From an uncultured Bacilli bacterium (GTDB taxonomy: Bacteria; Bacillota_I; Bacilli_A; RF39; UBA660): 64,000 nucleotides of DNA. How positions within the stretch are numbered: the first letter of the stretch is position 1; every line of letters begins with the position of its first letter. The stretch spans positions 43,784-107,783 of the forward strand of contig CAKOLK010000002.1 of assembly GCA_934096275.1 (NCBI GenBank), given 5' to 3'. The position numbers and the translations under genes were made by a program. Positions 1 to 64,000 of the stretch are shown one piece after another. The notes below the pieces were generated by a model. The model was not told where the DNA came from, did not search any database, and saw nothing but the letters and a program-made list of their open reading frames with translations.

Positions 1-2028
1 AAAAATTTTGATGAAACTCTAGATGAGCCTGTTGTTTTACCTAGTAGATTTCCTAATATTTTAGTTAATGGGACTATGGGTATTGCTGTTGGTATGGCTA
101 CTAATATACCACCACATAATTTAGGTGAGGTTATTGATGGTTGTGTTGCTTATATTGATAATCCTGATATTGATACTTTAGGTTTAATGCAACATATAAA
201 GGGTCCCGATTTTCCTACTGGAGGAATTATTCTTGGTAATTCAGGTATTATGAGGGCTTATCAAACTGGTAAAGGTACAATTACTATTAGAAGTAAGGCA
301 GAAATAGTTGAAAATGGTAATCATTCTAGTATAGTTGTTACTGAAGTTCCATATGGTGTTAATACCATGGATTTAAAAAATAGAGTTGCTGAGCTTGTCA
401 GGGATAAGGTTATTGAAGGTATTTCTGATTATCATACTGATTTAAAGAATGGTGTTAAGATTACTATTACCTTAAAGAGAGATGCAAATCCTCAAGTTGT
501 ACTTAACAATTTATACAAACATACTAATTTTCAAATTAGCTATGGTATAACTTTGTTGATGATTGATGGAAAGACTCCTAGAACATTAGGATTAAAGGAT
601 ATTATATCTAAATATATAGATCATCAAATGGAAGTTATTATAAGAAGAACTAAGTTTGATTTAGAAAAAGATGAAAAACGTGTTCATATTTTAGAAGGTT
701 ATAAAATTGCACAAGATAATATTGATGAAGTTATTAAGATTATTAAAGCTGCTAAGAGTGATGTTGAAGCAAAAGAAAAATTAATGGATCGATTTGGTCT
801 TACTGATGTGCAAACTGATGCTATTTTAGAATTGAAATTACGTCGTTTAACTGGATTAGAACGTGAAAAGATTGAAGCTGAATTGCAAGCATTATTACTT
901 GAAATTGAGGAATTAAAATCTATTTTAGCTAGTAATGAAAAGGTTCTTGCAATTATCAAGAAGGAAATGTTAGAAATTAAGGCTAGATTTGCAGATGAAA
1001 GAAGAACTTCAATTGATATGACTGCTATTGATTATATTGAGGATGAATCGTTAATACCTGTTGAAAACATTATGATTTCTCTTACAGAAAAAGGTTATAT
1101 TAAGAGATTGTTAACAAGTACATACAGATCACAAAATCGTGGTGGTGTTGGTATTAAAGGTATGTCTACTAATGAAGAAGATTTTGTTAGTAAGTTAGTT
1201 ACATGTTCTACACATGATCATATATTATTTTTTACTAATTTTGGTAAAGTATATAGGATAAAAGGTTATGAAATACCTGAATCTAGTAGACAATCTAAGG
1301 GATTACCTATTGTTAATTTATTACCTTTGGAAAAAGGTGAAATTGTTAACTCAATTATTCCAATTAATCCTAATGATGTTGATGATAGTAAGAGTTTGAT
1401 ATTCTTTACTATGGGTGGTCTTGTTAAGAGAACTCCAATAAGTGAGTTTGAATCTATTAGAAAGAATGGTAAAATTGCTATTACTCTTAAGGAAGATGAT
1501 GAGTTGATTAGTGTTAAAATGACGTCTGGTAATGATGAAGTTATTATGGCTTCTAATAGTGGAAGAATGGTTCGTTTTGTGGAAACTGAGGTTCGTATGA
1601 TGGGTCGTAGTGCTTCTGGTGTTAAGGGTATTGATTTAACTGATTCTAAGGTAATTGGAGCAGAAATTGTAAATCCTAATGAATATATTTTAGTGGTAAC
1701 AGAAAATGGTTATGGTAAGAAAACCGATGTTGGTGAATATAGACTTACTCATCGTGGTAGTAAGGGCGTAAAAGCGCTTAATATTACTGATAAAAATGGT
1801 TTAATTATTGCATTTAAATCTGTTATTGGGGACGAAGATTTAATTATTACAACAAATAATGGTATTGTTATTAGACTTGATGTTTCTAAGATTTCTACTT
1901 TGAAGAGAAATACGCAAGGTGTTAGATTGATGAGTCTTAAAGATGGTCAGGTTGTTACTTCTGTTACTGTAACTGAAAAGGTTGACGAAGATTTAGAAAA
2001 TACCGAATCTAAAGAAAATGATGCTTAG
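1..2028 (+). CDS. gyrA: DNA gyrase subunit A, 5'-truncated by the window edge
   Basis: Frame 1 is open from base 1. Translation contains [11 protein letters not shown] and the repeated C-terminal beta-pinwheel blades. Stop TAG at 2026-2028. Confidence 0.97.
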
Positions 2029-2118
2029 GCATTATTTTTTTTATTATTTACAAAACAAATGTTTGTTATTCGCAATTTTATAGTTTTTTGTAAATTGTTA
2101 ATAAGTGTTATTTTTCAA

Positions 2119-2134
2119 TGTTTCACGTGAAACT
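2119..2134. promoter_or_regulatory. parS (ParB/Spo0J binding site), one terminal mismatch
   Basis: TGTTTCACGTGAAACT versus the B. subtilis parS consensus TGTTNCACGTGAAACA. Intergenic. Confidence 0.7.
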
Positions 2135-2331
2135 TTATGTCAATATGTTATTAAATTTTAAATAGAATTATTTTAAGTTTGATTTATTTTGTTTATATTA
2201 ACTTAATTAATTATATTTTTATTTTGCTTTTTACATAAGTTATATATTAGTTTATAGTATTTGTTTTTTAATATGTATAGTTACAATCTTAAAACTTTTA
2301 ATTTAAAATTGTTAATAAATATTTTTTTCAA

Positions 2332-2347
2332 TGTTTCACGTGAAACA
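2332..2347. promoter_or_regulatory. parS, perfect palindrome
   Basis: TGTTTCACGTGAAACA. The palindrome extends to caatg...cattg and abuts the -35 of the SRP RNA promoter. Confidence 0.8.
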
Positions 2348-2351
2348 TTGA

Positions 2352-2378
2352 TTGACTATTTTGATTTTTTGTTATAAT
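2352..2378 (+). promoter_or_regulatory. Putative sigma-A promoter of the SRP RNA
   Basis: TTGACT (2352-2357) and an extended -10, tgtTATAAT (2370-2378). The 15-nt spacer is short. Confidence 0.5.
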
Positions 2379-2384
2379 ATATAT

Positions 2385-2462
2385 TTGTGCAACGCATATG
2401 ATTGAATTAGGTCAGGATCGGAAGATAGCAGCCTTAAAGTCCTCTGTGTGTGTGCACTTTTT
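2385..2462 (+). ncRNA. ffs: Small (4.5S-type) signal recognition particle RNA
   Basis: Contains the conserved SRP domain IV sequence aGGTCAGGatCGGAAGatAGCAGCC with a GGAA tetraloop. The 5' gtgca (2387-2391) pairs with the 3' tgcac (2453-2457). A T-run follows at 2458-2465. Ends are approximate. Confidence 0.8.
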
Positions 2463-2475
2463 TTTGGAGGTTTTT

Positions 2476-2916
2476 ATGTCATTAAAGAATGATAAGTATT
2501 ACTTTAATTTAGCATTGAAGGAAGCGAAAAGGGCAACAAAATCAAATAATGTTCCGATTGGTTGTGTTATTGTTTTTAATAACAGAGTGATTGCTAAAGC
2601 ATATAATAAAAAGAATAGTAAGAACGTTTCAATTTATCATGCTGAGATATTGGCAATGATAAAAGCATGTAGATTTTTAAATACATTTATTTTAGAAGAT
2701 TGTACTATGTATGTAACTTTAGAACCTTGTAAAATGTGTATGAATGCCATAGCTGAATCACGTATTAGAAATGTTAAGTATTTGATTTTTTCTAGATATG
2801 GAAATAATTTAAAAAGCAATTATGATCGTATTAAATGTAACCAATATTCTAATAATGAATATATAGATGAATATAGTGATATGTTATCACAATTTTTTAA
2901 GAATGTAAGAAGTTAA
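2476..2916 (+). CDS. tadA: tRNA-specific adenosine deaminase
   Basis: Has the CDA-fold motifs HAE (YHAEILAM) and PCxxC (LEPCKMC). GGAGG at 2466-2470 precedes ATG 2476. The track ORF start at 2398 would run through the SRP RNA. Confidence 0.9.
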   Translation: MSLKNDKYYFNLALKEAKRATKSNNVPIGCVIVFNNRVIAKAYNKKNSKNVSIYHAEILAMIKACRFLNTFILEDCTMYVTLEPCKMCMNAIAESRIRNVKYLIFSRYGNNLKSNYDRIKCNQYSNNEYIDEYSDMLSQFFKNVRS

Positions 2917-2919
2917 CAA

Positions 2920-2935
2920 TGTTTCACGTGAAACA
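2920..2935. promoter_or_regulatory. parS, perfect palindrome
   Basis: TGTTTCACGTGAAACA, starting 4 nt after the tadA stop codon. Confidence 0.8.
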
Positions 2936-3052
2936 TTAAATAATATTACTATTTATGTTAACTAATATTAATATTCTATGACTTTTACTGTTCATATCTT
3001 TTGATTTGAATTATTAAACTATTTATTTTAAATATAAAATAGTCTTTAAATT

Positions 3053-3066
3053 ATTTCCCGGGAAAT
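3053..3066. promoter_or_regulatory. Noc-binding-site-like palindrome (NBS)
   Basis: ATTTCCCGGGAAAT is identical to the B. subtilis Noc binding consensus. It lies within the 24-nt perfect palindrome aaattatttcccgggaaataattt (3048-3071). Confidence 0.6.
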
Positions 3067-3116
3067 AATTTTGAATAATATGATATTTTTATATTGTTAA
3101 TAACTGTTTTTTTCAA

Positions 3117-3132
3117 TGTTTCACGTGAAACA
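3117..3132. promoter_or_regulatory. parS, perfect palindrome
   Basis: TGTTTCACGTGAAACA at the right end of the 85-bp repeat, copy A. Confidence 0.8.
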
Positions 3133-3257
3133 TAATTTAGTTATTAACATTTTTTGGTTAATAACTTATATATTTTATAAGTTTTGATTGCTATGGTTGA
3201 TTAATTTAATCAATTGATTACAAGAATAGATTATTAAATTATTTGTTTTAAATCCAA

Positions 3258-3273
3258 TGTTTCACGTGAAACA
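3258..3273. promoter_or_regulatory. parS, perfect palindrome with extended arms
   Basis: TGTTTCACGTGAAACA lies inside the 32-nt palindrome aaatccaatgtttcacgtgaaacattggattt (3250-3281). Confidence 0.8.
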
Positions 3274-3380
3274 TTGGATTTAACTTATTAATGAATATTA
3301 TATATTATATGTATTTAATTTTATTTTTTCTTATATGTTTAAAAAAAATATATTATGAATACAAAAATCATCAATAAATT

Positions 3381-3394
3381 ATTTCCCGGGAAAT
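3381..3394. promoter_or_regulatory. Noc-binding-site-like palindrome (NBS)
   Basis: Second identical ATTTCCCGGGAAAT, within the same 24-nt palindrome (3376-3399). Confidence 0.6.
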
Positions 3395-3444
3395 AATTTT
3401 GAATAATATGATATTTTTATATTGTTAATAACTGTTTTTTTCAA

Positions 3445-3460
3445 TGTTTCACGTGAAACA
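3445..3460. promoter_or_regulatory. parS, perfect palindrome
   Basis: TGTTTCACGTGAAACA at the right end of the 85-bp repeat, copy B. Confidence 0.8.
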
Positions 3461-3552
3461 TTGATAACAAAGCTGAAATAATTTTGATATGTCATAGACT
3501 TTATTGCACTAATTTGATACAATATTTGTAGTACTTTTTTGGGGGTGATATT

Positions 3553-5184
3553 ATTACTTATTTAGCTTTATATAGAAAATATAGACCAACTTCTTTTGAA
3601 GAGGTTGCAGGTCAAAGTTCTATTGTGAAAATACTTAAAAATTCTATTGCTAATGGTTGTGTTTCTCATGCTTATTTATTTGCGGGACCTCGAGGAACTG
3701 GCAAGACAAGTTTAGCAAAAATTATCGCTAAAACTATTAATTGTTTTAATTTAAATGGATCTAAATTTTGTAATGAATGTGATAGTTGTGTCTCTTTTAA
3801 TAATAAAAATAATCCTGATATTATTGAAATAGATGCTGCTTCAAATAATGGTGTTGAAGAAATCAGAAAGATTAGAGATAGTGTTAATTTAATGCCTAGT
3901 ATTTCAAAATATAAGGTTTATATTATTGATGAAGTACATATGTTATCTAGTGGAGCTTTTAATGCATTATTAAAAACTCTTGAAGAACCGCCAGCTCATG
4001 TTATTTTTATATTAGCGACTACAGAGTTTTATAAGATTCCAGAAACAATTATATCTAGATGTCAGTGTTTTAATTTTGAACGTATTTCAAATAATGAAAT
4101 TGTTAATAAATTACAATATATTGTTGAATGTGAAAATATTAATATTGATTATAATGTTTTGAATTTGATTGCAAAGTATAGTGATGGAGGTTTAAGAGAT
4201 TCAATTAGTATGCTGGATAAATTAGTTTCTTATTCTAATGAAATCACCGTTGATGATTATTACACTTTGAAGGGTATTGTTAATGATGAATGTCTGGTGT
4301 CGCTTACTAATTACATTTTTAATTGCGATATTCCTAATATATTGAATCTTTTAGAAGAGTTGGAAAATTCAGGCAAAGATGTTGTTGTTTTATTAGATAG
4401 TTTTATGGAACATCTTAAGTCTCGTTTGATTTCACATGATGCTAATAACTTTGATTCTATTTATAATTTAATTATTGAGTTAAATGACTTGGATATATTG
4501 TTAAAAAAGAGTAGTAATAAGAAAATTATTTTTGAGGTAGGAATTATTAAAATTGTTAATAAATTGTTTAAGAATAAAACAAATGTTTGTAATACACAAG
4601 ATATTAATGATTTTGTTGTTCAAAATAAGAAGGTTGTTTCTAATGAAGAAGATGTTGATGATGTCTCTAAAGAGGTAGTTGAAACTTATAAAATATGTTA
4701 TAATAAAGATGTCAGGATTAATAATGCTTTTGCGTTGGCTGATAAGGGTCTTTTGAATGATTTGAGAATAAAGTGGGTTTTATTTTCTGAATCTGTTTCT
4801 AGTCCTGATGATTCTTTGTTTATTTCTTATTTACTTGATAGTACTTTAAGAGTTGCAGGTAAAAATGAATTGATTTTGTCAGTTAAATATGATTCGATTC
4901 TTAAAAATGTTGATAATAATATTTCTGGTATTGAATTAGTATTTAATAATATTATGAATACTAACTATAAACTTGTTTTTATTAGTGATTCTGATTGGGA
5001 AAATCTAAAAAATGAATATATTAAAAATATTAAAAATGGAATTGTTTATAGTTATATTGATGAAGAAGCAAAAAATAGTGATGATGTTGTTTCTTCAGAT
5101 GATAATATTTCTTTTGATAATAGTAGTGATAGTGATGTTTTAGCTACTTCATTGTTTGGAGAAGATATTGTTGAATTAAAATAG
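3553..5184 (+). CDS. dnaX: DNA polymerase III subunit gamma/tau, apparent ATT start
   Basis: Has the Walker A GPRGTGKTS and the clamp-loader boxes. The conserved N-terminus YLALYRKYRPTSFEEVAGQ is in frame upstream of the first canonical start (GTG 3625). The SD GGGGGTGA lies at 3541-3548. The exact start (3550 or 3553) is uncertain. Confidence 0.9.
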   Translation: MTYLALYRKYRPTSFEEVAGQSSIVKILKNSIANGCVSHAYLFAGPRGTGKTSLAKIIAKTINCFNLNGSKFCNECDSCVSFNNKNNPDIIEIDAASNNGVEEIRKIRDSVNLMPSISKYKVYIIDEVHMLSSGAFNALLKTLEEPPAHVIFILATTEFYKIPETIISRCQCFNFERISNNEIVNKLQYIVECENINIDYNVLNLIAKYSDGGLRDSISMLDKLVSYSNEITVDDYYTLKGIVNDECLVSLTNYIFNCDIPNILNLLEELENSGKDVVVLLDSFMEHLKSRLISHDANNFDSIYNLIIELNDLDILLKKSSNKKIIFEVGIIKIVNKLFKNKTNVCNTQDINDFVVQNKKVVSNEEDVDDVSKEVVETYKICYNKDVRINNAFALADKGLLNDLRIKWVLFSESVSSPDDSLFISYLLDSTLRVAGKNELILSVKYDSILKNVDNNISGIELVFNNIMNTNYKLVFISDSDWENLKNEYIKNIKNGIVYSYIDEEAKNSDDVVSSDDNISFDNSSDSDVLATSLFGEDIVELK

Positions 5185-5195
5185 GAGGGATAATT

Positions 5196-5495
5196 ATGAA
5201 TATGCAAGCTTTAATGAAACAAGCGCAAGCTATGCAAAAAGAAATTACGAATATTAAAAATGAAATTGATAATTCTACTTTTGAAGGAAGTAGTTCATTG
5301 GTTAAGGTTGTAGTTAATGGAAAGAAAGAAGTTTTAAGTGTTAAGATTTCTTCTGATGCTACTGATTTAAGTGATGATATTTCTATGTTAGAGGATATGA
5401 TTGTTCTAGCTATGAATGATGCTTTTTTGAAAGTTGACAAGACTACTAATGAAAAAATGGGAAAATATTCTAATATGATGTCAGGATTGATGTGA
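5196..5495 (+). CDS. ybaB: YbaB/EbfC family nucleoid-associated protein
   Basis: About 100 aa, starting MNMQALMKQAQAMQ. Sits in the conserved position between dnaX and recR. Confidence 0.9.
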   Translation: MNMQALMKQAQAMQKEITNIKNEIDNSTFEGSSSLVKVVVNGKKEVLSVKISSDATDLSDDISMLEDMIVLAMNDAFLKVDKTTNEKMGKYSNMMSGLM

Positions 5496-5499
5496 TAAT

Positions 5500-6096
5500 A
5501 TGTATCCAAAGAGTTTATTAGATTTAATTGAATATTTTAAAAAATTTCCCGGGATTGGAGAAAAAACAGCTGAGAGATTAGCCTTTTCTGTTCTCAATTT
5601 TGATGTTGATGAAGTAACTGATTTTAGTAATGCTCTATGTAGTGCTAAAACAAATATCAAACCTTGTAGTGTTTGTGGTATTTTGACGGAAGCTGATTTG
5701 TGTTTTATTTGTAGCGACAATTCACGTGATTGTGATAGTATTTTAGTAGTTGAGAACTCTAAGGATGTATTCTTATTTGAAAAACTTGGAAATTACAATG
5801 GTTATTATCATGTTCTTGGTGGATTGATTTCTCCTCTTGATGAAATTGGTCCTGATGATTTGTCTATTGATTCATTGGTAAGAAGAGTTAAAGAAAAAAA
5901 TATAAAAGAAGTTGTACTTGCTATTAAAACTGGTATAGAAGCTGATACGACTGCTTTATATATAAAAAGGTTATTAGAAAAAGATGGAATAACAGTAACT
6001 AGAATAGCTAATGGTATTCCTATTGGAGCAGATATGGAATATATTGATGTTCTTACATTAGAAACAGCTTTAAATAATAGAAAGGAAGTATTTTAA
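5500..6096 (+). CDS. recR: Recombination protein RecR
   Basis: Has the FPGIGEKTAERL helix-hairpin-helix, a C4 zinc finger (CSVCG...CFIC) and a Toprim domain. Confidence 0.95.
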   Translation: MYPKSLLDLIEYFKKFPGIGEKTAERLAFSVLNFDVDEVTDFSNALCSAKTNIKPCSVCGILTEADLCFICSDNSRDCDSILVVENSKDVFLFEKLGNYNGYYHVLGGLISPLDEIGPDDLSIDSLVRRVKEKNIKEVVLAIKTGIEADTTALYIKRLLEKDGITVTRIANGIPIGADMEYIDVLTLETALNNRKEVF

Positions 6097-6132
6097 TGAA
6101 ATGTAATCATATATTTTTTTGAGGTGTTATTC

Positions 6133-6318
6133 TTGAAAGAAAGATTATATTTTATTGGAAAAAGGCTTCTTTTAGCTCCATTTATAATTTATATATATGA
6201 TTTAATAATGGGGACTTCAGTTTATTTTATTCCAATTAATATTATCACAATTTTGATTGTTGGTTTGTTTGATATTTTTGGATTAATTTTATTGATAGTT
6301 TTATTATTAATTTTATGA
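6133..6318 (+). CDS. bofA: BofA-like small membrane protein (pro-sigma-K processing inhibitor family)
   Basis: Two-TM protein with IPINIITILIVGLFDIFGL, resembling the BofA C-terminal motif. It sits after recR, as in B. subtilis. TTG 6133 follows GAGGTG. Confidence 0.45.
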   Translation: MKERLYFIGKRLLLAPFIIYIYDLIMGTSVYFIPINIITILIVGLFDIFGLILLIVLLLIL

Positions 6319-6322
6319 TGAG

Positions 6323-7234
6323 GTGATAGGCGTGTTAGAAAAATATGAAAAAATACAAAATGTATTTTATAAGTTTATTGTAAATTCTGTTAATAATGGT
6401 CATATTTCTCATGCTTATTTAATTGAAACTAATGGTGTTTCTTATGGATATGATTTAGCTATTTCACTTGCTAAGTTTTTTCTTTGTATTGATAAAGATC
6501 CTATAAAACAAAAGGTAATACTTGATGAGATAGATAAAAATATATATTCTGATTTATATATTATTAATAGCGATGATAACGAAATTAAAAAGAATGATGT
6601 TGCTTTTTTAAAACATGTTTTTTCTTTCAAATCTCAAAATAATAATAAAAGAATTTACATAATCAATAATGCTAATTTACTTAATGTGTCTTCGTCAAAT
6701 ACATTACTTAAGTTTTTAGAAGAACCAGATGATGATATAGTTGCAATTTTAGTGACTGAAAGTAAATATGATTTATTAGATACTATTGTTTCACGTTGTC
6801 AGGTTTTATCATTAATAAATAATGATTCGTTTATTGAAAAGTTAACTTGGAATGATTACGATGAAACTATGGATTATATTGATTTTGTTAATGATAAAAT
6901 TTCTAACATGATTAATTTGTATTTTCTACTAGAATTAAGTGATGTTTTTTTACTTACAAATGAATATATGTATAGTATTAAAAATAATCTTACTAATTTT
7001 TTTCTAGTTGGTCTTGCTTTTTATTATGATGTTTTTAATTTGTATTATGATAGAAAATCTCAATTTATTACTGGTTTTGATGAGCAAAAAATAAAAGTTA
7101 TGAAAAATAATGCAATTAGTGATATAATAAAGAAGATTGATGTAATTAATACATTTATTAATAAATCTAAATCTAATGTTAATAAGGATTTATTGATTGA
7201 TGATTTTACATTTAAGATGTTAGGAGATGATTAG
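6323..7234 (+). CDS. holB: DNA polymerase III delta' subunit
   Basis: Clamp-loader fold with a degenerate P-loop (SHAYL), the LLKFLEEP box and SRCQ. The start could be GTG 6332. Confidence 0.8.
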   Translation: MIGVLEKYEKIQNVFYKFIVNSVNNGHISHAYLIETNGVSYGYDLAISLAKFFLCIDKDPIKQKVILDEIDKNIYSDLYIINSDDNEIKKNDVAFLKHVFSFKSQNNNKRIYIINNANLLNVSSSNTLLKFLEEPDDDIVAILVTESKYDLLDTIVSRCQVLSLINNDSFIEKLTWNDYDETMDYIDFVNDKISNMINLYFLLELSDVFLLTNEYMYSIKNNLTNFFLVGLAFYYDVFNLYYDRKSQFITGFDEQKIKVMKNNAISDIIKKIDVINTFINKSKSNVNKDLLIDDFTFKMLGDD

Positions 7235-8014
7235 ATGGTTGAAGTGTTTGGCGTACGTTTTAATGATTCTAATAAGATATATTATTTTTTACCAAATGGG
7301 AATGAAATAAAAAAAGATGATTATGTTGTGGTTGAAACTGAACGTGGTCAACAATTTGGAGTAATATGTACTGATAAAATTGTTGTTGATAAGAAACGTA
7401 TTTCATTTGAACTTAAAAATATTTTAAAGGTTGCTGATTCTAATGATATTAGTGCTAATGAAAGAAATATTAGAGAAGCAAAAATTGCAATTGAACGTGC
7501 TAATAAGTTTGTTGAAGAATTAGGTTTGGATATGAAAATATTAGATGCATCATTTACTTTTGATCGTTCACAGCTTTTATTTAATTTTTTAGCGGATGCA
7601 AGAGTTGATTTTAGGGAACTTGCTAAGAAACTTGCTTATGTGTATAAGACTAGAATTGAGCTTAGACAAATAGGAGTTCGTGATAAAGCAAAATGTGTTG
7701 GTGGTTATGGAGTTTGTGGTAGAAAATTATGTTGTTCTACGTTTTTGAATGATTTGAATAGTGTTTCTATTAACATGGCTAAGAATCAGAATCTTACGTT
7801 AAATCCTCAAAAAATTAATGGTGTGTGTGGTAGATTAATGTGCTGTTTAGGTTATGAGAATGAATTATATAATGAGTACAAAAAAGATTTTCCTAAAGTA
7901 GGAGAAATTATATCTAATGATTCTTATAAAGGTAAAGTAGTGTATGTAGATTTATTTGAAAAAATGTATAAATTAGAATTAGAAGATGGAAAAATTGTGG
8001 ATGTGATGTTATGA
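7235..8014 (+). CDS. ricT: PSP1-domain protein, stage 0 sporulation/RNase Y regulator RicT (YaaT)
   Basis: PSP1 C-terminal domain with cysteine clusters (CGRKLCC, CGRLMCC). Follows holB, as in Bacillus. Confidence 0.85.
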   Translation: MVEVFGVRFNDSNKIYYFLPNGNEIKKDDYVVVETERGQQFGVICTDKIVVDKKRISFELKNILKVADSNDISANERNIREAKIAIERANKFVEELGLDMKILDASFTFDRSQLLFNFLADARVDFRELAKKLAYVYKTRIELRQIGVRDKAKCVGGYGVCGRKLCCSTFLNDLNSVSINMAKNQNLTLNPQKINGVCGRLMCCLGYENELYNEYKKDFPKVGEIISNDSYKGKVVYVDLFEKMYKLELEDGKIVDVML

Positions 8015-8565
8015 AACTAATTGTTGGTATAGGTAATCCTGGTAAAGAGTATAAAAATACTAGACATAATATTGGTTTTAATGTATTGGATAATTATGCT
8101 TCTTTCCATTCGGTTGAAATTACTAAAGAAAAGTTTAATGGATTGTATGTTGATTTTATTTTGAATGGTGAGAAAATTATTTTATTAAAACCTTTATCAT
8201 ATGTTAATTTATCAGGTGTTGTTGTAAAAAAATATGTTGATTATTTTAATATTTCGGTTGATGATGTTTTAATTATAAGTGATGACTTAGATTTAGATTT
8301 TGGAAAGATTAGACTTCGTTTATCTGGTTCATCTGGAGGGCATAATGGTCTTAAGAGTATTGAAGCAAATCTAGGTACTAAAAATTATAAACGTATGAAG
8401 TTTGGCATTTCTAATAATAGAAGTATTGATACTAAAGATTATGTTTTGGGTAATTTGTCTTCTTTAGAAAATAAAAAACTTAATGAAATATTACCTATTA
8501 CTGTTAATATTTTAGATGATTTCATGGTTATGTCTTTTACTAATTTGATGAATAAATATAATTAG
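8011..8565 (+). CDS. pth: Peptidyl-tRNA hydrolase
   Basis: MKLIVGIGNPGKEY..TRHNIGF signature. Confidence 0.95.
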   Translation: MKLIVGIGNPGKEYKNTRHNIGFNVLDNYASFHSVEITKEKFNGLYVDFILNGEKIILLKPLSYVNLSGVVVKKYVDYFNISVDDVLIISDDLDLDFGKIRLRLSGSSGGHNGLKSIEANLGTKNYKRMKFGISNNRSIDTKDYVLGNLSSLENKKLNEILPITVNILDDFMVMSFTNLMNKYN

Positions 8566-8574
8566 GGTGATACT

Positions 8575-11500
8575 ATGAATGTTTTAGATAAATTAAGTAC
8601 TTTTTCTTATAAAAATGACATTAGTTTATTTGGTTTAACTAATGAGTTTTTTGCTGTTATTATTAATAAGTTTTTTAATAGTATTGAAGATGGTATTTTG
8701 ATTGTTGCTCCAAGTATGTTTGAAGCAAAAAAAATATATGAGGCTATAAACAGATATAATGATAATTGCTTTTTGTTTGAGACTGATAGTTTATCTTTTG
8801 TTAATGCACTTGCTACTAGTCCTATTCTTAAAACAGAGCGACTTTCTGTTTTGAACGAACTTTTAGATAATAAAAAGAGAATTGTTGTTACAGATTTGGT
8901 TGGTTATTTAAAACATCTACCTCCAGTTAATGATTATGCGGATAAAATTATTGAATTATCTGTTGGAGATAGTATTTCTATTGAAACTATTATTACAAGA
9001 CTTGATGATTTGGGATATAAAAGAGAAGATTTAGTTGTAAAGATGGGTGATTTTGCTGTTAGGGGATATATATTAGATATATTTTTGATTGATAGTGATA
9101 ATCCGATAAGAATAGAGTTTTTTGGTGATGATATAGAATCTATCCGTTTTTTTAATTCAGATGATCAAAGATCTATTTCGAATGTTAATTCTATTAAAAT
9201 ATATCCTAATGATGAAATTGATACTAATGAATATGTAAATATTTCATCTTATTTGGGTGATTGTTATAATGTTTTTAAAGATTATAATCAAATTGGTGTT
9301 TCATATAAGAATATGGTTCAAGAGTTTTTTGATTATGGTGATGAACAATCATTGTTTTTTAAATTAGAGGATATTCCATTAAATAAGGTTATATATTATA
9401 ATGATTTTGATAACTATAAACAAAGTAATAATTTTATTGATTTTTGCTGTTCTAATTTAGATTACAATGGAAATGATATTACTTATTTTAATGATTATGT
9501 TAAAAAGCATTTATCTTTGAAAAAGACAATAGTTATTTGTTTGTCTGATAAAAAAAATATTAATGATTTATTTGATTTTCCATATGTTTTGACTGATTTA
9601 AATAATATATTTGATGAAAAAGTAAATATCGTGACTTTTCCTTTAGGAGAGGGTTTTTCTATTGATAATTATATTTTTGTTAGTGAAAAGGAATTGTTTA
9701 ATAAGGTTTTTGTTAAGAAAAGGGCGGTTAAGTTTAAATATTCTAAGAGAATAAATGATATAACAAAACTTGATATTGGTGATTATGTTGTTCATGAAGC
9801 TTGTGGTATTGGTATTTATAATGGTATTAAAACTCTTACTAAAAATGGAGTTTTGAACGATTATATAGAGGTTCTTTATGCAAATGGGGATAAATTATTT
9901 ATTCCTGCTTCTAAAATAGAGTTAATTAGTAAGTTTTCTGGAAAGGAAGGATATGTTCCAAAAGTTAATTCTTTGAATAGTAATGCATGGGAAAAAGCTA
10001 AAAGAAGAGTTAGTCAAAAAATAAAGTATGAGGCTGAAAGACTTCTTAAGGTGCAAGCTGAAAGAAAATTAAAAAAAGGTTTTGCTTTTAGTAAGGATAA
10101 TGAACTTCAAATTATGTTTGATAATGAATTTTCATATGATGCTACTGATGATCAAATTAGGGCTACTATGGAGATAAAAAAAGATATGGAAAGTGATATT
10201 CCAATGGACAGATTGCTTTGTGGTGATGTTGGTTATGGAAAGACTGAAGTTGCTTTTCGAGCTATGTTTAAAGCTGTATTAGACAATAAACAAGTTATGT
10301 ATCTTTGTCCTACTACACTTTTATCTAGACAACAATATATGAGTGCTCTTGCTAGATTCAAAAGTTTTCCTGTTAGAATAGAATTATTAAATAGATTTGT
10401 ATCTTCTAAAAATGCTAAAAGGATAATTGATGATTTCAATAAGGGAAATGTTGATATTTTATTTGGAACTCACAGAATACTTAGTGATGATATTAAACCT
10501 AAAGATTTAGGACTTTTAGTTATTGATGAGGAGCAACGTTTTGGGGTTGCTCATAAAGAAAAAATTAAAGAGTATAAGAGTAATATTGATGTGCTTACTC
10601 TTACTGCAACTCCTATACCTAGAACTTTACAAATGACTATTTTTGGTCTTAAAGATTTGTCTTTGATTGAAACTCCTCCGAAGGATAGGCATGCTGTACA
10701 GACTTATGTACTTGCATTTGATAAAAATATTATTAGGGATATTATTTATAGGGAATTATCACGTGATGGGCAAGTTTTTATATTATATAATAGAGTTGAA
10801 GATATTGAGTCTAAAGTTAGAGAAATACAGATGATTGTTCCTGAAGCTAGAGTTGCTTTTGCGCATGGGAAGATGAATAAAAATGATCTTGAAAATATAA
10901 TGAATGATTTTGTTCTTCATAAATATGATGTTTTAGTATGTACTACTATTATAGAAACTGGTGTTGATATGCCTAATGTTAATACTCTTATTGTTTATAA
11001 TTCTGATTGGTTTGGTCTTAGTCAGTTGTATCAAATAAGAGGTAGGGTTGGTCGTAGTGATAGAATTGCTTATGCTTATTTGACATATGAAAATAATAAA
11101 GTTTTGACTGAAACTTCTATGAAGAGACTTCAAGTACTTAAAGATTTTACAGAACTTGGAAGTGGTTTTACTATCGCTGCACGTGATTTATCAATCAGAG
11201 GTTCTGGTGATATTTTAGGAAGCGAACAAGCTGGTTATATTGATTGTGTTGGTATTGATTTATATATGAAGATGTTAAATGATGAGATTTTAAAATTGAG
11301 GGGAATTGAAGTTTTAGATAAGAATGATGATGTTATTAGTAATGTAGAGGTTACTAGCCATATTTCTGATATTTATACGAACAGTGATGAACTGAAGATT
11401 GAAATTCATAAACTTATAAACAGTATTGATTCCTATGAAAAGTATAACTCAGTTTATAACGAACTTACAGATAGATTTGGTAGGCTTAATGATGATATTA

Positions 11501-11769
11501 TAATATATATGAATAAAGAATTGTTTGAAAATTATAGTAAGAAAATTGGAATATCTAAAATAGTAGAAGATAGTTTTAGTGTATCTGTAGTGTTTAATAG
11601 TGTTAGGTCTAATTCACTTGATTATGAAGATTTGATTATGAGATCACTTAAGATTAGTAATAGATTTTTGTTTTCTTATAAAAATAATTGTTTATTTATT
11701 AAAATCTTGAAGAATAGTGGTGAAGATAGCCCAATAGTTTTATTCAATAAACTTTTTAAAGAAATATAG
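8575..11769 (+). CDS. mfd: Transcription-repair coupling factor
   Basis: 1064 aa with a CarD-like RNAP-interaction domain (GDYVVHEACGIG), superfamily 2 helicase motifs (GDVGYGKTEVA, DEEQRFG) and a TRG region. Confidence 0.95.
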   Translation: MNVLDKLSTFSYKNDISLFGLTNEFFAVIINKFFNSIEDGILIVAPSMFEAKKIYEAINRYNDNCFLFETDSLSFVNALATSPILKTERLSVLNELLDNKKRIVVTDLVGYLKHLPPVNDYADKIIELSVGDSISIETIITRLDDLGYKREDLVVKMGDFAVRGYILDIFLIDSDNPIRIEFFGDDIESIRFFNSDDQRSISNVNSIKIYPNDEIDTNEYVNISSYLGDCYNVFKDYNQIGVSYKNMVQEFFDYGDEQSLFFKLEDIPLNKVIYYNDFDNYKQSNNFIDFCCSNLDYNGNDITYFNDYVKKHLSLKKTIVICLSDKKNINDLFDFPYVLTDLNNIFDEKVNIVTFPLGEGFSIDNYIFVSEKELFNKVFVKKRAVKFKYSKRINDITKLDIGDYVVHEACGIGIYNGIKTLTKNGVLNDYIEVLYANGDKLFIPASKIELISKFSGKEGYVPKVNSLNSNAWEKAKRRVSQKIKYEAERLLKVQAERKLKKGFAFSKDNELQIMFDNEFSYDATDDQIRATMEIKKDMESDIPMDRLLCGDVGYGKTEVAFRAMFKAVLDNKQVMYLCPTTLLSRQQYMSALARFKSFPVRIELLNRFVSSKNAKRIIDDFNKGNVDILFGTHRILSDDIKPKDLGLLVIDEEQRFGVAHKEKIKEYKSNIDVLTLTATPIPRTLQMTIFGLKDLSLIETPPKDRHAVQTYVLAFDKNIIRDIIYRELSRDGQVFILYNRVEDIESKVREIQMIVPEARVAFAHGKMNKNDLENIMNDFVLHKYDVLVCTTIIETGVDMPNVNTLIVYNSDWFGLSQLYQIRGRVGRSDRIAYAYLTYENNKVLTETSMKRLQVLKDFTELGSGFTIAARDLSIRGSGDILGSEQAGYIDCVGIDLYMKMLNDEILKLRGIEVLDKNDDVISNVEVTSHISDIYTNSDELKIEIHKLINSIDSYEKYNSVYNELTDRFGRLNDDIIIYMNKELFENYSKKIGISKIVEDSFSVSVVFNSVRSNSLDYEDLIMRSLKISNRFLFSYKNNCLFIKILKNSGEDSPIVLFNKLFKEI

Positions 11770-11843
11770 TTTTAGAACTATGTTTTTTTTGTGAATATTT
11801 TTGCTTTTTTATGGAAAAATAATTATGAAAGTGAGGAAAGTAA

Positions 11844-12374
11844 ATGAAGACTACTGGTGTTGTTAGAAGAATAGATGAGCTTGGAAGAATTGTTATTCCT
11901 AAGGAGATTAGAAAAACATTAAAAATTAAAGATGGAGAGTCTTTAGAAATATTTTTAGAAGATGGGAATATAATTTTAAAGAAGTATTCTCATTTTGATA
12001 GTTTAAAAGATTTTTATGATAAATTTGTTGATAGTATTTCAAGTTCGATTGATAAGACTGTCTTAATTACTGATAGATGTAATGTAATTGCGGGAGCTGG
12101 TGCTTTAAAAAATAATTATATTGATTTAGATATTTCTTCTGATGTTGATAGAATTATTGAGGAAAGAACTAATACTTTTTCATATGTTAAAACTAGTTTT
12201 AGTATAGTTAAGGATAGAGTAGATGCTATTGGGTATGTTATTTGTCCGATTATAGTTGATGGTGACGCTATTGGAAGTGTAATAATAGTTTCTGATTCTT
12301 GTGATTTAGATTCTTTTGATGAACGCACTGCGATTGCGTATTCTAAATTTTTAAGTAAATATATTGAATTATAA
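11844..12374 (+). CDS. spoVT: Stage V sporulation transcription factor SpoVT (AbrB-type N-domain + GAF-like C-domain)
   Basis: N-terminus is TGVVRRIDELGRIVIPKEIRKTLKI (SpoVT/AbrB swapped-hairpin). At 176 aa it fits SpoVT rather than AbrB. Follows mfd, as in B. subtilis. Confidence 0.85.
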   Translation: MKTTGVVRRIDELGRIVIPKEIRKTLKIKDGESLEIFLEDGNIILKKYSHFDSLKDFYDKFVDSISSSIDKTVLITDRCNVIAGAGALKNNYIDLDISSDVDRIIEERTNTFSYVKTSFSIVKDRVDAIGYVICPIIVDGDAIGSVIIVSDSCDLDSFDERTAIAYSKFLSKYIEL

Positions 12375-12394
12375 TTTTTATTATGATATAATTT

Positions 12395-12598
12395 TAGTTA
12401 AATGTGATGAAGAAAAGTTAGGACAATTTTGAAATTGTAGAGAGTTTGTGTTTGGTGAAAACAAATATTTTAAATTGTTTGGTATGATTTTCGGAACAGG
12501 TTTTGCCCGCAGGGATGCGTTAAAAAAATAAGTTTGTAATTTTGCAAAATTAAGGTGGTACCACGGAATATTTCGTCCTTAGAGATATTTCGTTTTTT
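12395..12598 (+). promoter_or_regulatory. T-box riboswitch leader (Met specifier) with intrinsic terminator
   Basis: Stem I elements AGAGAG and GGTGAAA are present. The specifier AUG-A is at 12484-12487. The T-box sequence aaattaAGGTGGTACCACGg is at 12547-12566. The terminator pairs acggaatatttc with gagatatttcgt (12563-12593) and is followed by TTTTTT. Confidence 0.85.
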
Positions 12599-12617
12599 AT
12601 TTATTGGAGGGATGATT

Positions 12618-14147
12618 ATGAAAGAAAAATTTTATATTAGTACTGCGATTGCTTATACTTCTGCTAAACCACATATTGGAAACACATATGAAATTGTTTT
12701 GACAGATGCTATTGCTAGGTATAAGAGGCTTAAAGGATATGATGTTTATTTTCAAACTGGTACAGATGAACATGGTCAAAAAATAGAACAAAAAGCTATG
12801 GAAGCTGGTGTTTCTTGTAAGGAGTATGTTGATAATATTGCTAATGAAATTAAAAAGATTTGGGATGTTATGAATACTAGTTATGATAAGTTTATTAGAA
12901 CTACTGATCCATTGCACGTTGAAAAGGTTCAAAGGATATTTGAAAAGTTATATGATCAAGGTGATATTTATAAAGGAGAGTATAAAGGACTTTATTGTAC
13001 ACCATGTGAATCTTTTTGGACTGAAACTCAATTAGTTGATGGTAAGTGTCCTGATTGTGGTAGAGAAGTGCATGAAACTAGTGAAGAGGCTTATTTTTTT
13101 AGAATGAGTAATTATGCTTCATGGCTTGAAGATTATATTGAAAGTCATCCACATTTTATACAACCTGAATCTAGAAAAAATGAAATGATAAATAATTTTA
13201 TTAAACCAGGTCTTGAAGATTTATGTGTTTCGCGTTCGTCTTTTAAATGGGGAATACCTGTCTCATTTGATGAAGATCATGTTGTTTATGTATGGATTGA
13301 TGCTTTAACTAATTATATTACTTTTCTCGGATATGATCCAGATGGTGATTCAGATGAGATGTTTAATAGATATTGGCCATGCGATGTACATGTAATAGGT
13401 AAGGATATTTTGAGATTCCATACCATTTATTGGCCAATTATATTGAAAGCTCTTGATTTAGAACTTCCTAATAAGATATTTGGTCATCCTTGGATGCTTT
13501 TTGGAAATGATAAAATGAGTAAGAGTAGAGGTAACATCGTTTATGCTGATGATTTAGTAAATGAATTTGGAGTTGATGCTGTTAGATATTATATGCTTCA
13601 TGAGATGCCATTTTCATCAGATGGAACTTTTACTAGAGAGCTTCTTATAGATAGTATTAATTCTAACTTAGCAAATGTTTTAGGCAATTTAGTTAATAGA
13701 ACTATTGGTATGGTCAACAAGTATTTTGATGGTATTGTTGAAAATAAAAATGTAAATGAAGATATTGATAATGATTTAATTAATTTGGTTTTATCTAGTA
13801 GAGATGTAGTTGATGAGAAAATGAATAATTTGCGTGTTGCTGATTCTTTAGATGCTATTTTTGATATTTTTAGAAGATGTAACAAGTATATTGATGAAAC
13901 CATGCCATGGGGTCTTGCTAAAGATGAAAAGTGTTTGAATAGACTATCTACAGTTTTATATAATTTAGTTGAATCAATTAGATTTGGTGCTGTTTTACTT
14001 CAAGCATATATGCCAGATACTAGTGAAAAAATATTTAATCAGTTAAATACAGATATTAAAAATTTTGATAGTTTAGATCAATTTGGTTATTATAAGTCTG
14101 GTACAAAATTGAATGAGTCGTTTGTTTTATTTCAACGAATTGATTAA
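12618..14147 (+). CDS. metG: Methionine--tRNA ligase
   Basis: Has HIGN (class I HIGH), KMSKS and the CPxC zinc knuckles. GGAGG at 12606-12610 precedes ATG 12618. Confidence 0.95.
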   Translation: MKEKFYISTAIAYTSAKPHIGNTYEIVLTDAIARYKRLKGYDVYFQTGTDEHGQKIEQKAMEAGVSCKEYVDNIANEIKKIWDVMNTSYDKFIRTTDPLHVEKVQRIFEKLYDQGDIYKGEYKGLYCTPCESFWTETQLVDGKCPDCGREVHETSEEAYFFRMSNYASWLEDYIESHPHFIQPESRKNEMINNFIKPGLEDLCVSRSSFKWGIPVSFDEDHVVYVWIDALTNYITFLGYDPDGDSDEMFNRYWPCDVHVIGKDILRFHTIYWPIILKALDLELPNKIFGHPWMLFGNDKMSKSRGNIVYADDLVNEFGVDAVRYYMLHEMPFSSDGTFTRELLIDSINSNLANVLGNLVNRTIGMVNKYFDGIVENKNVNEDIDNDLINLVLSSRDVVDEKMNNLRVADSLDAIFDIFRRCNKYIDETMPWGLAKDEKCLNRLSTVLYNLVESIRFGAVLLQAYMPDTSEKIFNQLNTDIKNFDSLDQFGYYKSGTKLNESFVLFQRID

Positions 14148-14259
14148 TAATATGTAAAAAAGAGTGTAAAGTTGATATTTCTGCTCTTTTTTTGTTTGAT
14201 ATTGTCGAATAATGTTTTATAATTAAGGAGCAGTAAAGAATAACAAAAAGGAGATAATT

Positions 14260-14418
14260 ATGGTTGCAGAAAGATTAAAGAGGTATGCAGTAATTATGAG
14301 TGTTGTTTTTGTACTAGTTATGATTTATTTGACTAGTGTGCATTCTTTTATAGATGCATTTTATTTTCTGATTATGCTATATGGTGTATATGTATTTATA
14401 GAAACAGTAGAGGAATAG
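14260..14418 (+). CDS. Small hydrophobic protein (52 aa), not in the supplied ORF track
   Basis: SD aaaGGAGataatt is followed by ATG. The product MVAERLKRYAVIMSVVFVLVMIYLTSVHSFIDAFYFLIMLYGVYVFIETVEE has two predicted TM helices. A hairpin terminator follows. Confidence 0.4.
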   Translation: MVAERLKRYAVIMSVVFVLVMIYLTSVHSFIDAFYFLIMLYGVYVFIETVEE

Positions 14419-14424
14419 TGAAAA

Positions 14425-14447
14425 GTGGATGATTATTCATCCACTTT
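14425..14447 (+). terminator. Rho-independent terminator
   Basis: The stem agtggatga/tcatccact has a ttat loop and a trailing TTTT. Confidence 0.6.
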
Positions 14448-14476
14448 TATGATAAGATATTTTTGGAGGTATAGTT

Positions 14477-15235
14477 ATGTTTGATACACATTTACATTTA
14501 GTTAATGAAGGATATGATAATATTGATAAGGTTATAAATGATGCAGTAGAGTCAGGTGTTTTATATTTGATTCTTGGTGGTTGCAGTAAAGGTGATAATA
14601 TTTCTAATATTGATCTTTGCAAGAACTACAATAATTTATTTGTGACTGTTGGTTATCATCCTAGTGAAGTTAATAAATTAGATGATTCTGATTTTTTATT
14701 ACTTGAAAAACAAATATGTGACAATAAGAATAAAGTTTTAGGAATTGGGGAAATAGGTTTGGATTATCATTATGGTAAAGAAGACAGAGAGTTGCAGATT
14801 GAAGTATTTAAAAAACAACTTTCTATTGCTAAAAAGTATGAATTACCTGTTGTTATTCATACTAGGGATGCTATGCAAGAAACATATGATATTTTGAAAG
14901 ATAGTGGCGTTAAAGGTATTATTCATTGTTTTTCTGGAAGTAAAGAGATGGCTGATAAATTTGTTGAAATCGGTTTTTATTTAGGAATAGGTGGAGTTGT
15001 CACTTTTTCTAATAGTAAACTTGGTGATGTTGTAAAAGAAATAGATTTATCTCATATTGTTTTAGAAACTGATTCTCCTTATTTATCTCCGTTTAGAGGG
15101 GAAAGAAACGAACCTAAAAATATTAAAGTCATAGCAGAAAAAGTAGCTTTCATTAAGAGTTTGAGTTTTAATGATGTAGCAAAAATTACCAGTGATAATA
15201 CTATTAGATTATTTGACTTGAGTGGCAAAATATGA
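14477..15235 (+). CDS. tatD: TatD family metal-dependent DNase/hydrolase (YabD)
   Basis: MFDTHLHL..., GEIGLDYHY and HCFSG motifs. Follows metG, as in Bacillus. Confidence 0.9.
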   Translation: MFDTHLHLVNEGYDNIDKVINDAVESGVLYLILGGCSKGDNISNIDLCKNYNNLFVTVGYHPSEVNKLDDSDFLLLEKQICDNKNKVLGIGEIGLDYHYGKEDRELQIEVFKKQLSIAKKYELPVVIHTRDAMQETYDILKDSGVKGIIHCFSGSKEMADKFVEIGFYLGIGGVVTFSNSKLGDVVKEIDLSHIVLETDSPYLSPFRGERNEPKNIKVIAEKVAFIKSLSFNDVAKITSDNTIRLFDLSGKI

Positions 15236-15264
15236 TACTATTTTAGTAGTTGAGGTGATTTGTT

Positions 15265-15858
15265 TTGAATCATATAAAGAAAAATAGTTTTAAAATATTA
15301 ATGAGTATTTTTAGTGTACTTGGTTTTATGTTTGTATCAGTTGGTGTTGGTATAATGTATGCGTTAGAAACTGATGAATTAAACATTAACACAATTAATG
15401 ATAATAAAAATTTACTTACTTATTCTGATTTAAAGAATGGACAGTCTGAATTGTTGGAAAAGCAGTTAAAACCAGTATTTTATAATAGTATGGCAGATGC
15501 AGTGTTTTATTCAAAGAGCTATCCTACTAGTTTTAAGGCAAAGCTAGTTCATTATGGACCTGATTGTGCTTCTTGTGGTGGTCGTCTTGGTTGTAATGGA
15601 CAGAATGCTAAAAATGGCAATATATATTATAATGATAAAGAGTATGGAAAAATTAGAATTGTTGCTGCTTCAACATTATTACCATGTGGGAGTATTTTGA
15701 AAATTAATTTAGATGCTTATGATAATATGTATGTTATAGTTCTTGATAGAGGAGTGGATTCTTCGATGATTGATTTATTAAAAGAAAGTCAAAGATCTAA
15801 GTCGCCAGTTCGAACTGTAAATAATGTTGTTTTTGATATTGTTAGATATGGATACTAG
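15265..15858 (+). CDS. 3D-domain (RlpA-like double-psi beta-barrel) secreted protein, YabE-like
   Basis: N-terminal TM, and a C-terminal YGKIRIVAAS..LPCGSILKI..YVIVLDRG typical of 3D domains. TTG start after GAGGTGA. Confidence 0.7.
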   Translation: MNHIKKNSFKILMSIFSVLGFMFVSVGVGIMYALETDELNINTINDNKNLLTYSDLKNGQSELLEKQLKPVFYNSMADAVFYSKSYPTSFKAKLVHYGPDCASCGGRLGCNGQNAKNGNIYYNDKEYGKIRIVAASTLLPCGSILKINLDAYDNMYVIVLDRGVDSSMIDLLKESQRSKSPVRTVNNVVFDIVRYGY

Positions 15859-15887
15859 TCAATAGCTTATGTTATTGACTTTTTTTT
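15858..15887 (+). terminator. Rho-independent terminator
   Basis: agtcaata / tattgact stem followed by TTTTTTT. Confidence 0.7.
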
Positions 15888-15917
15888 AATTTTTTTGTAA
15901 AAAATCAGAAAAAGATA

Positions 15918-15946
15918 TTGCAATATTTTTAAAAATATATTATCAT
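15918..15946 (+). promoter_or_regulatory. Putative sigma-A promoter of the fibre locus
   Basis: TTGCAA, a 17-nt spacer, then TATCAT, about 27 nt upstream of the first gene's start. Confidence 0.45.
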
Positions 15947-15972
15947 GGTTATAGTAAAGGAGGTTAAACATA

Positions 15973-16557
15973 ATGGAAGATAATAATTCTAAGAAAATTT
16001 TGTTAACTGTTTTAGGTGTTGCAATTCTAATAGTTGCTGTTGTTGGTATTTCATTTGCATTATTTACTTCAAATGATCAAATAACTGGTGAAAATACTAT
16101 TAAGTCTGGAACAGTCACTATGAGTTTCTCAGAAAAAACAAATGGTATTACATTATCTAACGCTTTACCAATGAGCGAAGCTGATGCTTTACAACAATTA
16201 ACTAATGATGGAGATTATTTCGACTTTGATGTTGTTACTAAGACTTCTAAAGCAGGAACAGTTATTCCTTACAAGGTTTCTGTTGCTAAAATTAGTGGCG
16301 ATTTAAATGATAATCAAATAGCTATCAATCTTCAAAAATTAGGAACAGATGGTGATTATACTTCTATAATTACTAATAAAAAAGTTAGTGATTATGCAGA
16401 TGGTGTAATTGTTGATGCTACTGATAATGCAGGTACTGCTGCTGGTAAAACTGATTCTTATAGATTAAGAATTTGGATTGCTAGTGATCAAGATGCTTCT
16501 GCTATTAAGGCTGACTCTAAATATTCTTTAAGAGTTAATGTTAATGGTGGTATTTAA
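15973..16557 (+). CDS. TasA/camelysin (peptidase M73)-like secreted fibre protein, paralogue 1
   Basis: The SipW-cognate style signal LLTVLGVAILIVAVVGISFALFTSND is followed by IKSGTVTMSF (compare TasA ..TWAAFND....ASGTLDLS). Strong SD aaaGGAGG. Confidence 0.75.
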   Translation: MEDNNSKKILLTVLGVAILIVAVVGISFALFTSNDQITGENTIKSGTVTMSFSEKTNGITLSNALPMSEADALQQLTNDGDYFDFDVVTKTSKAGTVIPYKVSVAKISGDLNDNQIAINLQKLGTDGDYTSIITNKKVSDYADGVIVDATDNAGTAAGKTDSYRLRIWIASDQDASAIKADSKYSLRVNVNGGI

Positions 16558-16580
16558 AAATTATGAAAGGAGTTTAAACA

Positions 16581-17354
16581 ATGGAAAATAATAAGACTAT
16601 GATTTTATCAATTCTAGGCGTTCTAGTTTTGGTTATTGCTGTTGTTGGTGTTTCATTTGCTATGTATAGTTTTTCTGCACAAGGTACTAAAGAAAACGTT
16701 ATAACAACAGGTTCAGTTTCATTAGCTATCGACAAGAAAGGAGAATCATTATTTACACTTGACAATGTTTATGGTGTAAATGATGCTACTGGTATTGCTG
16801 GTACTAGTGAAGATGTTGGTACAGGTAATTTTACTTTATCTGCTAATTTATCTGGAACAATGAATATTCATTATGAAGTTGGATTTGTTGATTTAACTGA
16901 AGGTAATTCTAATTTAACTGATAGTATGATAATGGTTGCTATTAAAGATGAAAATAATAATTATTATACTAGTACTGGAAAAACTACTACTGCTACTGCT
17001 GTAACTTTAAATAGTTTTGCAAATAATAAAGGTTATGCTGCTGGCGATACAGGAATGACTGGAATTGATGCAGATACTTATCTATTAAATAGTTATGTAT
17101 TTGATAAAGGTATTGTTACTACTAGTGGAAATCAAAAAACTTACACTATTAATGCATGGATTAGTGATAAATATGTTTTAAAAGGTGGAGAAGAATCAAC
17201 TGCTAATAAAACTACTAATTCTTGTACAGTTGCTGGTAATGCTACTGAAGAAGCTTGTAAGGCTGCTGGTGGGCAATGGACTAATACTCAAACTAAAGAA
17301 ACTACACCAGAAACATTTAGTTTCAAAGTTAAAGTATCAGCTGCTCAATATTAA
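16581..17354 (+). CDS. TasA/camelysin-like secreted fibre protein, paralogue 2
   Basis: ILGVLVLVIAVVGVSFAMYSFS...ITTGSVSLAI. The C-terminal FSFKVKVSAAQ resembles the TasA-family C-terminal strand. Confidence 0.75.
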   Translation: MENNKTMILSILGVLVLVIAVVGVSFAMYSFSAQGTKENVITTGSVSLAIDKKGESLFTLDNVYGVNDATGIAGTSEDVGTGNFTLSANLSGTMNIHYEVGFVDLTEGNSNLTDSMIMVAIKDENNNYYTSTGKTTTATAVTLNSFANNKGYAAGDTGMTGIDADTYLLNSYVFDKGIVTTSGNQKTYTINAWISDKYVLKGGEESTANKTTNSCTVAGNATEEACKAAGGQWTNTQTKETTPETFSFKVKVSAAQY

Positions 17355-17360
17355 TGAATT

Positions 17361-17387
17361 AAGCAAGTATTATCTTGCTTTTTTTTT
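17361..17387 (+). terminator. Rho-independent terminator (possibly partial/attenuating)
   Basis: aagcaag / cttgctt stem followed by TTTTTTT. Confidence 0.65.
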
Positions 17388-17476
17388 ACATTTTTTTATA
17401 AATGTTTTGTAAAATACTTTTATTTTTTTAATATTTGTGTTATTCTATTCTTAGAATAAGAATTGGTGGTGAGATT

Positions 17477-18178
17477 GTGAATAATGATAGAAAGAATGAT
17501 AATAATGAGATTTTAGATATTTCCTCTGATAAAGAGTTAGTGAAAGTTGCTGATGAAGTGGCTTTTGAAATTTTGCATCCAGAAACTGATGATAGTAAAC
17601 ACTTTTTATTTTTATTGTTATTATTTATTATTTTTTTAACCTCTATCATTTCATTTATATGTTTTTCGATGGCAGATCGTTTTAATTCGATAAAAAATAA
17701 TACGATAACTACTGGTTCAGTTTTATTTTCATTTTCTGATGGTAGTAATTACATTAACATGATTGATGTTTATCCAGTATCTGATGATGTTGGAATGAAA
17801 TTGAATGGTAGTAATGAATTGTACGAGTTTAATGTTTCAGAGAAATATTATGGTGATACTTCAAAGAAGAAGCGTTCTGATTATTCAAATTATGAAGTTT
17901 CATTGATATTGAATGATGAGAATACTATTGCTCCTAGTTATATTAAGATTTATTTAATAAAAAATCAAGAAGAAGTTAAAATTAATGATAAAATTATTAA
18001 TAGAATATCTGAACTTCCTAAGAGTAAAGTACAAAATAATGGGTATACTTTAATTAGAAACGAAATAACTGATGATAATTTTGACACATATACTTTTAGA
18101 ATGTGGTTATCTAATGATTATAAGGTTGATAATATTTCTAGAGTGTTTAAGTGTAAAATTGTTGTTAATAGTTATTAA
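17477..18178 (+). CDS. TasA-like paralogue 3 with a long N-terminal cytoplasmic extension
   Basis: GTG 17477 follows GGTGGTGAG. About 55 polar residues precede the TM, then FSMADRFNS...ITTGSVLFSF, the same motif as paralogues 1 and 2. Confidence 0.6.
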   Translation: MNNDRKNDNNEILDISSDKELVKVADEVAFEILHPETDDSKHFLFLLLLFIIFLTSIISFICFSMADRFNSIKNNTITTGSVLFSFSDGSNYINMIDVYPVSDDVGMKLNGSNELYEFNVSEKYYGDTSKKKRSDYSNYEVSLILNDENTIAPSYIKIYLIKNQEEVKINDKIINRISELPKSKVQNNGYTLIRNEITDDNFDTYTFRMWLSNDYKVDNISRVFKCKIVVNSY

Positions 18179-18186
18179 AGAAAGGG

Positions 18187-18858
18187 TTGGTAGTAGTGAA
18201 AAAAAAGTTAAAGCTAGTTTCTAAAATTATTTCTTCAACTTTGTTTGTAATACTTTTATTTATAATGGTTTTTTTGCTTGTGTATGTTATCAGAGTAAAA
18301 ATTCTTGCAAATAATAATGATTTGGGCGAAGTAAAATTGAATTTTTATACAATACTTTCTCCGAGTATGTATCCGACGATAAAACCTGGTGATATTATTG
18401 TTACATATAAAGAAGATGCTTATTATAAAGGCGATATTATTACTTTTGTTTCTTCATCAAATATTAGTAGTGGAAAGACTATTACGCATAGAATATATTC
18501 CGAACCTATTGAAATGAATGGCAAGATGCAATATACTACGAAAGGTGATAATAATCCTACTCCAGATAGTGCTCCTGCTAATGAGGATAATGTCTTAGGC
18601 AAGGTTTTATTTAAAATACCAAAGGCTGGTTATATACAGCAATTTTTATTATCGAAAATTGGTTGGGTCTCTGTTATTTTACTTCCTTGTATTGGGGTAG
18701 TTATATATGATATTTTAAAAATATTTAGGATTGCTGGGAAAAAAACAAAGTCGGCGATTAAAAAAAATGCTAGAGTAGATGTTGCACGTGGTGAACTTAT
18801 TAAAACATTAAATGAAGAACAATATGATAAAAATAAAAAAAATGATGAGGAGAAATGA
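18187..18858 (+). CDS. sipW: SipW-type (ER/archaeal type) signal peptidase I
   Basis: SPSMYPTI (Ser), ITHRI (His) and TKGDNNPTPDSAP..EDNV..IPKAGY align closely with B. subtilis SipW as I recall it. Has a C-terminal TM. The start may be GTG 18196. Confidence 0.88.
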   Translation: MVVVKKKLKLVSKIISSTLFVILLFIMVFLLVYVIRVKILANNNDLGEVKLNFYTILSPSMYPTIKPGDIIVTYKEDAYYKGDIITFVSSSNISSGKTITHRIYSEPIEMNGKMQYTTKGDNNPTPDSAPANEDNVLGKVLFKIPKAGYIQQFLLSKIGWVSVILLPCIGVVIYDILKIFRIAGKKTKSAIKKNARVDVARGELIKTLNEEQYDKNKKNDEEK

Positions 18859-19550
18859 TTATGATGAAAGAATTTTTTAAGCTTTTTGGAAATATTATGA
18901 TGATGTTAGGAATTATGATGGCTTCATTTTTGCTATTAATTAATTTATATCACTATAGGGATTTAACTCATACTTATAATATTGATATTGATGAGAATGT
19001 TTCATATAAAAATATTAAAAATAATATTGGTAAATCTGAAAAATTATTGTCTATTGACATGGGTAAGGTAAATGCCGAAAACTATGATTCTGCTAAGGCT
19101 GTTAAAGTTTCTATTAATAAGTGTATTACCACTTTTAAAGATTCGGATTTATATAATAAATCAGGTATATATAATTTTAAGTATTATGATACTTATTTGA
19201 ACATGAATTATTTATATACTAAGATTAACTCTGATTGTAATAGTTTGCTAAAATATAATATTAAGCCTTATATTGAATCTAATGCTAATATTAAATCTAG
19301 TTATGATAATATGATGGTTAATTATGATAAAATCTTTGATGTTGTTATAAGTAACTCTAATTATATGGAGAAAAAATCATTAAATACTAATTCTTATTTC
19401 TTTACTAGTGAAATGAATAGATTTTCTATTTTTGATGATTTAAGAAGTGATACAGAGTTTACATTAAGAAATTATGATATAGTTTCATCACTTATTTTAG
19501 ATTTGTCTACTTGGTATTCTAATACTTTTGGAGGTGGTTCAAATGAGTAA
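18855..19550 (+). CDS. Single-pass membrane/secreted protein of unknown function (fibre-locus gene 5)
   Basis: The ATGA overlaps the sipW stop. Has an N-terminal TM and an N/Y/S-rich ectodomain. I recognise no family. Confidence 0.5.
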   Translation: MIMMKEFFKLFGNIMMMLGIMMASFLLLINLYHYRDLTHTYNIDIDENVSYKNIKNNIGKSEKLLSIDMGKVNAENYDSAKAVKVSINKCITTFKDSDLYNKSGIYNFKYYDTYLNMNYLYTKINSDCNSLLKYNIKPYIESNANIKSSYDNMMVNYDKIFDVVISNSNYMEKKSLNTNSYFFTSEMNRFSIFDDLRSDTEFTLRNYDIVSSLILDLSTWYSNTFGGGSNE

Positions 19551-20013
19551 TATTTTTTCGAAAATTTTCTTTTTCTTAAGATATGTCCTAATTATTATAG
19601 CATTCTTATTAATTTTTTGGGGCATTATGTTTACTTATCAAAGGCTTGAAAAACCATTATCTGAATCTATTAATGTAATACTTCCATTTGTTTTGGTTTT
19701 TATAGTTTTTATAGCTAATTTATTTGTTGCTAAAAAAGCATGTAGCGAAAATTTATTATTTAATTTTGGTTCATTTTTAATTCTGATAGTAATTATATTA
19801 ATTGGTTTGAGAGCTAAATTTGATACAAATATGTTAATTTATTATAAGTATAATATTTCATATAATTCCGCTTATTTGGCTGATAATCTTGCGATGATTG
19901 AATCAATGTTGTATATTATTTTTGGCTCAAATATTTTACTTATTATTGGAGAATTATTTAATAAAAAAGTTAAGAAACAAGATGCAAAAGATAAACCTAA
20001 TAAATCTAAGTAA
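19543..20013 (+). CDS. Four-TM membrane protein of unknown function (fibre-locus gene 6)
   Basis: GGAGGTGG precedes ATG 19543, with an 8-nt overlap onto the previous ORF. Four hydrophobic segments and a basic tail. Confidence 0.5.
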   Translation: MSNIFSKIFFFLRYVLIIIAFLLIFWGIMFTYQRLEKPLSESINVILPFVLVFIVFIANLFVAKKACSENLLFNFGSFLILIVIILIGLRAKFDTNMLIYYKYNISYNSAYLADNLAMIESMLYIIFGSNILLIIGELFNKKVKKQDAKDKPNKSK

Positions 20014-20076
20014 TATATTTTGTAATATTTGGAACAAGTTAGTGCAATTTTACTTTCTTACTTTTTGGTACTATAA

Positions 20077-20127
20077 AAGTGTAATAGTTAATTACTAAAA
20101 TGTGATTGAATATTACACTTTTTTTAT
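20077..20127 (+). terminator. Rho-independent terminator of the fibre locus
   Basis: aaagtgtaata ... tattacacttt stem followed by TTTTTT. The loop is long. Confidence 0.55.
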
Positions 20128-20330
20128 TATGATTGAAATGATTGGATAATGTGGTACTTTTAGAGATAAAGTTCTTGACATAAAGGGTGTTATTAAATTT
20201 TTATATAATATATTCGTTTAAGCAAGTTAAAATTGAAACAATTCTTGGGTAAAGAACCAAAATGAGGATATGTATGGGAATTGTAATTAATCATAATATA
20301 AAGAATAGAAAATCAAAGGGAAAGAGAAAA

Positions 20331-20730
20331 TGGAGTATGGAGTTGGAATTGTTATTCCAAAAAAAGTCCAATAACAATATTATCACTTGAGTGACAGGTA
20401 ATTGAAGATCCTTTTGAAATAAGCCATGATATTATGGACTAGAACTATTGTAAAAAAATGTAAGATATTCCAAATGAAGATTTAAAAATTATAATGAAAG
20501 TAACAGAAACCTATCATTTATCAATACTAGGTTATTTACTTAATGAAGGATATTTTGTTCTTGCAGAAAATACTTTAAGGATTAAAAAATATCTTGATAG
20601 AGGTTTAAGAAAATTCAAAACAGATAAAAAGGATTCACTAAAATTAGCAAAATATGTCTGTGATAATTGGTGTAAGTTGAATAAAGTAAGGGAAAATGAT
20701 AAAACTTATCTGAAAATAGAACTGAGTTGA
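20331..20730 (+). pseudogene. Degraded, truncated IS110-family transposase (N-terminal DEDD domain remnant)
   Basis: 20494-20730 encodes ETYHLSILGYLLNEGYFVLAENTL.IKKY...RK.KTDKKDSLKLAKY (compare the IS110 motif ATG.YH..L...L...G..V.V.NP...K......KTDK.DA..IA). Upstream MEYGVGIVIPKK resembles the VGIDVSK start but is interrupted by stops. The C-terminal transposase domain is absent. Confidence 0.7.
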
Positions 20731-20827
20731 GGTAATTTGTGTAGTAAAAATACCCTTGTTAGAAAGTAATGCGTTTTTTCTTTTGTTTTTTTTAGAAAAG
20801 TGTTATTATTTATATGGAGGTACTTTT

Positions 20828-21643
20828 ATGTTGAAAGACTTTAATTTTAAAAAAAAATATGGACAAAATTTTTTAGTTGATAAAAACATTGTTAATAAGA
20901 TAATAAATAATGTGGAATCATTAACTGATTCTTTGGTTATAGAAATAGGCTGTGGTGATGGAAAGTTAACTAATGAGTTATGTAAAAAATTTAATTATGT
21001 TCTTGGATATGAAATTGATTTAGATGTAAAGGATAGACTTATTGCAAATCTTAGCACTTTTAGTAATTATAAGATTATTTTTGATGATTTTTTAAACAGA
21101 AATTTAGTTGATGATATTAGCGATTTGTCTTATTCTAATATATGTGTTATAGCTAATTTACCTTATTATGTTACCACTGCGATTATAGAGAAATTAATTT
21201 TATCTGGTATTAATTTTGAATTTATGAATTTTATGGTTCAAAATGAGGTTGCTGATAGATTTGTTGCTAATGTTGGTACTAAAGAATATAATTCTTTGAC
21301 TGTTTTTTTAAGTTATAAATATGATGTTAAAAAGTTATTTGTTGTTAATAGAAAATGCTTTTATCCTGTTCCTAATGTTGATAGTGCTATAGTTTGTTTT
21401 AAGAAAAAGGAAAATAAATGTAATGTTTTAAATGAGGATCTATTTTTTAGATTGATAAGAGATTCATTTAAGTTCAAACGAAAAACTTTGAAGAATAATC
21501 TCTCTATGTATAATCTTGAAATTGTTTCTGATGTTTTGAAAAAATATAACTTTGATTTAAGTGTTAGGGCTGAACAACTTAGTATAGAAATTTTTTGTGA
21601 TATTGCTAATACTTTGAATATGGAGGTTTCTAATGAAGAATAA
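20828..21643 (+). CDS. rsmA: 16S rRNA (adenine1518/1519-N6)-dimethyltransferase
   Basis: KKKYGQNFLVD, EIGCGDG and NLPYY motifs. GGAGG precedes ATG 20828. Confidence 0.93.
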   Translation: MLKDFNFKKKYGQNFLVDKNIVNKIINNVESLTDSLVIEIGCGDGKLTNELCKKFNYVLGYEIDLDVKDRLIANLSTFSNYKIIFDDFLNRNLVDDISDLSYSNICVIANLPYYVTTAIIEKLILSGINFEFMNFMVQNEVADRFVANVGTKEYNSLTVFLSYKYDVKKLFVVNRKCFYPVPNVDSAIVCFKKKENKCNVLNEDLFFRLIRDSFKFKRKTLKNNLSMYNLEIVSDVLKKYNFDLSVRAEQLSIEIFCDIANTLNMEVSNEE

Positions 21644-22481
21644 TATTAATAGAAGTTGTGTAAAAAAAATAAGGACTAAAACAATATTGTTTAGTGCTTT
21701 GTTTGTTGTTTTTGCTATTGGCCTTATTATTAGTTTGCTTGAAATATTTTTTTGGAATAATGATAACAATAATATTTTAAAGCTTTCTGATGACATAAGC
21801 AGAAACACTGAGGTTAAGATGGTTGATGATAATAAAAATACTGAGGTTATTGAAGATAAAACTATAAAAAATGATAAGAATAATAGTTATTGGCAATTTA
21901 TTAAAATGCCTTTGATTGATGTTGATATTAATGGTCTAATAAAGCAAAACAGTGATACTGTTGGTTGGATTAATGTTAACAATACTAATATTAATTATCC
22001 ATTTGTGCAAACAAAAGATAATAAATATTATTTGACACATGCTTTTGATAAAAGTTGGAATGATGCTGGATGGGTATTTTTAGATTATAGAAATAGTAAA
22101 GATTTTTCTAGTAAAAATAATATTATTTATGGACATTCTAGATTAGATAAGACTATGTTTGGTTCTTTACATAATGTTCTTACTAGTAATTGGTATAATA
22201 ATAAGAATAATCATGTAATTAGATTATCTACTCAAACTGAGAATACAATGTGGCAAATTTTTTCTGTTTATAAAGTTCCCATGGAAACTTACTATCTAAC
22301 TACTGATTTTACTAGTTCTTCTGAGTATTCTGATTTTTTAAAAACTATTAAAGATAGAAGTGTTCATAGCTTTGGTGTTAGTGTTAGTTCTAGTGATAAA
22401 ATTCTTACACTTAGTACTTGTTCTAATAATAATAAACGTGTTGTTGTGCATGCTAAGTTAATTAAAAGAAGTTATAAATAA
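21633..22481 (+). CDS. srtB: Class B sortase
   Basis: N-terminal TM, DNKYYLTHAFD, IIYGHS (His), LTLSTC (Cys) and a downstream Arg. Overlaps the rsmA 3' end by 11 nt. Confidence 0.8.
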   Translation: MKNNINRSCVKKIRTKTILFSALFVVFAIGLIISLLEIFFWNNDNNNILKLSDDISRNTEVKMVDDNKNTEVIEDKTIKNDKNNSYWQFIKMPLIDVDINGLIKQNSDTVGWINVNNTNINYPFVQTKDNKYYLTHAFDKSWNDAGWVFLDYRNSKDFSSKNNIIYGHSRLDKTMFGSLHNVLTSNWYNNKNNHVIRLSTQTENTMWQIFSVYKVPMETYYLTTDFTSSSEYSDFLKTIKDRSVHSFGVSVSSSDKILTLSTCSNNNKRVVVHAKLIKRSYK

Positions 22482-22533
22482 TTTGTAGTTATTTTATTGA
22501 ATGTTTAGCATATAATTTTTTGGAGATGATTAT

Positions 22534-23328
22534 ATGCTTTTTAATATTGGTGATTTAGTTACTAGAAAATCACATAATAATGATACTGTGTTTAAGATTG
22601 TTAGTATATCTGATGATGTAGTTATTTTAAAGGGACTTAACATAAGATTAATGGCTGATGCTAATGTTTCAGATTTAGTTCATTGTGAAAATTGTGAAAA
22701 TGATTTGATTTTAGATGATGATAAATTAACTGACAGGATGATTTCTTTTTCTGATTTAGATAGAGATGAGTATTTTTATTTGCCTGGTAAAATTTTACAT
22801 ATTGATGCCGATGATGATTATTTGAAACGATGTATGAATCTTTATAAGAAACTTAATATATTATCGTATGGTGCTGTTGTGGATGAAAGAGATATGCCTA
22901 ATCAGATACTTGAACATTTAAATGAAACTAATCCTGATATACTTGTTATTACTGGACATGATGCATATTATGATAAGGAAAATACTGATATTTTAAATAA
23001 TTCTAATTATAAAAACAGTATTAGTTTTATTAAGACTGTTATGAATGCTAGAAAGTATGAAAACGATCATGAAAAACTTATTATAATAGCGGGTGCTTGT
23101 CAATCTAATTATGAAGAATTGATTAAAGCAGGAGCTAATTTTGCTAGTAGTCCAAAAAGAATAAATATACATGCACTCGATCCTGCGATTATTGCAAGTA
23201 GTGTGAGTTTATCAAATAGAAATAAACCTATAGATTTGTTAGATATTCTGCAAAAGACTAAATATGGCACAGATGGTATTGGTGGTATTATAACAAATGG
23301 TACTATGTATGTGGGGTATCCTAGATGA
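22534..23328 (+). CDS. yabG: Sporulation-specific cysteine peptidase YabG
   Basis: GKILHIDADDDYL..C, VITGHDAY and GACQS motifs. Conserved position before veg. Confidence 0.85.
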   Translation: MLFNIGDLVTRKSHNNDTVFKIVSISDDVVILKGLNIRLMADANVSDLVHCENCENDLILDDDKLTDRMISFSDLDRDEYFYLPGKILHIDADDDYLKRCMNLYKKLNILSYGAVVDERDMPNQILEHLNETNPDILVITGHDAYYDKENTDILNNSNYKNSISFIKTVMNARKYENDHEKLIIIAGACQSNYEELIKAGANFASSPKRINIHALDPAIIASSVSLSNRNKPIDLLDILQKTKYGTDGIGGIITNGTMYVGYPR

Positions 23329-23543
23329 CGATTGAAAAGATTAGAAATAATATTACTTCTTGTGTTGGCAAAAAGTATTTATTTAAAGTGAATGGTGCTA
23401 GAAATCAGACAGAAAAGTTTTATGGTGTTGTAACGGGTGTTTATAAGTTTGTTTTTTTAATAAAGTGTTCTAATGGTATAACAAAATCTTTTTCTTATTC
23501 TGATGTTTTGATTGGTAATATAGAGTTTGTTAATGTTTCTTAA
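23325..23543 (+). CDS. veg: Veg protein (biofilm/sporulation associated small protein)
   Basis: 72 aa with a Veg-like N-terminus (IEKIRNNI...GKKYLFKVNGARNQ). Synteny is yabG-veg. Confidence 0.8.
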   Translation: MTIEKIRNNITSCVGKKYLFKVNGARNQTEKFYGVVTGVYKFVFLIKCSNGITKSFSYSDVLIGNIEFVNVS

Positions 23544-23673
23544 TTTTAAAAGTTTTTATTATGTTTATTGTTTACAGTATTTGGTAAAATATTATAAATA
23601 ATATTGATTTTTTATTTTCTATCATATACAATAATATTAGGAGCGGTTTGCTTCAAAAAGGAGGAACTAAAAG

Positions 23674-23931
23674 ATGAAAATTACATCAGTAAATGTACGT
23701 AAAGTTGAAAAAGAAGGATCTCGTATGAAAGGAATTGCATCAGTTTTAATTGATGATTGTTTTGCAATTCATGATATCCGTATAATTGAAGGAGATAATG
23801 GTTTATTTATAGCAATGCCTAGTAGAAAGACTTCAACTGGTGGATATCGTGATATAGCACATCCAATTAACCCTGAAACTCGTGCATTATTTGAAGAAGC
23901 TATTTTAGAAGCGTATAAGACTGCTGAATAA
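23674..23931 (+). CDS. spoVG: Septation/sporulation regulator SpoVG
   Basis: [50 protein letters not shown] is highly conserved SpoVG. Confidence 0.95.
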
Positions 23932-23942
23932 TATAGTATCTT

Positions 23943-23967
23943 ACACACCATTGGTGTGTTTTTTTTC
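23943..23967 (+). terminator. Rho-independent terminator after spoVG
   Basis: acacacc / ggtgtgt stem, 3-nt loop, then TTTTTTTT. Confidence 0.75.
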
Positions 23968-24010
23968 ATATTTATTTTTTGTTATCATATTATTTATTGG
24001 GAGGAATAGT

Positions 24011-24292
24011 ATGAAAGATAATATAAGTTATAGTCATAGTATTAATATTAATGAAAGAAATGGTATTTATATTACTGGAGTTTTGAAGATTGATAGTTTC
24101 GATGATGAAGAATTTTTGCTTGAAACTAATATGGGATATTTAGCTATTAAGGGAGAAAATCTTGAACTTATAAGATTAGATACTAAGGATGGGGTAGTTT
24201 CTATAAAAGGATTAATTATTAGTATGAGTTATATTGAAGATTTGAAAAAATCAAATAAACAGTCTTCGTTTTTTGAAAAGGTTTTTAAATGA
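24011..24292 (+). CDS. yabP: Sporulation protein YabP
   Basis: GGGAGG precedes ATG 24011. YabP/YqfC beta-barrel pattern (ITGV.KIDSFDDEEF.LET..G.L.IKGENL). The track start at 23951 lies inside the spoVG terminator. Confidence 0.85.
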   Translation: MKDNISYSHSININERNGIYITGVLKIDSFDDEEFLLETNMGYLAIKGENLELIRLDTKDGVVSIKGLIISMSYIEDLKKSNKQSSFFEKVFK

Positions 24293-24567
24293 GTTTAAAA
24301 ATTCAGATTTATACTTTTCTTTTTCTTTTGCTTTATAGTTTTTTCTTTTGCTTGTTATTTTTGATTTTAAGGAAACAATTGATTCATTATAGAATTTTTT
24401 TTAGGCTTTTATATAATTTAATTTTTATGTTGTTATATACTTTTGTATTTATTTTTTTAATTATAAAAATAAATGCTGGAATTTTAAGTATTTACTATGT
24501 TTTTTTTATTTTTGGTGGAATAATTATTTCGTATTTTATTATTAGACACTCAAAGTGTAAACTTTAG
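24289..24567 (+). CDS. yabQ: Spore cortex biosynthesis membrane protein YabQ
   Basis: Multi-TM 92-aa protein, overlapping yabP by 4 nt. Synteny is yabP-yabQ-divIC. Confidence 0.7.
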   Translation: MSLKIQIYTFLFLLLYSFFFCLLFLILRKQLIHYRIFFRLLYNLIFMLLYTFVFIFLIIKINAGILSIYYVFFIFGGIIISYFIIRHSKCKL

Positions 24568-24643
24568 TGTTTTTTTGTCTAACTTATTGAATATTTTCTT
24601 GTCTTTTGCTATTATTTATGGTAGAAGGTAGGTGACTAGAATA

Positions 24644-24940
24644 ATGGCAAAAAAAAGAAGAAAAGTTAAAACTAATTTTAAACGTGCTTTTTTAATTACT
24701 GTTTTTTGCTTAGTCACTAATTTCTTTGTTATTACTTATATTGGTGGAACATTTAAGAATGTTATTGAGTTAAAAAAGGAACAACAAGAACTTTCTGGAA
24801 CTTTAGTGGATCTTAAGGAAAAGGAAGAAACTTTGAAAGCAGAGGTTAATAAATTACAAGATCCTGATTACATTGCTAAATATGCTAGAGAAAAGTTTAT
24901 GTATTCAGGTGATGGAGAATATATTATTAGAATTAAATAA
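24644..24940 (+). CDS. divIC: Septum formation initiator (FtsB/DivIC family)
   Basis: Basic N-terminus, one TM, a coiled coil, and the C-terminal DPDYIAKYAREKF motif. Confidence 0.85.
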   Translation: MAKKRRKVKTNFKRAFLITVFCLVTNFFVITYIGGTFKNVIELKKEQQELSGTLVDLKEKEETLKAEVNKLQDPDYIAKYAREKFMYSGDGEYIIRIK

Positions 24941-25007
24941 TAACTTTGTTATTATTTTTTCGTTGAATTTTTATATATATAAATGTATTATAGTATGTGG
25001 TGATTTT

Positions 25008-26327
25008 ATGAATGAAGTTTTTTTATATTTAGATAATCTATTAAAAAGTGATGATATTGTAGTTATTGGTTGTTCTGGTGGACCTGATTCTATGGCCCTT
25101 CTTAATATATTAATGAAATATAGGGATAGGATTGGTATTTCTATAATTTGTTGTCATGTCAATCATAATGTTAGGGAGGAAAGTTATGATGAGATGAAGT
25201 GGTTAGAGAGTTATTGCGCTTCTAATGATATAGTTTTTGAAGGAATGACTATTGAAAATTATGGAGAGGATAATTTTGAAAATGAAGCTAGAAATATTAG
25301 GTATAATTTTTTTGAAGAAGTTGTAAAGAAATATACTGCTAATTATTTAATGACTGCTCATCATGGTGATGATTTGATAGAAACTGTTTTGATGAAGATT
25401 GTTAGAGGTTCTAATTTGTCTGGTTATAGTGGTTTTAAAATGGATGTTGATAAGGGATTTTATCGAATTGTTCGTCCACTTGTTTATGCTACTAAAGATG
25501 AACTTGTTTCTTATGATAATGAAAACAATATAGATTATGTAATTGATAAAACTAATTTTATGGATATACACACTCGAAATAGATATAGAAGAGTAGTGTT
25601 ACCATTTCTTAAGAATGAAGATAAGAATGTTCATAGAAAGTTTTTGAAATATAGTAATACTTTAATAATGTATGATAATTATATTAATGAGCAAATTAAA
25701 GATATGATTGATAGTGTTTATAGTAATCATATTTTAGATGTTGATGCTTTTAAAGCTGTAGAAGATATTTTTAAAGCTAAAATTATTTATTTAATGCTTG
25801 AAGACTTTTATCAAGATGATATGATTCTTATAAATGATGTTCATGTTGATTTGGTTATTAGTCTTATTAATTCTAATAAGTCTAATGGATTTGTTAATCT
25901 TCCTAATAATGTTAAAGTTATTAAGAAATATGATAAATTGTATATTGATTTTGAAACTAAGCAAATAGATAATTATGAGATTGAACTTGGTGATAGTGTT
26001 TTACTGCCTAATAATAAGACTATAGAAAGGGTATCATTTTTAGATAAGAATGATAATTGTTGTTGCAGATTAAATAGCGAGGATATAGTTTTACCTATTA
26101 TTGTGAGAACTAGAAGATCTGGTGATAAAATGTATGTTAAGAATATGAGTGGTTCAAAAAAAGTAAAGGATATTTTCATTGATTCTAAGGTTCCAATTTC
26201 TGAACGTGATAGCTGGCCTATTGTGGTTGATTCTAATGATAATGTATTATGGATACCTGGTATTAAAAAATCTAAGTTTGATATTCCAAAAAATAAAAAG
26301 TGTGATATAATATTATGGTATAAATGA
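25008..26327 (+). CDS. tilS: tRNA(Ile)-lysidine synthetase
   Basis: PP-loop GCSGGPDSMAL. C-terminal TilS domain (RTRRSGDKM...WPIV). Start is ATG 25008. Confidence 0.92.
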   Translation: MNEVFLYLDNLLKSDDIVVIGCSGGPDSMALLNILMKYRDRIGISIICCHVNHNVREESYDEMKWLESYCASNDIVFEGMTIENYGEDNFENEARNIRYNFFEEVVKKYTANYLMTAHHGDDLIETVLMKIVRGSNLSGYSGFKMDVDKGFYRIVRPLVYATKDELVSYDNENNIDYVIDKTNFMDIHTRNRYRRVVLPFLKNEDKNVHRKFLKYSNTLIMYDNYINEQIKDMIDSVYSNHILDVDAFKAVEDIFKAKIIYLMLEDFYQDDMILINDVHVDLVISLINSNKSNGFVNLPNNVKVIKKYDKLYIDFETKQIDNYEIELGDSVLLPNNKTIERVSFLDKNDNCCCRLNSEDIVLPIIVRTRRSGDKMYVKNMSGSKKVKDIFIDSKVPISERDSWPIVVDSNDNVLWIPGIKKSKFDIPKNKKCDIILWYK

Positions 26328-26343
26328 AAAGGAGGAAATTTTT

Positions 26344-28293
26344 ATGAAAAATAATACTAAAAGAAATATATTTCAATACATATCTATCTTTATGTTTTTT
26401 GCATTAATTTTTGTTTTGTTTAATGTCTTTTCTGCTAAAGAGCATAAGTTTACATATGATGAATTTATTGATAATTTGAATAAGGGGAATGTAACGGAAC
26501 TTACTGTTGTTCCACGTTCTAATTCTTCTGTTTATGAAATAAAGGGTAAATTGTCTGATTATCAAGACAAAGAAACTTTTGTTGTGGATGTTCCTTATTC
26601 TGATAGCATAATATCAAATATAGTTGATATTGCTGAGAAAAATAGTTTAAAGGTTACTACTGATAAGAATCCTGAAAATAGTTCTTTACTTATGATTGTT
26701 GTTAATGTGTTGCCTTTTATAGTATTGGTTGGGCTTGCTTTCTATTTCTTATCTAAGCAAGTAGGAAATGGTTCTAAATCTTTTGATTTTGGAAAGAGTA
26801 AAGCAAAACTTCATACTGATAAGAATAAAGTTACTTTTGATGATGTTGCGGGTTTGAAAGAAGAAAAGGTTGAAGTTAAAGAACTTATTGATTTTTTGAA
26901 GAATCCAAAAAAGTTTCAAAAACTTGGTGCTAGAATACCAAAGGGTATTTTATTAGTTGGTCCTCCAGGGACTGGTAAAACATTACTTGCACGTGCGGTC
27001 GCAGGAGAAGCTAATGTACCATTTTACTATATAAGTGGTTCTGATTTTGTGGAACTTTTTGTAGGTGTTGGTGCTAGTCGTGTAAGAGATATGTTTAAAC
27101 AGGCTAAACAGACTGCTCCATGTCTAATATTTATTGATGAAATAGATGCTGTAGGAAGACAAAGAGGTACTGGTTTAGGTGGTGGGCATGATGAAAGAGA
27201 ACAAACTCTTAACCAATTACTTACAGAAATGGATGGTTTTGGTGTCAATGAAGGAATAATTATTATTGCTGCTACTAATAGACCTGATGTTTTGGATCCT
27301 GCTCTTCTTAGACCAGGAAGGTTTGATAGACAAGTTACTGTTTCTTTGCCTGATTTTAATGAAAGAAAAGAAATACTTAGTGTACATGCTAAGAATAAAG
27401 TTTTGGCTAAGGATGTTACATTGAATAATTTAGCTAAGCGAACTTCTGGTTTTTCTGGAGCTGATTTGGAAAACTTACTTAATGAGGCTGCACTTCTTGC
27501 AGTTAGGCGTGATAAAGACGAAGTTACTATGACTGAAATTGATGAGGCTCATGATAGAGTATTAATGGGACCTGCTAAAACTTCTAGAAATATTACTAAG
27601 GAAGATAAAAAGATTACTGCTTATCACGAAGCTGGTCATGTTGTAGCTGGATTGAAGCTTGAACAATCTAATATTGTTCAAAAGGTTACAATTATTCCAC
27701 GTGGTATGGCTGGTGGATATACTAATATTCAAAGTGAAGATGAAAGAATGCATACTACTAAGAGAGAACTTTTAGAAACTATTTCTACTTTACTTGCTGG
27801 TCGTGTTACTGAAAGTTTGGTATTTGATGATATTACAACTGGTGCATCAAACGATATTGAACGTGCTACTAAAATAGCTAGGGCTATGGTTTGTGAGTAT
27901 GGTATGAGTGAACTTGGCCCAATGCAATTAGAACAAAATGAATCTAGTGTTTTCTTAGGTAGAGATTATAATAAGTCTAGAAATTTCTCGGATCAAGTTG
28001 CTTTTGAAATAGATAAGGAAATTAGAAAGATAATAGATGAATGTTATAAGAAAACTGAAGATATTATTAAGAATAATATGAAGCTTGTTGATTTAATTGC
28101 AGAGAATCTTGTTAAATATGAAACTCTTACTAAAGAACAAATTGATTATTTAGTAGAGAATGGTAAGATGAAAGATGAAGAAATAAAAGACGATGTTACT
28201 TTAGATGAACTTAAGTCTCTTGCAAAGGAAAAAGGTATTAAGGGATATACTAAAATGAGTAAGAATGAGTTGAAAAAGGAATTAGAAGAGTAA
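26344..28293 (+). CDS. ftsH: ATP-dependent zinc metalloprotease FtsH
   Basis: Two TM helices, AAA+ motifs GPPGTGKT and DEIDA, and HEAGH zinc site. There is an extra C-terminal [30 protein letters not shown] tail. Confidence 0.97.
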
Positions 28294-28529
28294 AATTTTC
28301 TAATTTTTTTTCATTTTGGTGAAAATCGATATTTTGTTACTTTGTAGTGGTCTAAAAATGTGTTGGGAACACACTTTTTGTAACTTAAATGTCTTTTTTT
28401 TGTTCAATTTTTAATTTTGGTATTATTTTTGGTGATGAAAATTTAAAAAGTGCCATTTTACAAGACGATTTTAATAGTATATAGTGTTTGTGTAAGAACA
28501 TTATTCTTTGAATAGTTAGGAGGTGTTTT

Positions 28530-30572
28530 ATGAAGAGAATGTTTTTAGTTTTATTATTTTTTATTATTTTTTTAGAGGTTGATGCTGCTTCTTATAATGG
28601 AAAGTTATATGAGGTGCATCATCCTGATTCTGGCTTTACTGTTTTTGCGGATGAAGGTTTAGATCTCATGGATTATAATAGTTGGATAATAAAGTCTAGT
28701 GTTGATAATAGAGTTTATTATTGTATTGAACCAGAAACTAAATTAGATGGTTCTTCAAAAGGGAGTCATTCAATGATAACTGGTGATAAGAATATAATTA
28801 ATAACTCTAAGCTTACTACTAGTAAGTTTGATAAGATTAAACTTATTGCATATTATGGGTATGGATATAAAGACAATAATGTTGATCATACTGCTAAAAA
28901 ATGGTATGGAATTACGCAAGTTATGATATGGAGAATTATGAGGCCTGATCTTACTTGGACTTTTAAATCTAGTAGAAATGCTAGTTCTAATAAAAGTCTT
29001 TATAGTAAGGAAGTTGCTGAGATTAATAAGTTGGTTAAAGAACATTTAGCAAAACCTAGTTTTGTTTCAAAAAAGTATAAAATTAAATTAGGTGAATCTA
29101 TAGATATTAATGATACTAATAAGGTTTTATCTAATTATAATTTAGTTAGTTCTTTGAAAAATATTAAAGTTACAAGAAATGGGAATAAGATTAAAATTAC
29201 TGCGATTAAAATAGGTAGTGATAAATTAACTTATAAAAAGTCTTCAAGAACTACTGAATCTTTTGCTCTTTTTGCTAGTTCTAATTATCAGGATATTATT
29301 TCTGTTGGTAATCCTAGTATTCCTAGTTTTAGTTTTGATGTTGAAGTAACTGGTGGTATTGTTAAATTAAATAAGATTGATTCTTTAAATAATTCTTTTA
29401 AAGCTCAAGGTGATGCTAAGTTAGTTGGTGCAGTTTATGAGGTTTTTGATTCGGATAATAAATCAGTTGGTAAAATTACCATCAATGAGAAAGGATTTGG
29501 GGAGTTACTTTTAGATTATGGAAGTTACAAGATTAAAGAGGTTAAAGCTCCAGTTGGGTATAAAAAAAATGATAAGGTTTATGGTGCTGTTATTGATAAA
29601 GATCATTTGAATATTGATATTGATGTTTCTGATGAGGTTATAAATGGCAAGATTATAATTAAGAAAAAGAAGGGTGGTACTGGTGAGGAGTTAGTTGCAG
29701 AAGGTAATGCATGCTTTGAAATTAAAGATTCTAGTTCTAATTTTGTTTCAGAGATATGTACAAATATAGATGGAGTTGCTTCTGCTACTTTACCATATGG
29801 AAAATATAGTATTTCTCAGATTAGTGGTGCTGATGGTTATAATTTTGTTAAATATTTTAATGTAAATGTTACTGAGGAAAAAGAATATGTTTATGAACTT
29901 GAAAACTTGCGTCCTTCCAAAGTTATATTTACTAAAGTTGATAAGAGTTTAGATTTGAAACTTTCTGATGCTTTTATCGAAGTATATGATTATAATGATA
30001 AGATGGTTTTTAGTGGTAAAACTGATGATGATGGGATGTTAGAATTTGATAATGTTAAGATTGGAAAGTATTATTTGATAGAAAAGGTTGCTCCAAAGTA
30101 TTATAAATTGTCTTTAGATAAGGTTTATTTTGATGTTTTATCAGATGGAAAAGTAATTGATGTTGAAATATCTAACGAGAGGAAAAAAGGCAAATTACTA
30201 TTTATAAAGACTGATGGTAGTGGTCTTAAGAGATTATCTAATGCTTATTTTAAGATATATTTTAAAGATTTTGATAAACTTGTCTATGATGGTAAGACTG
30301 ATAATGATGGTATGATTCGATTAGATAATTTGGATGCTGGTACTTATTGTATTTATGAGTCTCTTGCTCCTTCTGGATATAAACTTGATGATAAACCTAA
30401 TTGTTTTGAAATAAAGGATGAAAATGAAGTTATTAAGATTAATATGACTAATAATATGCTTGTAAAAGTTCCTGATACAGGAGAAGTTTCTTTTTCATTT
30501 ATAGTTAAAGTGTGTTTGATATTTTTTGTTGTTAGTCTTTGTGTGGTGATTTACTATGTTAAAAAGTATTAG
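28530..30572 (+). CDS. Cell-wall-anchored adhesin: thioester (TQXA-type) domain + four SpaA/Cna-B-like repeats + VPDTG sorting signal
   Basis: Has a signal peptide. YYCIEPE (Cys65, nt 28722-28724) and GITQVMIW match the Cys/Gln thioester-domain motifs. Four repeats follow the pattern G..Y.v....APxGYK. The C-terminus has VPDTG, a hydrophobic stretch and KKY. Confidence 0.7.
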   Translation: MKRMFLVLLFFIIFLEVDAASYNGKLYEVHHPDSGFTVFADEGLDLMDYNSWIIKSSVDNRVYYCIEPETKLDGSSKGSHSMITGDKNIINNSKLTTSKFDKIKLIAYYGYGYKDNNVDHTAKKWYGITQVMIWRIMRPDLTWTFKSSRNASSNKSLYSKEVAEINKLVKEHLAKPSFVSKKYKIKLGESIDINDTNKVLSNYNLVSSLKNIKVTRNGNKIKITAIKIGSDKLTYKKSSRTTESFALFASSNYQDIISVGNPSIPSFSFDVEVTGGIVKLNKIDSLNNSFKAQGDAKLVGAVYEVFDSDNKSVGKITINEKGFGELLLDYGSYKIKEVKAPVGYKKNDKVYGAVIDKDHLNIDIDVSDEVINGKIIIKKKKGGTGEELVAEGNACFEIKDSSSNFVSEICTNIDGVASATLPYGKYSISQISGADGYNFVKYFNVNVTEEKEYVYELENLRPSKVIFTKVDKSLDLKLSDAFIEVYDYNDKMVFSGKTDDDGMLEFDNVKIGKYYLIEKVAPKYYKLSLDKVYFDVLSDGKVIDVEISNERKKGKLLFIKTDGSGLKRLSNAYFKIYFKDFDKLVYDGKTDNDGMIRLDNLDAGTYCIYESLAPSGYKLDDKPNCFEIKDENEVIKINMTNNMLVKVPDTGEVSFSFIVKVCLIFFVVSLCVVIYYVKKY

Positions 30573-31140
30573 AGGAGCTTGTATCTCGTTAATATTTTTA
30601 TTCTTATTTCTTGCTTATTCTGAAGTTTTCTTTTATGTTTCTTTTATTTATTATGATGAATCTATTCCTTTGTTTTCTGTTATGGAAGTTGATAGTATTG
30701 ATAAATCTGTATCTTCTTTGGATGAGGCTATTGGAAGAATTGTAATTGATAAGATTAATTTAGATAGAAAGTTTTATTCTTTTGATTCTGATTTAAATGA
30801 TGTGAATAAAAATGTTGCTATAATTTCTCCTTCTGATATGCCTGATGTTATTGGAGGAACTCTTATTCTTGCTGCTCATAGTGGTAATGTTAATACTGCG
30901 TATTTTAAAAGACTTAATGAGCTTGTGATTGGTGATGTTGTAAGTGTTTATTATTCTGATAACAAATATGTTTATAAAGTTTCTTCTTTTTACGAAGAAA
31001 AAAGGAATAGTTCTATAGTTATAAAAAGAGAAAAGATGAAAAATGTTTTGGTACTTACTACTTGTAAAATAGGTACAAAGAAGCAACTTGTTTATATTGC
31101 TAATCTTATTAATAAGTGTAATGTTGATGACAATTGCTAA
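30556..31140 (+). CDS. Sortase (cognate housekeeping/pilin-type transpeptidase for the adjacent adhesin)
   Basis: N-terminal TM, LILAAHSG (His) and VLVLTTC (Cys). Overlaps the adhesin 3' end by 17 nt. I did not see a clear conserved Arg after the Cys. Confidence 0.7.
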   Translation: MLKSIRGACISLIFLFLFLAYSEVFFYVSFIYYDESIPLFSVMEVDSIDKSVSSLDEAIGRIVIDKINLDRKFYSFDSDLNDVNKNVAIISPSDMPDVIGGTLILAAHSGNVNTAYFKRLNELVIGDVVSVYYSDNKYVYKVSSFYEEKRNSSIVIKREKMKNVLVLTTCKIGTKKQLVYIANLINKCNVDDNC

Positions 31141-31157
31141 TTTTTCTATAAAAACAC

Positions 31158-31187
31158 TTGCAAAAACATATAATTTATTGGTATAAT
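31158..31187 (+). promoter_or_regulatory. Putative sigma-A promoter of rpsF-ssb-rpsR
   Basis: TTGCAA, an 18-nt spacer, and an extended -10 tggTATAAT. Confidence 0.55.
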
Positions 31188-31251
31188 ATGTGCGAGTATT
31201 AAGTTACTCCTTGCCTTTGTTAAAGGCCAGAGTCCAAAAGGAGGTGCAAAA

Positions 31252-31539
31252 ATGAGAAAGTATGAAATAATGTTTATTGTTAAACCTACTCTTGATGAAG
31301 CTGCTATTAAAAAGGTTGCTGATGATGTAAAAGCAACATTTGAAAAGTTTAATAGTAATGTTTTAGAAGTTAAAGACATGGGTCAAAGAGATTTAGCTTA
31401 TGAAATTAAAAAACATAAAAAAGGTTACTATTTCCTTTTCACAGTTGAAGCTACAGTAGATGCAATAGATGAGTTTAATCATATCGTTAATATTAGCGAA
31501 AATATTATTCGTGCATTAGTAGTAAAATTAGAAGATTAA
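31252..31539 (+). CDS. rpsF: 30S ribosomal protein S6
   Basis: MRKYEIMFIVKP... Confidence 0.97.
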   Translation: MRKYEIMFIVKPTLDEAAIKKVADDVKATFEKFNSNVLEVKDMGQRDLAYEIKKHKKGYYFLFTVEATVDAIDEFNHIVNISENIIRALVVKLED

Positions 31540-31550
31540 TGAGGTAAATT

Positions 31551-32057
31551 ATGAATAAAGTATGTTTAATTGGTAGATTAACTAGGGACCCTGAATTAAG
31601 ATATACTTCAAGTAATAGAGCGGTTGCATCTTTTACTCTTGCTGTAAATAGACAATTTACTAATCAAAGTGGTGAAAGAGAAGCTGACTTTATACCTGTT
31701 GTTGTTTGGGGTAAACAAGCAGAAAACGTTAAAAATTATATTAATCAAGGAAGTCAAATCGCAGTTGAAGGTAGAATTCAAACAAGATCTTATGACGATC
31801 AAAATGGTCAAAAAAGATATGTTACTGAAGTTGTAGCTGATGCTGTTCATTTTATTGAATCTAGAGCTAGTCGTGAACAAAGAGGTAATGCTCCTGCTCA
31901 AAATAATTATTCACAAAATAATTATCAATCTGCTCCAGTAAATAATGAGGCAACACCATATGATTTTGGTAATAATCAAACTACAAATGTAGTAGATGAT
32001 CCATTCAAAGATTTTGGTGATGAAATTAAAATTGGAGACAATGAATTGCCTTTCTAA
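31551..32057 (+). CDS. ssb: Single-stranded DNA-binding protein
   Basis: OB fold ([19 protein letters not shown]), a Q/N-rich linker and the acidic tail DNELPF. Confidence 0.97.
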
Positions 32058-32071
32058 GAAGGAGGAAAATT

Positions 32072-32287
32072 ATGGCAGAATTTTATAGAAAAAGAAAAAA
32101 AGTTTGTTACATGTGTGCTGGTAAACAAATTAATTATAAAGATGTAGAAATACTTAAAAAATATGTTAATGAAAAAGGTAAGATTTTACCTAGACGTGTA
32201 ACTGGAGCTTGTGCTAAACATCAAAGATATATTGCTGAACAAATTAAAAGAGCTCGTATGATTGCTTTATTACCATTTACAAAATAA
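32072..32287 (+). CDS. rpsR: 30S ribosomal protein S18
   Basis: KKVCYMC...[13 protein letters not shown]...[16 protein letters not shown]. Confidence 0.97.
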
Positions 32288-32310
32288 ACAAGAAATTGTT
32301 TATTTTTTTT
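32282..32310 (+). terminator. Rho-independent terminator after rpsR
   Basis: aaataaaca / tgtttattt stem followed by a T-run. Confidence 0.7.
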
Positions 32311-32367
32311 CTTTGTAAATGACATATGATAAAAAATATAGTATAATAGAGTGGACAAGGAGGAGTT

Positions 32368-33327
32368 ATGGATTTTAAAAGTTTAAAAAAAATTCTAGCT
32401 AAAGAATTGTTTTTATCAAAAAAGATTTTTATTCTTGGACATAACAATATGGATATGGATGCTTTTGCATCAGTTCTTGGTTTTTCTTTAATATGTAAAA
32501 AGTATAAGAAAAAGTTTTATTTAGTTAGTGATGATAAGGAATTTGATTATGGAATAAATAAAGCTCTTGAAAAGATGAAGGGTATTAATTTTATTGATAG
32601 TAATGTTGCTGATGATTTAATTGATGATAAGAGTTTGATTGTTATACTTGATGTTAATAAGAAAAAACTTATTTGTTTAGATAAAATATCTTCTTATTCT
32701 AAAGTTATTATAATAGATCATCATGATACTAATAGTGATACTATTGATACTGATTATTTATATATTGATAAGACTGTTAGTAGTGTTTCTGAAATTGTTT
32801 CTATGTTACTTAGGAAGTTTAGGGTAAAGATACCAAAAATGTATGCAACATTGCTTTTGTCTGGAATTATTTTAGATACTAATGGACTTAGTTATAAACT
32901 TAATCGTAGGACTTTCTTTTATTGTTATTATTTACTTAGTAATAATGCTGATATGAATCAATCTCAAGAGTTGTTAAAGGATGATTTTAATAGTTATTTG
33001 AGAAAGGTTAAATTGATTGAAAAGACTACTATGTATAATGACTTTGCAGTTGTTGTTGATAAGTCTAACGACATATATTCTAGAAAGGATATAGCGATGG
33101 TAGCAGACTCTTTACTTACTTTTCAAGATATTAAGAGTTGTGTAGTTACTGCTAAGATAGATAATGATGTTATTGGAATAAGTGCTAGATCTATTGATAA
33201 GATTGATGTTAATAAATTTATGGCTAATTTTGGTGGTGGTGGCAACAAGAATGAAGGTGCTGCTGTTATTGAAAATGCTGAAATAGATGATATTGAAAAT
33301 AAAATTCTTAAACTTATAAAGAGGTGA
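32368..33327 (+). CDS. Stand-alone DHH/DHHA1 phosphoesterase (NrnA/GdpP catalytic-domain-like)
   Basis: HNNMDMDAFAS, DHHD and GGGGN motifs. It occupies the gdpP (yybT) slot before rplI but has no TM, PAS or GGDEF region. Confidence 0.75.
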   Translation: MDFKSLKKILAKELFLSKKIFILGHNNMDMDAFASVLGFSLICKKYKKKFYLVSDDKEFDYGINKALEKMKGINFIDSNVADDLIDDKSLIVILDVNKKKLICLDKISSYSKVIIIDHHDTNSDTIDTDYLYIDKTVSSVSEIVSMLLRKFRVKIPKMYATLLLSGIILDTNGLSYKLNRRTFFYCYYLLSNNADMNQSQELLKDDFNSYLRKVKLIEKTTMYNDFAVVVDKSNDIYSRKDIAMVADSLLTFQDIKSCVVTAKIDNDVIGISARSIDKIDVNKFMANFGGGGNKNEGAAVIENAEIDDIENKILKLIKR

Positions 33328-33331
33328 GATT

Positions 33332-33766
33332 ATGCAAGTTATATTTATAAAAGATTTAAAGAATCAAGGTAAAAAGGGAGAAATTAAGGAAGTAAAAGAT
33401 GGTTATGCTCAAAACTTTTTAATTAAGAATGGTTATGCTGTTAAAAAGAATGATGTTAATATGAGTATTTTAAATAAACAAAAGAAAGAGGAAAAAGAAC
33501 TTGATGATTATAATAGAAAAATGGCTCTTGATATGAAAAATAAAATTGAAGGTGAAAAAATTTCTTTTGTTGTTAAAACAGGTGAGGGGGATAAGGTTTT
33601 TGGAAGTGTTTCTGCTAAACAAATTAAAGATAAACTTGATAAGTATAATATTTCTAAGAATCAAATTGTTATAGATAGTCCACTTAGTAGTTTGGGTTAT
33701 CATGAAGTTAGAATAGATTTGTATAAAGATATTTTTGCTATTGTAAGAGTTGAATTGAAGAAGTAG
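33332..33766 (+). CDS. rplI: 50S ribosomal protein L9
   Basis: MQVIFIKDLKNQGKKGEIKEVKDGYAQNFLI. Confidence 0.95.
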   Translation: MQVIFIKDLKNQGKKGEIKEVKDGYAQNFLIKNGYAVKKNDVNMSILNKQKKEEKELDDYNRKMALDMKNKIEGEKISFVVKTGEGDKVFGSVSAKQIKDKLDKYNISKNQIVIDSPLSSLGYHEVRIDLYKDIFAIVRVELKK

Positions 33767-33771
33767 GTGAT

Positions 33772-35133
33772 ATGGTGAATAGAGAAATACCACAAAATAT
33801 AGAAGCTGAACAATCTGTTATTGGAGCAATGTTACTTTCTAAGAGTGCAATTGTTGAAGCGATAGAGAGCTTGGTTCCTGAAAGTTTTTATTTAGATAAA
33901 CATGGCAAGCTTTTTAATGCTATTAAGAAGTTATATGATAATGGCATTCCGGTTGATTTTACAACACTTACTAATGAACTAAAAGATCAAGGTTTACTTA
34001 GTGCGGTTGGTGGTGTTGAGTATATAACTGAGATTATGGAACAAACTCCGATTGCTTCGAATGTTTCTTATTATATTAATATTGTTGAGGAAAAGAGTGT
34101 TTTAAGAAGGCTTATTGATAGTGCTACTGACATTGCTTCTTTAGGATATAGTAATGAATATAATTTGGAAGAGACTTTGGATAAAGCTGAAAGTAAGATT
34201 TTGGAAGTTGTAAAAGATAGAAAGGCTACTGATTTTAAGCATATGCCTGAGGTTCTTACTAATGTTCAAACTAATTTGGAAAAGCTTGCTGCTAATAAAG
34301 GAAAGATTAGTGGGCTTTCTTCTGGTTATATTGATATTGATAAGTTGACTGATGGTTTTCATCCAGGAGAGCTTATTATTTTAGCGGCTCGTCCATCAGT
34401 TGGTAAGACTGCTCTTGCTCTTAATATTGCGCAAAATGTTGCAATTAATGATAAGAAGTCTGTTATTATATTTACTCTTGAAATGTTGGCTGAGCAAGTT
34501 GTTCCTCGTATGATTGCATCGGTTGGACAAATTGAGGCTTTTAAATTAAAGAATGGTAATTTAGAAAATAAGGATTGGTCTAGAGTAACTAGTGCTATGG
34601 CTACTCTTGCTGATACGAATATATATATAGCGGATACTACTAATATTACAGTGGGTGACATAAAGGCAAAGTCAAGAAGAGTTAAAGCTCAAGATCCTAA
34701 CTTAGCACTTATTGTTATCGATTATCTTACATTAATTAGTGGAATGAGTAGATATTCTGGGCAAAGGCAACAAGAAGTTTCTGAAATATCGCGTGCTCTT
34801 AAGGCTCTTGCTTTGGAACTTCAAATACCTATTCTTGCTTTGGCTCAGTTGTCTCGTGCGCTTGAGGCTCGTGAAGATAAAAGACCTATACTTAGTGATT
34901 TAAGGGAATCTGGTCAAATAGAACAAGATGCCGATATTGTTGCATTTTTGTATCGTGATGATTATCATAATAAAGAGGTTAGTACTCCAGATAATATTAG
35001 TAAAATAGAAGTTATTTTGCGTAAAAATAGGAATGGTAGTACTGGTACTGCTGAGTTACTTTTTAAGAAGAATACTCAATCTTTTATGAATTATACTAAT
35101 GATATTAAAGAGGTTGGTGATAAGAGTGAATAA
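33772..35133 (+). CDS. dnaB: Replicative DNA helicase (DnaB family; DnaC in B. subtilis nomenclature)
   Basis: PQNIEAEQSVIGAML, Walker A ARPSVGKTA, and the RecA-like C-domain. Confidence 0.96.
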   Translation: MVNREIPQNIEAEQSVIGAMLLSKSAIVEAIESLVPESFYLDKHGKLFNAIKKLYDNGIPVDFTTLTNELKDQGLLSAVGGVEYITEIMEQTPIASNVSYYINIVEEKSVLRRLIDSATDIASLGYSNEYNLEETLDKAESKILEVVKDRKATDFKHMPEVLTNVQTNLEKLAANKGKISGLSSGYIDIDKLTDGFHPGELIILAARPSVGKTALALNIAQNVAINDKKSVIIFTLEMLAEQVVPRMIASVGQIEAFKLKNGNLENKDWSRVTSAMATLADTNIYIADTTNITVGDIKAKSRRVKAQDPNLALIVIDYLTLISGMSRYSGQRQQEVSEISRALKALALELQIPILALAQLSRALEAREDKRPILSDLRESGQIEQDADIVAFLYRDDYHNKEVSTPDNISKIEVILRKNRNGSTGTAELLFKKNTQSFMNYTNDIKEVGDKSE

Positions 35134-36625
35134 AACTAGTACAGTTTTTACAATTTTTTTAGCTTTTGTTCTTGCAATTGGACTTGTTTTTGTTGATAAT
35201 ACTAAAGATGTTTATTATGAAGCACAAGATGTTTATCGTGTTTATTTAGAGGGTAAGTCTATTGGACTTATTAAGTCTAAGAGTGAGTTTGAATCTTATA
35301 TAAATGAAAAGCAAAATGCTATAAAGGAACAGTATAATGTTTCTAGAGTATATGAACCTAATAATTTAAAGATCGAAAAAGAAATTACTTATAATGAGAA
35401 GATTTCTTCGATTGCTGAGGTTTATAATAAGATTTCTAATGAAAAGGCTTTTACTATTGATGGTTACATTGTCACTATAAAGAAGAAAGACAATGATTTA
35501 AAGCTTTATGTACTTAATAAAAATGTTTTTACTGATTCAATAAATGAGACTGTTAGATCTTTTGTTGATAAGGATAAGTATGATGCTTATCTTAGGGAGC
35601 AACAACAAGATATAGTGGATGAAGGGACTATTATTGAAAATGTTTATATTGAGGATGAGATTACTATAAAAAAGGGAAGAGTTCCTGTTAATGAAAAGAT
35701 ATTTTATGATCATGATAGTGTTTCTGCGACAAAGGAACTTACTAAGTATTTAATATTTGGTAATTTAGATAAACAAAAGACTTATAAATGTAAGGCTAAT
35801 GATACATTGGTATCTATTGCAGAGGCTAATAAACTTAATATAAAAGAATTATTGGTTGCTAATAATGATTTATCTGGTGAGGATGCTCTTTTATATGAGG
35901 GACAAGAATTAGTTGTTAACTTGATTGAACCTCAAATTACTGTTACTGAAGTTACGCATGAGGTTGCTAAGCAAACTATTAAGTATGACACTATTGAACA
36001 AAAGGATAGCTCTATGTATGTAGGACAATCTAAAACTGTTAAGAAGGGTGAAAATGGTGTAGAAAAGGTTACTAAGAAAGTACAAAGAAAGAATGGTTTT
36101 ATAGTTAGTGCTGTTGGGGTTTCTTCTGAAGTATTAAAGGAACCTGTTGATAAGATTGTTAAAGTTGGTACTAAACGTACTACTTGGAGTGGTAGTTATA
36201 TTGGTTCAATTAATTATAGTGCACCAGATGGTTATTGGGCATGGCCTACTAAGAGTGGTTATTGTTTAACATCTAGTTATGCTGAGTATCGTTCTTATGA
36301 AAGGCATTATGCGCTTGATATTTCGTGTACAGGTCTTGGTTCTCCAATATATGCTGCTCAAGGTGGTACTGTTACTGAAATTGCTACTGGTTATGGTAAT
36401 AATACGAGTGTTGTAAGTTATGGTAATTATGTTGAAATTAATCATGGAAATGGTGTGGTAACTTTGTATGCCCATTTAAATAGTGTTAATGTTAGTGTTG
36501 GTCAAGTTGTATCTAAAAAACAAGTTATAGGAACTATGGGAAATTCAGGTTTTTCATTTGGAACGCATCTTCATTATGCTGTGTATAGAAATGGTTCTGT
36601 TGTTAACCCGTTCTCACTTTATTAA
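35126..36625 (+). CDS. Secreted LysM + G5 + M23 (LytM) family peptidoglycan endopeptidase
   Basis: GTG 35126 overlaps the dnaB stop. Has a TM, LysM (YKCKANDTLVSIAEANKLNIKELL), a G5-like segment, and the M23 motifs HYALDI and GNSGFSFGTHLHY. Confidence 0.8.
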   Translation: MNKTSTVFTIFLAFVLAIGLVFVDNTKDVYYEAQDVYRVYLEGKSIGLIKSKSEFESYINEKQNAIKEQYNVSRVYEPNNLKIEKEITYNEKISSIAEVYNKISNEKAFTIDGYIVTIKKKDNDLKLYVLNKNVFTDSINETVRSFVDKDKYDAYLREQQQDIVDEGTIIENVYIEDEITIKKGRVPVNEKIFYDHDSVSATKELTKYLIFGNLDKQKTYKCKANDTLVSIAEANKLNIKELLVANNDLSGEDALLYEGQELVVNLIEPQITVTEVTHEVAKQTIKYDTIEQKDSSMYVGQSKTVKKGENGVEKVTKKVQRKNGFIVSAVGVSSEVLKEPVDKIVKVGTKRTTWSGSYIGSINYSAPDGYWAWPTKSGYCLTSSYAEYRSYERHYALDISCTGLGSPIYAAQGGTVTEIATGYGNNTSVVSYGNYVEINHGNGVVTLYAHLNSVNVSVGQVVSKKQVIGTMGNSGFSFGTHLHYAVYRNGSVVNPFSLY

Positions 36626-37347
36626 TGAAGGTTAGAGTAATTGGAAGTGGTTCTCGTGGTAATGCTACTATTGTTGAGACTGCTTCTTGTAATATTTTAA
36701 TAGATGCAGGACTAACGTATAAAAATATTTCTGAAAGATTAGGTGGAGATGTTCCTAATATCGATATTGTTGTTATTACTCATACTCATAAAGATCATAT
36801 CGGAGGGCTTAAGTCTGTTTTGAAGAAGGATCCTATTGTTTATACTATGTCTGATCTTGGAAATTTGGTGTCTTATGATAAAATTAATAATGAGAGACAG
36901 TTTAGTATTGGAGATACTTCTTTGAAATTGTTTGATTTGTCTCATGATAGTTATTGCTGTGGAATGATTATTAGTGATGGTGATAAACAGCTTGTTTATA
37001 TTACTGATACTGGTTATATTAATAAGAATGTTTTAGAGGAAATTGGTAATAAGGATATATATATTATGGAAAGTAATCATGATGTTGATATGTTAAGGCA
37101 TAGTTCTAAACCATTTTATTTACAAATGAGAATACTTAGTGATGAAGGACATTTATCTAATGAACAAGCTCTTACTTATTTGAAAGGTCTTGTTGGTTCT
37201 AGAACTAAGTGTGTTATACTTGCTCATTTGTCTTTGGAAAATAATGATAGTAAGCTTGTATATGATATTATGCGTAATGGTTTGAATGATGAGATAGAAG
37301 TACTTGTTGCTAAACAGTTTGAAGCATTGGAAGAGGTAGTTATCTAA
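36625..37347 (+). CDS. MBL-fold metallo-hydrolase (YycJ/WalJ-like)
   Basis: HTHKDH motif. MKVRVIGSGSRGNAT is typical of YycJ. Confidence 0.8.
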   Translation: MKVRVIGSGSRGNATIVETASCNILIDAGLTYKNISERLGGDVPNIDIVVITHTHKDHIGGLKSVLKKDPIVYTMSDLGNLVSYDKINNERQFSIGDTSLKLFDLSHDSYCCGMIISDGDKQLVYITDTGYINKNVLEEIGNKDIYIMESNHDVDMLRHSSKPFYLQMRILSDEGHLSNEQALTYLKGLVGSRTKCVILAHLSLENNDSKLVYDIMRNGLNDEIEVLVAKQFEALEEVVI

Positions 37348-37802
37348 TGATAAAGATTATTTGTATTGGAAAGTTGAAGGAAAAGTATTTTAAGGATGCT
37401 GTTTCTGAGTATCTTAAAAGGCTTAGTAAGTATACTAAGATTTCTTTGATTGAAATTAATGATTTTAGTGATGTTAATGTTAAGAGTTGTTTAGCTAAGG
37501 AGAAGGAAGCTATATTAAAAAATGTTAAGGATAAAGATAATGTTGTTTTACTTGATGTTAATGGTATTGAGTATTCAAGTACTTTATTTTCTAATTTTAT
37601 TAATGATGAGCTTTCTTATAATAGTAATATTACTTTTATAATTGGATCTTCAAATGGGTTTGATGATGAAATATATAGTTTATTTAAGAAAAGAGTTTCT
37701 TTTTCTAAGATGACTTTTCCTCATCAGTTGTTTAGAATTTTATTACTTGAGCAGATTTATCGTAGTTTTAAGATAATTAATAATGAAAAGTATCATAAGT
37801 AG
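37347..37802 (+). CDS. rlmH: 23S rRNA (pseudouridine1915-N3)-methyltransferase
   Basis: SPOUT family, MIKIICIGKLKEKY...IIGSSNG...SFSKMTFPHQL. Confidence 0.9.
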   Translation: MIKIICIGKLKEKYFKDAVSEYLKRLSKYTKISLIEINDFSDVNVKSCLAKEKEAILKNVKDKDNVVLLDVNGIEYSSTLFSNFINDELSYNSNITFIIGSSNGFDDEIYSLFKKRVSFSKMTFPHQLFRILLLEQIYRSFKIINNEKYHK

Positions 37803-37843
37803 GTTAATTTCTACTTTTTTTCATATAATTAAATGGTGATATT

Positions 37844-39118
37844 GTGGAAATTGTTAATAAACTTATTTGGGCTGTTGCAGTTTCTTTTCTTTTTTTATCT
37901 AGTATTTATTTTACGTTTAAACTTAAGTTTGTTCAGCTTAAATTATTTAAAGTGTTGTCTTGTCTTAAAACAGAGAAGAGTCATAATGATATTAGTGCAA
38001 AGGATAGTTTAATTATGTCTTTGTCTTCGAAAATAGGAGTTGGTTCTTTAGCGGGTATTGCTTTTGCTATTTATTATGGAGGGTTAGGATCAGTTTTTTG
38101 GATATGGATCATTACATTTTTAACTTCTATTAATTGTTTTGTGGAGAACATTTTGTCAACTATATATAAAAAAGTTGACAATAATGGGTGTCAAGGAGGA
38201 CCTTTTTATTATATTAAATATGGTCTTAAAAAGAAGACGCTTGCCTTTTTATATGCTATTTTGTCTATTGTTTCTTATTCGACTGGGTTTTTAGCGATAC
38301 AAAACAATACTATGGTTTCTTTGATTGGAGATATGTATAATATAAATATTGTAGTAGTTTCTTTTATTATAACAATATTGTCTTGTTTTGTTTTTTTAAA
38401 GGGAATTAAGACTGTTTCTAATCTTTGTAATAAGATTTTTCCAATTATGATGTTTATGTATTTATTTATTGGTTTGATAGTGTTTGTGAAAAATATTTCT
38501 TTTATTCCGGAGTTGTTTTTAAATATTTTTTATAGTGCGTTTGATGTTAAATCAATATCCGGTGGTTTTTTATATGTGATGCTTATTGGTATCCAAAAGG
38601 GTATTTTTCAGACTGAGGCTGGTGTTGGTACTAGTGCGATGATAAGTGGAACTAGTAGTAATACTGATTTTATTAAACAAGGAAATACTGGTATTGTTTC
38701 TACTTATTTTATAGGTTTTATAGTTTCTTTTGTTACGACTTTAATTATTGCCACTAGCGACTATGGAGTGTTTTCTTCGATGAATGGAATTGAACTTACT
38801 AAGTATGCTTTTAATTATCATTTTGGTTATATTGGAGATGTTTTATTGCTTATTATTTTAGTTTTATTTGCCTTTTCTACGATTATAACTGTATATTATT
38901 ATGCTCTTAGTAATTTAAAAGGACTTACTAACAAAAAATTGTTAATAAATATTCTTAAGATTGTTACAGTTTTGTCTTTGTTTGTAGGAGGCATTGTTTC
39001 ATCTTATATTGTTTGGAGAACTATTGATATTTTTGTGGGATTGCTTACTATTATAAATACTTATTCTATATTTATGCTTAGGGATGTTGTGGTTAAGAAG
39101 GTTAGGTCTAGTAATTAG
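37844..39118 (+). CDS. Alanine/glycine:cation symporter (AGCS) family transporter
   Basis: About 10-11 TM helices. GGPFYYI and FQTEAGVGTSA motifs. Appears N-terminally short relative to typical members. Confidence 0.8.
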   Translation: MEIVNKLIWAVAVSFLFLSSIYFTFKLKFVQLKLFKVLSCLKTEKSHNDISAKDSLIMSLSSKIGVGSLAGIAFAIYYGGLGSVFWIWIITFLTSINCFVENILSTIYKKVDNNGCQGGPFYYIKYGLKKKTLAFLYAILSIVSYSTGFLAIQNNTMVSLIGDMYNINIVVVSFIITILSCFVFLKGIKTVSNLCNKIFPIMMFMYLFIGLIVFVKNISFIPELFLNIFYSAFDVKSISGGFLYVMLIGIQKGIFQTEAGVGTSAMISGTSSNTDFIKQGNTGIVSTYFIGFIVSFVTTLIIATSDYGVFSSMNGIELTKYAFNYHFGYIGDVLLLIILVLFAFSTIITVYYYALSNLKGLTNKKLLINILKIVTVLSLFVGGIVSSYIVWRTIDIFVGLLTIINTYSIFMLRDVVVKKVRSSN

Positions 39119-39155
39119 TTGTTTTTTGTTGTAAAATATTTTTGGAGGTAGTATT

Positions 39156-39818
39156 ATGCTTAATAAAAAGTGGGATGTTGTTCTTTGTGATGAGTTTTCT
39201 AAACCGTATTTTAAAAAGTTAGTTAGTGATATACGCAATGAATATAGAATACATACTGTTTATCCAAAAGCTGATGATGTTTTTAATGCTTTTAAATATA
39301 CTGATTATGATCAAGTAAAGGTTGTTATTTTAGGGCAAGATCCTTATCATGGAGAGGGTGAGGCTATGGGACTTTCTTTTTCTGTTAATGATGGAATTAG
39401 AAAGCCACCTTCACTTTTAAATATTTATAAGGAATTGCATGATGATTTAGGTTATGAAGTTGCAGAGAGTGGTAATTTGTCTAAATGGGCGAAGCAAGGT
39501 GTTTTTCTTTTAAATAGTATCCTTACTGTTGAAAAGGATAGTCCTTTGTCTCATAAAAAGTATAATTGGGAATTATTTACTGATGCAGTTATACAAAAGA
39601 TTAATGAACGTGATGTACCTGTTGTGTTTATTTTATGGGGTAGTTATGCAAGAAGTAAGAAGAAGTTTATTACTAATCCTAATCATTTGATACTTGAATC
39701 TGTACATCCTTCGCCATTTTCTTGTTATAATGGTTTTTTTGGAAGTAGACCGTTTTCTAAAGCTAATGAGTTTTTGATATCAAAAAAAATTAGTCCAATA
39801 GATTTTTCTATAGACTAA
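39156..39818 (+). CDS. ung: Uracil-DNA glycosylase
   Basis: VVILGQDPYH, LLLN-type and HPSP motifs. Confidence 0.95.
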   Translation: MLNKKWDVVLCDEFSKPYFKKLVSDIRNEYRIHTVYPKADDVFNAFKYTDYDQVKVVILGQDPYHGEGEAMGLSFSVNDGIRKPPSLLNIYKELHDDLGYEVAESGNLSKWAKQGVFLLNSILTVEKDSPLSHKKYNWELFTDAVIQKINERDVPVVFILWGSYARSKKKFITNPNHLILESVHPSPFSCYNGFFGSRPFSKANEFLISKKISPIDFSID

Positions 39819-40315
39819 TTTTTTAATATTTCATAATCATCTATTTTTCTAAGTTTAAATGATTTGTATTGAGTGAATTTTAGTATTTTATATATTAAGT
39901 TCATAGGTTTTTTTAAGAATATTTCATTGTAATTTATTACGTTTGCGTTATAGTAATCTTTTAATCCTTCGATGTCATCATCAATTTCATTTAGTTTTAT
40001 TATTTCTTTTTTAAATTTTTTATTTTTTTTAGGATTTTCTAACAAGTATTTGTTAATATCCCATCTTATGTTAAATAGGTTGTCCTCTTTTTCATGAATT
40101 GTTTCTTCTTCATTATATGTGAATTTGTTTAATTCTTCATCATTTATATCTTTTATTACTTCTTTTATTATTTCATTTTTTTCTTTTAAATGGTTTTCTA
40201 AGTTGTCTTCGCAAGTTATTATTGCATTTTCAAGGTCTTCTAATTTTTTATATTTTATAAATACTATTGCTAGTAGTGCTAGTATAATTGTTATTATAAT
40301 AATTATATATATCAT
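39815..40315 (-). CDS. LemA-family membrane protein (divergent)
   Basis: N-terminal TM and a helical body with YYNANVINYNEIF..KP, resembling the LemA YN..V..YN motif. Confidence 0.5.
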   Translation of the reverse strand: MIYIIIIITIILALLAIVFIKYKKLEDLENAIITCEDNLENHLKEKNEIIKEVIKDINDEELNKFTYNEEETIHEKEDNLFNIRWDINKYLLENPKKNKKFKKEIIKLNEIDDDIEGLKDYYNANVINYNEIFLKKPMNLIYKILKFTQYKSFKLRKIDDYEILKN

Positions 40316-40413
40316 TTTATCACCAATCCTATAAAAAGATTATATCATATTTTTTAGTATTATTTACATTAATTTTAAAAAGAAACTTTATTTGTAGTTT
40401 CTTTTGTTTTTAA

Positions 40414-40743
40414 TTAGATTACTTTGTAGTTTATTTCTTCATCAAATACAATGAAGTCAACGTATATTGATAGAAGTAAATACCATTTGCCAGTTTTTGG
40501 ATCACTTATTACAACATGATCTCTTGCTGCTTGTTCTACGACTCCGGTGAATATTCTATCTCTATATTCGTTTGAATCTGGAAAAGTCATATAGATACTT
40601 GCAACTTTTCCTTTGTTTAATCTTAAGATGTTTTCTACATATGATTGTTCCATTGGAAGATCTTCGCTTATTCCTGTTGGAATTGTGTTTAGATTTTGAT
40701 TTGGGTTGGTATTAAAACCAGGATTATAATAACTATTATTCAT
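40414..40743 (-). CDS. gerQ: Spore coat protein GerQ
   Basis: QSYVENILRLNKGKVASIYMTF......IFTGVVEQAARDHVVISDP.TGKWYLL...YVDFIVFDEEI matches GerQ (YwdL) closely. Confidence 0.85.
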   Translation of the reverse strand: MNNSYYNPGFNTNPNQNLNTIPTGISEDLPMEQSYVENILRLNKGKVASIYMTFPDSNEYRDRIFTGVVEQAARDHVVISDPKTGKWYLLLSIYVDFIVFDEEINYKVI

Positions 40744-40829
40744 TTTATCACCACTTAATTGTATGTTTTATTTTTTTATATAGTACTTTATTTTTATTTA
40801 TGATACAATTAATCTATGGAGATGATATT

Positions 40830-41396
40830 TTGAAAGTTAAAGTAGGTGTTTCGAATAGACATGTTCATTTGTCAAGGTTTGATTATGATTTGTTATTTGA
40901 TACAGAAATGGAATGTGAAAGAGAACTTTCTCAAGTTGGTGAGTATAAGTCTAATAAAAGGGTTTGTTTAAAGACTGATAAAGGTGTAATTTGTGACGTT
41001 GCTGTTCTTGGACCTTGTAGAGATTATACTCAAGTTGAAATTAGTAAAACTGATGCTTACTTTTTTGGGATTTCTCCGGAGGTAAGAAGTTCTGGTGATG
41101 TTTCTTGTGGTGAATATATTACAATAGTGGGAGAAAAAGGTGAAATAATTCGTGATTGTTGTATTATTGCCACACGTCATATTCATATTTCTCATGAAGA
41201 CAGAGTTAAGTATGGTTTGCATGATGATTTATATAGTGTTAAGGTTGATGGGGTAAAACCAGGTATACTAGGTGATGTTCATATTAAGGAACTTGATAAT
41301 GGATATTTTGAACTTCATTTGGATAGGGATGATGCTAATGCATTTATGCTTAAGAATGGAGATCTTGTTGAAATAATTGATAATATAAAAAAATAA
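40830..41396 (+). CDS. pduL: Phosphate propanoyltransferase PduL-type phosphotransacylase
   Basis: Duplicated VGVSNRHVHLS / ATRHIHISHED motifs. TTG 40830 follows GGAG. The track start at 40800 has no SD. Confidence 0.8.
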   Translation: MKVKVGVSNRHVHLSRFDYDLLFDTEMECERELSQVGEYKSNKRVCLKTDKGVICDVAVLGPCRDYTQVEISKTDAYFFGISPEVRSSGDVSCGEYITIVGEKGEIIRDCCIIATRHIHISHEDRVKYGLHDDLYSVKVDGVKPGILGDVHIKELDNGYFELHLDRDDANAFMLKNGDLVEIIDNIKK

Positions 41397-41405
41397 TCGC
41401 TTGGA

Positions 41406-41597
41406 TTATTTTTTTCTTTTTTGTCTATAGATTTCAAGGCGATCTAGGGTTTGTTCAGTTGGATTTTCCCATTCTTCGCAAGTTATGTTTGCATCATATA
41501 GTTCGCTTTCGTTTAATAGTCCTAAATCGTTCATTAAATAATATAGGTATTCTTGATTGATATCAATCGCGTTTTTCTTCATTTTCATTCTTATCAT
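41406..41597 (-). CDS. Small acidic hypothetical protein, start embedded in the ponA 3' end
   Basis: AAAGGAG plus 6 nt precedes ATG 41597. The coding sequence overlaps the last ~35 nt of ponA in another frame. Confidence 0.4.
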   Translation of the reverse strand: MIRMKMKKNAIDINQEYLYYLMNDLGLLNESELYDANITCEEWENPTEQTLDRLEIYRQKRKK

Positions 41598-43518
41598 TGG
41601 TTTCTCCTTTTGGTTCTGTACCATTTATATAGTACAATATTTTTTTGTGTTTACTGTTTTGATCTGCGGGTTCTCCAGTTATGGGGTCTACTAGTACTCC
41701 GATTACTGTTTTTGGTATTTTATACCATGTGCTTTCTTTGTCTTTTAAGTATGTTTCCATGGCATATGACCATGATTTTTTATTATCTGCTACTATTTTG
41801 TTTGATATGTTTTTGTTGTCATCATATCCTGTCCAAGATACCAGTACGTAGTCTTTTGTGTAACCTATTATCCATGAGTCTGTATCAGTGCTTCCACTTT
41901 TTAAGGCATATTTTTTTGTTAGGTCTGGTATCATACTATAACAAGTTGGATAAGTGTAGTCTACTAATTCTTTGTCGTATGATCCTGTTAATAGTTCGCT
42001 TATTATGAATGTAATCGCAGGGTCTAAAATTTGTTCTTCTTTGTACTTTTTTTCATATAAAACATTGCCATTTATGTCTTCGATTTTTTCTATGAAGTGT
42101 GGTGTTATTTTTTTGCCTTCATTAGCAAGTGTTGAATATGCTGTTGCTAGACTTAATGGACTGGTTTCAAATGTTCCTAGTGGAATTGATGGTAATTCTT
42201 TTATTTGTTCTTCTATTCCTACTTTTTTAAGTGTTTCTACTAATTCGTCTTGTCCTAGGAAAAGGTGTGTTTTTACTGCGAATATGTTGTCAGAATATGC
42301 TAGCGCCGCTGCTAGAGTTATTTCTTTTCCTGCATATATATTACCATAGTTTTTTGGAGAATAAGTTTTGTTATTGTCGAAGTTGAATGTTGTTTCATTA
42401 CTTAAGAATTTTGTTGTTGAAGTAAATCCTTTTTCTATTGCTCTATAGTATAAGAATGGTTTTACTGTTGAACCTGGTTGTCTTTTTGCTTGTGTTGCAC
42501 GATTGTATTGTGAGTATCCATAGTCTATTCCTCCGATTAATCCTAGTACTCCGCCGGTTTTTGAGTCCATCATGACTTTTGCTGTTTGAGAGTTTTTTTC
42601 GGTTATTTTTGTATTTGATTCTTCGAGTGCTTTTTGAGCATTTATATCGAGTGATGTGTATATTTTTATTCCTTTTGTTTCTAAATAGCTTTTTGGTATT
42701 TCTTTTAGGTTATATAGTTCTTCCATGGTTGCATCGTAGTAATATAGTAGGGAGGTTAGATTGTCTTTATTGTTGTTTTTTGCTATTTCTATTTTTTCAT
42801 TTTTGGCTCTTTGATATTCTTCTTTTGATATGTATTTATTTTTATACATTCTTTCTAATACTAGTTCTTGTCTTTTTTTTGATTTTTTAAAGTTGTCTTT
42901 TGGTGAGTAGTTTGCTGGTGAGTTTGGTATTCCTGCAAGCATTGCTGCTTGTGCTAATGTTAAGTCTTTTACATCTTTATCAAAGTAGTATTTGCTAGCA
43001 TTTGCTATTCCATACATTCCGTGGCCGTAGTTGATTGTGTTTAGGTAGCCTTCTAGTATTTCATCTTTTGTGTAATGGGTTTCTAGTTCGAATGTTATCC
43101 ACATTTCTTTCCATTTTCTTTTCCAACTTTTTGAGAAGTCTAGAAATAGATTTTTTGCATATTGTTGTGTTATAGTGGATGCTCCTTGAACTATTTGTTT
43201 TTGTTTTATGTTTTCTAACATGGCTTTTGTTATTCTTAGATAGTCAAATCCTTTATGTTTATAAAAGTTTTTATCTTCGACTGATATGGTTGCTTCTTTT
43301 ATATATGTTCCCATTTCATTTAAGTTTATCCATTCTTCATTGCCATTTCCTTGGAATACTAGTTGTTGTTTATTATCATATAGGTAGAATTTGTTTGCGC
43401 TTTTTATATCTAGTTTTGGTGTTATAATGGCATATATGTATCCAAATATGTTACATATTACGAAGAATAGAATAATATATATAAATATTTTTAATGTTAT
43501 TTTTGTTATTTTTTTCAT
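41563..43518 (-). CDS. ponA: Bifunctional class A penicillin-binding protein (glycosyltransferase + transpeptidase)
   Basis: GT51 motifs (EDKNFYKHKGFD, GASTITQQ), and transpeptidase motifs SxxK (PGSTVKP), SDN (YSDN) and KSG (LKSGST). Confidence 0.93.
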   Translation of the reverse strand: MKKITKITLKIFIYIILFFVICNIFGYIYAIITPKLDIKSANKFYLYDNKQQLVFQGNGNEEWINLNEMGTYIKEATISVEDKNFYKHKGFDYLRITKAMLENIKQKQIVQGASTITQQYAKNLFLDFSKSWKRKWKEMWITFELETHYTKDEILEGYLNTINYGHGMYGIANASKYYFDKDVKDLTLAQAAMLAGIPNSPANYSPKDNFKKSKKRQELVLERMYKNKYISKEEYQRAKNEKIEIAKNNNKDNLTSLLYYYDATMEELYNLKEIPKSYLETKGIKIYTSLDINAQKALEESNTKITEKNSQTAKVMMDSKTGGVLGLIGGIDYGYSQYNRATQAKRQPGSTVKPFLYYRAIEKGFTSTTKFLSNETTFNFDNNKTYSPKNYGNIYAGKEITLAAALAYSDNIFAVKTHLFLGQDELVETLKKVGIEEQIKELPSIPLGTFETSPLSLATAYSTLANEGKKITPHFIEKIEDINGNVLYEKKYKEEQILDPAITFIISELLTGSYDKELVDYTYPTCYSMIPDLTKKYALKSGSTDTDSWIIGYTKDYVLVSWTGYDDNKNISNKIVADNKKSWSYAMETYLKDKESTWYKIPKTVIGVLVDPITGEPADQNSKHKKILYYINGTEPKGETNDKNENEEKRD

Positions 43519-43616
43519 TTTTTCACCTATTTTCTCTTTAATAGTTTGAAAAAATCTATGAAAAATATGTACTTTTTAATAAATTAATATTATAATCTTA
43601 TCGAAAAGAGGTTTTT

Positions 43617-43967
43617 ATGGATAAAATTAATGTATATATATGTGTAAATGATTATAAAATAAGTACTGTTGGTACAATTTCTGATGGTGTTATTAGTTGT
43701 TTTAAGGATTCTTTGAAGATTGATTATGATATTAACAAGAAATTGTTAATAAAAGAAGATTCTTGTTATGTTATAACTATTGATTTTGAAAAGTGTGAGA
43801 TGAATGTTAGTTTAAAAGAGTTTGATGGATGTTTTATTAACAATATAGTGTTGAAAAGTTATTCTTGTTTTGATAATAGAATAGAAATTGAGTATTTGAT
43901 TGATGAAAAATTGTATAATTTATTAATTATGTATAAAACTTGTAAAAAATGCTTGCAAAATAATTAA
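43617..43967 (+). CDS. Hypothetical protein (116 aa)
   Basis: Has an ORF with an SD (aaagaggttttt ATG). I recognise no confident family. Confidence 0.4.
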   Translation: MDKINVYICVNDYKISTVGTISDGVISCFKDSLKIDYDINKKLLIKEDSCYVITIDFEKCEMNVSLKEFDGCFINNIVLKSYSCFDNRIEIEYLIDEKLYNLLIMYKTCKKCLQNN

Positions 43968-44052
43968 TTTTAATGTATAAATATGTAGTGGATGCACATG
44001 AGTGTTAAATACATATAATATTTTGAATAATAATTTGAAAGGATGTATCGAT

Positions 44053-44490
44053 ATGAAAGTGAATAAACTAAGTAAAGAAGAATTAGAGGTTATGTCTTAT
44101 AATGATATTGCTGATTTGTTACTTAATGAAGAGAGTAATTTAAATACTGCGGTTTTATTTAAGAAAATAGTTGATTTATTAGAGTTGTCTTCTTCGACTT
44201 ATGAAAGTAAAATTGGAGATTTTTATACTTCAATGTCTAATGATAAAAGGTTTATTTTATTAGAGGATGGTACTTGGGATCTTAGAAAGAATCATAAGTC
44301 TAATGTTGTTTTGGATGATGATTTAGATGATTATGATGATGAAGAATCTGATGATTTATATGATGATTATGAGTCTTATGAAGAAGATGATGTATTTGAT
44401 GAGGAACCAGATGATGATATATCTGATATTACTGAAGATTATAAGAATCTTGTAATTGTTGATGAAGAAGATTTGGATAATGAACAATAA
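44053..44490 (+). CDS. rpoE: DNA-directed RNA polymerase delta subunit
   Basis: HARE-HTH N-domain (SYNDIADLLL) followed by a long D/E-rich tail. Start is ATG 44053. Confidence 0.88.
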   Translation: MKVNKLSKEELEVMSYNDIADLLLNEESNLNTAVLFKKIVDLLELSSSTYESKIGDFYTSMSNDKRFILLEDGTWDLRKNHKSNVVLDDDLDDYDDEESDDLYDDYESYEEDDVFDEEPDDDISDITEDYKNLVIVDEEDLDNEQ

Positions 44491-44504
44491 TTAGTGGTGA
44501 TATA

Positions 44505-45566
44505 ATGATAGATAGATTGGAAAATATATTAAAAAAGTATGAGGAACTTGATTTAGAGCTTGTTAAGCCTGAGGTTATATCTGATATTAATATGCTTACT
44601 AAGTTATCTAAGGAACATAGTTCTTTAGAGGAAGTTGTTACTGTATATCGTAGATATAAGGATGTTCTTACTGGTATTAGTGATGATGAAGAATTGCTTA
44701 AAGATAGTGAGCTTAAAGAAATGGCAAAAGAAGAACTTGAAGGTTTATATAAAGAAAAGGAAGAACTTGAAGGTAAGCTTGAGATACTTCTTTTACCAAA
44801 GGATGAAAATGATAGTAAGAATGTTATAATGGAAATACGTGGTGCTGCTGGTGGAGATGAAGCAAATATTTTTGCAGGTGATCTTTTCCGTATGTATCAA
44901 AAGTATGCTGATTCACTTGGTTATAAAATAGAAGTTTTAAATGCTGAAGATGGTACGAATGGGGGATTTTCTCAAATTGAATTTATGATTAAGGGTGAAG
45001 GTGCTTATTCAAAGCTTAAGTATGAAAGTGGCGCTCATAGAGTGCAAAGAATTCCTGTTACTGAGTCTCAAGGAAGGGTTCATACTAGTATTGCTACTGT
45101 GGTGGTTATGCCTGAGCAAGAAGATTTAGAAATAGAGGTTAAAGAGTCTGATATAAAGGTTGATGTATATCGAAGTGGTGGTGCTGGAGGACAAAGTGTT
45201 AATACTACTGATAGTGCTGTTAGAATGACTCATTTGCCTACTGGTATTGTTGTTACTTGTCAAAATGAAAGAAGTCAATTACAAAATAAAGAGAAAGCTT
45301 TACAAATATTAAAAGCTAAGATTTATGAAGAAACAATTAGGAAACAAGAAGAAGAACAAGGTAATGCTAGAAGAAGTAAAATAGGAACTGGTGACAGGTC
45401 CGAGAAAATTAGGACTTATAATTATCCTCAAAATAGGGTTACTGATCATAGAATAGGACTTACTCTTAATAAGCTTGATAGGATTATGGAAGGGGACCTT
45501 GGTGATGTTGTTGAGGCTTTAATAAATGAGGATCAAAAGAGGAAGTTGGCTCAAAATGAAGATTAA
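44505..45566 (+). CDS. prfA: Peptide chain release factor 1
   Basis: The PxT-type tripeptide is PVT here (RIPVTES), and GGQ is present (SGGAGGQSVNTTDSAVR). Confidence 0.96.
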   Translation: MIDRLENILKKYEELDLELVKPEVISDINMLTKLSKEHSSLEEVVTVYRRYKDVLTGISDDEELLKDSELKEMAKEELEGLYKEKEELEGKLEILLLPKDENDSKNVIMEIRGAAGGDEANIFAGDLFRMYQKYADSLGYKIEVLNAEDGTNGGFSQIEFMIKGEGAYSKLKYESGAHRVQRIPVTESQGRVHTSIATVVVMPEQEDLEIEVKESDIKVDVYRSGGAGGQSVNTTDSAVRMTHLPTGIVVTCQNERSQLQNKEKALQILKAKIYEETIRKQEEEQGNARRSKIGTGDRSEKIRTYNYPQNRVTDHRIGLTLNKLDRIMEGDLGDVVEALINEDQKRKLAQNED

Positions 45567-46368
45567 TGATGTTTTAAGAAGACATGATGGAATTGATATA
45601 GAAAAGAAGAAACTTGCTTTAGGGCAAGTTTTGTCTTTATCTTTGATTGATGTTTCTTTGTCTTTAGATAAGGAGTTATCTTTTTATGATTATGTTAAAT
45701 ATTTATATGTTGTAAAAAGATTAGTTCGTGGTGTTCCTATTCAATATATCTCAGGTAAAGCTTATTTTTATAATAGGTGGTTTAATGTCAATAAGAATAC
45801 TTTGATTCCTAGGGTTGAGACTGAGTATTTAGTTAGTGATGTTAAAAATCTTATTGATGAGTATTTTTCATCGGATGTTAAAATACTTGATATTGGTACT
45901 GGTAGTGGTGTTATTGCAATTACTTTGTCTGAGTTTAGTGATAAGTATACAGTTTTTGCTACTGATATATCTCGTAAGGCTCTTAGGGTTGCTAAAAGTA
46001 ATGATAAGAAGTCTTTGGTTAGGTTTGTTCATACTGATTTATATTCTTCGATTGATGATAAGTTTGATGTTATTATAAGTAATCCTCCATATATTAGGAA
46101 TGATTCTTTATGTGTTTCAAAGAATGTTTTAAAATATGAGCCTCATCTTGCTTTGTTTGGTGGAGAAGATGGACTTTTGTTTTATCGTAGGATTTTTAGT
46201 GATATAAAAAGGATTGTTAATGATAAAAATATTATTTGTTTTGAGACTGGTGAAGATCAGAATGATTTAATTGAAGAGATGGCTCTTAGTTATTTTCCTA
46301 ATGCTAAAGTTATTAAAAAGAATGATTTAAATGGATTTAATAGGTATATTTTTATAATAAATGAATAA
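45556..46368 (+). CDS. prmC: Release-factor glutamine N5-methyltransferase
   Basis: DIGTGSG and NPPY motifs. Overlaps the prfA stop. Confidence 0.9.
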   Translation: MKINDVLRRHDGIDIEKKKLALGQVLSLSLIDVSLSLDKELSFYDYVKYLYVVKRLVRGVPIQYISGKAYFYNRWFNVNKNTLIPRVETEYLVSDVKNLIDEYFSSDVKILDIGTGSGVIAITLSEFSDKYTVFATDISRKALRVAKSNDKKSLVRFVHTDLYSSIDDKFDVIISNPPYIRNDSLCVSKNVLKYEPHLALFGGEDGLLFYRRIFSDIKRIVNDKNIICFETGEDQNDLIEEMALSYFPNAKVIKKNDLNGFNRYIFIINE

Positions 46369-46408
46369 ATCTTTTTAGTTTGTATCATTATGTTTATAGG
46401 TGATATGA

Positions 46409-46933
46409 ATGAAAAGGTTTTTTATTATATTTATTTTGTTTTTAATTCTTGTTATTTATATTGATAAATATGATTCTAATTATTATGTTATACCAGATGA
46501 TTCGATTAGAATTAGAATTATTGCAAATAGTGATAGTTTTGATGATCAATATATTAAGATTAAAGTGAAACAACTTATTGAACCTGTTATTGAGGAGGAC
46601 CTTAGAGATAGTTCTTCTTTAAAGGAGTCTCGTTTTATAATTAAAAATAATTTGGATAAGTATGATTCTATGATTTATTCTTATTTGGTTGATAATTCAT
46701 ATAACGATAAGTTTTCAATTAATTATGGTAGTAATTATTTTCCTGAAAAAGAATATAAGGGTGTAAAGTATGAAAGTGGAAATTATGAATCTCTTGTTAT
46801 AAAACTTGGAAGTGGAATGGGTGATAATTGGTGGTGTGTGATGTTTCCTCCGATTTGTTCGCTTGAGGTTGAAGAGAATTCTGATATAGAGTATAAGGTT
46901 TTTGTGAAAGAATTGTTTGATAAATATTTTTAA
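46409..46933 (+). CDS. spoIIR: Stage II sporulation protein R
   Basis: IRIRIIANSDS..DQ..K and WWCVMFPPIC motifs. Confidence 0.88.
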   Translation: MKRFFIIFILFLILVIYIDKYDSNYYVIPDDSIRIRIIANSDSFDDQYIKIKVKQLIEPVIEEDLRDSSSLKESRFIIKNNLDKYDSMIYSYLVDNSYNDKFSINYGSNYFPEKEYKGVKYESGNYESLVIKLGSGMGDNWWCVMFPPICSLEVEENSDIEYKVFVKELFDKYF

Positions 46934-47026
46934 TATTTAAGAAAAATTGCTTAAATATACGAAAAATAGGGCAAATGCTTTCTTTTTTTTTTTATTTGTT
47001 GTAAAATATTTGTTGGAGGGATTAAC

Positions 47027-49522
47027 ATGGCGATTTTAAAAAAGATGATAGATCATGAATACAAAGAACTAAGAAGATTTGAGAAAATTGCAAATCAAAT
47101 CGAAGCACTTGATGAAGAGTATCAAAAATTAAGTGATGAAGAATTAAAAAATAAAACTTTAGAGTTTAAGAAAAGACTTAGTGAAGGGGAAACTTTAGAG
47201 GATATTAAGGTTGAAGCTTTTGCTACTGCTAGAGAAGCATGTTTTAGAGTAATTGGTGAAAAACCTTATCATGTTCAATTGATTGGTGGGCTTGCACTTC
47301 ATTATGGTAATATTGCTGAGATGAAAACTGGGGAAGGAAAAACTCTTACTTCAGTACTTCCTGCTTATCTTAATGCTTTAGGTGGAGAAGGTGTTCATAT
47401 TATTACTGTTAATGAGTATCTTGCTACTCGTGATGCAGAATGGATGGGACAAATTCATAATTTTTTAGGTATTACAGTGGGTCTTAATTTAAGGGATTTA
47501 AATCCTGCGGAAAAAAGAGCTCAATATGATTGTGATATTTTATATTCTACTAATAATGAGATTGGTTTTGATTATTTAAGAGATAATATGGCTATTAGAA
47601 AGGAAGATAGAGTACTTCAAAGAGGGTTGAATTATGCAATAATCGATGAAGTGGATTCTGTTTTAATTGATGAGGCTAGGACTCCTCTTATTATATCTGG
47701 GGGATTTCTTGAAAGTAAGAATCTTTACTTGGAAGCTGATAAGTTTGTTAAGCGTTTAAAGAAGGATAAATCATATACTTATGATGCTAAATTAAAAAGA
47801 GTTAGTCTTACTGATGATGGCGTAAAGGAAGCTGAAGAGTATTTTAAACTTAATAATTTATATGATTTGGATAATGCTACTTTAGTACATTTTATTAATC
47901 AAGCACTTCATGCTAATTATTCAATGAAGAAAGATTTTGATTATGTTGTGCAAGATGGTAAGATTGTAATTGTTGATCAATTTACTGGTCGTTTAATGCC
48001 TGGTAGAGCATTTAGTGATGGACTTCATCAAGCTATTGAAGCCAAGGAAGGTGTTGAAATAGAACAAGAAACTAAGACTCTTGCTACTATTACTTTCCAA
48101 AATTTATTTAGAATGTATAAGAAGCTTTCTGGGATGACTGGTACTGCTAAAACTGAGGAAGAAGAGTTTAGAAATATTTATAATATGTATGTTATAAGTG
48201 TTCCTACTAATAAGAAAGTTATTAGAGATGATATGGCTGATTTAATTTTTGCTAGTAAAAAGTCTAAGCTTAAGGCAATAGTTGATGAAATTGAAAAAAG
48301 ACATAAGACTGGACAACCTGTGTTAGTTGGTACTATTGCTATTGAAGTTAGTGAGGAAATTAGTGATTTGTTAAAGAAGAGAAATATTCCTCATGAAGTT
48401 TTGAATGCTAAGAATCATGCTCGCGAAGCTGAAATTATTGCTAAGGCTGGTGAAAAGGGTTCTGTTACTATTGCTACTAATATGGCTGGACGTGGTACGG
48501 ATATTAAACTTGGTGAAGGTGTAAAGGAACTTGGTGGTCTTTGTGTAATTGGTACTGAAAGACATGAGTCTCGTCGTATTGATAACCAATTACGTGGACG
48601 TTCTGGTAGACAAGGTGATCCTGGTTATTCACAATTTTATATAGCTATGGATGATGATTTAATGACTAGATTTGGTTCTGAAAAGATTAAAAATATATTG
48701 GAAAGTATGGGCGTAGATGATGGTCTTGCTATAAGAAGTAAGGTTTTCTCTAATTCGGTTAAGTCTGCTCAAAAAAGAGTTGAAGGTAATAACTTTGATA
48801 TGAGAAAGAGTGTTCTTCAATATGATGATGTTATGAATAAGCAAAGGGAAATGATTTATAATAAGAGAAATGATATTTTGGATAAGGATAGTATTCATGA
48901 TGAGGTTCTTAAGTCTATGTATAATCATATTGCTGATGTTGTTGAGGCACATTTGGATCAAAATGATAAGTTAAGTGATAGTGATTTGGATGAAGTATTG
49001 GAATATGTTAATTCTAATTTACTTAGAACTGGTATTAATAAACAATCTCTTGATTTGAATGATGTTGATAGTGTTATTAAGACTATTTATGATGTTGTTG
49101 TTAAGGAATATGAAGATAAGATTAAGGATATTCCATCTGAAATTGCTAATGAGTTTGAAAAGGTTATTAGTTTAAATGTTATTGATAAGTATTGGATGGA
49201 ACAAATTAATACTATGTCTCATTTAAAAGAAGGTATATTCTTAAGACAATATGCTCAAGATAATCCACTTAGGGCTTATACTGAAGAAGGATTTGAGTTG
49301 TTTGATGAAATGCTTTCTAATATTGATAAGTTTATTACTTTGTATCTTTTAAGAGCAGAAATTAGACAAAATATTGAAAGAAAAGAAACAATAAAGAATA
49401 AGACTACTAATATTACTGATGATACTCAAAAGGGTCATACTAAGAGAGTTAATAAAGTTGGTAGGAATCAATTGTGTCCTTGTGGCTCAGGACGTAAATA
49501 TAAACAATGTTGTGGTAAATAA
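47027..49522 (+). CDS. secA: Preprotein translocase ATPase SecA
   Basis: DEAD motor motifs (MKTGEGKTL, DEVDS). The C-terminal SEC-C zinc motif is CPCGSGRKYKQCCGK. Confidence 0.97.
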   Translation: MAILKKMIDHEYKELRRFEKIANQIEALDEEYQKLSDEELKNKTLEFKKRLSEGETLEDIKVEAFATAREACFRVIGEKPYHVQLIGGLALHYGNIAEMKTGEGKTLTSVLPAYLNALGGEGVHIITVNEYLATRDAEWMGQIHNFLGITVGLNLRDLNPAEKRAQYDCDILYSTNNEIGFDYLRDNMAIRKEDRVLQRGLNYAIIDEVDSVLIDEARTPLIISGGFLESKNLYLEADKFVKRLKKDKSYTYDAKLKRVSLTDDGVKEAEEYFKLNNLYDLDNATLVHFINQALHANYSMKKDFDYVVQDGKIVIVDQFTGRLMPGRAFSDGLHQAIEAKEGVEIEQETKTLATITFQNLFRMYKKLSGMTGTAKTEEEEFRNIYNMYVISVPTNKKVIRDDMADLIFASKKSKLKAIVDEIEKRHKTGQPVLVGTIAIEVSEEISDLLKKRNIPHEVLNAKNHAREAEIIAKAGEKGSVTIATNMAGRGTDIKLGEGVKELGGLCVIGTERHESRRIDNQLRGRSGRQGDPGYSQFYIAMDDDLMTRFGSEKIKNILESMGVDDGLAIRSKVFSNSVKSAQKRVEGNNFDMRKSVLQYDDVMNKQREMIYNKRNDILDKDSIHDEVLKSMYNHIADVVEAHLDQNDKLSDSDLDEVLEYVNSNLLRTGINKQSLDLNDVDSVIKTIYDVVVKEYEDKIKDIPSEIANEFEKVISLNVIDKYWMEQINTMSHLKEGIFLRQYAQDNPLRAYTEEGFELFDEMLSNIDKFITLYLLRAEIRQNIERKETIKNKTTNITDDTQKGHTKRVNKVGRNQLCPCGSGRKYKQCCGK

Positions 49523-49603
49523 GCTTACAAATCCTTATAAATAAAGGGCTTGCGAGCTTTTTGCTACTTACAATATTTAGGTAATTTTGCATTGAAAAAG
49601 TCG

Positions 49604-49625
49604 TTTAGATAAGTTTTAGATAAGT
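49604..49625 (+). repeat. Tandem 2 x TTTAGATAAGT (left pair)
   Basis: Two abutting 11-mers, 62 nt upstream of the orphan ORF start. Confidence 0.85.
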
Positions 49626-49686
49626 TTTTTGGTAAATTCAACGATATATTAATTATTTATGTTATAATATAAATGGAGGGTAAAAT

Positions 49687-50412
49687 ATGAATAATAATGA
49701 GAATAATAGGACAGTGCAATTGGGAACTCAATTAGCATTTTCATATACTCAAATGGCGAGTGACTATACAAAAAAATTAGTTGATGCTTATAATGCTGCA
49801 TTGATGTTAGAAAGGGATTGGCAAAAACTATCACATTCAAGTGATGCCTTTAGTGAAGTTAGGCCTGATTATTTTCAAACAAGCTTAAAACTGTTCATAA
49901 TTAAATCTTCAGTTTTAGAACAAACAAGATCTACTTACTTAGAACAAATTAGAGGATTAGATGAAAAAAACTTAGGAGAATTAGTTGGTCAAGTCAAGAG
50001 AGTAGTACAGGCTAGAGCACAAGCTTTTAATAATCCTATCCCAGAAACTCAAAGTATCAATGTAAAACAAGAAATTCTTAATATATTTGGTAAACCAGTT
50101 TTAGGGTCAGCTTATTCAGAATTATTTGAATTGTATGTTCAGTCATTATCAGATGAAGAAAAACAAACATTAGCAGCATGTAATACTGAAAAAGCACTAT
50201 TGGATAGTGTTAGAAGTACAAGAAGAACAGGAGAAGATAGGTTTGAGCAAATACATGAACTAAAAATTGAATCAGTTAAAAGAGAGGGATTTGCTTCTAT
50301 TGAAATTCCATCTATTACTTCTACTATAGAAAAGTCTTTAGTTATCGCAACTAATGAATTAAAAAAATTAGATATTGTAAGTCAGCTGGATTCACATCAT
50401 AGATTAGTTTAG
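49687..50412 (+). CDS. Orphan hypothetical protein (241 aa), soluble and predicted helical
   Basis: GGAGGG SD and an extended -10, tgtTATAAT (49660-49668). I recognise no family. Amino-acid usage (Q/E/S/L/R rich) differs from the N/K/I-rich neighbours. Confidence 0.6.
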   Translation: MNNNENNRTVQLGTQLAFSYTQMASDYTKKLVDAYNAALMLERDWQKLSHSSDAFSEVRPDYFQTSLKLFIIKSSVLEQTRSTYLEQIRGLDEKNLGELVGQVKRVVQARAQAFNNPIPETQSINVKQEILNIFGKPVLGSAYSELFELYVQSLSDEEKQTLAACNTEKALLDSVRSTRRTGEDRFEQIHELKIESVKREGFASIEIPSITSTIEKSLVIATNELKKLDIVSQLDSHHRLV

Positions 50413-50428
50413 CATTTAAATCAAATTC

Positions 50429-50451
50429 TTTAGATAAGTTTTTAGATAAGT
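50429..50451 (+). repeat. Tandem 2 x TTTAGATAAGT (right pair, 1-nt spacer)
   Basis: Same 11-mer and same orientation, 17 nt after the orphan ORF stop. Confidence 0.85.
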
Positions 50452-50551
50452 TGTGCGAAAAAACTTGCAATTTATCAACAAAAAATTATAAGTTTTAAAT
50501 AAAAAACACCAATTTAAAAGGAAAAAATTACTTGGTTGTTTTAATATTTTA

Positions 50552-50596
50552 CCATGTGACTCAGGACGTAAATATAAGCAATGTTGTGGTAAATAA
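50552..50596 (+). pseudogene. Displaced relic of the secA 3' end (SEC-C motif codons + stop)
   Basis: 42 of 45 nt are identical to 49478-49522. It reads PCDSGRKYKQCCGK* and nothing upstream of it is secA-like. Confidence 0.85.
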
Positions 50597-50607
50597 AAAT
50601 AAATTAA

Positions 50608-50639
50608 AATGTCGACAAAAGTTTGTTGACATTTTTTTC
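50608..50639 (+). terminator. Rho-independent terminator (probably the ancestral secA terminator)
   Basis: 11-bp stem aatgtcgacaa / ttgttgacatt, aagt loop, then TTTTTT. Confidence 0.8.
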
Positions 50640-50771
50640 TTTTATATTTCTTTTAGTTTTTATAATATTAAAAAACGACTATTGTTTTCAGGAGTGAAAA
50701 TGATTGTTCAATAATTTTAATAATGGTATAATAATTATCATAAATCAATTAAATTATTTGGATAAGGAGGG

Positions 50772-51803
50772 ATGAATATGAAAGATAAATTGATTGGTAA
50801 TGAAAGAAATGTTTTATTTTATAATGATGAAGAAGGTAATACTAAGGTAGAAGTATTATTAGAAAATGAGGATGTATGGTTAAATACAGAAGCATTAGCA
50901 GCGCTTTTTAATATTGATAGAAGTGGAATTGTAAGACATATCAATAATATTTATAAAGATGATGAATTATCTGAAAAGGCAACTTGTGCAAAAATTACAC
51001 AAGTTCAAATTGAAGGAACTCGTGAAGTTAAAAGGGTTTATTCATATTACAATCTTGATGTGATTATTTCTGTTGGTTTTAGGGTTAATTCTAAAAAAGC
51101 AATTAGATTTAGAACATGGGCAAATAAAATAATTAAAGATTATATGGTTCAAGGTTTTGCTTTAAATGATGAGAGATTTTTAAAAGCAAAAAGGTCTGAT
51201 CAAGAATATTTTGAAAGATTGCTTGAAAGAATCAAATTGATTCGTACAAGTGAGAGAATGTTTTATCAAAAAATTACCGACATATTTGCTGAATGTTCTA
51301 TTGATTATGATAAAAATAGTGAAATTGCAATTACTTTTTATAAGACTATTCAAAATAAGTTTCATTATGCAATTACGGGGAATACTGCTGCTGAGATAGT
51401 TTATAATAGGGTTGATTCTAATAAAGATAATATGGGACTTACTACTTGGGAAAATTCCCCCGATGGAAAGATTTTAAAATCTGATGTAGTTATTGCCAAG
51501 AATTATTTAAATGAGAAAGAAATTAAGAGTTTAAATAGTTTAGTTAATTTGTTTTTAGATATTGCTGAAAATAATGCGGAAAGAAATATAACAATGTATA
51601 TGGAGGATTGGAAAAATGAAGTAGAAAATGCTTTAAAAGTTTTCCATTATGAAGTTTTAGAAGGAAAAGGTAAGGTATCTCATAAACAGGCAGTTAAAAA
51701 GGCAGAAAGTGAATATGAAAAATATAGGATTATACAGGACAAAAGTTATGTATCAGATTTTGATAGATTGTTAAATGAAACAAAGAGGATAGAGAATAAA
51801 TGA
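50772..51803 (+). CDS. RhuM-family protein (Virulence_RhuM)
   Basis: The N-terminus ..VEVLLENEDVWLNTEALAALFNIDRSGIVRHINNIY..EL........AKITQVQIEGTREVKR....YNLDVIISVGFRVNSKKAIRFRTWA is characteristic of the family. The true start may be ATG 50778. Confidence 0.8.
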   Translation: MNMKDKLIGNERNVLFYNDEEGNTKVEVLLENEDVWLNTEALAALFNIDRSGIVRHINNIYKDDELSEKATCAKITQVQIEGTREVKRVYSYYNLDVIISVGFRVNSKKAIRFRTWANKIIKDYMVQGFALNDERFLKAKRSDQEYFERLLERIKLIRTSERMFYQKITDIFAECSIDYDKNSEIAITFYKTIQNKFHYAITGNTAAEIVYNRVDSNKDNMGLTTWENSPDGKILKSDVVIAKNYLNEKEIKSLNSLVNLFLDIAENNAERNITMYMEDWKNEVENALKVFHYEVLEGKGKVSHKQAVKKAESEYEKYRIIQDKSYVSDFDRLLNETKRIENK

Positions 51804-51815
51804 TTTGTTTTAATT

Positions 51816-51845
51816 GTTATTAACAATGTTGTTAATAACTTTTTC
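51816..51845 (+). terminator. Rho-independent terminator
   Basis: Perfect 10-bp stem gttattaaca / tgttaataac followed by TTTTT. Confidence 0.75.
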
Positions 51846-51907
51846 TTATTGCTATGATTGTTTTTTTAGATTATAATAAGTGTGTTATTATTTTTCGGAG
51901 GTTTTTT

Positions 51908-52279
51908 ATGTATTGTAGGTTTTGTGGAAAGAAAATTAATAAAAAAGATATTTTTTGTCCTTATTGTGGTAAGTCTTTTTCTAATAAATATATTGTTATA
52001 AGTGGTATTGTTATGTTTATAATGGGTATTTCTTTGGTGTATGGTGTTAGTTTTGATGGATATGATGATAAGATTTTTATGTTTTTAGTACCTGGTATTT
52101 TGTCTATTTTGTCTAGTGTTTGTAAGTTGTTTTGTTTTAAAAGTAATAAGTTTTTCTTGATATCTGGTTGTTTGCTTTTTATTGGAGCTTTATCTAATTT
52201 TATATCGATTATGGATTTGTCTATTTATGCACTTTTATGTGTTATATTTGGTATATTTGATATTATTCATTATAGATAG
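51908..52279 (+). CDS. Zinc-ribbon domain membrane protein (4 TM)
   Basis: MYCRFCGKKI....FCPYCGK is followed by four hydrophobic helices. GGAGG SD. Confidence 0.6.
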   Translation: MYCRFCGKKINKKDIFCPYCGKSFSNKYIVISGIVMFIMGISLVYGVSFDGYDDKIFMFLVPGILSILSSVCKLFCFKSNKFFLISGCLLFIGALSNFISIMDLSIYALLCVIFGIFDIIHYR

Positions 52280-52347
52280 TATCTTTTTTTATGTGTTTTA
52301 TTGTTCTTTTTTATTTTTTTTTGTATAATGTTTTTAGGTGATATGAT

Positions 52348-53440
52348 ATGGAACTAAATGAACTTAAAGTTGTTTTGAATAGTAATCTTTCTAAGATTGA
52401 AGAGTTATGGAGGTTACTTTGACGTTGATTCTAGGTTGAGTGAGATTTCTTCTTTGGAGGAAAAGGTTAATTCTAGTGATTTTTGGAATGATGTATCTAG
52501 TGCTCAAAAGGTTATTGATGAGCTTAATGGAAAGAAGAAGAGTGTTTCTTTAATTGTTTTATTAAAGGATGATATTTGTTCATATATTGATTTTATTGAT
52601 ATGATAAGTACTTTATATGATGAAGATATTTATAAAGATATTTGTGCTTTTGTTGATAAATTACCTTCTTTGGTTTCAAAAATTGAGTTGGAAGTACTAT
52701 TTTCTGGAGAATACGATCATTCTAACTGTATAGTTGAGATTCATGCTGGTGCTGGTGGAACTGAAGCATGTGATTGGTGCAATATGCTTTATAGAATGTA
52801 TACAAGGTATTGTTCTAGTAAGGGTTATAAGCTTGAGGTTATTGATCTTCTTGATGGTGAGGATGCTGGAATTAAAAGGGTTAGTTTCTTAGTTACTGGT
52901 TTTAATGCTTATGGGTATTTGAAATGTGAAAAAGGTGTTCATAGATTGGTTCGTCTTTCTCCGTTTGATTCAAATAATAAAAGGCATACTTCTTTTGCTT
53001 CGGTTGATGTGATTCCAGAGATTGATTCTAAGGTTGATATTGAAATAAAGGATGAAGATTTAAAGATAGATGTTTATCGTAGTAGCGGTGCTGGTGGACA
53101 AAGTGTTAATACGACTGATAGTGCTGTTAGGATTACGCATTTGCCTACTAAAACTGTTGTTTCTTGTCAAAATGAAAGAAGTCAGTTAAAGAATAAAGAA
53201 AAGGCTATGCAAATTCTTAAGTCTAAGTTACTTCTTATGGAAATGGAAGAAAAAGAAAAAGAACGTCTTGCTCTTAAGGGTGAAGTTAAGAATATTGAGT
53301 TTGGTTCACAGATTCGTAGTTATGTTATGCATCCTTATTCAATGGTTAAGGATCATCGCACTAATATTGAGACTAGTAATGTTAATGGTGTTTTGGATGG
53401 GGATTTGGATTTGTTTATAGAAGGATATTTAAGGAGTTAG
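52348..53440 (+). CDS. prfB: Peptide chain release factor 2, requires programmed +1 frameshift (join 52348..52419, 52421..53440)
   Basis: ORF0 reads MELNELKVVLNSNLSKIEELWRLL and ends at CTT TGA C (52417-52423), preceded by an internal SD tGGAGG (52409-52413). The +1 frame continues DVDSRL... with SPF and GGQ motifs. Confidence 0.95.
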
Positions 53441-53442
53441 TT

Positions 53443-54300
53443 ATGGAAAATGTTTTAAGTATTGTTAATAATAAGAATAAGATTAAAAGGTTTTTGTTTG
53501 TTATACTTGGTGTTTTTATTGCTGCGGTTAGTTTTAATTTATTTATTTATCCAAATGATATTGTTTTTGGTGGTCTTACGGGTGTAAGTGTTATTATTAC
53601 TAACTTTATTGATCTTAATCCATCGTTTATAATTTTTGTACTTTCTTTTGTTTTGTTACTTGTTGGTGCAATATTTTTGGGAAAGGAATCTGTTATTAAG
53701 GCATTAGTAGTTGCTATTGTGTTTCCCCTTTTTGTTCAATTGACTGCGAATGTTGGAGATTTGATAAAGGTTGATATGGGTGATCAACTTCTTCTTGCTT
53801 TGTTTGGTGGAGTTATGTATGGTTTTGGAGTTGGTCTTGTTTTTAAGAATGGTTATACTATGGGGGGTACTGATATACTTAATCAAATTTTACATAAGTA
53901 TTTTAAGATTTCTATGGGTAATGCAATGCTTATCGTGGATGGGTCTATTGTACTTATTGGTGCATTTATATTTGGATGGACTAAGTGTTTGTATGCTATT
54001 ATTATTTTATATATTATTAGTATTTCTGTTGATAAGTCTATGCTTGGTATATCGGATAAGAAAGCTTTTTATATAGTTACTAGTGAGGTTGATAGAATTT
54101 CTTCTTTTGTAATTGATGAGTTGGGTCATGGTGTTACTGTTTTTGATGCTCGTGGTGCTTATTCTAATGAAAAGACTAAAGTTTTATTTACTCTTATTCC
54201 TACGAAGGAGTATTATAAGTTTAAAGAGGGTATAAAAACTATTGATAAAGAGGCATTTTTTACTGTTTTAGATGCTTATGAAGTGCTTGGTGGTGAGTAA
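53443..54300 (+). CDS. YitT-family membrane protein (DUF2179 C-domain)
   Basis: Five to six TM helices and the C-terminal DUF2179-like ..FTVLDAYEVLGG. Confidence 0.8.
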   Translation: MENVLSIVNNKNKIKRFLFVILGVFIAAVSFNLFIYPNDIVFGGLTGVSVIITNFIDLNPSFIIFVLSFVLLLVGAIFLGKESVIKALVVAIVFPLFVQLTANVGDLIKVDMGDQLLLALFGGVMYGFGVGLVFKNGYTMGGTDILNQILHKYFKISMGNAMLIVDGSIVLIGAFIFGWTKCLYAIIILYIISISVDKSMLGISDKKAFYIVTSEVDRISSFVIDELGHGVTVFDARGAYSNEKTKVLFTLIPTKEYYKFKEGIKTIDKEAFFTVLDAYEVLGGE

Positions 54301-54301
54301 G

Positions 54302-55189
54302 ATGTCTGATATTAAGGCTTTTATTAATGATAAGAATAATGTTAAGAGATTTCTTTATATGTCTATTGCTATGTTTTTCTCTGCTTTGTGTTTCAATCTT
54401 TTTGTTTCTCCGATTAACTTAGTTTCTGGTGGTACGAGTGGTCTTGCAATTGTTCTTAGAGAAATGTTTGGTTTTGATGCTTCGGTTAGTATTTTTGTTC
54501 TTTCTATTATATGTTTTATACTTAGTTATGTATTTTTAGATGCAATTAATTCAGTCGCTTCTCTTTTTGCGGGTATTGTTTATCCTTTGTTTATAAAGGT
54601 TACTTCTGGTATTGGGGGTATTATTTATATCGATAATTCTAATATTTTACTTCTTGTACTTTTTGCAGGGTTAATTGGTGGAGTTTGTCAAGGTATTGTT
54701 TATAAACAAGGACTTAATACTGGTGGTATTAATGTTATTGCAAGAATTATATTTAAGTATTTTCATATTTCTATTACTAAAGTTAATTTTATTATTAATT
54801 TCTTTATCGTAGGAATGGGTGTTTATTTATTTGGATTTAATATGCTTTTATATGCTTTTGTGTATCTTTTTATATCTAAGTATGTTGGAGAAAAGATTAT
54901 GCTTGGGGTTTCTTTGAATAAGGCTATTTATGTAATTAGTGATAAGTATAAGGAAATAGTCCTTGTTTTAAATAAGGAGCTTGGACATGATGCTACTATT
55001 TATAATGTTAAGGGTAAGTTTAATGATGAAAAACGTAAGATGATTATGAGTATTATTCCTAATTCTTCTTATTATGAAGCTAAGGAATTGATTAGTTTGA
55101 TTGATCCTTCTTCGTTTATATTTGTTTGTGATAGTTATGAAGTGTATAGACAGGATGAAATGATTGGAAAGGACTTAAAATGTAAATAA
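54302..55189 (+). CDS. YitT-family membrane protein, tandem paralogue
   Basis: Same architecture as the previous gene. ATG 54302 follows the upstream stop by 1 nt. Confidence 0.8.
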   Translation: MSDIKAFINDKNNVKRFLYMSIAMFFSALCFNLFVSPINLVSGGTSGLAIVLREMFGFDASVSIFVLSIICFILSYVFLDAINSVASLFAGIVYPLFIKVTSGIGGIIYIDNSNILLLVLFAGLIGGVCQGIVYKQGLNTGGINVIARIIFKYFHISITKVNFIINFFIVGMGVYLFGFNMLLYAFVYLFISKYVGEKIMLGVSLNKAIYVISDKYKEIVLVLNKELGHDATIYNVKGKFNDEKRKMIMSIIPNSSYYEAKELISLIDPSSFIFVCDSYEVYRQDEMIGKDLKCK

Positions 55190-55266
55190 GTCTTTTTTTG
55201 TTGTTTTATGGTTTTTTTCTTTTTATTTTAATGTTATAATGTTATAAGAGAGTGAGGTGCTTTGTT

Positions 55267-55962
55267 TTGGATATAATTAAAATGAAGAATGTTTTTAAAA
55301 CTTATCCTAATGGGGTAGGTGCTATATATGATTTGGATTTAAATATTGAAAAAGGGGACTTTGTTTTTATAATTGGAGGATCTGGTTCTGGTAAGAGTAC
55401 TCTTATTAAGATGCTTTATCGTGAAGAAAAGCCTTCTCGTGGTGAGATAATTGTCGGAGGGGTTAATGTTGCTAAGCTTAGAAATTCTAAAGTGTATAAG
55501 CTTCGTCGTAAGCTTGGAGTAGTGTTTCAAGATTATAAACTTCTTCCGAAGCTTACTGTTTATGAAAATGTTGCATTTGCTTTAGAGGTTACTGGTGCGG
55601 ATAATAAAACAATAAGAAAAAGAGTAGTTAGTGTTTTGGATAAGGTTGGATTAAAGGATAAGGTTAAGGAATATCCTGATAAATTATCCGGTGGAGAACA
55701 ACAAAGGGTTGCAATTGCTAGGGCTATTGTTAATAATCCTAAGATTCTTATTTGTGATGAACCTACTGGTAATTTGGATCCTAAGATAAGTATGGAAATT
55801 ATGGAAATACTTGAAAATGTTAATAAGGATGGTACTACTATACTTATGGTTACTCATGATATTAGTATTGTTGAAAAGTTTAAGAAGCGTGTTATTGCGT
55901 TAAAAGATGGTAGACTTGTTAAGAATTATGAAAGGGGGTATTTTAAACGTGAAGACTTGTAG
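55267..55962 (+). CDS. ftsE: Cell division ATP-binding protein FtsE
   Basis: Walker A GGSGSGKST, signature LSGGEQQR, Walker B ILICDEPTGNLD. TTG 55267 follows GAGGTG. The start is uncertain (55252-55282). Confidence 0.92.
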   Translation: MDIIKMKNVFKTYPNGVGAIYDLDLNIEKGDFVFIIGGSGSGKSTLIKMLYREEKPSRGEIIVGGVNVAKLRNSKVYKLRRKLGVVFQDYKLLPKLTVYENVAFALEVTGADNKTIRKRVVSVLDKVGLKDKVKEYPDKLSGGEQQRVAIARAIVNNPKILICDEPTGNLDPKISMEIMEILENVNKDGTTILMVTHDISIVEKFKKRVIALKDGRLVKNYERGYFKREDL

Positions 55963-56848
55963 GACTTTTTTTAGATGTTTACGTGATGCTTTTAAGAGTG
56001 TTTTTCGTAATTTTAGTTTGTCTTTAGCTAGTGTTTCTTGTATTACAATTACTTTGATTATAATAGCAGCAGCTTTACTTTTATCAGATAATGTTCAAAA
56101 CTTTACTAAGGAGATTGAACGTGATGTTACTATTGTGGCTTTTTTAAAGTCTGATGTTTCTGATTTAGATCGTGAGAATTTTGAATCTGCGGTTAAGACT
56201 AATAGTAATATTGATACTTTTACATATAAGTCTAAAGCTGATGTTAAGAAAGATATGCAAAAGGAAAATGATACTTTTAGTTCTGTCTTAGCAGAGTGGG
56301 ACGATGCTAATAATCCTCTTAAAGATACTTATACTATTAAAGTAAGGGATGTTAAAAAGATTGGTGAGACTGCTAAAGAGCTTGAAGCGATTGACTGTGT
56401 TAGTACAGTTCAATATGGTGAGGGATTAGTTGAAAAGTTGGTTGGAGTATTTGATGCAATTAAAAAAATAACTTATGCTATTGCTCTTTCTTTAATAGTG
56501 GTAACTGTGTTTTTGATTATTAATACTATTAAACTTACTATATTTTCTAGAAAAAGAGAAATTGGTATTATGAGACTTGTTGGAGCTTCTAATCTTAGAA
56601 TTAAACTTCCATTTGTTATTGAAGGAATATTTTTAGGAATGATTGGTTCTATTATACCAATACTTATAGTTGTGTTTGGATATAAAGCTTTATATGATTA
56701 TTTTGGAGGGATTTTATTCTCACCAGTAATAAAACTTGTTGCTCCGATGCCGTTTGTAATTAATGTATCAGTAATTATATTAATTATTGGTATGGTTGTT
56801 GGTATGATTGGTAGTGGTCGTGCTGTAAGGAGGTATGTAAGAGTATAA
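55949..56848 (+). CDS. ftsX: Cell division permease-like protein FtsX
   Basis: GTG 55949 overlaps the ftsE stop. Has 4 TM helices and a large first extracellular loop. Confidence 0.9.
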   Translation: MKTCRTFFRCLRDAFKSVFRNFSLSLASVSCITITLIIIAAALLLSDNVQNFTKEIERDVTIVAFLKSDVSDLDRENFESAVKTNSNIDTFTYKSKADVKKDMQKENDTFSSVLAEWDDANNPLKDTYTIKVRDVKKIGETAKELEAIDCVSTVQYGEGLVEKLVGVFDAIKKITYAIALSLIVVTVFLIINTIKLTIFSRKREIGIMRLVGASNLRIKLPFVIEGIFLGMIGSIIPILIVVFGYKALYDYFGGILFSPVIKLVAPMPFVINVSVIILIIGMVVGMIGSGRAVRRYVRV

Positions 56849-57972
56849 TGAAAAAGGTAAGGGTTTTGATGATATTGCTTGCAATAGTTATGATTGCTCC
56901 TTGTACTGTTAATGCTCAGACTATTGCAGATTATAGAGCTAAAATAAAAGCTATTGAGGCTGAAAAAGCTGAGAATGAAAAGAAGAGTGCGGAGGTTCAA
57001 GCTAGAATTGATGCTGCGAATAAAAGAATTAGTGAAATTACTAATCAAATAGTTCAAGCTAGAAAAGATCAAGAAAGTACTCAAAAAGAGATAGAAAGAC
57101 TTGATAAGGAAATTGATGCTAAAGAAGAAGAAATAAAGGATTTAGTTGCTTTTTATCAAATATCTAATAGTGATAATTTCTATTTAAAGTATATATTTGG
57201 TGCAGATAGTTTTGAAGATTTTATATATAGATTTTCTGTTGCTGAACAACTTACTGAAGCTAATGATAAATTGGTTGATGAAATGAATGCTTTAATAAAG
57301 GAAAATGAGACTAAAGTAAAAGAGTTAAAGGAACAACAAAAGAAACTTAGCGGTCTTAATGACGAAATAAAAGTTGAAATAGAGAAACTGGGATCTCAAA
57401 AGAGAAAGTATTCTGAAAATTCTTTGGATGCTGATGAAGAAATAAAAGCATTGGAAGATCAAATAGCATTTTTTAAGAAGGAAGGTTGTTCTGAGAATCA
57501 AGATGTAACTAGATGTTCTATAAATGCTCCTTCTGCTAACGGGTTTATTAAACCTACTCCATATGGATATATAACTTCATATTATGGTGGTAGAATTCAT
57601 CCGATATTTGGTAATGCTAGTTATCATGATGGAATTGATATTGCCGCTGCTACAGGGACAACTGTTTATGCTTCTGGTACTGGTAAAGTAATATTTTCGT
57701 ATGCTGATAAATATGAGAATTATGGCGGATTTGGTAGAGCTGTTCTTGTAGTACATAATGTTAAGGGACAAACTTATACTACTTTATATGGACATTTGAG
57801 TAAAGCTACTGTTAGATCAGGACAAATTGTTCAAAGAGGAGAAAAAATTGGAGAGGTTGGATCAACTGGATGGTCAACTGGGCCACACTTACATTTTCAG
57901 TTTATGTATGGAAGTGGTTATGGGACTACACTTGATCCTATGGATATGGTTGATTTGCCACTTTCTTGGTAA
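56848..57972 (+). CDS. Coiled-coil + M23 peptidase (PcsB/EnvC/CwlO-like FtsEX-associated hydrolase)
   Basis: Has a signal peptide, a long heptad-repeat region, and the C-terminal M23 motifs YHDGIDI and GSTGWSTGPHLHF. The ATG overlaps the ftsX stop. Confidence 0.85.
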   Translation: MKKVRVLMILLAIVMIAPCTVNAQTIADYRAKIKAIEAEKAENEKKSAEVQARIDAANKRISEITNQIVQARKDQESTQKEIERLDKEIDAKEEEIKDLVAFYQISNSDNFYLKYIFGADSFEDFIYRFSVAEQLTEANDKLVDEMNALIKENETKVKELKEQQKKLSGLNDEIKVEIEKLGSQKRKYSENSLDADEEIKALEDQIAFFKKEGCSENQDVTRCSINAPSANGFIKPTPYGYITSYYGGRIHPIFGNASYHDGIDIAAATGTTVYASGTGKVIFSYADKYENYGGFGRAVLVVHNVKGQTYTTLYGHLSKATVRSGQIVQRGEKIGEVGSTGWSTGPHLHFQFMYGSGYGTTLDPMDMVDLPLSW

Positions 57973-57998
57973 AAACACTGAATTTTCAGTGTTTTTTA
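57972..57998 (+). terminator. Rho-independent terminator
   Basis: aacactg / cagtgtt stem followed by TTTTT. Confidence 0.8.
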
Positions 57999-58088
57999 TT
58001 GACTTTTTATATTCTTTGTGCTATTCTTTAGTTGTGAGCACGAAAGTGTTTTTATTTTGGAATAAAACATATAATTAAGAGGTGGATT

Positions 58089-58253
58089 ATGAAAGCGTTA
58101 AAAAATGTAAGAAGTGAAATGTCAAAGGTGAAATGGCCTGATAAAAAATATATGGTTAAATATTCAGTTGCATGCTTTGGTATGACAATATTTTTAGCTT
58201 TATATTTTTATGGTTTAAATGTTTTAATGGCATTTTTGAAAGGATTAAGATAG
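58089..58253 (+). CDS. secE: Preprotein translocase subunit SecE (54 aa; not in the ORF track)
   Basis: MKALKNVRSEMSKVKWPDKKY... followed by one TM. Lies immediately upstream of nusG. Confidence 0.85.
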   Translation: MKALKNVRSEMSKVKWPDKKYMVKYSVACFGMTIFLALYFYGLNVLMAFLKGLR

Positions 58254-58254
58254 T

Positions 58255-58788
58255 ATGGATAAAAAGTGGTATGTTGTTAATACTTATTCTGGACATGAAA
58301 AAAAGGTTCAAGAAAAGTTACTTATGAGAGCTTCTTCAATGGGGATGGAAGATTATATTTTTAGAGTAATCGTTCCTGAGACTACTGAGGTTGAAGTTAA
58401 AGAGGGAGTAACTAAGGAAAAAACTAAAAAGTTGTTTCCTGGATATGTTCTTGTTGAGATGATTATGACAGATGAAGCTTGGTTTGTTGTACGTAATACT
58501 CCAGGTGTTACAGGATTTATTGGTTCAAGTGGTAAGGGGGCTAAGCCTACTCCATTGCAACCATATGAAGTTGATAAAATACTTAATAATATGGGTATGT
58601 CAAGACTTGAAGTTTCTACCGACTTAGCTGTTGGAGAACTTGTTAAAGTTACATCTGGTCCATTTGCAGGAATGGAAGGTAAGATTGAATCTTTAGATTT
58701 ACCAAATCAAGTTCTTACAGTGTTACTTGACTTATTTGGACAAGAAACTTCGGTTGAAGTTGAAATATCTCAAATAGAAAAAGCGTAA
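58255..58788 (+). CDS. nusG: Transcription termination/antitermination factor NusG
   Basis: KKWYVVNTYSGHEKKV (NGN domain) and a C-terminal KOW. Confidence 0.96.
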   Translation: MDKKWYVVNTYSGHEKKVQEKLLMRASSMGMEDYIFRVIVPETTEVEVKEGVTKEKTKKLFPGYVLVEMIMTDEAWFVVRNTPGVTGFIGSSGKGAKPTPLQPYEVDKILNNMGMSRLEVSTDLAVGELVKVTSGPFAGMEGKIESLDLPNQVLTVLLDLFGQETSVEVEISQIEKA

Positions 58789-58854
58789 AATACTTGCATT
58801 TTTTCTGATTTAGTGATATTATTTAAACGCTATATATTTTTTAAATATATATTT

Positions 58855-58900
58855 AGTGGGAGGCATTTAGCTATTTGCGGTCATGCTATTAAGACCACTC
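58855..58900 (+). promoter_or_regulatory. Possible L1-binding autoregulatory hairpin in the rplK leader
   Basis: aGTGGGAGGc...aaGACCACt forms a stem agtgg/ccact enclosing a GGGAG...GAC motif. This resembles the L1 rRNA/mRNA site, identified from memory only. Confidence 0.3.
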
Positions 58901-58934
58901 GCGAATTAACAAAAAAATTATGGAGGTGTTTTTC

Positions 58935-59360
58935 GTGGCAAAAGAAGTTACTAGAAAGGTTAAATTACAAATTGCTGCAGGAAAGGCTACACCAGCTCCA
59001 CCAGTTGGTACAGTTTTAGGTCCTACAGGAATTAATTTAAGTGAATTTTGTACAAAGTACAATGATGCTACAAGAGAAAAAATGGGAGATGTATTACCAG
59101 TTGAAATATCTATTTATGATGATAGAACATTCGATTTTGTAATTAAAACTCCACCAGCTGCATTCTTAATTAAAAAGTATGCTAAGGTTCAAAAAGGATC
59201 TGTTAAGGGTTCTAAGGAAGTTGTTGGTACTTTAACAAAAGAACAATTGAGAGAAATTGCTGAAATTAAGTTACCTGATTTAAATGCTTACTCTGTTGAA
59301 GAAGCAATGAAAATCGTTGAAGGTACTGCTAAAAACATGGGAATAACTATAGCAGAATAA
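58935..59360 (+). CDS. rplK: 50S ribosomal protein L11 (GTG start)
   Basis: VAKEVTRKVKLQIAAGKATPAPPVG... GGAGG lies 8 nt upstream of GTG 58935. Confidence 0.95.
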   Translation: MAKEVTRKVKLQIAAGKATPAPPVGTVLGPTGINLSEFCTKYNDATREKMGDVLPVEISIYDDRTFDFVIKTPPAAFLIKKYAKVQKGSVKGSKEVVGTLTKEQLREIAEIKLPDLNAYSVEEAMKIVEGTAKNMGITIAE

Positions 59361-59390
59361 ATAAATTAGTTATTATACATAGGGTTACCC

Positions 59391-59423
59391 TATGTGGGAG
59401 GTAAAACCGCAATTACCACATAA
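59391..59423 (+). promoter_or_regulatory. Possible second L1-binding hairpin immediately before the rplA SD
   Basis: taTGTGGGAGGtaaaaccgcaattaCCACAta has a 7-bp stem closing a GGGAGG-containing loop, the same GTGGGAGG core as at 58856. Confidence 0.3.
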
Positions 59424-59436
59424 GGAGGTTAAAACA

Positions 59437-60135
59437 ATGAAAAATAGAGGAAAAAATTATAAAACTCTAGTTGCAAAAGTTGAAAAAGGAAAACTTTATA
59501 CTAGTGAAGAAGCTATTTCATTAGTTAAAGAACTTGCTAATACTAAGTTTGATGCAACAATTGAAGTTGCTATGAATCTTAACTTAGATGTTAAAAAAGC
59601 TGATCAACAATTAAGAGGTGCTATTACATTACCAAAAGGTACAGGTAAGACTTGTAGAGTATTAGTTCTTGCTAAGGGTGATCATGCTAAAGAAGCAGTT
59701 GAAGCTGGTGCTGATTATGTCGGAGATACTGATATGATTGAAAAGATTCAAAAAGAAAATTGGTTTGAATATGATACAATTATAGCTACTCCTGATATGA
59801 TGCCTCAACTTGGTAAATTAGGTAAAGTTTTAGGACCAAAGGGTTTAATGCCAAATCCTAAGACTGGTACAGTTACTAATAATGTTAAACAAGCTGTACT
59901 TGAAGCTAAAGCAGGTAGGGTTGAATATAGAACTGATAGTTATGGAAATGTTCATGGAATTATTGGTAAGGCTTCATTTAGTAATGAAGATTTAGCTGAA
60001 AACTTAAATGCGTTTGTTAAAACTATTTTAAGAGCTAAACCTCAAACTGCTAAAGGAACTTATGTAAAATCTATTAGTGTTTCTGCTACTATGAGTCCAT
60101 CTGTAAGAATTGATCAAAATAGTTTTGACAATTAA
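59437..60135 (+). CDS. rplA: 50S ribosomal protein L1
   Basis: AAGGAGG precedes ATG 59437. [21 protein letters not shown]... Confidence 0.95.
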
Positions 60136-60174
60136 TATAAAATAGTGTATAATATTATTGAATTTGATTTTTAA

Positions 60175-60268
60175 GTGCCAAAGACAGTAGGTGTTTTAGT
60201 AAATCCTACCGAGGACTTTTATAAAGTATCTGGAGTCTTTGCATATAAAGACTCTTTTATTTAGGCAC
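60175..60268 (+). promoter_or_regulatory. Ribosomal protein L10(L12)4 leader
   Basis: The closing helix gtgcc/ggcac encloses cagtagg...cctaccgagg. An attenuator hairpin gagtcttt/aaagactc is followed by TTTTATTT (60233-60262). Confidence 0.6.
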
Positions 60269-60292
60269 GTAAATATAATAAGGAGGTGTCTT

Positions 60293-60784
60293 ATGCCAAG
60301 TGTTAAAGTTTTAGAAATGAAACAAGGTGTTGTATCTGAAATTAAAGATAAGTTAAATAATAGTAAATCATTTGTATTGTTTGATTATCGTGGTATGACT
60401 GATAATGATACTAAAGATTTAAGAATTAAGCTTAGAGAAAATGATTCAGATTACAAAGTTTATAAAAACACATTACTAAAGATTGCTCTTAAGGATTTAA
60501 ATATTGACTTAGACAGTTACTTGGAAGGACCTACTGCTATTGCTTTTTCAAATGATGATATAGCGGCAATTAAAGTACTTAGTGAATGTTCTAAAAAGAA
60601 TAGTGCTTTAGTACTTAAAGCAGGTATGGTTGAAGGTAATGTGGCAGATAAAGATAAACTAGATGAGTTTGCTAAGATTCCATCACGTGAAGGATTATAT
60701 ACAATGCTTGCTGGTGGTATGATTCAAATTGTTAAAGATTTATCTATTGCTTTAAATCTTTATACAGAACAAAAAGAAAATTAA
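60293..60784 (+). CDS. rplJ: 50S ribosomal protein L10
   Basis: AGGAGG precedes ATG 60293. MPSVKVLEMKQGVVSEIKDKL... Confidence 0.95.
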   Translation: MPSVKVLEMKQGVVSEIKDKLNNSKSFVLFDYRGMTDNDTKDLRIKLRENDSDYKVYKNTLLKIALKDLNIDLDSYLEGPTAIAFSNDDIAAIKVLSECSKKNSALVLKAGMVEGNVADKDKLDEFAKIPSREGLYTMLAGGMIQIVKDLSIALNLYTEQKEN

Positions 60785-60820
60785 TAATTAATAAATTAAA
60801 TTAAGGGAGGAAAAAATATT

Positions 60821-61186
60821 ATGGCAAAAATTACAAAAGAAGAATTTATTAGCTCTTTAAAAGAAATGACATTATTAGAAGTAAAGGAATTAGTTGATGC
60901 AATGAAAGAAGAATTTGGTGTTGATCCAAGTGCAGTTGCAGTAGCAGCAGCTCCTGCAGCAGCAGCTGAAGAAGGACCATCTACATTAACTGTAGTTCTT
61001 AAAAATGCTGGTGCAGCAAAAATCAATGTCATTAAAATAATCAGAGAAGTTACTGGTTTAGGATTAAAAGAAGCTAAAGATATCGCTGATGCTGGTGGAA
61101 ATATTAAAGAAAATATTCCTGCTGAAGAAGCTAATGAATTAAAAGCTAGATTAGAAGAAGCTGGCGCTGAAATTGAATTAAAATAA
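60821..61186 (+). CDS. rplL: 50S ribosomal protein L7/L12
   Basis: Alanine-rich hinge [14 protein letters not shown] and the C-terminal domain KEAKD... Confidence 0.97.
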
Positions 61187-61197
61187 TTGATTGATTT

Positions 61198-61225
61198 AAA
61201 GCCTGTTTTTACGATGGGCTTTTTG
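61198..61225 (+). terminator. Rho-independent terminator after rplL
   Basis: aaagcc / ggcttt stem followed by TTTT. Confidence 0.6.
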
Positions 61226-61245
61226 TCGTATAAAAGGGAGGAAAA

Positions 61246-61830
61246 ATGACTCACTATTTTACTAATGATAATATTGAAAGTAATATAAAAGAAATATTGG
61301 TAAAAGTTAAAGATAAGACTTTTAGTTTTTATACTGATAATGGAGTGTTTTCTAAACGTGGTCTTGATTTTGGCAGTAGAAGTTTAATTGATACTGTTCT
61401 TGATATGGACATACATGGAAATATTTTGGATATTGGTTGTGGCTATGGTGTTATTGGAATCATTTTATCTTCTTTTTTTCATGGCAATTATGATTTGGTT
61501 GATGTTAATAAGAGGGCTATTCATCTTGCTAAGATGAATGTGTCTAAGAATAAAGTTGTTGCTAATGTTTTTTATAGTGATATTTATTCTGATATTTCAA
61601 AAAAATACGATTTTATTATTACTAATCCACCTATAAGAGTAGGTAAGGATATTTTGTATAAGTTTTTATTTGATGCTAAAGATTATTTAGTACCTGGTGG
61701 TTCTTTGATCTTTGTTATTAACAAAGATCAGGGTGCAAAAAGTGTTATTAAAGATTTATCTTTAGTGGGGGAAGTAGAAGTTTTGAATAAAAATAAAGGT
61801 TTTTTTGTAATAAAATGTATTTTTAATTGA
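61246..61830 (+). CDS. Class I SAM-dependent rRNA methyltransferase (RsmC/YbxB-like small MTS domain)
   Basis: DIGCGYG and ITNPP motifs. Occupies the same slot as B. subtilis ybxB, between rplL and rpoB. Confidence 0.8.
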   Translation: MTHYFTNDNIESNIKEILVKVKDKTFSFYTDNGVFSKRGLDFGSRSLIDTVLDMDIHGNILDIGCGYGVIGIILSSFFHGNYDLVDVNKRAIHLAKMNVSKNKVVANVFYSDIYSDISKKYDFIITNPPIRVGKDILYKFLFDAKDYLVPGGSLIFVINKDQGAKSVIKDLSLVGEVEVLNKNKGFFVIKCIFN

Positions 61831-61924
61831 CAAATTGACTAAATTGTGGTAATAATATAAGTTGGTTATTTGTCTATTTGAGGACAAATTGTTGTTTAAA
61901 AATTTGAAAGTAGGGGTGATTTTT

Positions 61925-64000
61925 GTGGCATTTAAAGTAGTAAGCTGTGGTGACCATAGAAAAAGAAGAAATTTTTCCAAGATTAAAAACACTTATGAAT
62001 TAAGGGATTTATTGGAAATACAAAAGAAATCATATAATTGGTTTATTGAAAAAGGTATTGAAGAAGTATTCAATGATTTATTCCCCGTAGAGAACTTTGC
62101 TGGTACATTATCATTGGAATTTGGTGATTATCATTTTGATGAGCCTAGATATTCTATTAAGGAATGTAAGGAAAGATATGCAACTTATGCTGCTCCATTG
62201 AAGGTTGATGTAAGACTTTTTAATAATGAGACTGGTGAAGTAAAAGAACAAGAAATTTTCTTGGGTGATATGCCACTTATGACTGACAGTGGTACTTTTG
62301 TCATAAATGGTGCAGAACGTGTAATAGTTTCACAACTTGTTAGGTCTCCTTCAGTATATTTTAATAAGGAATTAGATAAGAATGGTAGACTTTTAATTAC
62401 ATCACAAATTATACCAACTCGTGGTACTTGGTTAGAGTTTGAAACTGATGCTAGGGATATTTTATATGTACGTATTGATAGAACTAGAAAAGTTCCTTTA
62501 ACTACATTGCTTCGTGCATTTGGTTTGTCTAGTGATGATGATATTATTAAGTTATTTGGAGATAGTGATTTCCTTGAAAATACTATTGCTAAGGATTCTA
62601 CTAGAAATACTGATGAGGCTTTAATTGAAATATATGAAAAGTTAAGACCAGGTGAACCTGCGACTCTTGATAGTTCTAAGAATCAAATTATTACTAGATT
62701 CTTTGATGAATTTAGATATGATTTAGCTAAGGTTGGTAGATATAAGTTTAATATTAAATTAAATGTTCTTGATAGAGTACTTAATCAAACTTTAGCTGAA
62801 GATATTAAAGTTGATGGAGAAGTTGTTGTTCCTAAAGATACAGTTGTTACTAAGGAAGTTCTTGAAGTATTAAAACCAATATTTGCAAATGGTTATGGTG
62901 TTAAAGAAGTTAAGATTAATGATGAATTAGATACTTATAATAAAGTACAAATGGTTAAGGTTTATAAACCTGGTACTAAGAAGAAATTAGTAGTTATTGG
63001 TAATGATCAAAGTATTGATTCTAAAAGACTTACTATTTCTGATGTTTACGCATCTTGTTCATATTACTTGAATTTACTTGATGGTGTTGGTAATTTTGAT
63101 GAAATTGACCACTTAGGAAATAGAAGAATTCGTCAAGTAGGAGAACTTTTACAAAATCAATTTAGAGTAGGGGTTACTCGTATGGAAAGAGTTATTCGTG
63201 AAAGAATGACTACTCAAGATATTAATGAAGTTACTCCAAAGACTCTTATTAATATTAGACCTATTACTGCTATATTGAAGGAATTCTTTGGTAGTTCTCA
63301 ATTGTCACAATTTATGGATCAAATTAATCCAATAGCAGAGTTAACTCATAAGAGACGTCTTTCTGCTTTAGGACCTGGTGGACTTTCTAGAGATAGAGCG
63401 GGAATGGATGTACGTGATGTTAATGAATCGCATTATGGTAGAATTTGTCCAATTGAGTCTCCAGAAGGACCTAATATCGGACTTATTACTACTTTAGCTA
63501 GTTATGCTAAGATTGATGATTATGGATTTATTAAGACTCCATATCGTAAGGTTGTAGATAGTGTTATTACTGATGAAGTAAAATATTTTACTGCTGATGA
63601 AGAAGGAGATTTAATTATATCTCAATCTACTGTTCTTACTGATGAAAATAATAAGATTATTGATGAGTCAGTGGCAGCTCGTTATCATGGTGAAAATATT
63701 ATGACTACTCCAGATAAAGTTGATTATATCGATGTTTCACCTCAACAAGTTGTATCTATTACTACAAGTTGTATTCCATTCTTGGAACATGATGATGCGA
63801 CTCGTGCACTTATGGGTTCTAACATGCAACGTCAAGCTGTACCGCTTCTTAGTCCTGAAGCTCCATTCGTAGGAACAGGTGTTGAATATATTGCTGCTAG
63901 AGATTCTGGTTCTACAATTGTTGCTAAGGCAGACGGTGTTGTTACTTATGTTGATGGTAGAAAAGTTATTGTTAAGAATAAGGGTGGAGTAGATGAGTAT
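61925..64000 (+). CDS. rpoB: DNA-directed RNA polymerase beta subunit, 3'-truncated by the window edge
   Basis: GTG 61925 follows AGGGGTGA. The frame is open to base 64000. Contains LLEIQKKSYNWF..., GDMPLMTD.GTFVINGAERV and SQLSQFMDQ.NP motifs. Confidence 0.96.
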   Translation, partial: MAFKVVSCGDHRKRRNFSKIKNTYELRDLLEIQKKSYNWFIEKGIEEVFNDLFPVENFAGTLSLEFGDYHFDEPRYSIKECKERYATYAAPLKVDVRLFNNETGEVKEQEIFLGDMPLMTDSGTFVINGAERVIVSQLVRSPSVYFNKELDKNGRLLITSQIIPTRGTWLEFETDARDILYVRIDRTRKVPLTTLLRAFGLSSDDDIIKLFGDSDFLENTIAKDSTRNTDEALIEIYEKLRPGEPATLDSSKNQIITRFFDEFRYDLAKVGRYKFNIKLNVLDRVLNQTLAEDIKVDGEVVVPKDTVVTKEVLEVLKPIFANGYGVKEVKINDELDTYNKVQMVKVYKPGTKKKLVVIGNDQSIDSKRLTISDVYASCSYYLNLLDGVGNFDEIDHLGNRRIRQVGELLQNQFRVGVTRMERVIRERMTTQDINEVTPKTLINIRPITAILKEFFGSSQLSQFMDQINPIAELTHKRRLSALGPGGLSRDRAGMDVRDVNESHYGRICPIESPEGPNIGLITTLASYAKIDDYGFIKTPYRKVVDSVITDEVKYFTADEEGDLIISQSTVLTDENNKIIDESVAARYHGENIMTTPDKVDYIDVSPQQVVSITTSCIPFLEHDDATRALMGSNMQRQAVPLLSPEAPFVGTGVEYIAARDSGSTIVAKADGVVTYVDGRKVIVKNKGGVDEY

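Follow-up and report, generated by a model that had tools for sequence, protein, structure and literature searches.

The tract from 2.03 to 3.55 kb in the window (the whole 64-kb stretch of DNA analysed here) is probably a composite origin centromere island, on which ParB and a Noc-type clamp would be loaded side by side. The host lineage comprises uncultured Bacilli of gut and rumen with roughly 25-27% GC. ParB and Noc, a division-control protein, are textbook paralogues, and two bases in each half-site distinguish their DNA targets. We propose that two CTP-dependent clamps of the ParB family load repeatedly on the island, a ParB/Spo0J-type protein at six parS sites and a Noc-type protein at two Noc-binding sites (NBS). 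Judged by its sequence, the island appears to be of the known parS centromere type, and to be new in its combination with NBS and in its locus-locked density.

parS Sites Cluster Between gyrA and dnaX

Scanning both strands of the window for the 16-mer TGTTTCACGTGAAACA returned five perfect copies, starting at 2332, 2920, 3117, 3258 and 3445, together with a copy at 2119 that carries one mismatch (its last base is T). These are the five perfect sites and one near-perfect site listed in the original prediction, whose reading of the 16-mer as parS is supported by the fit of the palindromes to the pan-bacterial 16-bp consensus TGTTNCACGTGAAACA (five perfectly, one with a single mismatch). The prediction had seen no other full match; none with up to two mismatches was found on either strand in the remaining 62.7 kb, and the chance expectation is 0 (no copy in 100 dinucleotide-preserving shuffles of the window). 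A search with the degenerate parS consensus and up to three mismatches added only a poor match at 18780.

All six sites are intergenic, with two in the gyrA-ffs tract and four in the tadA-dnaX tract; the predicted context around ffs and tadA thus holds, with ffs identified by Rfam family RF00169. Spacings between successive sites are 213, 588, 197, 141 and 187 bp, so the irregular distances originally given (141 to 588 bp) were correct. Repeat analysis likewise recovered the left arm ATTGTTAATAA ... TTTTTTTCAA that had been noticed at four of the six sites, and the two sites said to abut the ffs -35 element and to follow the tadA stop codon by 4 nt do so. The features of the tract and its borders are as follows.

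Ending at 2028: gyrA C-terminus, left border of the tract
2119-2134: parS-1, TGTTTCACGTGAAACT, one mismatch, in the gyrA-ffs tract; block B (ATTGTTAATAA) upstream at 2094-2104
2332-2347: parS-2, perfect, inside the 22-bp palindrome CAATGTTTCACGTGAAACATTG; block B at 2308-2318; ends 4 nt before the putative ffs -35
2352-2378, plus strand: putative ffs promoter, TTGACT (2352-2357) and TGtTATAAT (2370-2378), predicted from sequence only
2376-2473, plus strand: ffs (small SRP RNA), Rfam RF00169, 57.1 bits, E 7e-10
2476-2916, plus strand: tadA (tRNA adenosine deaminase), between the island halves; orthologues carry dCMP_cyt_deam_1/MafB19-deam domains
2920-2935: parS-3, perfect, starting 4 nt past the last base of the tadA stop codon
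3036-3133, plus strand: composite module copy 1, with NBS palindrome 3048-3071 (core 3053-3066), block B (ATTGTTAATAA) 3093-3103 and parS-4
3117-3132: parS-4, perfect, part of composite module copy 1
3258-3273: parS-5, centre of a perfect 36-bp palindrome (3248-3283) with site-specific arms TTAAATCCAA and TTGGATTTAA
3337-3461, plus strand: composite module copy 2, with block A (about 3337-3367, ending AAAAAATATATTATGAATACAAAAA), NBS 3376-3399 (core 3381-3394), block B 3421-3431 and parS-6
3445-3460: parS-6, perfect, part of composite module copy 2
3495-3500 (TAGACT) and 3518-3523 (TACAAT): putative dnaX promoter, between parS-6 and dnaX
About 3553-5184, plus strand: dnaX (gamma/tau subunit), right border of the island

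Two other types of element were considered for the tract. A CRISPR array was rejected on the basis of the 141 to 588 bp spacing, the nature of the repeats (16-bp palindromes) and the lack of cas-like flanking ORFs. A MITE was rejected because the rest of the 64 kb holds no dispersed copies.

The close apposition of parS to the ffs promoter is a conserved feature. When ffs was placed with nhmmer, the final parS was found to end 27-39 nt ahead of it in 37 of 65 clade loci, which puts the site 2-13 nt upstream of the -35 element, and the same order of parS followed by TTGACT is seen in the relatives L088 and L092. Moreover, a parS lies directly past the tadA stop codon in the window's genus (8-9 nt past tadA in L088 and L089). 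Such an arrangement could mean that the palindromes are chiefly transcriptional, either as operators tuning ffs, tadA and dnaX or as terminator or attenuator hairpins. Many parS are embedded in longer, site-specific perfect palindromes, one site scores as terminator-like, and ParB of Pseudomonas aeruginosa is reported to repress the promoters beside parS3 and parS4 (PMC5521831). However, six to eight exact copies of a pan-bacterial parS far exceed the need of three promoters, and arrays expand and contract while the promoter layout stays unchanged. We rejected intrinsic terminators specifically, because T-runs precede the stem and A-runs follow it, the reverse of the required order, and because the terminator-like score is confined to that single site. 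A primarily transcriptional role is therefore very unlikely. A regulatory side effect of ParB at the ffs promoter would be compatible with a centromere and would not replace it.

NBS Are Paired with parS in a Composite Module

The window also holds two perfect copies of a 24-bp palindrome, AAATTATTTCCCGGGAAATAATTT, at 3048-3071 and 3376-3399 (0.1 expected), and none was found elsewhere in the 64 kb. Each contains the core ATTTCCCGGGAAAT, which is the known Noc-binding consensus. Both NBS lie 50 nt upstream of a parS, within a 98-nt direct repeat (3036-3133 and 3364-3461, 96% identity). Thus, the compact parS array of the original prediction is real as a cluster, but it proves to be a composite with NBS and two further conserved blocks.

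An alignment of 10 modules from four genomes reveals that the module in the window's genus consists of co-oriented block A, NBS, block B and parS over approximately 125 nt, with the four blocks kept and the spacers between them variable. The closest relatives (L087-L089), whose DnaX is 77-83% identical to that of the window, carry five to eight perfect parS and two to three NBS. The extended palindrome AAATTATTTCCCGGGAAATAATTT recurs in these genomes and in L015. Some NBS in the relatives L005 and L004 are dispersed within genes as well. Block B accompanies 22 of 420 parS sites, all in the window's genus, and was accordingly rejected as a clade-wide element; it was also rejected as a promoter, since alignments judged by eye show no consistent -10 hexamer at the proper spacing. 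We found no earlier report of a natural pairing of NBS with parS.

A Clade-Wide Array Fixed in Position and Variable in Copy Number

The island occurs throughout the clade and holds the same position. Relatives share the gene order dnaA-dnaN-comK-recF-gyrB-gyrA-[array]-ffs-tadA-dnaX, which places the array about 8 kb rightward of dnaA, and this synteny extends to over 20 genomes in which DnaX identity to the window is as low as 35-50%. The window's own oriC lies outside the 64 kb, and its proximity is therefore judged from the synteny of relatives and from GC skew. Throughout the window the skew stays positive (+0.14 to +0.46) and almost all genes lie on the plus strand, as fits an origin-proximal leading strand. 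The original prediction had suggested comparing the same intergenic regions in relatives, and this comparison reveals an array conserved across the clade and origin-proximal by synteny. The island itself was rejected as an oriC element, given that no DnaA box (up to one mismatch) is present in 2029-3550. The DnaA sequence of one clade species is present on 966 contigs.

Across 68 related loci, of which 50 were picked for containing an NBS-parS pair, so that site counts are biased upward and site positions are not, the gyrA-dnaX interval contains 234 of the 236 perfect parS and 142 of the 162 perfect NBS. It totals 84 kb, compared to 745 kb outside it. When 241 million metagenome records were scanned for NBS-N(22-52)-parS regardless of location, 114 stretches emerged, and 79 of the 80 examined are located at gyrA/tadA/dnaX of genomes with 22-33% GC.

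Within this fixed position, the array turns over. Tandem units of 62, 106 and 126 nt are found in the relatives L001, L015 and L083, and in some relatives parS and NBS alternate in strict tandem arrays; the parS-NBS spacing in natural modules and alternating arrays is 26-67 bp. Two strains with identical DnaA carry five copies and two copies, respectively. Furthermore, the array has been remodelled within the window's own species, where contig L204 bears a full block A-NBS-block B module at the position of parS-5. The tandem units, the difference between strains and this within-species change all support the module amplification proposed originally. TRF detected no head-to-tail tandem array in the window.

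The repetition of modules and their variable copy number might alternatively reflect a repeat that is selfish or neutral and serves no cellular role, whether MITE/REP-like, CRISPR-like or derived from template-switching palindromes. For example, the palindrome extends at least 5 bp around parS at 37% of sites (0.3% in the null), and this extension could be a mutational by-product of quasi-palindrome correction. Yet TGTTTCACGTGAAACA has no copies elsewhere in the 64 kb, and the 745 kb of relatives' flanking sequence hold only 2 of the 236 perfect parS and 20 of the 162 perfect NBS. Likewise, the motif cores (16-mer and 14-mer) do not vary even between genomes with a DnaX identity of about 40%, whereas the spacers drift, spacing is irregular, and neither terminal repeats nor transposase or cas genes are found nearby. 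We consider a repeat devoid of function extremely improbable. Instead, the array would expand, contract and homogenise through recombination between modules, with selection holding the motif cores constant.

Two Site Classes and a Noc-Type Protein

Sites on the shared scaffold fall into two discrete classes, with 322 pure parS, 244 pure NBS and only about 10 hybrids. The near-absence of hybrids implies that the two classes have separate readers. A gene of the ParB family lies directly after gidB in L081/L082 and L083-L086, two species of a sister subclade. The best PDB and NCBIfam matches of its product are Noc, with 286-288 bits against the NCBIfam Noc model, below its 315-bit cut-off. The gene was seen only in these sister-subclade relatives; the gidB region of the window's genome lies outside the 64 kb. 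NBS-like half-sites are present at the gene's own promoter.

Specificity residues of this Noc-type family are Q-K-(N/K/D/E)-R in 120 of 120 members among the matches listed, with Q173 and R201 both present in every one of them. The Noc specificity positions are Q173, K179/K184 and R201, and Q173 and R201 together with a single Lys read NBS (PMC7383237). In the deep mutational scan of the same study, all parS binders retained R173, and Q173 and R201 read the A and C that distinguish NBS (PMC7383237). On the basis of this published mutagenesis, the Noc-type proteins are predicted not to bind parS. The combinations QKNR, QKDR and QKER are not listed in the supplementary tables of the scan.

The Noc-type proteins are atypical outside the specificity residues. 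They begin 16-21 residues ahead of RFQPR with in-frame stop codons upstream, and a check of starts and upstream stops revealed no N-terminal amphipathic membrane-targeting helix. Because this helix defines Noc function, the activity of these proteins may not be nucleoid occlusion. They also carry a disordered linker of 250-400 aa, and the linker motif KFFN[IL]L, conserved in 119 of 120 members among the matches listed, is a possible substitute for the helix.

The Ancestral soj-spo0J Slot

We searched for canonical ParB and Soj by tblastn with the B. subtilis Spo0J and Soj sequences. That the Spo0J probe works is shown by the Clostridia loci L046 and L063, where it finds ParB genes with 44-46% identity. 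Neither a canonical ParB (R173/G201) nor Soj/ParA was found in the 64-kb window, within 10 kb on either side of relatives' dnaX, in 80 metagenome loci, between about -20 and +20 kb of oriC in relatives, or in the approximately 1.1 Mb of clade sequence near the origin. The ancestral gidB-noc-soj-spo0J slot is occupied by the Noc-type gene alone in L081/L082 and L083-L086, where MurT or FemAB, or else uvrB...rplI-dnaB, come next, and no soj or second ParB gene occurs in the 10 kb beyond it. The original prediction had made a ParB homologue a test of its proposal. A ParB-family gene does reside near oriC in two sister-subclade species, but it is Noc-type (Q173/R201), and no canonical ParB was found. 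The genes spo0J, soj, parB and noc go without mention in a paper on reductive evolution in Bacilli and in its supplement (PMC10868615).

These results could be taken to mean that the centromere operates without ParB, with soj and spo0J lost and parS read by the Noc-derived protein (through a second mode or a mixed complex) or by an unrelated factor. The island would then be a re-wired, Noc-based centromere. The lone Noc-type gene in the slot of both species, the lack of ParB and Soj in the 1.1 Mb, and the missing helix and long linker of the Noc-type protein all favor this possibility. However, it carries Q173 and R201, whereas every parS binder in the deep mutational scan kept R173, and the two strictly discrete site classes point to two readers. 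In addition, the sequence searched is a small part of each genome, and an empty soj slot is no proof that ParB is absent, because Staphylococcus aureus retains ParB without ParA (PMC5540599). Indeed, ParA is dispensable in some Firmicutes (PMC7333895). We therefore judge a ParB-less centromere unlikely, and infer that a canonical ParB is encoded elsewhere in the genome.

Comparison with Known Systems

In B. subtilis, parS sites are dispersed and lie mostly inside genes. The island shares with chromosomal ParB/Spo0J-parS centromeres an identical 16-bp palindrome, an origin-proximal location and several sites per chromosome. In contrast, its sites are much denser than those of B. subtilis and the clustered ones of Caulobacter, Pseudomonas, Corynebacterium and Streptomyces, with six sites in 1.34 kb (and up to eight in about 1.8 kb in L088), they are all intergenic and locked to gyrA-ffs-tadA-dnaX clade-wide, they are interleaved with NBS, and a search of the neighbourhood found no parAB operon. 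The genuine tandem arrays of relatives are a further difference.

Plasmid and phage centromeres are built of tandem repeats, as exemplified by sopC of F. Similar to these, the island packs ParB-family palindromes that would act as one centromere and whose copy number varies by recombination. However, the array is chromosomal, carries the chromosomal parS consensus and has sites for two paralogous readers, and it is head-to-tail in L001, L015 and L083 and not in the window.

The NBS core is the same as that of the Noc systems of Bacillus and Staphylococcus (PMC7383237; PMC5540599), and the sister-subclade gene resembles theirs in its place right after gidB and in its Q, K and R residues. In the model species covered by these papers, NBS are single and dispersed over the origin-proximal chromosome, and ParB and Noc sites occupy separate chromosomal places. 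Here, NBS are concentrated beside parS, and strictly alternate with them in some relatives. The relatives' protein likewise differs from Noc in having no N-terminal amphipathic helix and in its 250-400-aa disordered linker with KFFN[IL]L.

Species such as Streptococcus pneumoniae and S. aureus rely on ParB-parS and SMC only (PMC7333895; PMC5540599). The lineage examined here resembles them in that no soj/parA was found beside the ParB-family gene and in its small Firmicute genome, but their canonical ParB gene is known, whereas none was found here in origin-proximal sequence.

Proposed Mechanism and Implications

Clusters of parS near oriC and ParB-dependent SMC loading are well established (PMC7333895), and parS sites are expected to serve in the loading of ParB-CTP, in its spreading and in recruiting SMC (PMC7333895; see also PMC7083940 and PMC4368675). 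By analogy, each parS in the composite island would nucleate ParB dimers, which CTP binding would close around the DNA and which would then slide outward. From model organisms, this sliding is inferred to extend over ffs, tadA and dnaX. The high density of parS might ensure a high loading rate, and with it a robust complex for partitioning and SMC loading on the DNA that is replicated first. The adjacent NBS would serve to load the Noc-type protein within the same short stretch of a few kilobases, thereby coupling the centromere to Noc-type activity, perhaps association with the membrane or division site, or control of replication initiation. It is also conceivable that interleaved nucleation sites for two clamps could impede sliding instead of aiding it.

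We also entertain, as a rather improbable elaboration, that the Noc-derived protein was recruited to the centromere of a ParA-less lineage. In this case, the protein would have lost its N-terminal helix and gained the long disordered KFFN[IL]L linker, and the interleaved NBS and parS would build a mixed ParB/Noc-type body that tethers or positions the new origin, at the membrane or a division site for example, in place of ParA-driven segregation. In the extreme version of this proposal, the lineage lacks canonical Spo0J as well, and parS too is read by the Noc-derived protein or another partner.

Why parS sites cluster, and what drives the clustering, are open questions in the field (PMC7333895). 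The parS arrays of this clade, which are very dense, evolve fast and stay at one locus, form a natural series, and the differences in copy number among strains make the series suited to the study of centromere expansion. The alternating parS and NBS modules suggest that two CTP-clamp systems can cooperate on the same DNA. Finally, the Noc variant together with the empty soj-spo0J slot points to a different organisation of origin segregation in these uncultured bacteria, a large group common in gut and rumen.

Composite arrangement of parS and Noc-binding sites beside gyrA

The parS 16-mer TGTTTCACGTGAAACA is present as exact copies at window positions 2332, 2920, 3117, 3258, and 3445, and a copy with a single terminal mismatch begins at 2119. 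With both strands of the 64 kb scanned, no further match with two or fewer mismatches was found; 100 dinucleotide-preserving shuffles gave 0 matches. A looser consensus permitting three mismatches adds only a poor match at 18780. Thus, the six sites of the original prediction and their confinement to one tract are borne out, as are the surrounding genes.

Genes bordering and within the tract (window coordinates)
end at 2028, gyrA C-terminus
2376-2473, ffs (SRP RNA gene; Rfam)
2476-2916, tadA
start at ~3553, dnaX, then ybaB and recR

The window, at 22-32% GC, has a positive GC skew along its whole length (+0.14 to +0.46), with nearly all genes on the + strand, indicating leading-strand DNA near an origin. 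The tract contains no DnaA boxes and, according to Rfam, no known RNAs besides ffs; TRF detected no tandem array in the window.

However, the tract is not the pure parS array originally proposed. Two exact 24-bp palindromes, AAATTATTTCCCGGGAAATAATTT, had been overlooked at 3048-3071 and 3376-3399. Their core, ATTTCCCGGGAAAT, is what Noc binds in Bacillus and Staphylococcus (the Noc-binding site, NBS; PMC7383237, PMC5540599). This core matches the window twice versus 0.1 expected, and nowhere in the 64 kb outside the gyrA-dnaX island. Each NBS has a parS 50 nt downstream, and both NBS are contained in a 98-nt direct repeat (3036-3133 and 3364-3461; 96% identical). The tract is therefore a parS/NBS composite.

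At the right edge of the island (~3541-3560), the conserved N-terminus of DnaX (..IITYLALYRKYRP) is encoded without a canonical start codon. A strong ribosome-binding site, GGGGGTGA, is followed by ATT ATT, and the downstream starts picked by gene callers differ from relative to relative. Likely, dnaX starts at ATT. Two leaders lie elsewhere in the window: a T-box (12398-12583) upstream of an ORF (12555-14147) whose orthologues in three close relatives (L087-L089) have tRNA-synthetase class I domains, and one for ribosomal protein L10 (60160-60269). The window further encodes a pilin-like SpaA/thioester-domain surface protein next to a sortase (28530-31140), a second sortase (21633-22481), a RhuM-family protein (50772-51803), and a YabG sporulation peptidase homologue (22534-23328).

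Fixed position of the sites across a clade of uncultured Bacilli

Among species-representative genomes, DnaX from the window is only 35-50% identical to anything, and its best matches come from uncultured “Bacilli bacterium” MAGs of gut and rumen. These all share the gene order dnaA-dnaN-comK-recF-gyrB-gyrA-[intergenic]-ffs-tadA-dnaX-ybaB-recR, and most carry exact parS clusters in the gyrA-ffs spacer; loci of true Bacillus, Staphylococcus, and Lactobacillus have 0 exact parS there. A large protein database supplied closer relatives, with DnaX 98%, 83%, 80%, and 77% identical (L204, L087, L089, and L088, the first being a same-species contig), all of which have the same long tadA-dnaX spacer with 5-8 exact parS and 2-3 exact NBS. 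Clusters of parS thus recur across the clade, in some loci as tandem arrays.

Tandem arrays in clade loci
L001, strict array, 62-nt unit, 6.7 copies, one parS-type site and one NBS per unit
L015 (complete circular MAG, 1.52-Mb), strict array, 126-nt unit, 5.6 copies, one parS-type site and one NBS per unit
L083 (sister-subclade species), 106-nt unit, 4.2 copies, parS only

In the 68 clade loci with both gyrA and dnaX, the interval from the gyrA stop to the dnaX start, 84 kb in total compared to 745 kb outside, holds 234 of 236 exact parS and 142 of 162 exact NBS. Exact parS reach a median of 3 and a maximum of 8 per locus, counts biased upwards by the origin of 50 of the 68 loci in an NBS-parS scan that leaves site positions unbiased. 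This location-blind scan of 241 million metagenome records with the pattern NBS-N(22-52)-parS returned 114 stretches, and 79 of the 80 retrieved are at gyrA/tadA/dnaX in genomes of 22-33% GC. A selfish repeat fits the data poorly and is a most improbable explanation.

Some relatives also carry dispersed exact NBS within genes downstream of dnaX (L005:11022, 13448, 15199, 19442; L004:3570), at up to 4 per 10 kb. This density is far above that of model organisms; the S. aureus chromosome has 41 Noc-bound loci in total (PMC5540599).

The original prediction placed one parS against the ffs promoter, and this arrangement is conserved: in 37 of 65 clade loci the last parS ends 27-39 nt ahead of ffs and is followed 2-13 nt later by a -35-like hexamer. 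ParB occupancy may be coupled to ffs transcription, or vice versa. That the sites serve a purely transcriptional role is unlikely, given its poor fit to the data.

Many parS cores lie within longer exact palindromes whose arms are site-specific and extend up to 13 bp on each side.

3248-3283, extended palindrome around the parS at 3258

Extensions of at least 3, 5, and 7 bp are found for 55%, 37%, and 23% of 65 exact clade parS, compared to 2.6%, 0.3%, and ~0% at random positions. Such palindromes could result from hairpin or cruciform selection, or from growth by template switching.

The examined clade loci have a comK homologue between dnaN and recF (e.g., L015:704-1171, L003:2938-3429) in an otherwise classical dnaA-dnaN-recF-gyrB-gyrA block. 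In L015, an IS-type transposase gene (HTH_38 and rve integrase core; 1337-2668, minus strand) is inserted between comK and recF. The window carries ssb, a DHH phosphoesterase gene, rplI, and dnaB (31551-35133) on the right-hand side of the island, ~30 kb away, whereas L085 and L086, from a sister subclade, have DHH, rplI, and dnaB (L085:17836-20593) to the left of oriC, past a Noc-type gene. This difference points to rearrangement of the origin region between subclades.

A four-block module and its turnover

When ten units with an NBS, drawn from four genomes in the window's genus, were aligned, a module of four conserved blocks became apparent, separated by spacers that vary in sequence but are conserved in length.

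Module blocks
block A, TTCnnAAAAATGTnTTGTnAATACAAAAA
NBS block, 24-bp palindrome
block B, AATTGTTAATAA
parS block, 18-bp ATGTTTCACGTGAAACAT

All modules are co-directional with the genes. Block B, the “left arm” of the original prediction, begins 23±1 nt ahead of parS in the window's genus only, and accompanies 22 of 420 exact parS across all clade loci. Its 11-mer ATTGTTAATAA is the commonest of the entire window.

Copies of ATTGTTAATAA (window coordinates)
2094, 2308, 3093, 3421, 4099, 4552, 20888, 37850, 38938, 43742, 53461, 55726, + strand (12 copies)
43834, 51817, - strand (2 copies)

Eight of the 12 forward copies are within genes, and both dnaX copies are conserved in relatives. It could be a polar DNA motif, or nothing more than an effect of I-V-N-K coding.

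Two metagenome strains with identical DnaA proteins differ in 106-nt unit number, with 5 copies (L083:18901-19339) versus 2 (L084:18909-19030). In addition, the same-species contig has a full block A-NBS-block B module at the parS equivalent to that at 3258, where the window instead has a private 36-bp palindrome. These differences uphold the proposed module amplification and support its extension to ongoing recombination between modules. Three contigs (L001, L087, and L204) start within the array, so the repeats probably break assemblies and copy numbers may be underestimated.

Both site classes fit the scaffold T-N-TTTC-N-C|G-N-GAAA-N-A, whose matches in clade loci comprise 322 pure parS, 244 pure NBS, and ~10 other combinations. 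Each class is invariant among genomes at ~40% DnaX identity. Two classes so sharply distinct in sequence argue for two separate readers.

A Noc-type protein as candidate NBS reader

Approximate B. subtilis Spo0J and Soj probes detected no ParB, Noc, or Soj homologues in the window or within 10 kb on either side of dnaX in relatives; the Spo0J probe matched ParB genes at two Clostridia loci. With DnaA as an anchor, the far side of oriC was recovered in two sister-subclade species. It reads rpmH-rnpA-yidC-jag-(HD)-mnmE-mnmG-rsmG, followed by one ParB-family gene and then unrelated genes.

Noc-type genes and upstream half-sites
L081:972-2858, minus strand, Noc-type ParB-family gene
L083:1236-2849, minus strand, Noc-type ParB-family gene
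L081:2859-2988, half-site GGGAAATATTTCCC upstream of the gene
L083:2850-2962, two copies of half-site TTATTTCCCGAAAT upstream of the gene

The NBS-like half-sites are at the gene's own promoter, which suggests autoregulation. The encoded proteins (537-628 aa) have ParB_N and HTH_ParB domains (residues 6-199) and score higher against Noc structures (186-214 bits) than against Spo0J (157-172); among NCBIfam models, too, Noc matches best, at 286-288 bits, under its 315-bit cut-off. They lack an N-terminal membrane helix, and their start codons are real because in-frame stops lie upstream. A variable linker of ~250-400 aa, rich in Pro, Asn, Gln, and acidic residues, joins the DNA-binding and C-terminal domains. 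The family has at least 120 members (295-597 aa) in uncultured low-GC Bacilli, and the linker motif [LI]xPxKFFN[IL]L occurs in 119 of 120 among the matches listed. The C-terminal domain is like that of B. subtilis Noc, and the linker motif resembles the N-terminal membrane-targeting sequence of Noc.

Specificity residues Q-K-(N/K/D/E)-R are present in 120 of 120 homologues among the matches listed. R173 and G201 are invariant in ParB orthologues; the bases distinguishing NBS are an A read by Q173 and a C read by R201, and one Lys at 179 or 184 suffices to permit this reading (PMC7383237). Because its Q, K, and R residues match these determinants, the Noc-type protein is the likely NBS reader.

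The original prediction called for soj and spo0J. The Noc-type gene answers this in part, but canonical ParB and Soj were not found near the origin, and the 10 kb past the Noc-type gene (uvrB ... whiA, rplI, dnaB) holds neither soj nor a second ParB. We expect parS to be read by a canonical ParB encoded elsewhere, outside the sequence searched. A lineage that has no canonical ParB and reads the island in some other way is the main alternative, at a low probability.

Implications

Origin-proximal parS clusters are already well known, and the core of the original prediction is therefore a known kind of feature. What appears new is the site density, the position strictly locked across the clade, the natural interleaving of parS and NBS, the four-block module, and an atypical Noc-type protein combined with an empty soj-spo0J slot. 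Our literature searches turned up ParB-parS combined with Noc-NBS in synthetic uses only (PMC11109969), and no account of arrays in which the two site types occur together naturally.

The tract is probably a centromere island close to the origin, on which two ParB-family CTP clamps are loaded next to each other. By analogy with model organisms (PMC7333895), ParB would bind, slide across ffs, tadA, and dnaX, and recruit SMC. One candidate role for the Noc-type protein at this centromere is to couple it, by means of the linker motif, to the membrane or the division site. Another is control of replication initiation, as reported for Noc in S. aureus (PMC5540599).

Follow-up and report, generated by a model that had tools for sequence, protein, structure and literature searches.

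Alternating parS and predicted Noc-binding sites in a putative origin-proximal composite centromere array of an uncultured Bacilli bacterium

ParB and Noc are textbook paralogues that have diverged in DNA specificity, with few origin-proximal parS sites recognised by the former and many scattered Noc-binding sites (NBS) by the latter. The window analysed here, a stretch of 64 kb from an uncultured Bacilli bacterium, carries sequences matching both kinds of site side by side in the spacer between tadA and dnaX. Why should the sites of two diverged paralogues share the same few hundred base pairs, and which proteins would read them?

As shown in Table 1, the two 85-bp direct repeats reported in a preliminary description of this spacer (3048-3132 and 3376-3460) were 100% identical. 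Both copies began with the perfect 24-nt palindrome AAATTATTTCCCGGGAAATAATTT and ended with a perfect parS, and the reported distance of 65 bp between the palindrome centres was reproduced, as were the gene context (tadA at 2476-2916 and dnaX from about 3553) and a second repeat pair with 22/24 identity (3010-3033 and 3230-3253). The proposed NBS core, TATTTCCCGGGAAATA, was the same as the NBS core in oligonucleotide GGATATTTCCCGGGAAATATCC of Jalal et al. 2021 at 16/16 positions, and TGTTTCACGTGAAACA was the parS core of the oligonucleotide of Jalal et al. 2021. The longer repeat, 3036-3133 versus 3364-3461, covered 98 nt with 96% identity. Further parS sites at 2920, 3258, 2119 and 2332 had been missed in the preliminary description. 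There were five perfect parS and one with a single mismatch to the 16-bp palindrome TGTTNCACGTGNAACA, all within 2119-3460. Four perfect sites were located in the tadA-dnaX spacer (2920, 3117, 3258 and 3445) and two more in the gyrA-SRP RNA interval (2119, with one mismatch, and 2332), giving an array of six parS and two NBS in 1.35 kb. Since parS flanks the NBS on both sides, the repeated unit is really parS-NBS-parS and not a simple NBS-parS pair. The duplication and the sites of the described module therefore held, whereas the unit itself had to be redrawn as parS-NBS-parS within a larger parS cluster.

Table 1. Features of the gyrA-SRP RNA-tadA-dnaX array (positions in the 64-kb window; a dot in the strand column means no strand)
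Feature	Position	Strand	Remark
gyrA, 3' part	76..2028	+	NCBIfam GyrA, 799 bits; left border of parS/NBS array
Block ATTGTTAATAA (2094-2104), 14 nt, then parS (2119-2134) with one mismatch (TGTTTCACGTGAAACT)	2094..2134	.	
Block ATTGTTAATAA (2308-2318), 13 nt, then perfect parS (2332-2347)	2308..2347	.	immediately 5' of SRP RNA promoter
Small SRP RNA	2376..2473	+	Rfam RF00169, 57.1 bits
tadA	2476..2916	+	NCBIfam TadA match
Perfect parS	2920..2935	.	4 nt past tadA stop; left parS of parS-NBS-parS unit 1
Short repeat copy 1	3010..3033	+	22/24 identity with 3230-3253
Direct repeat copy 1, 98 nt	3036..3133	+	85 nt (3048-3132) same as in copy 2
24-nt perfect palindrome	3048..3071	.	NBS 16-bp core at 3052-3067
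Conserved block ATTGTTAATAA	3093..3103	+	between NBS and parS; nearly invariant in module alignment
Perfect parS	3117..3132	.	centre 65 bp from NBS centre
Short repeat copy 2	3230..3253	+	pairs with 3010-3033
36-nt perfect palindrome enclosing perfect parS (3258-3273)	3248..3283	.	left parS of unit 2
Direct repeat copy 2	3364..3461	+	pairs with 3036-3133
24-nt perfect palindrome	3376..3399	.	NBS 16-bp core at 3380-3395
Conserved block ATTGTTAATAA	3421..3431	+	sequence conservation
Perfect parS	3445..3460	.	centre 65 bp from NBS centre
Likely dnaX promoter (TAGACT, 17 nt, TG-n-TACAAT)	3495..3523	+	consensus match only; conserved in genus; 3' of last parS
dnaX	3553..5184	+	right border of array; apparent ATT start codon

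The NBS 16-mer, with up to two mismatches allowed, occurred twice in 64 kb against 0.00 expected in 100 shuffles, in line with the earlier remark that so GC-cored a palindrome is improbable by chance; both hits were perfect 16-mers of the palindrome ATTTCCCGGGAAAT / TATTTCCCGGGAAATA. parS, with up to three mismatches, occurred six times against 0.40 expected. Outside the array, in the remaining 62 kb, mismatch-tolerant scans found neither site. A chance origin of the NBS and parS sites is excluded. The block ATTGTTAATAA was present in 14 copies in the window versus 0.6 expected, four of them upstream of parS and ten not associated with parS. Several of the parS-unlinked copies clearly encode I-V-N-K/N and would thus be a codon-usage effect; ATTGTTAATAA was not retained as a genome-wide signal, and no copies other than the four preceding a parS were assigned to the array. 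A reading of the block as a DnaA box was also rejected, because TTATTAACA is two mismatches from TTATCCACA.

The preliminary description had named a widespread mobile repeat as an alternative source of the palindrome. A repeated unit with palindromic ends in an AT-rich spacer does resemble a MITE or REP element, mobile or selfish. We regard this origin of the 85-bp module as extremely improbable. The copies were confined to 2094-3461 within the 64 kb, their chromosomal position was unchanged across genera, no terminal inverted repeats spanned the unit, and plasmid and phage searches returned no match to the palindrome or the module. When Rfam was scanned with permissive E-values, the SRP RNA was the sole family to match, with all others at E > 0.2 and far under their gathering scores. 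It is also very improbable that the palindrome merely looks like an NBS and is the target of an unrelated regulator or of a restriction-modification system. CCCGGG is a common restriction site and the palindrome, at 22-24 nt, is longer than the 14-16 bp NBS of Bacillus, which would fit such a target; however, the canonical NBS was matched at 16/16 positions, no candidate regulator gene was linked, relatives co-encode a ParB paralogue with NBS-type specificity residues (see below), and restriction-modification pressure would deplete such sites rather than conserve them.

Exact searches with the TadA and RecR of the window gave no hit. Relatives of the window were reached through DnaX homologues, and the region upstream through MnmE and a scan of genome contigs. 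Same-genus metagenome and MAG loci (L001-L003 and L010-L013), whose DnaX was 76-92% identical to that of the window, carried two to three NBS each. MAGs of the genus include those with contigs CAKOIB010000002.1, CAKOQD010000001.1, CAKOMW010000001.1, CAKOJO010000001.1 and JAEDJI010000013.1. In L001-L003 and L010-L012 every NBS was followed by a parS at 60-68 bp, and in L013, the most distant of them, the spacing was looser (51 and 187 bp). The genus unit can be written as parS, about 90-130 bp, NBS, 60-68 bp, parS, in two to three tandem copies in the tadA-dnaX spacer, with a conserved palindrome length of 22-24 nt compared with 14-16 bp for the Bacillus NBS. The block ATTGTTAATAA plus parS 3' of gyrA was also found in L002, L003, L004 and L010-L012. 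The two copies in the window come from one duplication event and are not independent evidence. When 16 module copies from seven genomes were aligned, the NBS palindrome was invariant, parS and two further blocks were invariant or nearly so, and the DNA between them was divergent. Retention of the sites while the intervening DNA diverged argues for selection on the sites and not for recent duplication alone. Across the genus of the window, the apparent start codon of dnaX is ATT, which is unusual.

The design is also present at this locus in more distantly related AT-rich gut Bacilli, each lineage having fixed spacings of its own (28-29, 37/25, 58/61-65 and 59/95 bp). With p for parS and N for NBS, Mycoplasma sp. 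CAG:611 (L023), which probably belongs to the GTDB order RF39, carried three copies of p-59-N-95-p, L039 three copies of p-58-N-61-p, L071 an alternating N-58-p-65 array, L069 p-37-N-25-p, and L087 five copies of p-28-N. L017 contained 11 parS repeating every 36 bp. Metagenomes were scanned for the extended NBS with a 20-mer typical of this clade, which biases the proportions; among the matches listed, 67 of 112 low-GC stretches with extended NBS also carried gyrA, tadA or dnaX. In the same scan, again among the matches listed and with the same bias, 80 of 205 NBS in those stretches (at least 39%) had a parS within 150 bp, and the majority of sampled NBS were situated at the gyrA-tadA-dnaX locus. 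Other lineages carried NBS inside dnaX (at least 23 cases), some about 1 kb into the gene, and NBS without parS elsewhere on the contig, at a distance of 13-25 kb. These extra sites indicate that NBS-parS pairing is frequent and not obligatory. The expectation that the two sites co-occur at a fixed distance was borne out within lineages (60-68 bp in the genus) and failed between them, where the distance ranged from about 25 to 100 bp. Lineage-variable spacing without helical phasing argues against a strict stereospecific contact between ParB and Noc.

These data also bear on a simpler account, in which Noc works as it does in Bacillus, on sites scattered over the origin-proximal chromosome. 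A few of these ordinary nucleoid-occlusion NBS would by chance have fallen in the largest intergenic spacers near the origin and been co-amplified with parS when a unit with parS duplicated, and the pairing would have no function. Such hitch-hiking would suit the single recent duplication seen in the window, where the copies are identical over 85 bp within a repeat mosaic, as well as the parS-less NBS of other lineages inside dnaX and 13-25 kb away and the lack of a conserved spacing between lineages. On the other hand, the pairing recurs in many lineages whose units were independently amplified with different spacings, and both palindromes have stayed perfect despite divergence of the DNA between them. 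The share of sampled NBS close to parS, most of them at one locus, the lack of any NBS in the 62 kb of the window outside the array, and a Noc-like protein without the helix needed for classical occlusion (see below) also count against it. We consider functionless pairing unlikely, while it is the most serious of the competing explanations.

The start of the window falls inside gyrA, and syntenic relatives have the dnaA end about 8.5-9.5 kb upstream of the tadA-dnaX spacer. The cumulative GC skew rose monotonically across the window. A homologue search with a C-terminal fragment of DnaA turned up nothing but truncated DnaA proteins at the ends of contigs. The repeats had been described as lying next to the origin; synteny with relatives agrees and puts them at about 10 kb from it, a distance deduced from those relatives.

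The position of the array 5' of dnaX raises the question of whether the NBS act as a transcriptional operator. A KorB-like Noc could silence dnaX-ybaB-recR and/or tadA, which might tie the supply of clamp loader to the cell cycle. In favour of this, the likely dnaX promoter follows the NBS at 100-500 bp, sister lineages have an NBS inside dnaX, KorB is among the solved relatives, and the ATT start of dnaX hints at special regulation. However, the position of the NBS relative to the promoter was highly variable, including intragenic sites about 1 kb into dnaX, NBS were also located between gyrA and tadA (L002:8642 and L023:18145), and the constant partner of the NBS was parS and not a promoter element. 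A promoter scan of 2000-3700 gave 18 promoter-like matches versus 18.3 by chance, and we claim no promoter role for the conserved blocks. Regulation of dnaX or tadA is an improbable function of these sites.

Of the two checks put forward in the preliminary description, the one for a dispersed repeat (above) and the one for a Noc-like ParB paralogue, neither went against its reading. In all same-genus MAGs with a contig reaching far enough (L009, L011, L012 and L013), rsmG was followed by a Noc-like gene. In L011-L013 this gene was followed by parA, so that rsmG-noc-parA extended up to the edge of the locus, and the full order rsmG-noc-soj-spo0J was found in L006, L007, L008, L017 and L020. The module array and the Noc-like gene were on one 20-kb stretch in L011-L013, and the contig of L009 ended within tadA. 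L011, with a GyrA 99.4% identical to that of the window, carried the Noc-like gene, at 788-2026 on the minus strand, and three NBS-parS modules on its 20-kb stretch. The window's own noc and parB genes fall outside the 64 kb and are presumably present, judging from these same-genus MAGs.

The best PDB relatives of the Noc-like protein were Noc structures 7NG0, 7NFU and 7OL9 (E 3e-64), versus 9e-51 for Spo0J 6SDK. Against TIGR04285 the Noc-like proteins scored 298-303 bits and the true ParB of the clade 241-244 bits, so that the former fall just under the NCBI curated Noc cut-off of 315 bits. Pfam domains ParB_N and HTH_ParB were present, and the CTP-binding motifs PNRFQPR, GERRxRA (GERRYRAS) and ENLQR were intact. 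The recognition region GKSQSTVANKLRLLN...ISERHARSLL holds the equivalents of Q173, K179 and R201. The four NBS-specificity positions read Q, K, N and R, with N replacing K at the equivalent of position 184. Jalal 2020 identified Q173, K179 and/or K184, and R201 as the determinants of NBS specificity, and one permissive K suffices. The ParB of the clade has R...G, the parS-type residues R173 and G201, with GKSRS...LGHA or MGHA in L006 and L007; L017 also encodes ParB. The Noc-like protein further contains a conserved C-terminal block, YDLRFAINNVRQAVQNTEKFGF, which we assume to mediate dimerisation, and a low-complexity linker of about 150-250 aa between the DNA-binding and C-terminal domains.

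[quoted passage not shown] They begin with MNL(E/D)KE..., aligned to Noc residue 26-27, and a stop codon is found 6-30 codons upstream of the start, with a promoter and RBS between. Control Noc genes of other taxa in the same scan had N-termini of the MKFPFL-, MKIPFF- or MALFGL-type. In Adams 2015, every Noc homologue examined carried the membrane-targeting helix, and the helix was shown to be needed for function. Without this helix, the Noc-like protein may not be a classical nucleoid-occlusion protein, and a role in a centromere or origin complex is more likely than membrane-tethered nucleoid occlusion of the bulk chromosome. The linker does contain a conserved motif, NIFDxLR, that looks amphipathic and could still give the protein a means of binding membranes.

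In our judgement, the 85-bp module is probably a building block of a composite centromere array near the origin, onto which two paralogous CTP-switch clamps would be loaded side by side. parS (TGTTTCACGTGAAACA) would be the loading site of the chromosomal ParB/Spo0J, and the palindrome TATTTCCCGGGAAATA, extended to 24 nt, is the predicted loading site of the Noc-family paralogue encoded next to rsmG. The basic unit would have been amplified in tandem in the tadA-dnaX spacer, with solo parS added between gyrA and the SRP RNA. With nucleation points no more than about 200 bp apart, ParB and Noc would slide or spread along one shared stretch of a few kilobases and build a nucleoprotein complex of both proteins, some 9 kb rightward of oriC. 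From sequence we infer the binding, the simultaneous occupancy and all downstream consequences. As candidate roles, the Noc-like protein may shape or restrict how far ParB spreads, act in SMC loading or origin positioning, or control replication, the last of which has been reported for S. aureus Noc. A more tentative proposal, which we consider less likely than not, is that Noc was repurposed in this clade: it would have lost its membrane anchor and acquired a long disordered linker, and the NBS would have been gathered into the parS cluster. Noc and ParB would then make up a two-clamp centromere, a CTP-dependent complex of both proteins for partition or at the origin, in which Noc would modulate the spreading of ParB, the loading of SMC, the positioning of the origin or the initiation of replication and would no longer occlude division over the bulk nucleoid. 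The pattern across the clade, together with an anchor-less Noc, suggests a two-protein centromere of a kind not described before.

ParB and Noc sites are here reunited in regular alternating arrays clade-wide, with a Noc that is missing its mechanism-defining helix. If both clamps do load side by side, the array would be a natural system for the interplay of heterologous CTP clamps (collision, roadblock and co-condensation), a means of studying Noc function beyond membrane tethering, including the unexplained replication control in S. aureus, and a view of centromere organisation in small-genome, uncultured gut Firmicutes. The orthogonal, naturally co-evolved site pairs may also be usable in DNA-labelling tools, which are already based on ParB-parS and Noc-NBS.

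With the Noc-NBS nucleoid occlusion systems of Bacillus subtilis and Staphylococcus aureus, the clade shares an identical 16-bp site and a ParB paralogue encoded between rsmG and parA/soj, and the Q, K and R residues, the CTP motifs and the closest solved structures of this paralogue are those of Noc. Unlike in these species, the Noc of the clade has no N-terminal amphipathic helix and carries a low-complexity linker of about 150-250 aa, the palindrome is longer (22-24 nt), and the NBS of the window are concentrated in a parS cluster, whereas theirs are scattered (about 70 sites in B. subtilis and 41 loci in S. aureus). As in chromosomal ParABS centromeres, several canonical parS are located within about 10 kb of oriC, and parA and parB are found in relatives at an rsmG-noc-parA-parB locus. 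The array differs from them in its tight parS packing (six in 1.35 kb, with a period of 36 bp for the 11 sites of L017) and in the interleaving of parS with predicted sites of a second ParB-family protein. A further difference is that the two sister-lineage loci in which parB is included have no parS within or close to this gene.

KorB is a ParB-family CTP clamp and a long-range repressor that silences promoters. The KorB-OB system of plasmid RK2 resembles the Noc-like protein and its NBS in pairing a ParB-family protein (structural relative 8QA8) with a palindromic operator of its own, distinct from parS. KorB is plasmid-borne and acts with KorA at promoters, whereas the sites described here pair with parS. 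Iterated plasmid centromeres also consist of tandem, regularly spaced sites derived from amplification of a unit. To our knowledge, plasmid partition arrays are built from a single type of site that serves a single protein, whereas the array described here is chromosomal and alternates two site types, predicted to serve two paralogues.

The two 85-bp repeats of the preliminary description were identical over all 85 bp, and a 98-nt direct repeat with 96% identity encloses both copies. The perfect 24-nt palindrome AAATTATTTCCCGGGAAATAATTT forms the start of each copy and the parS site TGTTTCACGTGAAACA its end; in both copies, as had been described, the centres of the NBS and parS palindromes are 65 bp apart. 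Both 16-bp cores are identical to the NBS and parS cores, GGATATTTCCCGGGAAATATCC and GGATGTTTCACGTGAAACATCC, of oligonucleotides with which Noc and ParB have been studied biochemically (Jalal et al. 2021, PMC8429893), which bears out their earlier assignment. The NBS 16-mer (≤2 mismatches) was present twice compared with 0.00 in shuffles, and parS (≤3 mismatches) six times in the 64-kb window compared with 0.40 expected. These counts ruled out chance as the source of both sites, as had been argued for the palindrome. The second repeat pair reported for this spacer was also recovered, with 22 of 24 positions identical.

As shown in the table, six parS and two NBS lie inside 1.35 kb, and a scan of the rest of the 64-kb window found no further copy of either. 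The order in the tadA-dnaX spacer, start to start, is parS-132-NBS-65-parS-141-parS-122-NBS-65-parS. The repeated unit is thus a parS-NBS-parS triplet: the pairing proposed earlier held, but the two-site unit did not, and that reading had caught the array only partly. The block ATTGTTAATAA, whose core GTTAATAAC is a 4-1-4 inverted repeat, precedes four of the six parS, including the solo sites 3' of gyrA, and is conserved in relatives. The parS at 3258 sits within a 36-nt perfect palindrome (TTAAATCCAATGTTTCACGTGAAACATTGGATTTAA), called a hairpin by the terminator scan.

Coordinates of features in the window and in relative loci (L numbers, metagenome or MAG contigs)
Feature	Position	Context
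85-bp repeats	3048-3132, 3376-3460	tadA-dnaX spacer
98-nt direct repeat	3036-3133, 3364-3461	
Second repeat pair	3010-3033, 3230-3253	
parS, perfect	2920, 3117, 3258, 3445	tadA-dnaX spacer
parS	2119 (one mismatch), 2332	gyrA-SRP spacer
Block ATTGTTAATAA	2094-2104, 2308-2318, 3093-3103, 3421-3431	13-14 nt upstream of parS
36-nt palindrome	3248-3283	
gyrA	end 2028	cut by window start
Small SRP RNA	2376-2473	
tadA	2476-2916	
dnaX	start ~3553	
T-box leader	12398-12583	upstream of 530-aa ORF 12555-14147
Large minus-strand ORF	41563-43518	
L10 leader	60160-60269	upstream of rplJ
parS-like array, L017	18094-18469	directly downstream of gyrA
Intragenic dnaX NBS (examples)	L004:20128 (= L015:20191), L042:4007, L065:5575, L149:7721	
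Four-gene insertion	L004:5023-8805, L006:3989-7771, L007:1218-5015	between rpmH and dnaA
ComK-family gene	L002:1892-2314, L003:1989-2444, L004:11912-12367	between dnaN and recF
Noc-like genes	L011:788-2026(-), L012:748-2016(-), L013:690-1955(-), L006:14507-15751, L007:14498-15673	

No entry identical to the window's exact proteins was found in the protein collection. DnaX homologues with 77-98% identity occurred in gut metagenome assemblies; beyond these, identity fell to ~52%. In three of these relatives (L001-L003), a parS lies 60-68 bp (centre to centre) after each NBS; every genome has two to three such copies and, in addition, solo parS sites. GTDB species representatives scanned with a DnaA fragment yielded 24 loci, labelled 'uncultured Bacilli bacterium' (Hadza gut MAGs), 'uncultured Mycoplasma sp.', 'Mycoplasma sp. 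CAG:611' and 'uncultured Tenericutes bacterium'. The same-genus MAGs L010, L011 and L012 (GyrA 97-99% identical to the window) contain two to three modules with 61-66 bp spacing; in L013 (GyrA 92%), the spacing is looser. When 16 module copies from seven genomes were aligned, four (nearly) invariant blocks emerged, namely AATACAAAAA (~12 nt 5' of the NBS), the 24-nt NBS palindrome, AAATTGTTAATAA and ATGTTTCACGTGAAACAT, separated by freely diverging stretches, which points to constraint on the sites and not to recent duplication alone. Both site types are exact and highly conserved, and they are paired at a fixed spacing that is particular to the lineage. The window's own duplication could plausibly reflect neutral hitch-hiking of an ordinary NBS as parS units were amplified, but this explanation fits poorly with the recurrence of the arrangement in many lineages at differing spacings and with the perfect conservation of both palindromes.

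The NBS/parS principle persists in distant clade members, though at other spacings. Mycoplasma sp. CAG:611 carries three copies of parS-59-NBS-95-parS, and in L028 and L018 NBS lie amid five to nine parS. In L017 (CAKONZ010000005.1), 11 parS-like sites repeat in tandem with a perfect 36-bp period, much like the iterated centromere of a plasmid, with a single NBS immediately ahead of dnaX. The locus L004/L015 has five variant parS (TGTTCCACGTGGAACA) around tadA and its sole NBS within dnaX. A metagenome scan with the 20-mer ATTATTTCCCGGGAAATAAT, a sample biased to the clade's extended NBS, gave at least 120 stretches, and 112 low-GC stretches were analysed. Among the matches listed, gyrA, tadA or dnaX was present in 67 of the 112; among the 205 perfect NBS in these listed matches, 80 had a parS within 150 bp, 23 lay inside dnaX (around residues 335-375), 40 were at the locus without a close parS, and 62 were in other or unknown contexts. 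Pairing is therefore frequent, not obligatory. Several lineages had strikingly regular arrays (p, parS; N, NBS; spacing in bp), namely three p-58-N-61-p in L039, alternating N-58-p-65 in L071, p-37-N-25-p in L069, five p-28-N in L087, and arrays with 7-8 NBS in L048 and L150. In three same-contig pairs, further NBS lay 13-25 kb from the array.

The intragenic dnaX sites have the perfect 16 bp and extended AT flanks, and their retention in many sister lineages makes them a putative protein-binding palindrome conserved within a gene. It is possible that the NBS is a KorB-like operator at dnaX or tadA, although its position relative to promoters varies and includes these intragenic sites. A MITE or REP element, raised in the preliminary description, was rejected: no dispersed copies occur in the 64 kb, the locus is conserved, and plasmid, phage and Rfam searches gave no match.

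The window's own noc and parB lie outside the 64 kb; the data on both proteins come from relatives, whose genes were reached by walking upstream from dnaA via MnmE and from the GTDB loci. The search for a Noc paralogue proposed earlier was successful, and the canonical order rsmG, Noc-position ParB paralogue, parA, parB was found in relatives, so both paralogues are co-encoded there. In L011, from the window's genus (GyrA 99.4%, DnaX N-terminus 90%), parA, the paralogue, rsmG, dnaA, gyrA and three NBS-parS modules share one 20-kb stretch. The best solved relatives of the paralogue were Noc 7NG0, 7NFU and 7OL9 (E 3e-64 to 2e-56), with Spo0J 6SDK behind (9e-51). With NCBIfam TIGR04285 (nucleoid_noc), it scored 298-303 bits, under the curated cut-off of 315, and the clade's true ParB scored 241-244 bits, far under the paralogue. 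Jalal et al. 2020 defined four specificity positions and showed that one permissive lysine is enough; at three of them, the paralogue's recognition region, GKSQSTVANKLRLLN...ISERHARSLL, matches Noc (Q173, K179 and R201), and position 184 has N. The clade's ParB has the parS-type R...G. The CTP-binding motifs of the paralogue are intact; specificity and CTP motifs are thus of the expected type. Because of the 16/16 NBS identity and the co-encoded paralogue, it is unlikely that the palindrome belongs to an unrelated regulator or a restriction-modification system.

The paralogue begins MNL(E/D)KE..., aligned to Noc residue 26-27, and a stop codon lies a few codons 5' of the start; a promoter and ribosome-binding site occupy the gap. 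The N-terminal amphipathic membrane-targeting helix, present in all Noc homologues examined and required for function (Adams et al. 2015), is thus missing. Noc genes of other taxa from the same scan served as a control and had N-termini of the MKFPFL, MKIPFF or MALFGL type. Between the DNA-binding domain and the conserved C-terminal block YDLRFAINNVRQAVQNTEKFGF runs a low-complexity linker, rich in Q/N/P/E and roughly 150-250 residues long. Its one conserved short motif, NIFDxLR, may serve as an interaction peptide or be an amphipathic helix in a new position; the protein might thus still bind membranes.

The window comes from the origin-proximal region of an uncultured Firmicute; its G+C content is 27% and its GC skew unusually strong (0.25-0.46 in 2-kb windows). 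The + strand carries nearly all of its 62 ORFs with 120 aa or more, and AT skew also shifts at the sole large minus-strand ORF. The gene order is gyrA, small SRP RNA, tadA, dnaX, ybaB, recR, holB, ricT, pth, mfd, spoVT. In this genus, the conserved dnaX N-terminus has no ATG, GTG or TTG (window 3540-3560; L001-L003, L010-L013). ATT (ATC in L013) stands at the exact place of the sister-lineage ATG, ~5 nt after the RBS GGGGGTGA, and may be a conserved non-canonical start codon; without a standard start, gene callers truncate the protein, e.g., to a 519-aa ORF from GTG 3625. The T-box and L10 leaders are ordinary, and the gene syntenic to the 530-aa ORF matches tRNA-synthetase Pfam families in relatives. 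In sister lineages, the rpmH-dnaA insertion (products of about 563, 54, 142 and 496 aa, the last an AAA ATPase) occupies the expected oriC region and could be a defence or mobile island. L004 dnaA is split into 249-aa and 169-aa ORFs. In this clade, the ComK-family gene occupies the position that yaaA has in B. subtilis.

The most economical reading of these sequences is a composite centromere array built from this module, in which ParB loading sites would alternate with those of a divergent Noc. Each protein would bind its own palindrome, both might occupy the array simultaneously, and dual occupancy could contribute to segregation, to the loading of ParB or SMC, or to the control of replication. 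Complexes of S. aureus Noc, for which a role in initiation control has been reported, spread 8-10 kb around a site; with dnaA ~9 kb from the array, a similar link is conceivable here. That this Noc lacks the membrane helix and that its sites are concentrated in the parS cluster suggests that it does something other than classical nucleoid occlusion.

parS, NBS, ParB and Noc are all known components. Published NBS are described as scattered, with ~70 sites in B. subtilis and 41 loci in S. aureus. Coupling to parS was unreported in the literature covered, in agreement with the preliminary description; this coverage was incomplete, and an earlier account of the arrays or the Noc lineage may exist. 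Conserved, regularly alternating NBS/parS arrays at gyrA-tadA-dnaX in this uncultured gut Bacilli clade appear to be new, as does the accompanying Noc lineage, which differs from every described Noc by the absent membrane-targeting helix and the long linker.

Follow-up and report, generated by a model that had tools for sequence, protein, structure and literature searches.

A conserved six-gene cassette of uncultured gut Bacilli that most likely builds a TasA-superfamily surface fibre

The window analysed here is a stretch of 64,000 nucleotides from the genome of an uncultured gut Bacilli bacterium, a host of about 1 Mb whose assembly comprises 856 kb and is 66% complete. A check of the open reading frames confirmed that positions 15918-20127 form a single co-directional unit of six ORFs, all on the + strand, in which the genes for three paralogous exported proteins are followed by those for a SipW-type signal peptidase and two tightly coupled membrane proteins, and then by a terminal hairpin. 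The features of the unit and its borders are as follows.

15857..15880, + strand: upstream terminator-like hairpin, 10-pair stem and T run (-11.7 kcal/mol, z -4.70)
15918..15946, + strand: promoter-like site TTGCAA-17-TATCAT (9/12 matches)
15973..16557, + strand: P0001, 194 aa, candidate major fibre subunit
16581..17354, + strand: P0002, 257 aa, second subunit paralogue
17361..17380, + strand: internal terminator-like hairpin between P0002 and P0003 (-9.1 kcal/mol, z -3.59)
17477..18178, + strand: P0003, ~233 aa from GTG 17477; ORF open from 17435 (247 aa at most)
18196..18858, + strand: P0004, SipW-type signal peptidase I, ~220 aa from GTG 18196; ORF from 18187 (223 aa)
18861..19550, + strand: P0005, 229 aa from ATG 18861; ORF from 18855 (231 aa)
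19543..20013, + strand: P0006, ~156 aa from ATG 19543; ORF from 19528 (161 aa)
20075..20122, + strand: terminal hairpin and U run, 3' end of the unit (-20.6 kcal/mol, z -5.07; 0/200 shuffles fold as well)

The first hairpin marks the end of the upstream yabE-like gene and sets the 5' boundary of the unit. An earlier note on this DNA had credited the block with strong Shine-Dalgarno sequences, a terminal hairpin and its own promoter. The first two are evident, with AAAGGAGG, AAAGGAG, GGTGGTGAG, GAGGAG and GGAGGTG found upstream of cassette genes. The promoter-like site is present as described, but such matches show no enrichment in this AT-rich DNA (49 against 41 +/- 6.3 in shuffles), so that the site alone is weak evidence and its main support is its place between a terminator and a strong Shine-Dalgarno sequence. 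The true starts of P0003, the peptidase, P0005 and P0006 are likely to be GTG 17477, GTG 18196, ATG 18861 and ATG 19543, respectively, and the internal hairpin is possibly an attenuator that would raise the output of the first two subunits.

The paralogy of the first three proteins, proposed from their common hydrophobic-segment and strand motifs, is supported by alignments of P0001 with P0002 (E 3e-13 across the first 80 residues) and with P0003 (E 1e-8 across the whole domain). Their hydrophobic segments end in ..SFALF, ..SFAMY and ..FSMAD, and the later motif reads IKSGTVTMSF, ITTGSVSLAI and ITTGSVLFSF, respectively. P0001, the genome's best match to the family profile (194.8 bits), has a signal peptide at residues ~1-29 (..GISFA|LF), a predicted donor-strand segment at ~30-42, a TasA-fold beta-sandwich at 46-194 and a mature pI of 4.5. 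P0002 (family profile 2.5e-30) has the cleavage region ..GVSFA|MY, insertions and a C-terminal extension with Cys, and its orthologues in relatives keep the same N-terminus. P0003 (5.6e-31) carries an acidic cytoplasmic N-extension of ~45 aa, and its cleavage region departs from the canonical form (ISFI|CF, then S-M-A|D four residues on), the residue at the usual -1 position not being a small one. It is a variant subunit and, because of this extension and atypical cleavage region, a candidate membrane-tethered base or nucleator. One P0003 orthologue (L052) has a LysM-like segment N-terminal of the TM helix, a placement known from mother-cell coat proteins.

The link to TasA is carried by structure rather than by family profiles. 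None of the three proteins matched Pfam Peptidase_M73 (PF12389)/camelysin even at E <= 1, and TIGR04088 gave 14.5 bits at most against a cut-off of 19, so the membership in these families expected in the earlier note was not found. That note let its proposal stand or fall with similarity to TasA in either profile or structure, and the proposal is retained because structural similarity exists. The AF2 model of P0001 alone (pLDDT 90.4) is a TasA-type beta-sandwich, as had been anticipated, and its top match in the PDB by Foldseek is the TasA fibre 8aur_A (E 1.6e-5, probability 1.0). In VIA the same chain aligned with Z 9.0, modestly above the typical beta-sandwich background, and rmsd 3.4 A over 134 residues, and was the only match with Z >= 8 among 48,161 chains. 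The next matches were other donor-strand fibres, namely Pyrodictium cannulae (Z 6.9), followed by Fim/Pap/Csu pilins (Z 5-6.5) and the archaeal bundling pilus 7ueg (Z 5.4).

Sequence comparison adds a remote connection. PF12389 weakly matched the N-termini of large paralogues, at up to 17.7 bits, and hhalign aligned the family profile, at a probability of 83% (E 8.9e-6, 112 columns), with a TasA-like protein that passes PF12389 and whose gene neighbours a SipW gene in a different family of this class; as the alignment consists partly of hydrophobic signal, it is suggestive rather than conclusive. A search of PDB sequences with the family profile found no TasA chain, the best weak matches being archaeal type IV pilins (E 0.025-0.06). 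The proposed TasA-like layout of signal peptide and first strand holds family-wide: among 87 diverse members, Gly occurs at -5 in 82, Ser/Thr at -3 in 83, Phe/Tyr at -2 in 80, Ala at -1 in 84 and Phe/Tyr at +2 in 80. [quoted passage not shown]

P0004 is by its sequence a SipW-type (ER/archaeal-type) signal peptidase I, as had been recognised from its motifs: it scores 110.9 bits against TIGR02228 (cut-off 51.85), carries the motifs SPSMYPT, THRI and KGDNN, and has two TM segments in a TM scan. It is the only SipW-type copy found in this genome and is not the housekeeping enzyme, since a separate LepB-type peptidase is encoded on contig C10 (155 bits). The suggestion that it is dedicated to three substrates is probably wrong, because the same signal and ~190-aa module are present at 26-28 places in the genome, which make up 4.5% of the sequenced bases. 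About 23 module genes lie scattered outside the cassette, with the signal and module at their start, and ~20 copies form the N-terminus of proteins of ~400-900 aa with large, variable C-terminal domains, in which no LPXTG-type ends or other wall-anchor signals were found. The module defines an unannotated family of 1366 clusters and, within the class sampled, was found in only one family of ~1-Mb uncultured gut Bacilli; genomes of the same genus, of ~1 Mb each, hold 7-31 copies. Its fusion partners elsewhere are Big_2, DUF6273, Flg_new, DUF285/LRR and cadherin-like domains.

The two overlapping ORFs described as belonging to no recognisable family do lack Pfam and NCBIfam matches, and both encode conserved membrane proteins. 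P0005 is bitopic, with an N-terminal TM helix and an extracytoplasmic helical bundle (AF2 pLDDT 84.1) for which a fold search returned generic helical-bundle matches only; an alignment shows N30, Y32, H33, C90, C128 and W220 to be near-invariant. P0006 has four TM segments, and its start overlaps the end of P0005 by 8 nt. Neither has informative relatives, so any role assigned to them is a guess. Their distribution is nevertheless regular. P0005 occurs in single copy in 12 of 61 genomes, always 3' of the SipW gene, either immediately or with one additional truncated module gene between them, and P0006 adjoins it in exactly the same 12 genomes, which are 12 of the 13 with the strongest module matches (best E <= 1e-40) among the 61 searched.

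A survey of related genomes, as the earlier note had proposed, recovered the cassette beyond this genome. The order of module genes, SipW, P0005 and P0006 is kept in every related locus examined, with the extra truncated module gene sometimes between SipW and P0005, and in nine or more loci the cassette lies at one and the same site, metG-tatD ... rsmA-yabG. Some of these share housekeeping proteins that are only 46-65% identical, and the cassette is therefore not an insertion peculiar to this genome. An insertion into a conserved yabE-rsmA junction had been supposed, but at least six genera carry the cassette at the tatD/rsmA site as an ancestral feature, so it is not a recent arrival. The absence of rnmV was upheld by a TIGR00334 search, here and in five relatives that are 95-98% complete, whereas the label yabE for the upstream gene is less secure, given no Pfam match and only a faint RlpA-like one. 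The IS110 relic noted at the right edge is real (20494-20730; PF01548, E 1.6e-11, positions 52-125 of 155) but strain-specific and unrelated to the origin of the cassette. Across loci, identity is 24-54% for P0001 and 25-53% for P0005, versus 62-83% for MetG, a fast divergence that would be expected of exposed surface parts.

The observations made here, on gene content, fold, conserved motifs, synteny, expansion of paralogues and co-occurrence, lead us to regard the cassette as the core of a member, specific to this lineage, of the TasA superfamily of secreted fibre proteins, one that most likely builds a surface fibre. The fuller proposal, which we consider probable, is a donor-strand fibre of SipW-processed subunits on which adhesin-like heads are displayed as well. 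Sec would export the three small proteins, and the neighbouring peptidase would cleave them behind the conserved [ST]-[FY]-Ala, freeing an N-terminal strand that starts x-[FY]. This strand would enter the beta-sandwich of the next subunit by donor-strand complementation, as in TasA, AbpA or BsaA, so that the subunits join non-covalently into a surface fibre. The abundant subunits would be P0001 and perhaps P0002, given that their genes come first and a weak internal terminator follows them, and P0003 may act as membrane-tethered base or nucleator in the role of TapA. P0005 and P0006 would, with the peptidase, probably provide an assembly or anchoring platform. The ~23 further module proteins would most likely rely on this peptidase too and either insert into these fibres or lengthen them, and the fibres, if this is true, would thus display interchangeable adhesin-like heads.

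It is also conceivable, although unlikely, that the signal is an uncleaved anchor helix and that no fibre is made. The beta-sandwich would then be a membrane-proximal stalk holding the variable C-terminal domains, the small cassette proteins would be headless members, and SipW would act on few or other substrates. Retention of the large paralogues, which have no other anchor signal, would be explained by an uncleaved helix; AF2 models residues 5-32 of P0001 as one continuous helix, P0003 combines a bulky residue at the canonical -1 position with its long cytoplasmic extension, and the TIGR04088 cut-off is not reached. However, a near-invariant Ala at -1 with Ser/Thr at -3 where the hydrophobic segment ends is the signature of a signal peptidase I site, which a plain anchor does not need, and the segment beyond the site is conserved like the donor strand and linker of TasA. 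Moreover, the peptidase gene is embedded among module genes at every locus, and the nearest fold neighbours are subunits of donor-strand fibres.

Little credence is given to a link with sporulation, in which the cassette would encode parts of a spore surface or spore appendage instead of a vegetative fibre or adhesin. B. subtilis TasA was first described as a protein associated with spores and dependent on SipW (PMC9674648 cites the spore association), the cassette lies within a block of sporulation-related genes (spoVT, yabG, veg, spoVG, yabP), and the LysM-like segment of L052 points in the same direction. Yet these flanking genes form a housekeeping block that is conserved throughout the Firmicutes, so closeness to them says little, and ~23 paralogues spread over the genome, bearing adhesin-type heads (Big_2, Flg_new, LRR, DUF6273), fit attachment to a host or partner better. 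Already disfavoured, and scarcely credible, is the idea of archaeal or Tad-like type IV pilins that keep the helix as filament core and are assembled by the genome's Tad machinery: the short polar N-terminus, hydrophobic helix and beta domain, the family-profile matches to 6nav (E 0.025) and 8tib (E 0.061), and a prepilin peptidase, two T2SSE ATPases and a Tad cluster in the same genome are outweighed by the weakness of those matches, which lie largely in the hydrophobic helix, the lack of a class III cleavage motif (G/A ahead of the helix), the location of the conserved small residues at the helix's C-terminal end, the unrelated true Tad pilins recognised by Pfam (TadE, TadF, Class_IIIsignal), a cassette with a type I peptidase and without ATPase or platform protein, and a beta domain that matches TasA and not pilin heads.

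The donor-strand fibre favoured here has a close known counterpart in tapA-sipW-tasA of B. subtilis, where TasA fibres form by donor-strand exchange (PDB 8AUR; PMC9674648, PMC10151520). Both encode a SipW-type peptidase among the subunit genes and share the subunit beta-sandwich, small residues at -3 and -1, aromatic ones at -2 and +2, and a conserved ..x-G-T/S.. segment. That the cassette departs from this operon, with no recognisable TapA-like gene, three paralogues and two extra membrane proteins, was correctly stated in the earlier note, and the two extra proteins, P0005 and P0006, prove to be conserved and without relatives in Bacillus. In addition, the subunits have no PF12389 match, the loci hold three to five subunit paralogues versus one, ~20 large proteins per genome also begin with the module, and the host is an uncultured gut bacterium of ~1 Mb. 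The sipW-bsaA-bsaB-bsaC locus of C. perfringens, whose BsaA matrix fibres are locked by an intermolecular N35-E56-K74 isopeptide (PMC11580942), likewise joins a SipW gene to several remote TasA homologues that are barely linked to TasA by sequence and for which polymerisation by donor-strand exchange is predicted; it includes a vWA protein (BsaC) that the cassette lacks. The spacing of Asn41 (84/87) and Glu54 (79/87) in the module family is reminiscent of the BsaA triad. However, the Lys-equivalent position 73 is Lys in 52/87 members and otherwise Met/Leu/Ile, and this column is Leu in P0001, Ile in P0002 and Met then Lys in P0003, so that a covalent lock is unsupported for the cassette subunits.

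AbpX-like loci, known from Pyrodictium abyssi and bacterial homologues within the TasA superfamily (bioRxiv 10.64898/2026.01.04.697558), also combine a major subunit with minor or tip subunits and an adjoining TIGR02228-type peptidase, and share an acidic mature subunit with an aromatic residue at mature position 2. They differ at +4, where no acidic residue is found here (P0001 has Ser, the family consensus Tyr/Phe), in the 10 TM segments described for their peptidases against two, and in the DUF5305 accessory protein and SLH or LPXTG anchor protein, no counterpart of which was recognised in the cassette; neither sequence nor fold searches of the PDB yielded an AbpX chain. A further likeness is the published idea that donor strands link tip or anchor proteins to the fibre (bioRxiv 10.64898/2026.01.04.697558). 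A system of uncultured gut Firmicutes similarly links signal-peptidase-family genes to multiple exported subunit-like proteins, but its defining genes, a McrB-like GTPase fused to an FtsB-like segment and a McrC homologue, are absent from the cassette, and Pfam found no AAA_5 or GTPase domain in the six proteins. The nearest AAA_5 match in the window is an AAA+ ORF of ~660 aa about 7 kb downstream, which by size and position is probably FtsH. In Gram-negative chaperone-usher pili, the adhesins FimH and PapG have two domains and are joined to the rod through the pilin domain. The cassette system has no chaperone, usher or outer membrane, and its module is N-terminal where theirs is C-terminal; the Fim/Pap/Csu pilins are nonetheless structural neighbours of the P0001 model, and the likeness, for which no evolutionary relationship is claimed, is one of concept, in that a shared pilin-type module would join varied adhesin heads to one fibre by strand complementation.

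The cassette fills window positions 15918-20127 with six open reading frames (ORFs) that all run in one direction, those of three paralogous subunits (P0001, P0002 and P0003) followed by those of the signal peptidase P0004 and of the membrane proteins P0005 and P0006, and the six-gene locus reported in the earlier note was confirmed as an observation. Its structural features, and that of its right-hand flank, are the following.

15918-20127, plus strand: the six co-directional ORFs of the cassette
15857-15880: terminator-like hairpin at the upstream boundary of the cassette unit
17361-17380: weaker terminator-like hairpin between the genes for P0002 and P0003 (-9.1 kcal/mol, z -3.59)
20075-20122: hairpin followed by a U run at the 3' end of the cassette unit (-20.6 kcal/mol, z -5.07)
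20494-20730: truncated IS110 transposase fragment (PF01548, E 1.6e-11, positions 52-125 of 155)

Each of the six genes is preceded by a Shine-Dalgarno sequence, and the strong ribosome-binding sites and terminal hairpin that had been ascribed to the block are both present. The promoter claimed for it is a weaker case, as the TTGCAA-17-TATCAT site is in place but such matches are no commoner than in shuffled sequence. The hairpin at 17361-17380 could lift the output of P0001 and P0002 relative to the later genes. The last three genes are packed tightly, with the start of P0005 lying 3 nt past the stop codon of the peptidase gene and P0006 overlapping P0005 by 8 nt. Judging from orthologues and ribosome-binding sites, the likely start codons are GTG 17477 for P0003, GTG 18196 for the peptidase, ATG 18861 for P0005 and ATG 19543 for P0006.

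The identification of P0004 as a SipW-type signal peptidase stands, as the protein scores 110.9 bits (cut-off 51.85) on TIGR02228, the model for SipW and the ER/archaeal type of signal peptidase I. It has two transmembrane (TM) segments and carries the motifs SPSMYPT, THRI and KGDNN, which are taken, as in B. subtilis SipW, to enclose the Ser, His and Asp of the active site. Its score on NF046067, the equivalog model for Bacillus SipW, is 96.9 bits, under the cut-off of 190, and it is therefore an enzyme of the same type, not the Bacillus orthologue. P0004 is the only SipW copy found in this 66%-complete genome, which encodes a LepB-type peptidase elsewhere (155 bits), so that P0004 is not the housekeeping enzyme. 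Many related genomes of the family (G002, G010, G012, G013, G016-G019, G023-G027, G030-G034) encode further SipW-type enzymes, as many as seven in one genome. One form of ~360-405 aa recurs among these, its peptidase domain limited to the first ~130 residues; no extra SipW-type gene was found in the window's own, incomplete genome.

P0001 (194 aa), P0002 (257 aa) and P0003 are mutually related (E 3e-13 and 1e-8), and their alignment contains the shared hydrophobic segment and motif already noticed in the three ORFs: the N-terminal segment ends ..SFA/LF, ..SFA/MY and ..SFICFSMA/D, respectively (a slash marks the predicted cut), and is followed by I-x-[ST]-G-[ST]-V. Pfam and NCBIfam scans gave nothing over cut-off for these three proteins or for P0005 and P0006. 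Specifically, the search with Peptidase_M73 (PF12389), which had been proposed as a check, returned no match to P0001-P0003 even at E <=1; across the whole genome it yielded just 12.8-17.7 bits, under the gathering score of 22.5 bits, at the N-termini of five large paralogues (longer proteins elsewhere in the genome headed by the same ~190-aa module of signal plus TasA-fold domain), and 0 of the 27 genomes of the window's family in the class sample pass. The companion check with TIGR04088, the SipW-cognate signal, was also negative, with best scores of 14.5 bits (P0001) and 14.4 bits (one large paralogue) against a cut-off of 19, though the signal motif of the P0001 family resembles that model at this sub-threshold level. 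The family is large: among 1.84 billion representative proteins searched, P0001 has relatives in 1366 clusters at E <=1e-3, the best 150 of which match at the N-terminus of proteins of up to 1264 aa. A word search retrieved 114 P0001 relatives, all without a precomputed Pfam domain and none bearing a name other than 'hypothetical protein'.

It is structure that places these proteins. The AlphaFold2 model of P0001, built with the 87-sequence module alignment A2 (pLDDT 90.4), consists of a helix (5-32), a linker of lower confidence and an eight-strand beta-sandwich (48-192), and this sandwich is of the TasA type that the earlier note had led one to expect. Its top match in the PDB is the TasA fibre 8AUR (8aur_A; Foldseek E 1.6e-5, probability 1.0), and in the VIA structural comparison 8aur_A (Z 9.0, rmsd 3.4 Å, 134 residues) was the sole chain among 48,161 with Z >=8; a repeat look at the structural matches had the same outcome, with 8AUR first. 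Next came other donor-strand fibre subunits, namely those of Pyrodictium cannulae, Fim/Pap/Csu pilins and the archaeal bundling pilus. A possible remote link in sequence comes from hhalign, which aligned A2 with a PF12389-passing protein (L061:1486-2112) over 112 columns (probability 83%, E 8.9e-6). The TasA superfamily is itself defined by structure (TasA, BsaA, AbpA, AbpX, CanA, thread and Tafi), and structural membership of the P0001 family in it is supported, at the level of a predicted model, by the 8AUR matches, while membership in the Pfam Peptidase_M73 family is not.

Whether the module proteins are processed is a question addressed by the end of the hydrophobic segment. Type I signal peptidases need small residues at positions -3 and -1, and a plain membrane anchor does not. 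Within A2, Ser or Thr occupies -3 in 83 of 87 sequences and Ala -1 in 84, and they are accompanied by Gly at -5 (82/87) and Phe or Tyr at -2 (80/87) and again at +2 (80/87); Asn41, Ile43, Gly46 and Glu54, downstream of the cleavage site, are likewise conserved. The small -3/-1 residues are the main argument from which we infer cleavage. An uncleaved anchor and stalk that forms no fibre would account for retention on the cell, but it leaves unexplained both the conservation of -3 and -1 and the peptidase embedded in the cassette, and is considered rather improbable.

The reading towards which we lean, with somewhat more than even confidence, is that of a SipW-processed donor-strand fibre with displayed heads. 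The subunits would be exported through Sec, SipW would cut after Ala29, and the freed N-terminal strand would enter the sandwich of the next subunit, giving a fibre mostly of P0001 and perhaps of P0002. B. subtilis TasA is cut at GTWA/AFND, residues 28-38 being the donor strand and 39-47 (FASGTLDLS) the linker (PMC9674648), and P0001 corresponds closely, residues 30-42 to the TasA donor strand and IKSGTVTMS to its linker; by analogy these would be the donor strand and linker of P0001. It is solely from the conserved post-cleavage segment that we infer donor-strand polymerisation of the module. P0003 differs in having a ~45-aa acidic cytoplasmic extension and Ile, Met or Val at the canonical -1 position, with a conserved S-[MV]-A/D four residues on. 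It may remain in the membrane as the terminal subunit, its own strand undonated, which is where the cell-proximal anchor of a TasA-type polymer should sit. One P0003 orthologue (L052:2870-3643, minus strand, in G018) has an N-terminal cytoplasmic-side extension with a LysM-like segment (..YIVKENDTLASIADKYDV..GQQLYIKP) ahead of the TM helix, an unusual topology for LysM.

In all the related loci that were inspected, the two remaining genes, P0005 and P0006, lie downstream of that for the peptidase. P0005 is predicted (pLDDT 84.1) to consist of an N-terminal TM helix and an extracytoplasmic helical bundle, with near-invariant N30, Y32, H33, C90, C128 and W220, and P0006 is a four-TM protein of ~156 aa. 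In fold searches (Foldseek, VIA wide, Atlas) P0005 matched nothing but generic helical bundles, such as the vinculin tail, designed bundles and 7-TM proteins, at Z of about 10 or less, which is under the informative level for helical proteins; its PDB profile search found nothing meaningful, and an Atlas feature search with both proteins gave only unnamed Bacillota clusters. Their distribution is more telling, as the two genes are single-copy, mutually adjacent and confined to the same 12 of 61 sampled genomes, in six genera, a set that misses just one of the 13 genomes in which the module scores most strongly (best E <=1e-40). From this exact co-occurrence and constant position, P0005 and P0006 are therefore integral to the cassette; that they serve the peptidase as a platform for assembly or anchoring is a guess. 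The Pyrobaculum AbpA operon likewise has several genes for four-TM proteins whose role is unknown (PMC9245690), a likeness to P0006 that is noted as a parallel only. Some related loci hold one extra truncated module-like gene (~171-178 aa) in the interval between SipW and P0005, which is absent from the window and whose product may be a minor or cap subunit:

L009:10191-10706: extra truncated module-like gene
L059:6624-7157: extra truncated module-like gene
L048:2197-2733: extra truncated module-like gene

The order metG-tatD-(yabE-like)-cassette-rsmA-(srtB)-yabG recurs in at least nine loci, so that the cassette, like the P0005/P0006 pair, does appear in related genomes. In the distant cases MetG, TatD and RsmA share only 42-65% identity with their counterparts in the window, and the cassette is therefore ancestral at the tatD/rsmA site in this clade. 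This speaks against a recent insertion into the yabE-rsmA junction. The IS110 relic claimed for the right edge exists and lies in a 743-bp gap (20014-20755), but a recent insertion by way of IS110 was rejected, as same-genus genomes lack the relic and have rsmA ~70 bp past the cassette, and distant relatives have the cassette in the same gene order. The claimed absence of rnmV (RNase M5) held, the gene being found neither in the window's genome nor in five relatives that are 95-98% complete. The subunits and P0005 diverge far faster than the neighbouring proteins, as expected of exposed proteins. A spore-associated role for the cassette is suggested by this neighbourhood and by the one LysM-like orthologue, and by nothing else, and is regarded as quite unlikely. 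Two further genes of the region deserve mention. A class B sortase (TIGR03064, 174 bits; window 21633-22481) lies between rsmA and yabG in the window's genus and its nearest relative (L007), and was not found there in the more distant relatives L009 and L058-L060. A 52-aa hydrophobic ORF (14260-14418) lies between metG and tatD, where the distant loci L007 and L009 likewise have a called gene of 54-61 aa.

The module is not confined to the cassette. The A2 profile matches 26-28 places in the 856-kb genome, of which about 20 are the N-termini of proteins of ~400-900 aa, the rest being the three cassette genes and a few small ones; about 23 further module genes outside the cassette are spread over contigs C1, C3, C4, C5, C7, C8, C9, C10, C14 and C17 (e.g. 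L002, L003, L014-L027), and module genes together take up 4.5% of the sequenced bases. The large paralogues start ..K-K-K..hydrophobic..G-T-Y-A/L-W-N..I-T-T-G-Q-V-K-M-S-Y-T-E after which come variable C-terminal regions of 200-700 aa, some with DUF6273, one dockerin-like and most unannotated. No module protein ends in an LPXTG-type sorting signal. Since they share the signal and strand and have no other anchor, the large paralogues would be built into those polymers, with their C-terminal domains on display. Near-duplicates occur among them, such as two 657-aa proteins on C4, and two C-terminal endings recur, '..RPVLxLSSNVKISGGxGTSxxPYxLS' and '..SARAVxSNLN'.

Genomes of the same genus have 7-31 module copies per ~1 Mb, and in other family members the module stands ahead of Big_2, Flg_new, DUF285/LRR and cadherin-like domains, a varied set of binding-type fusions. 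At E <=1e-10 it occurs in 15 of the 27 genomes of the window's family and in 0 of 222 others (250-genome class sample). The hosts are recorded as 'uncultured Bacilli bacterium' metagenome-assembled genomes from Hadza and rabbit gut, with genomes of ~0.7-1.4 Mb. A bolder reading, put forward tentatively, is that in this clade of ~1-Mb gut Bacilli the TasA-fold module would have become the means by which surface proteins in general are attached. One SipW-type peptidase, aided by P0005 and P0006, would process 25-30 proteins per genome, and these would co-polymerise through donor strands into heteropolymeric fibres with interchangeable adhesin heads. If true, such a system would stand as a functional counterpart, in Gram-positive bacteria, of the tip adhesins of chaperone-usher pili, and would take the place of sortase in anchoring these proteins; one fibre common to all of them would explain the attachment and surface variation of reduced, probably host- or partner-dependent bacteria. 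P0005 and P0006 offer two new candidate assembly factors for systems whose extracellular assembly is poorly understood, and the 1366-cluster domain family could enter the family databases.

That the module is a type IV or Tad pilin was rejected as most improbable, for although the PDB profile search with the module found no TasA chain and gave weak sequence matches to archaeal pilins instead, the module lacks a class III motif, its conserved small residues sit after the hydrophobic helix, the domain is TasA-like, and genuine TadE/TadF pilins with a class III signal are encoded in a separate, Pfam-recognisable cluster of the same genome. This complete-looking Tad-type cluster (C1, ~50-56 kb; L064:4634-9182, minus strand) comprises TadE-like and TadF-like pilins with class III signals, a ParA/TadZ-like ATPase, a CpaF/TadA ATPase and two T2SSF platform proteins; a prepilin peptidase is encoded on C12, and a module-bearing 243-aa protein is encoded ~5 kb from the cluster. 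The TANB77 'pilin' paper deals with a Tad-type pilus unrelated to the module (PMC11680825).

Returning to the favoured reading of a SipW-processed fibre, several known systems invite comparison. Membership in CoCoPALM was rejected, as the six cassette proteins are without a GTPase or AAA_5 domain and the genes that define that system, for a McrB-like GTPase and a McrC homologue, are absent; the AAA_5 matches in the genome lie outside the cassette, in generic AAA+ proteins. A 2026 preprint defines the TasA superfamily and assigns major, minor, tip and anchor subunits to loci of the AbpX-like kind, a clade marked by an aromatic residue at +2, an acidic residue at +4, a dedicated 10-TM peptidase and a DUF5305 accessory protein (bioRxiv 10.64898/2026.01.04.697558). 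The module shares the aromatic +2, but its +4 residue is Ser (P0001) or Tyr/Phe (consensus) and not acidic, and with a peptidase of two rather than 10 TM segments and no DUF5305 hit in the cassette it was not assigned to that clade. A locus in another family of the same class (L061, G045:C46:5821-8967) encodes a 161-aa exported protein, a 259-aa SipW-type peptidase and a 209-aa PF12389-passing TasA-like protein; homologues of P0005 and P0006 are absent within its 3.1 kb.

Work on the sipW-bsaA-bsaB-bsaC operon of C. perfringens showed that remote TasA homologues accompanied by a SipW gene are widespread, an iterative search yielding 2,172 proteins (PMC11580942). The Asn-Glu-Lys isopeptide lock of BsaA is only partly mirrored in the module, with N41 in 84/87 sequences, E54 in 79/87 and Lys at the equivalent position 73 in 52/87, whereas in the three-protein alignment of the cassette this Lys column holds Leu (P0001), Ile (P0002) and Met followed by Lys (P0003). 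Were the module a general attachment device, its Lys73-bearing subset may also form a covalent lock of the BsaA kind.

Of the systems that have been characterised, tapA-sipW-tasA of B. subtilis is the nearest. Among the protein scaffolds of Gram-positive biofilms, TasA-type fibres are the best understood, although experimental knowledge of them comes from only a few cultured species and some archaea. The original interpretation as a fibre system is partly supported: the TasA-type fold and the SipW-type peptidase stand, membership in the Pfam family does not, and the picture has been extended genome-wide. Set beside these relatives, the cassette represents a TasA branch that family databases do not see, in abundant uncultured gut bacteria with small genomes. 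This branch of the superfamily is restricted to one clade, escapes Pfam, brings along two new accessory membrane proteins and has undergone a large expansion of head-bearing subunits across the genome.
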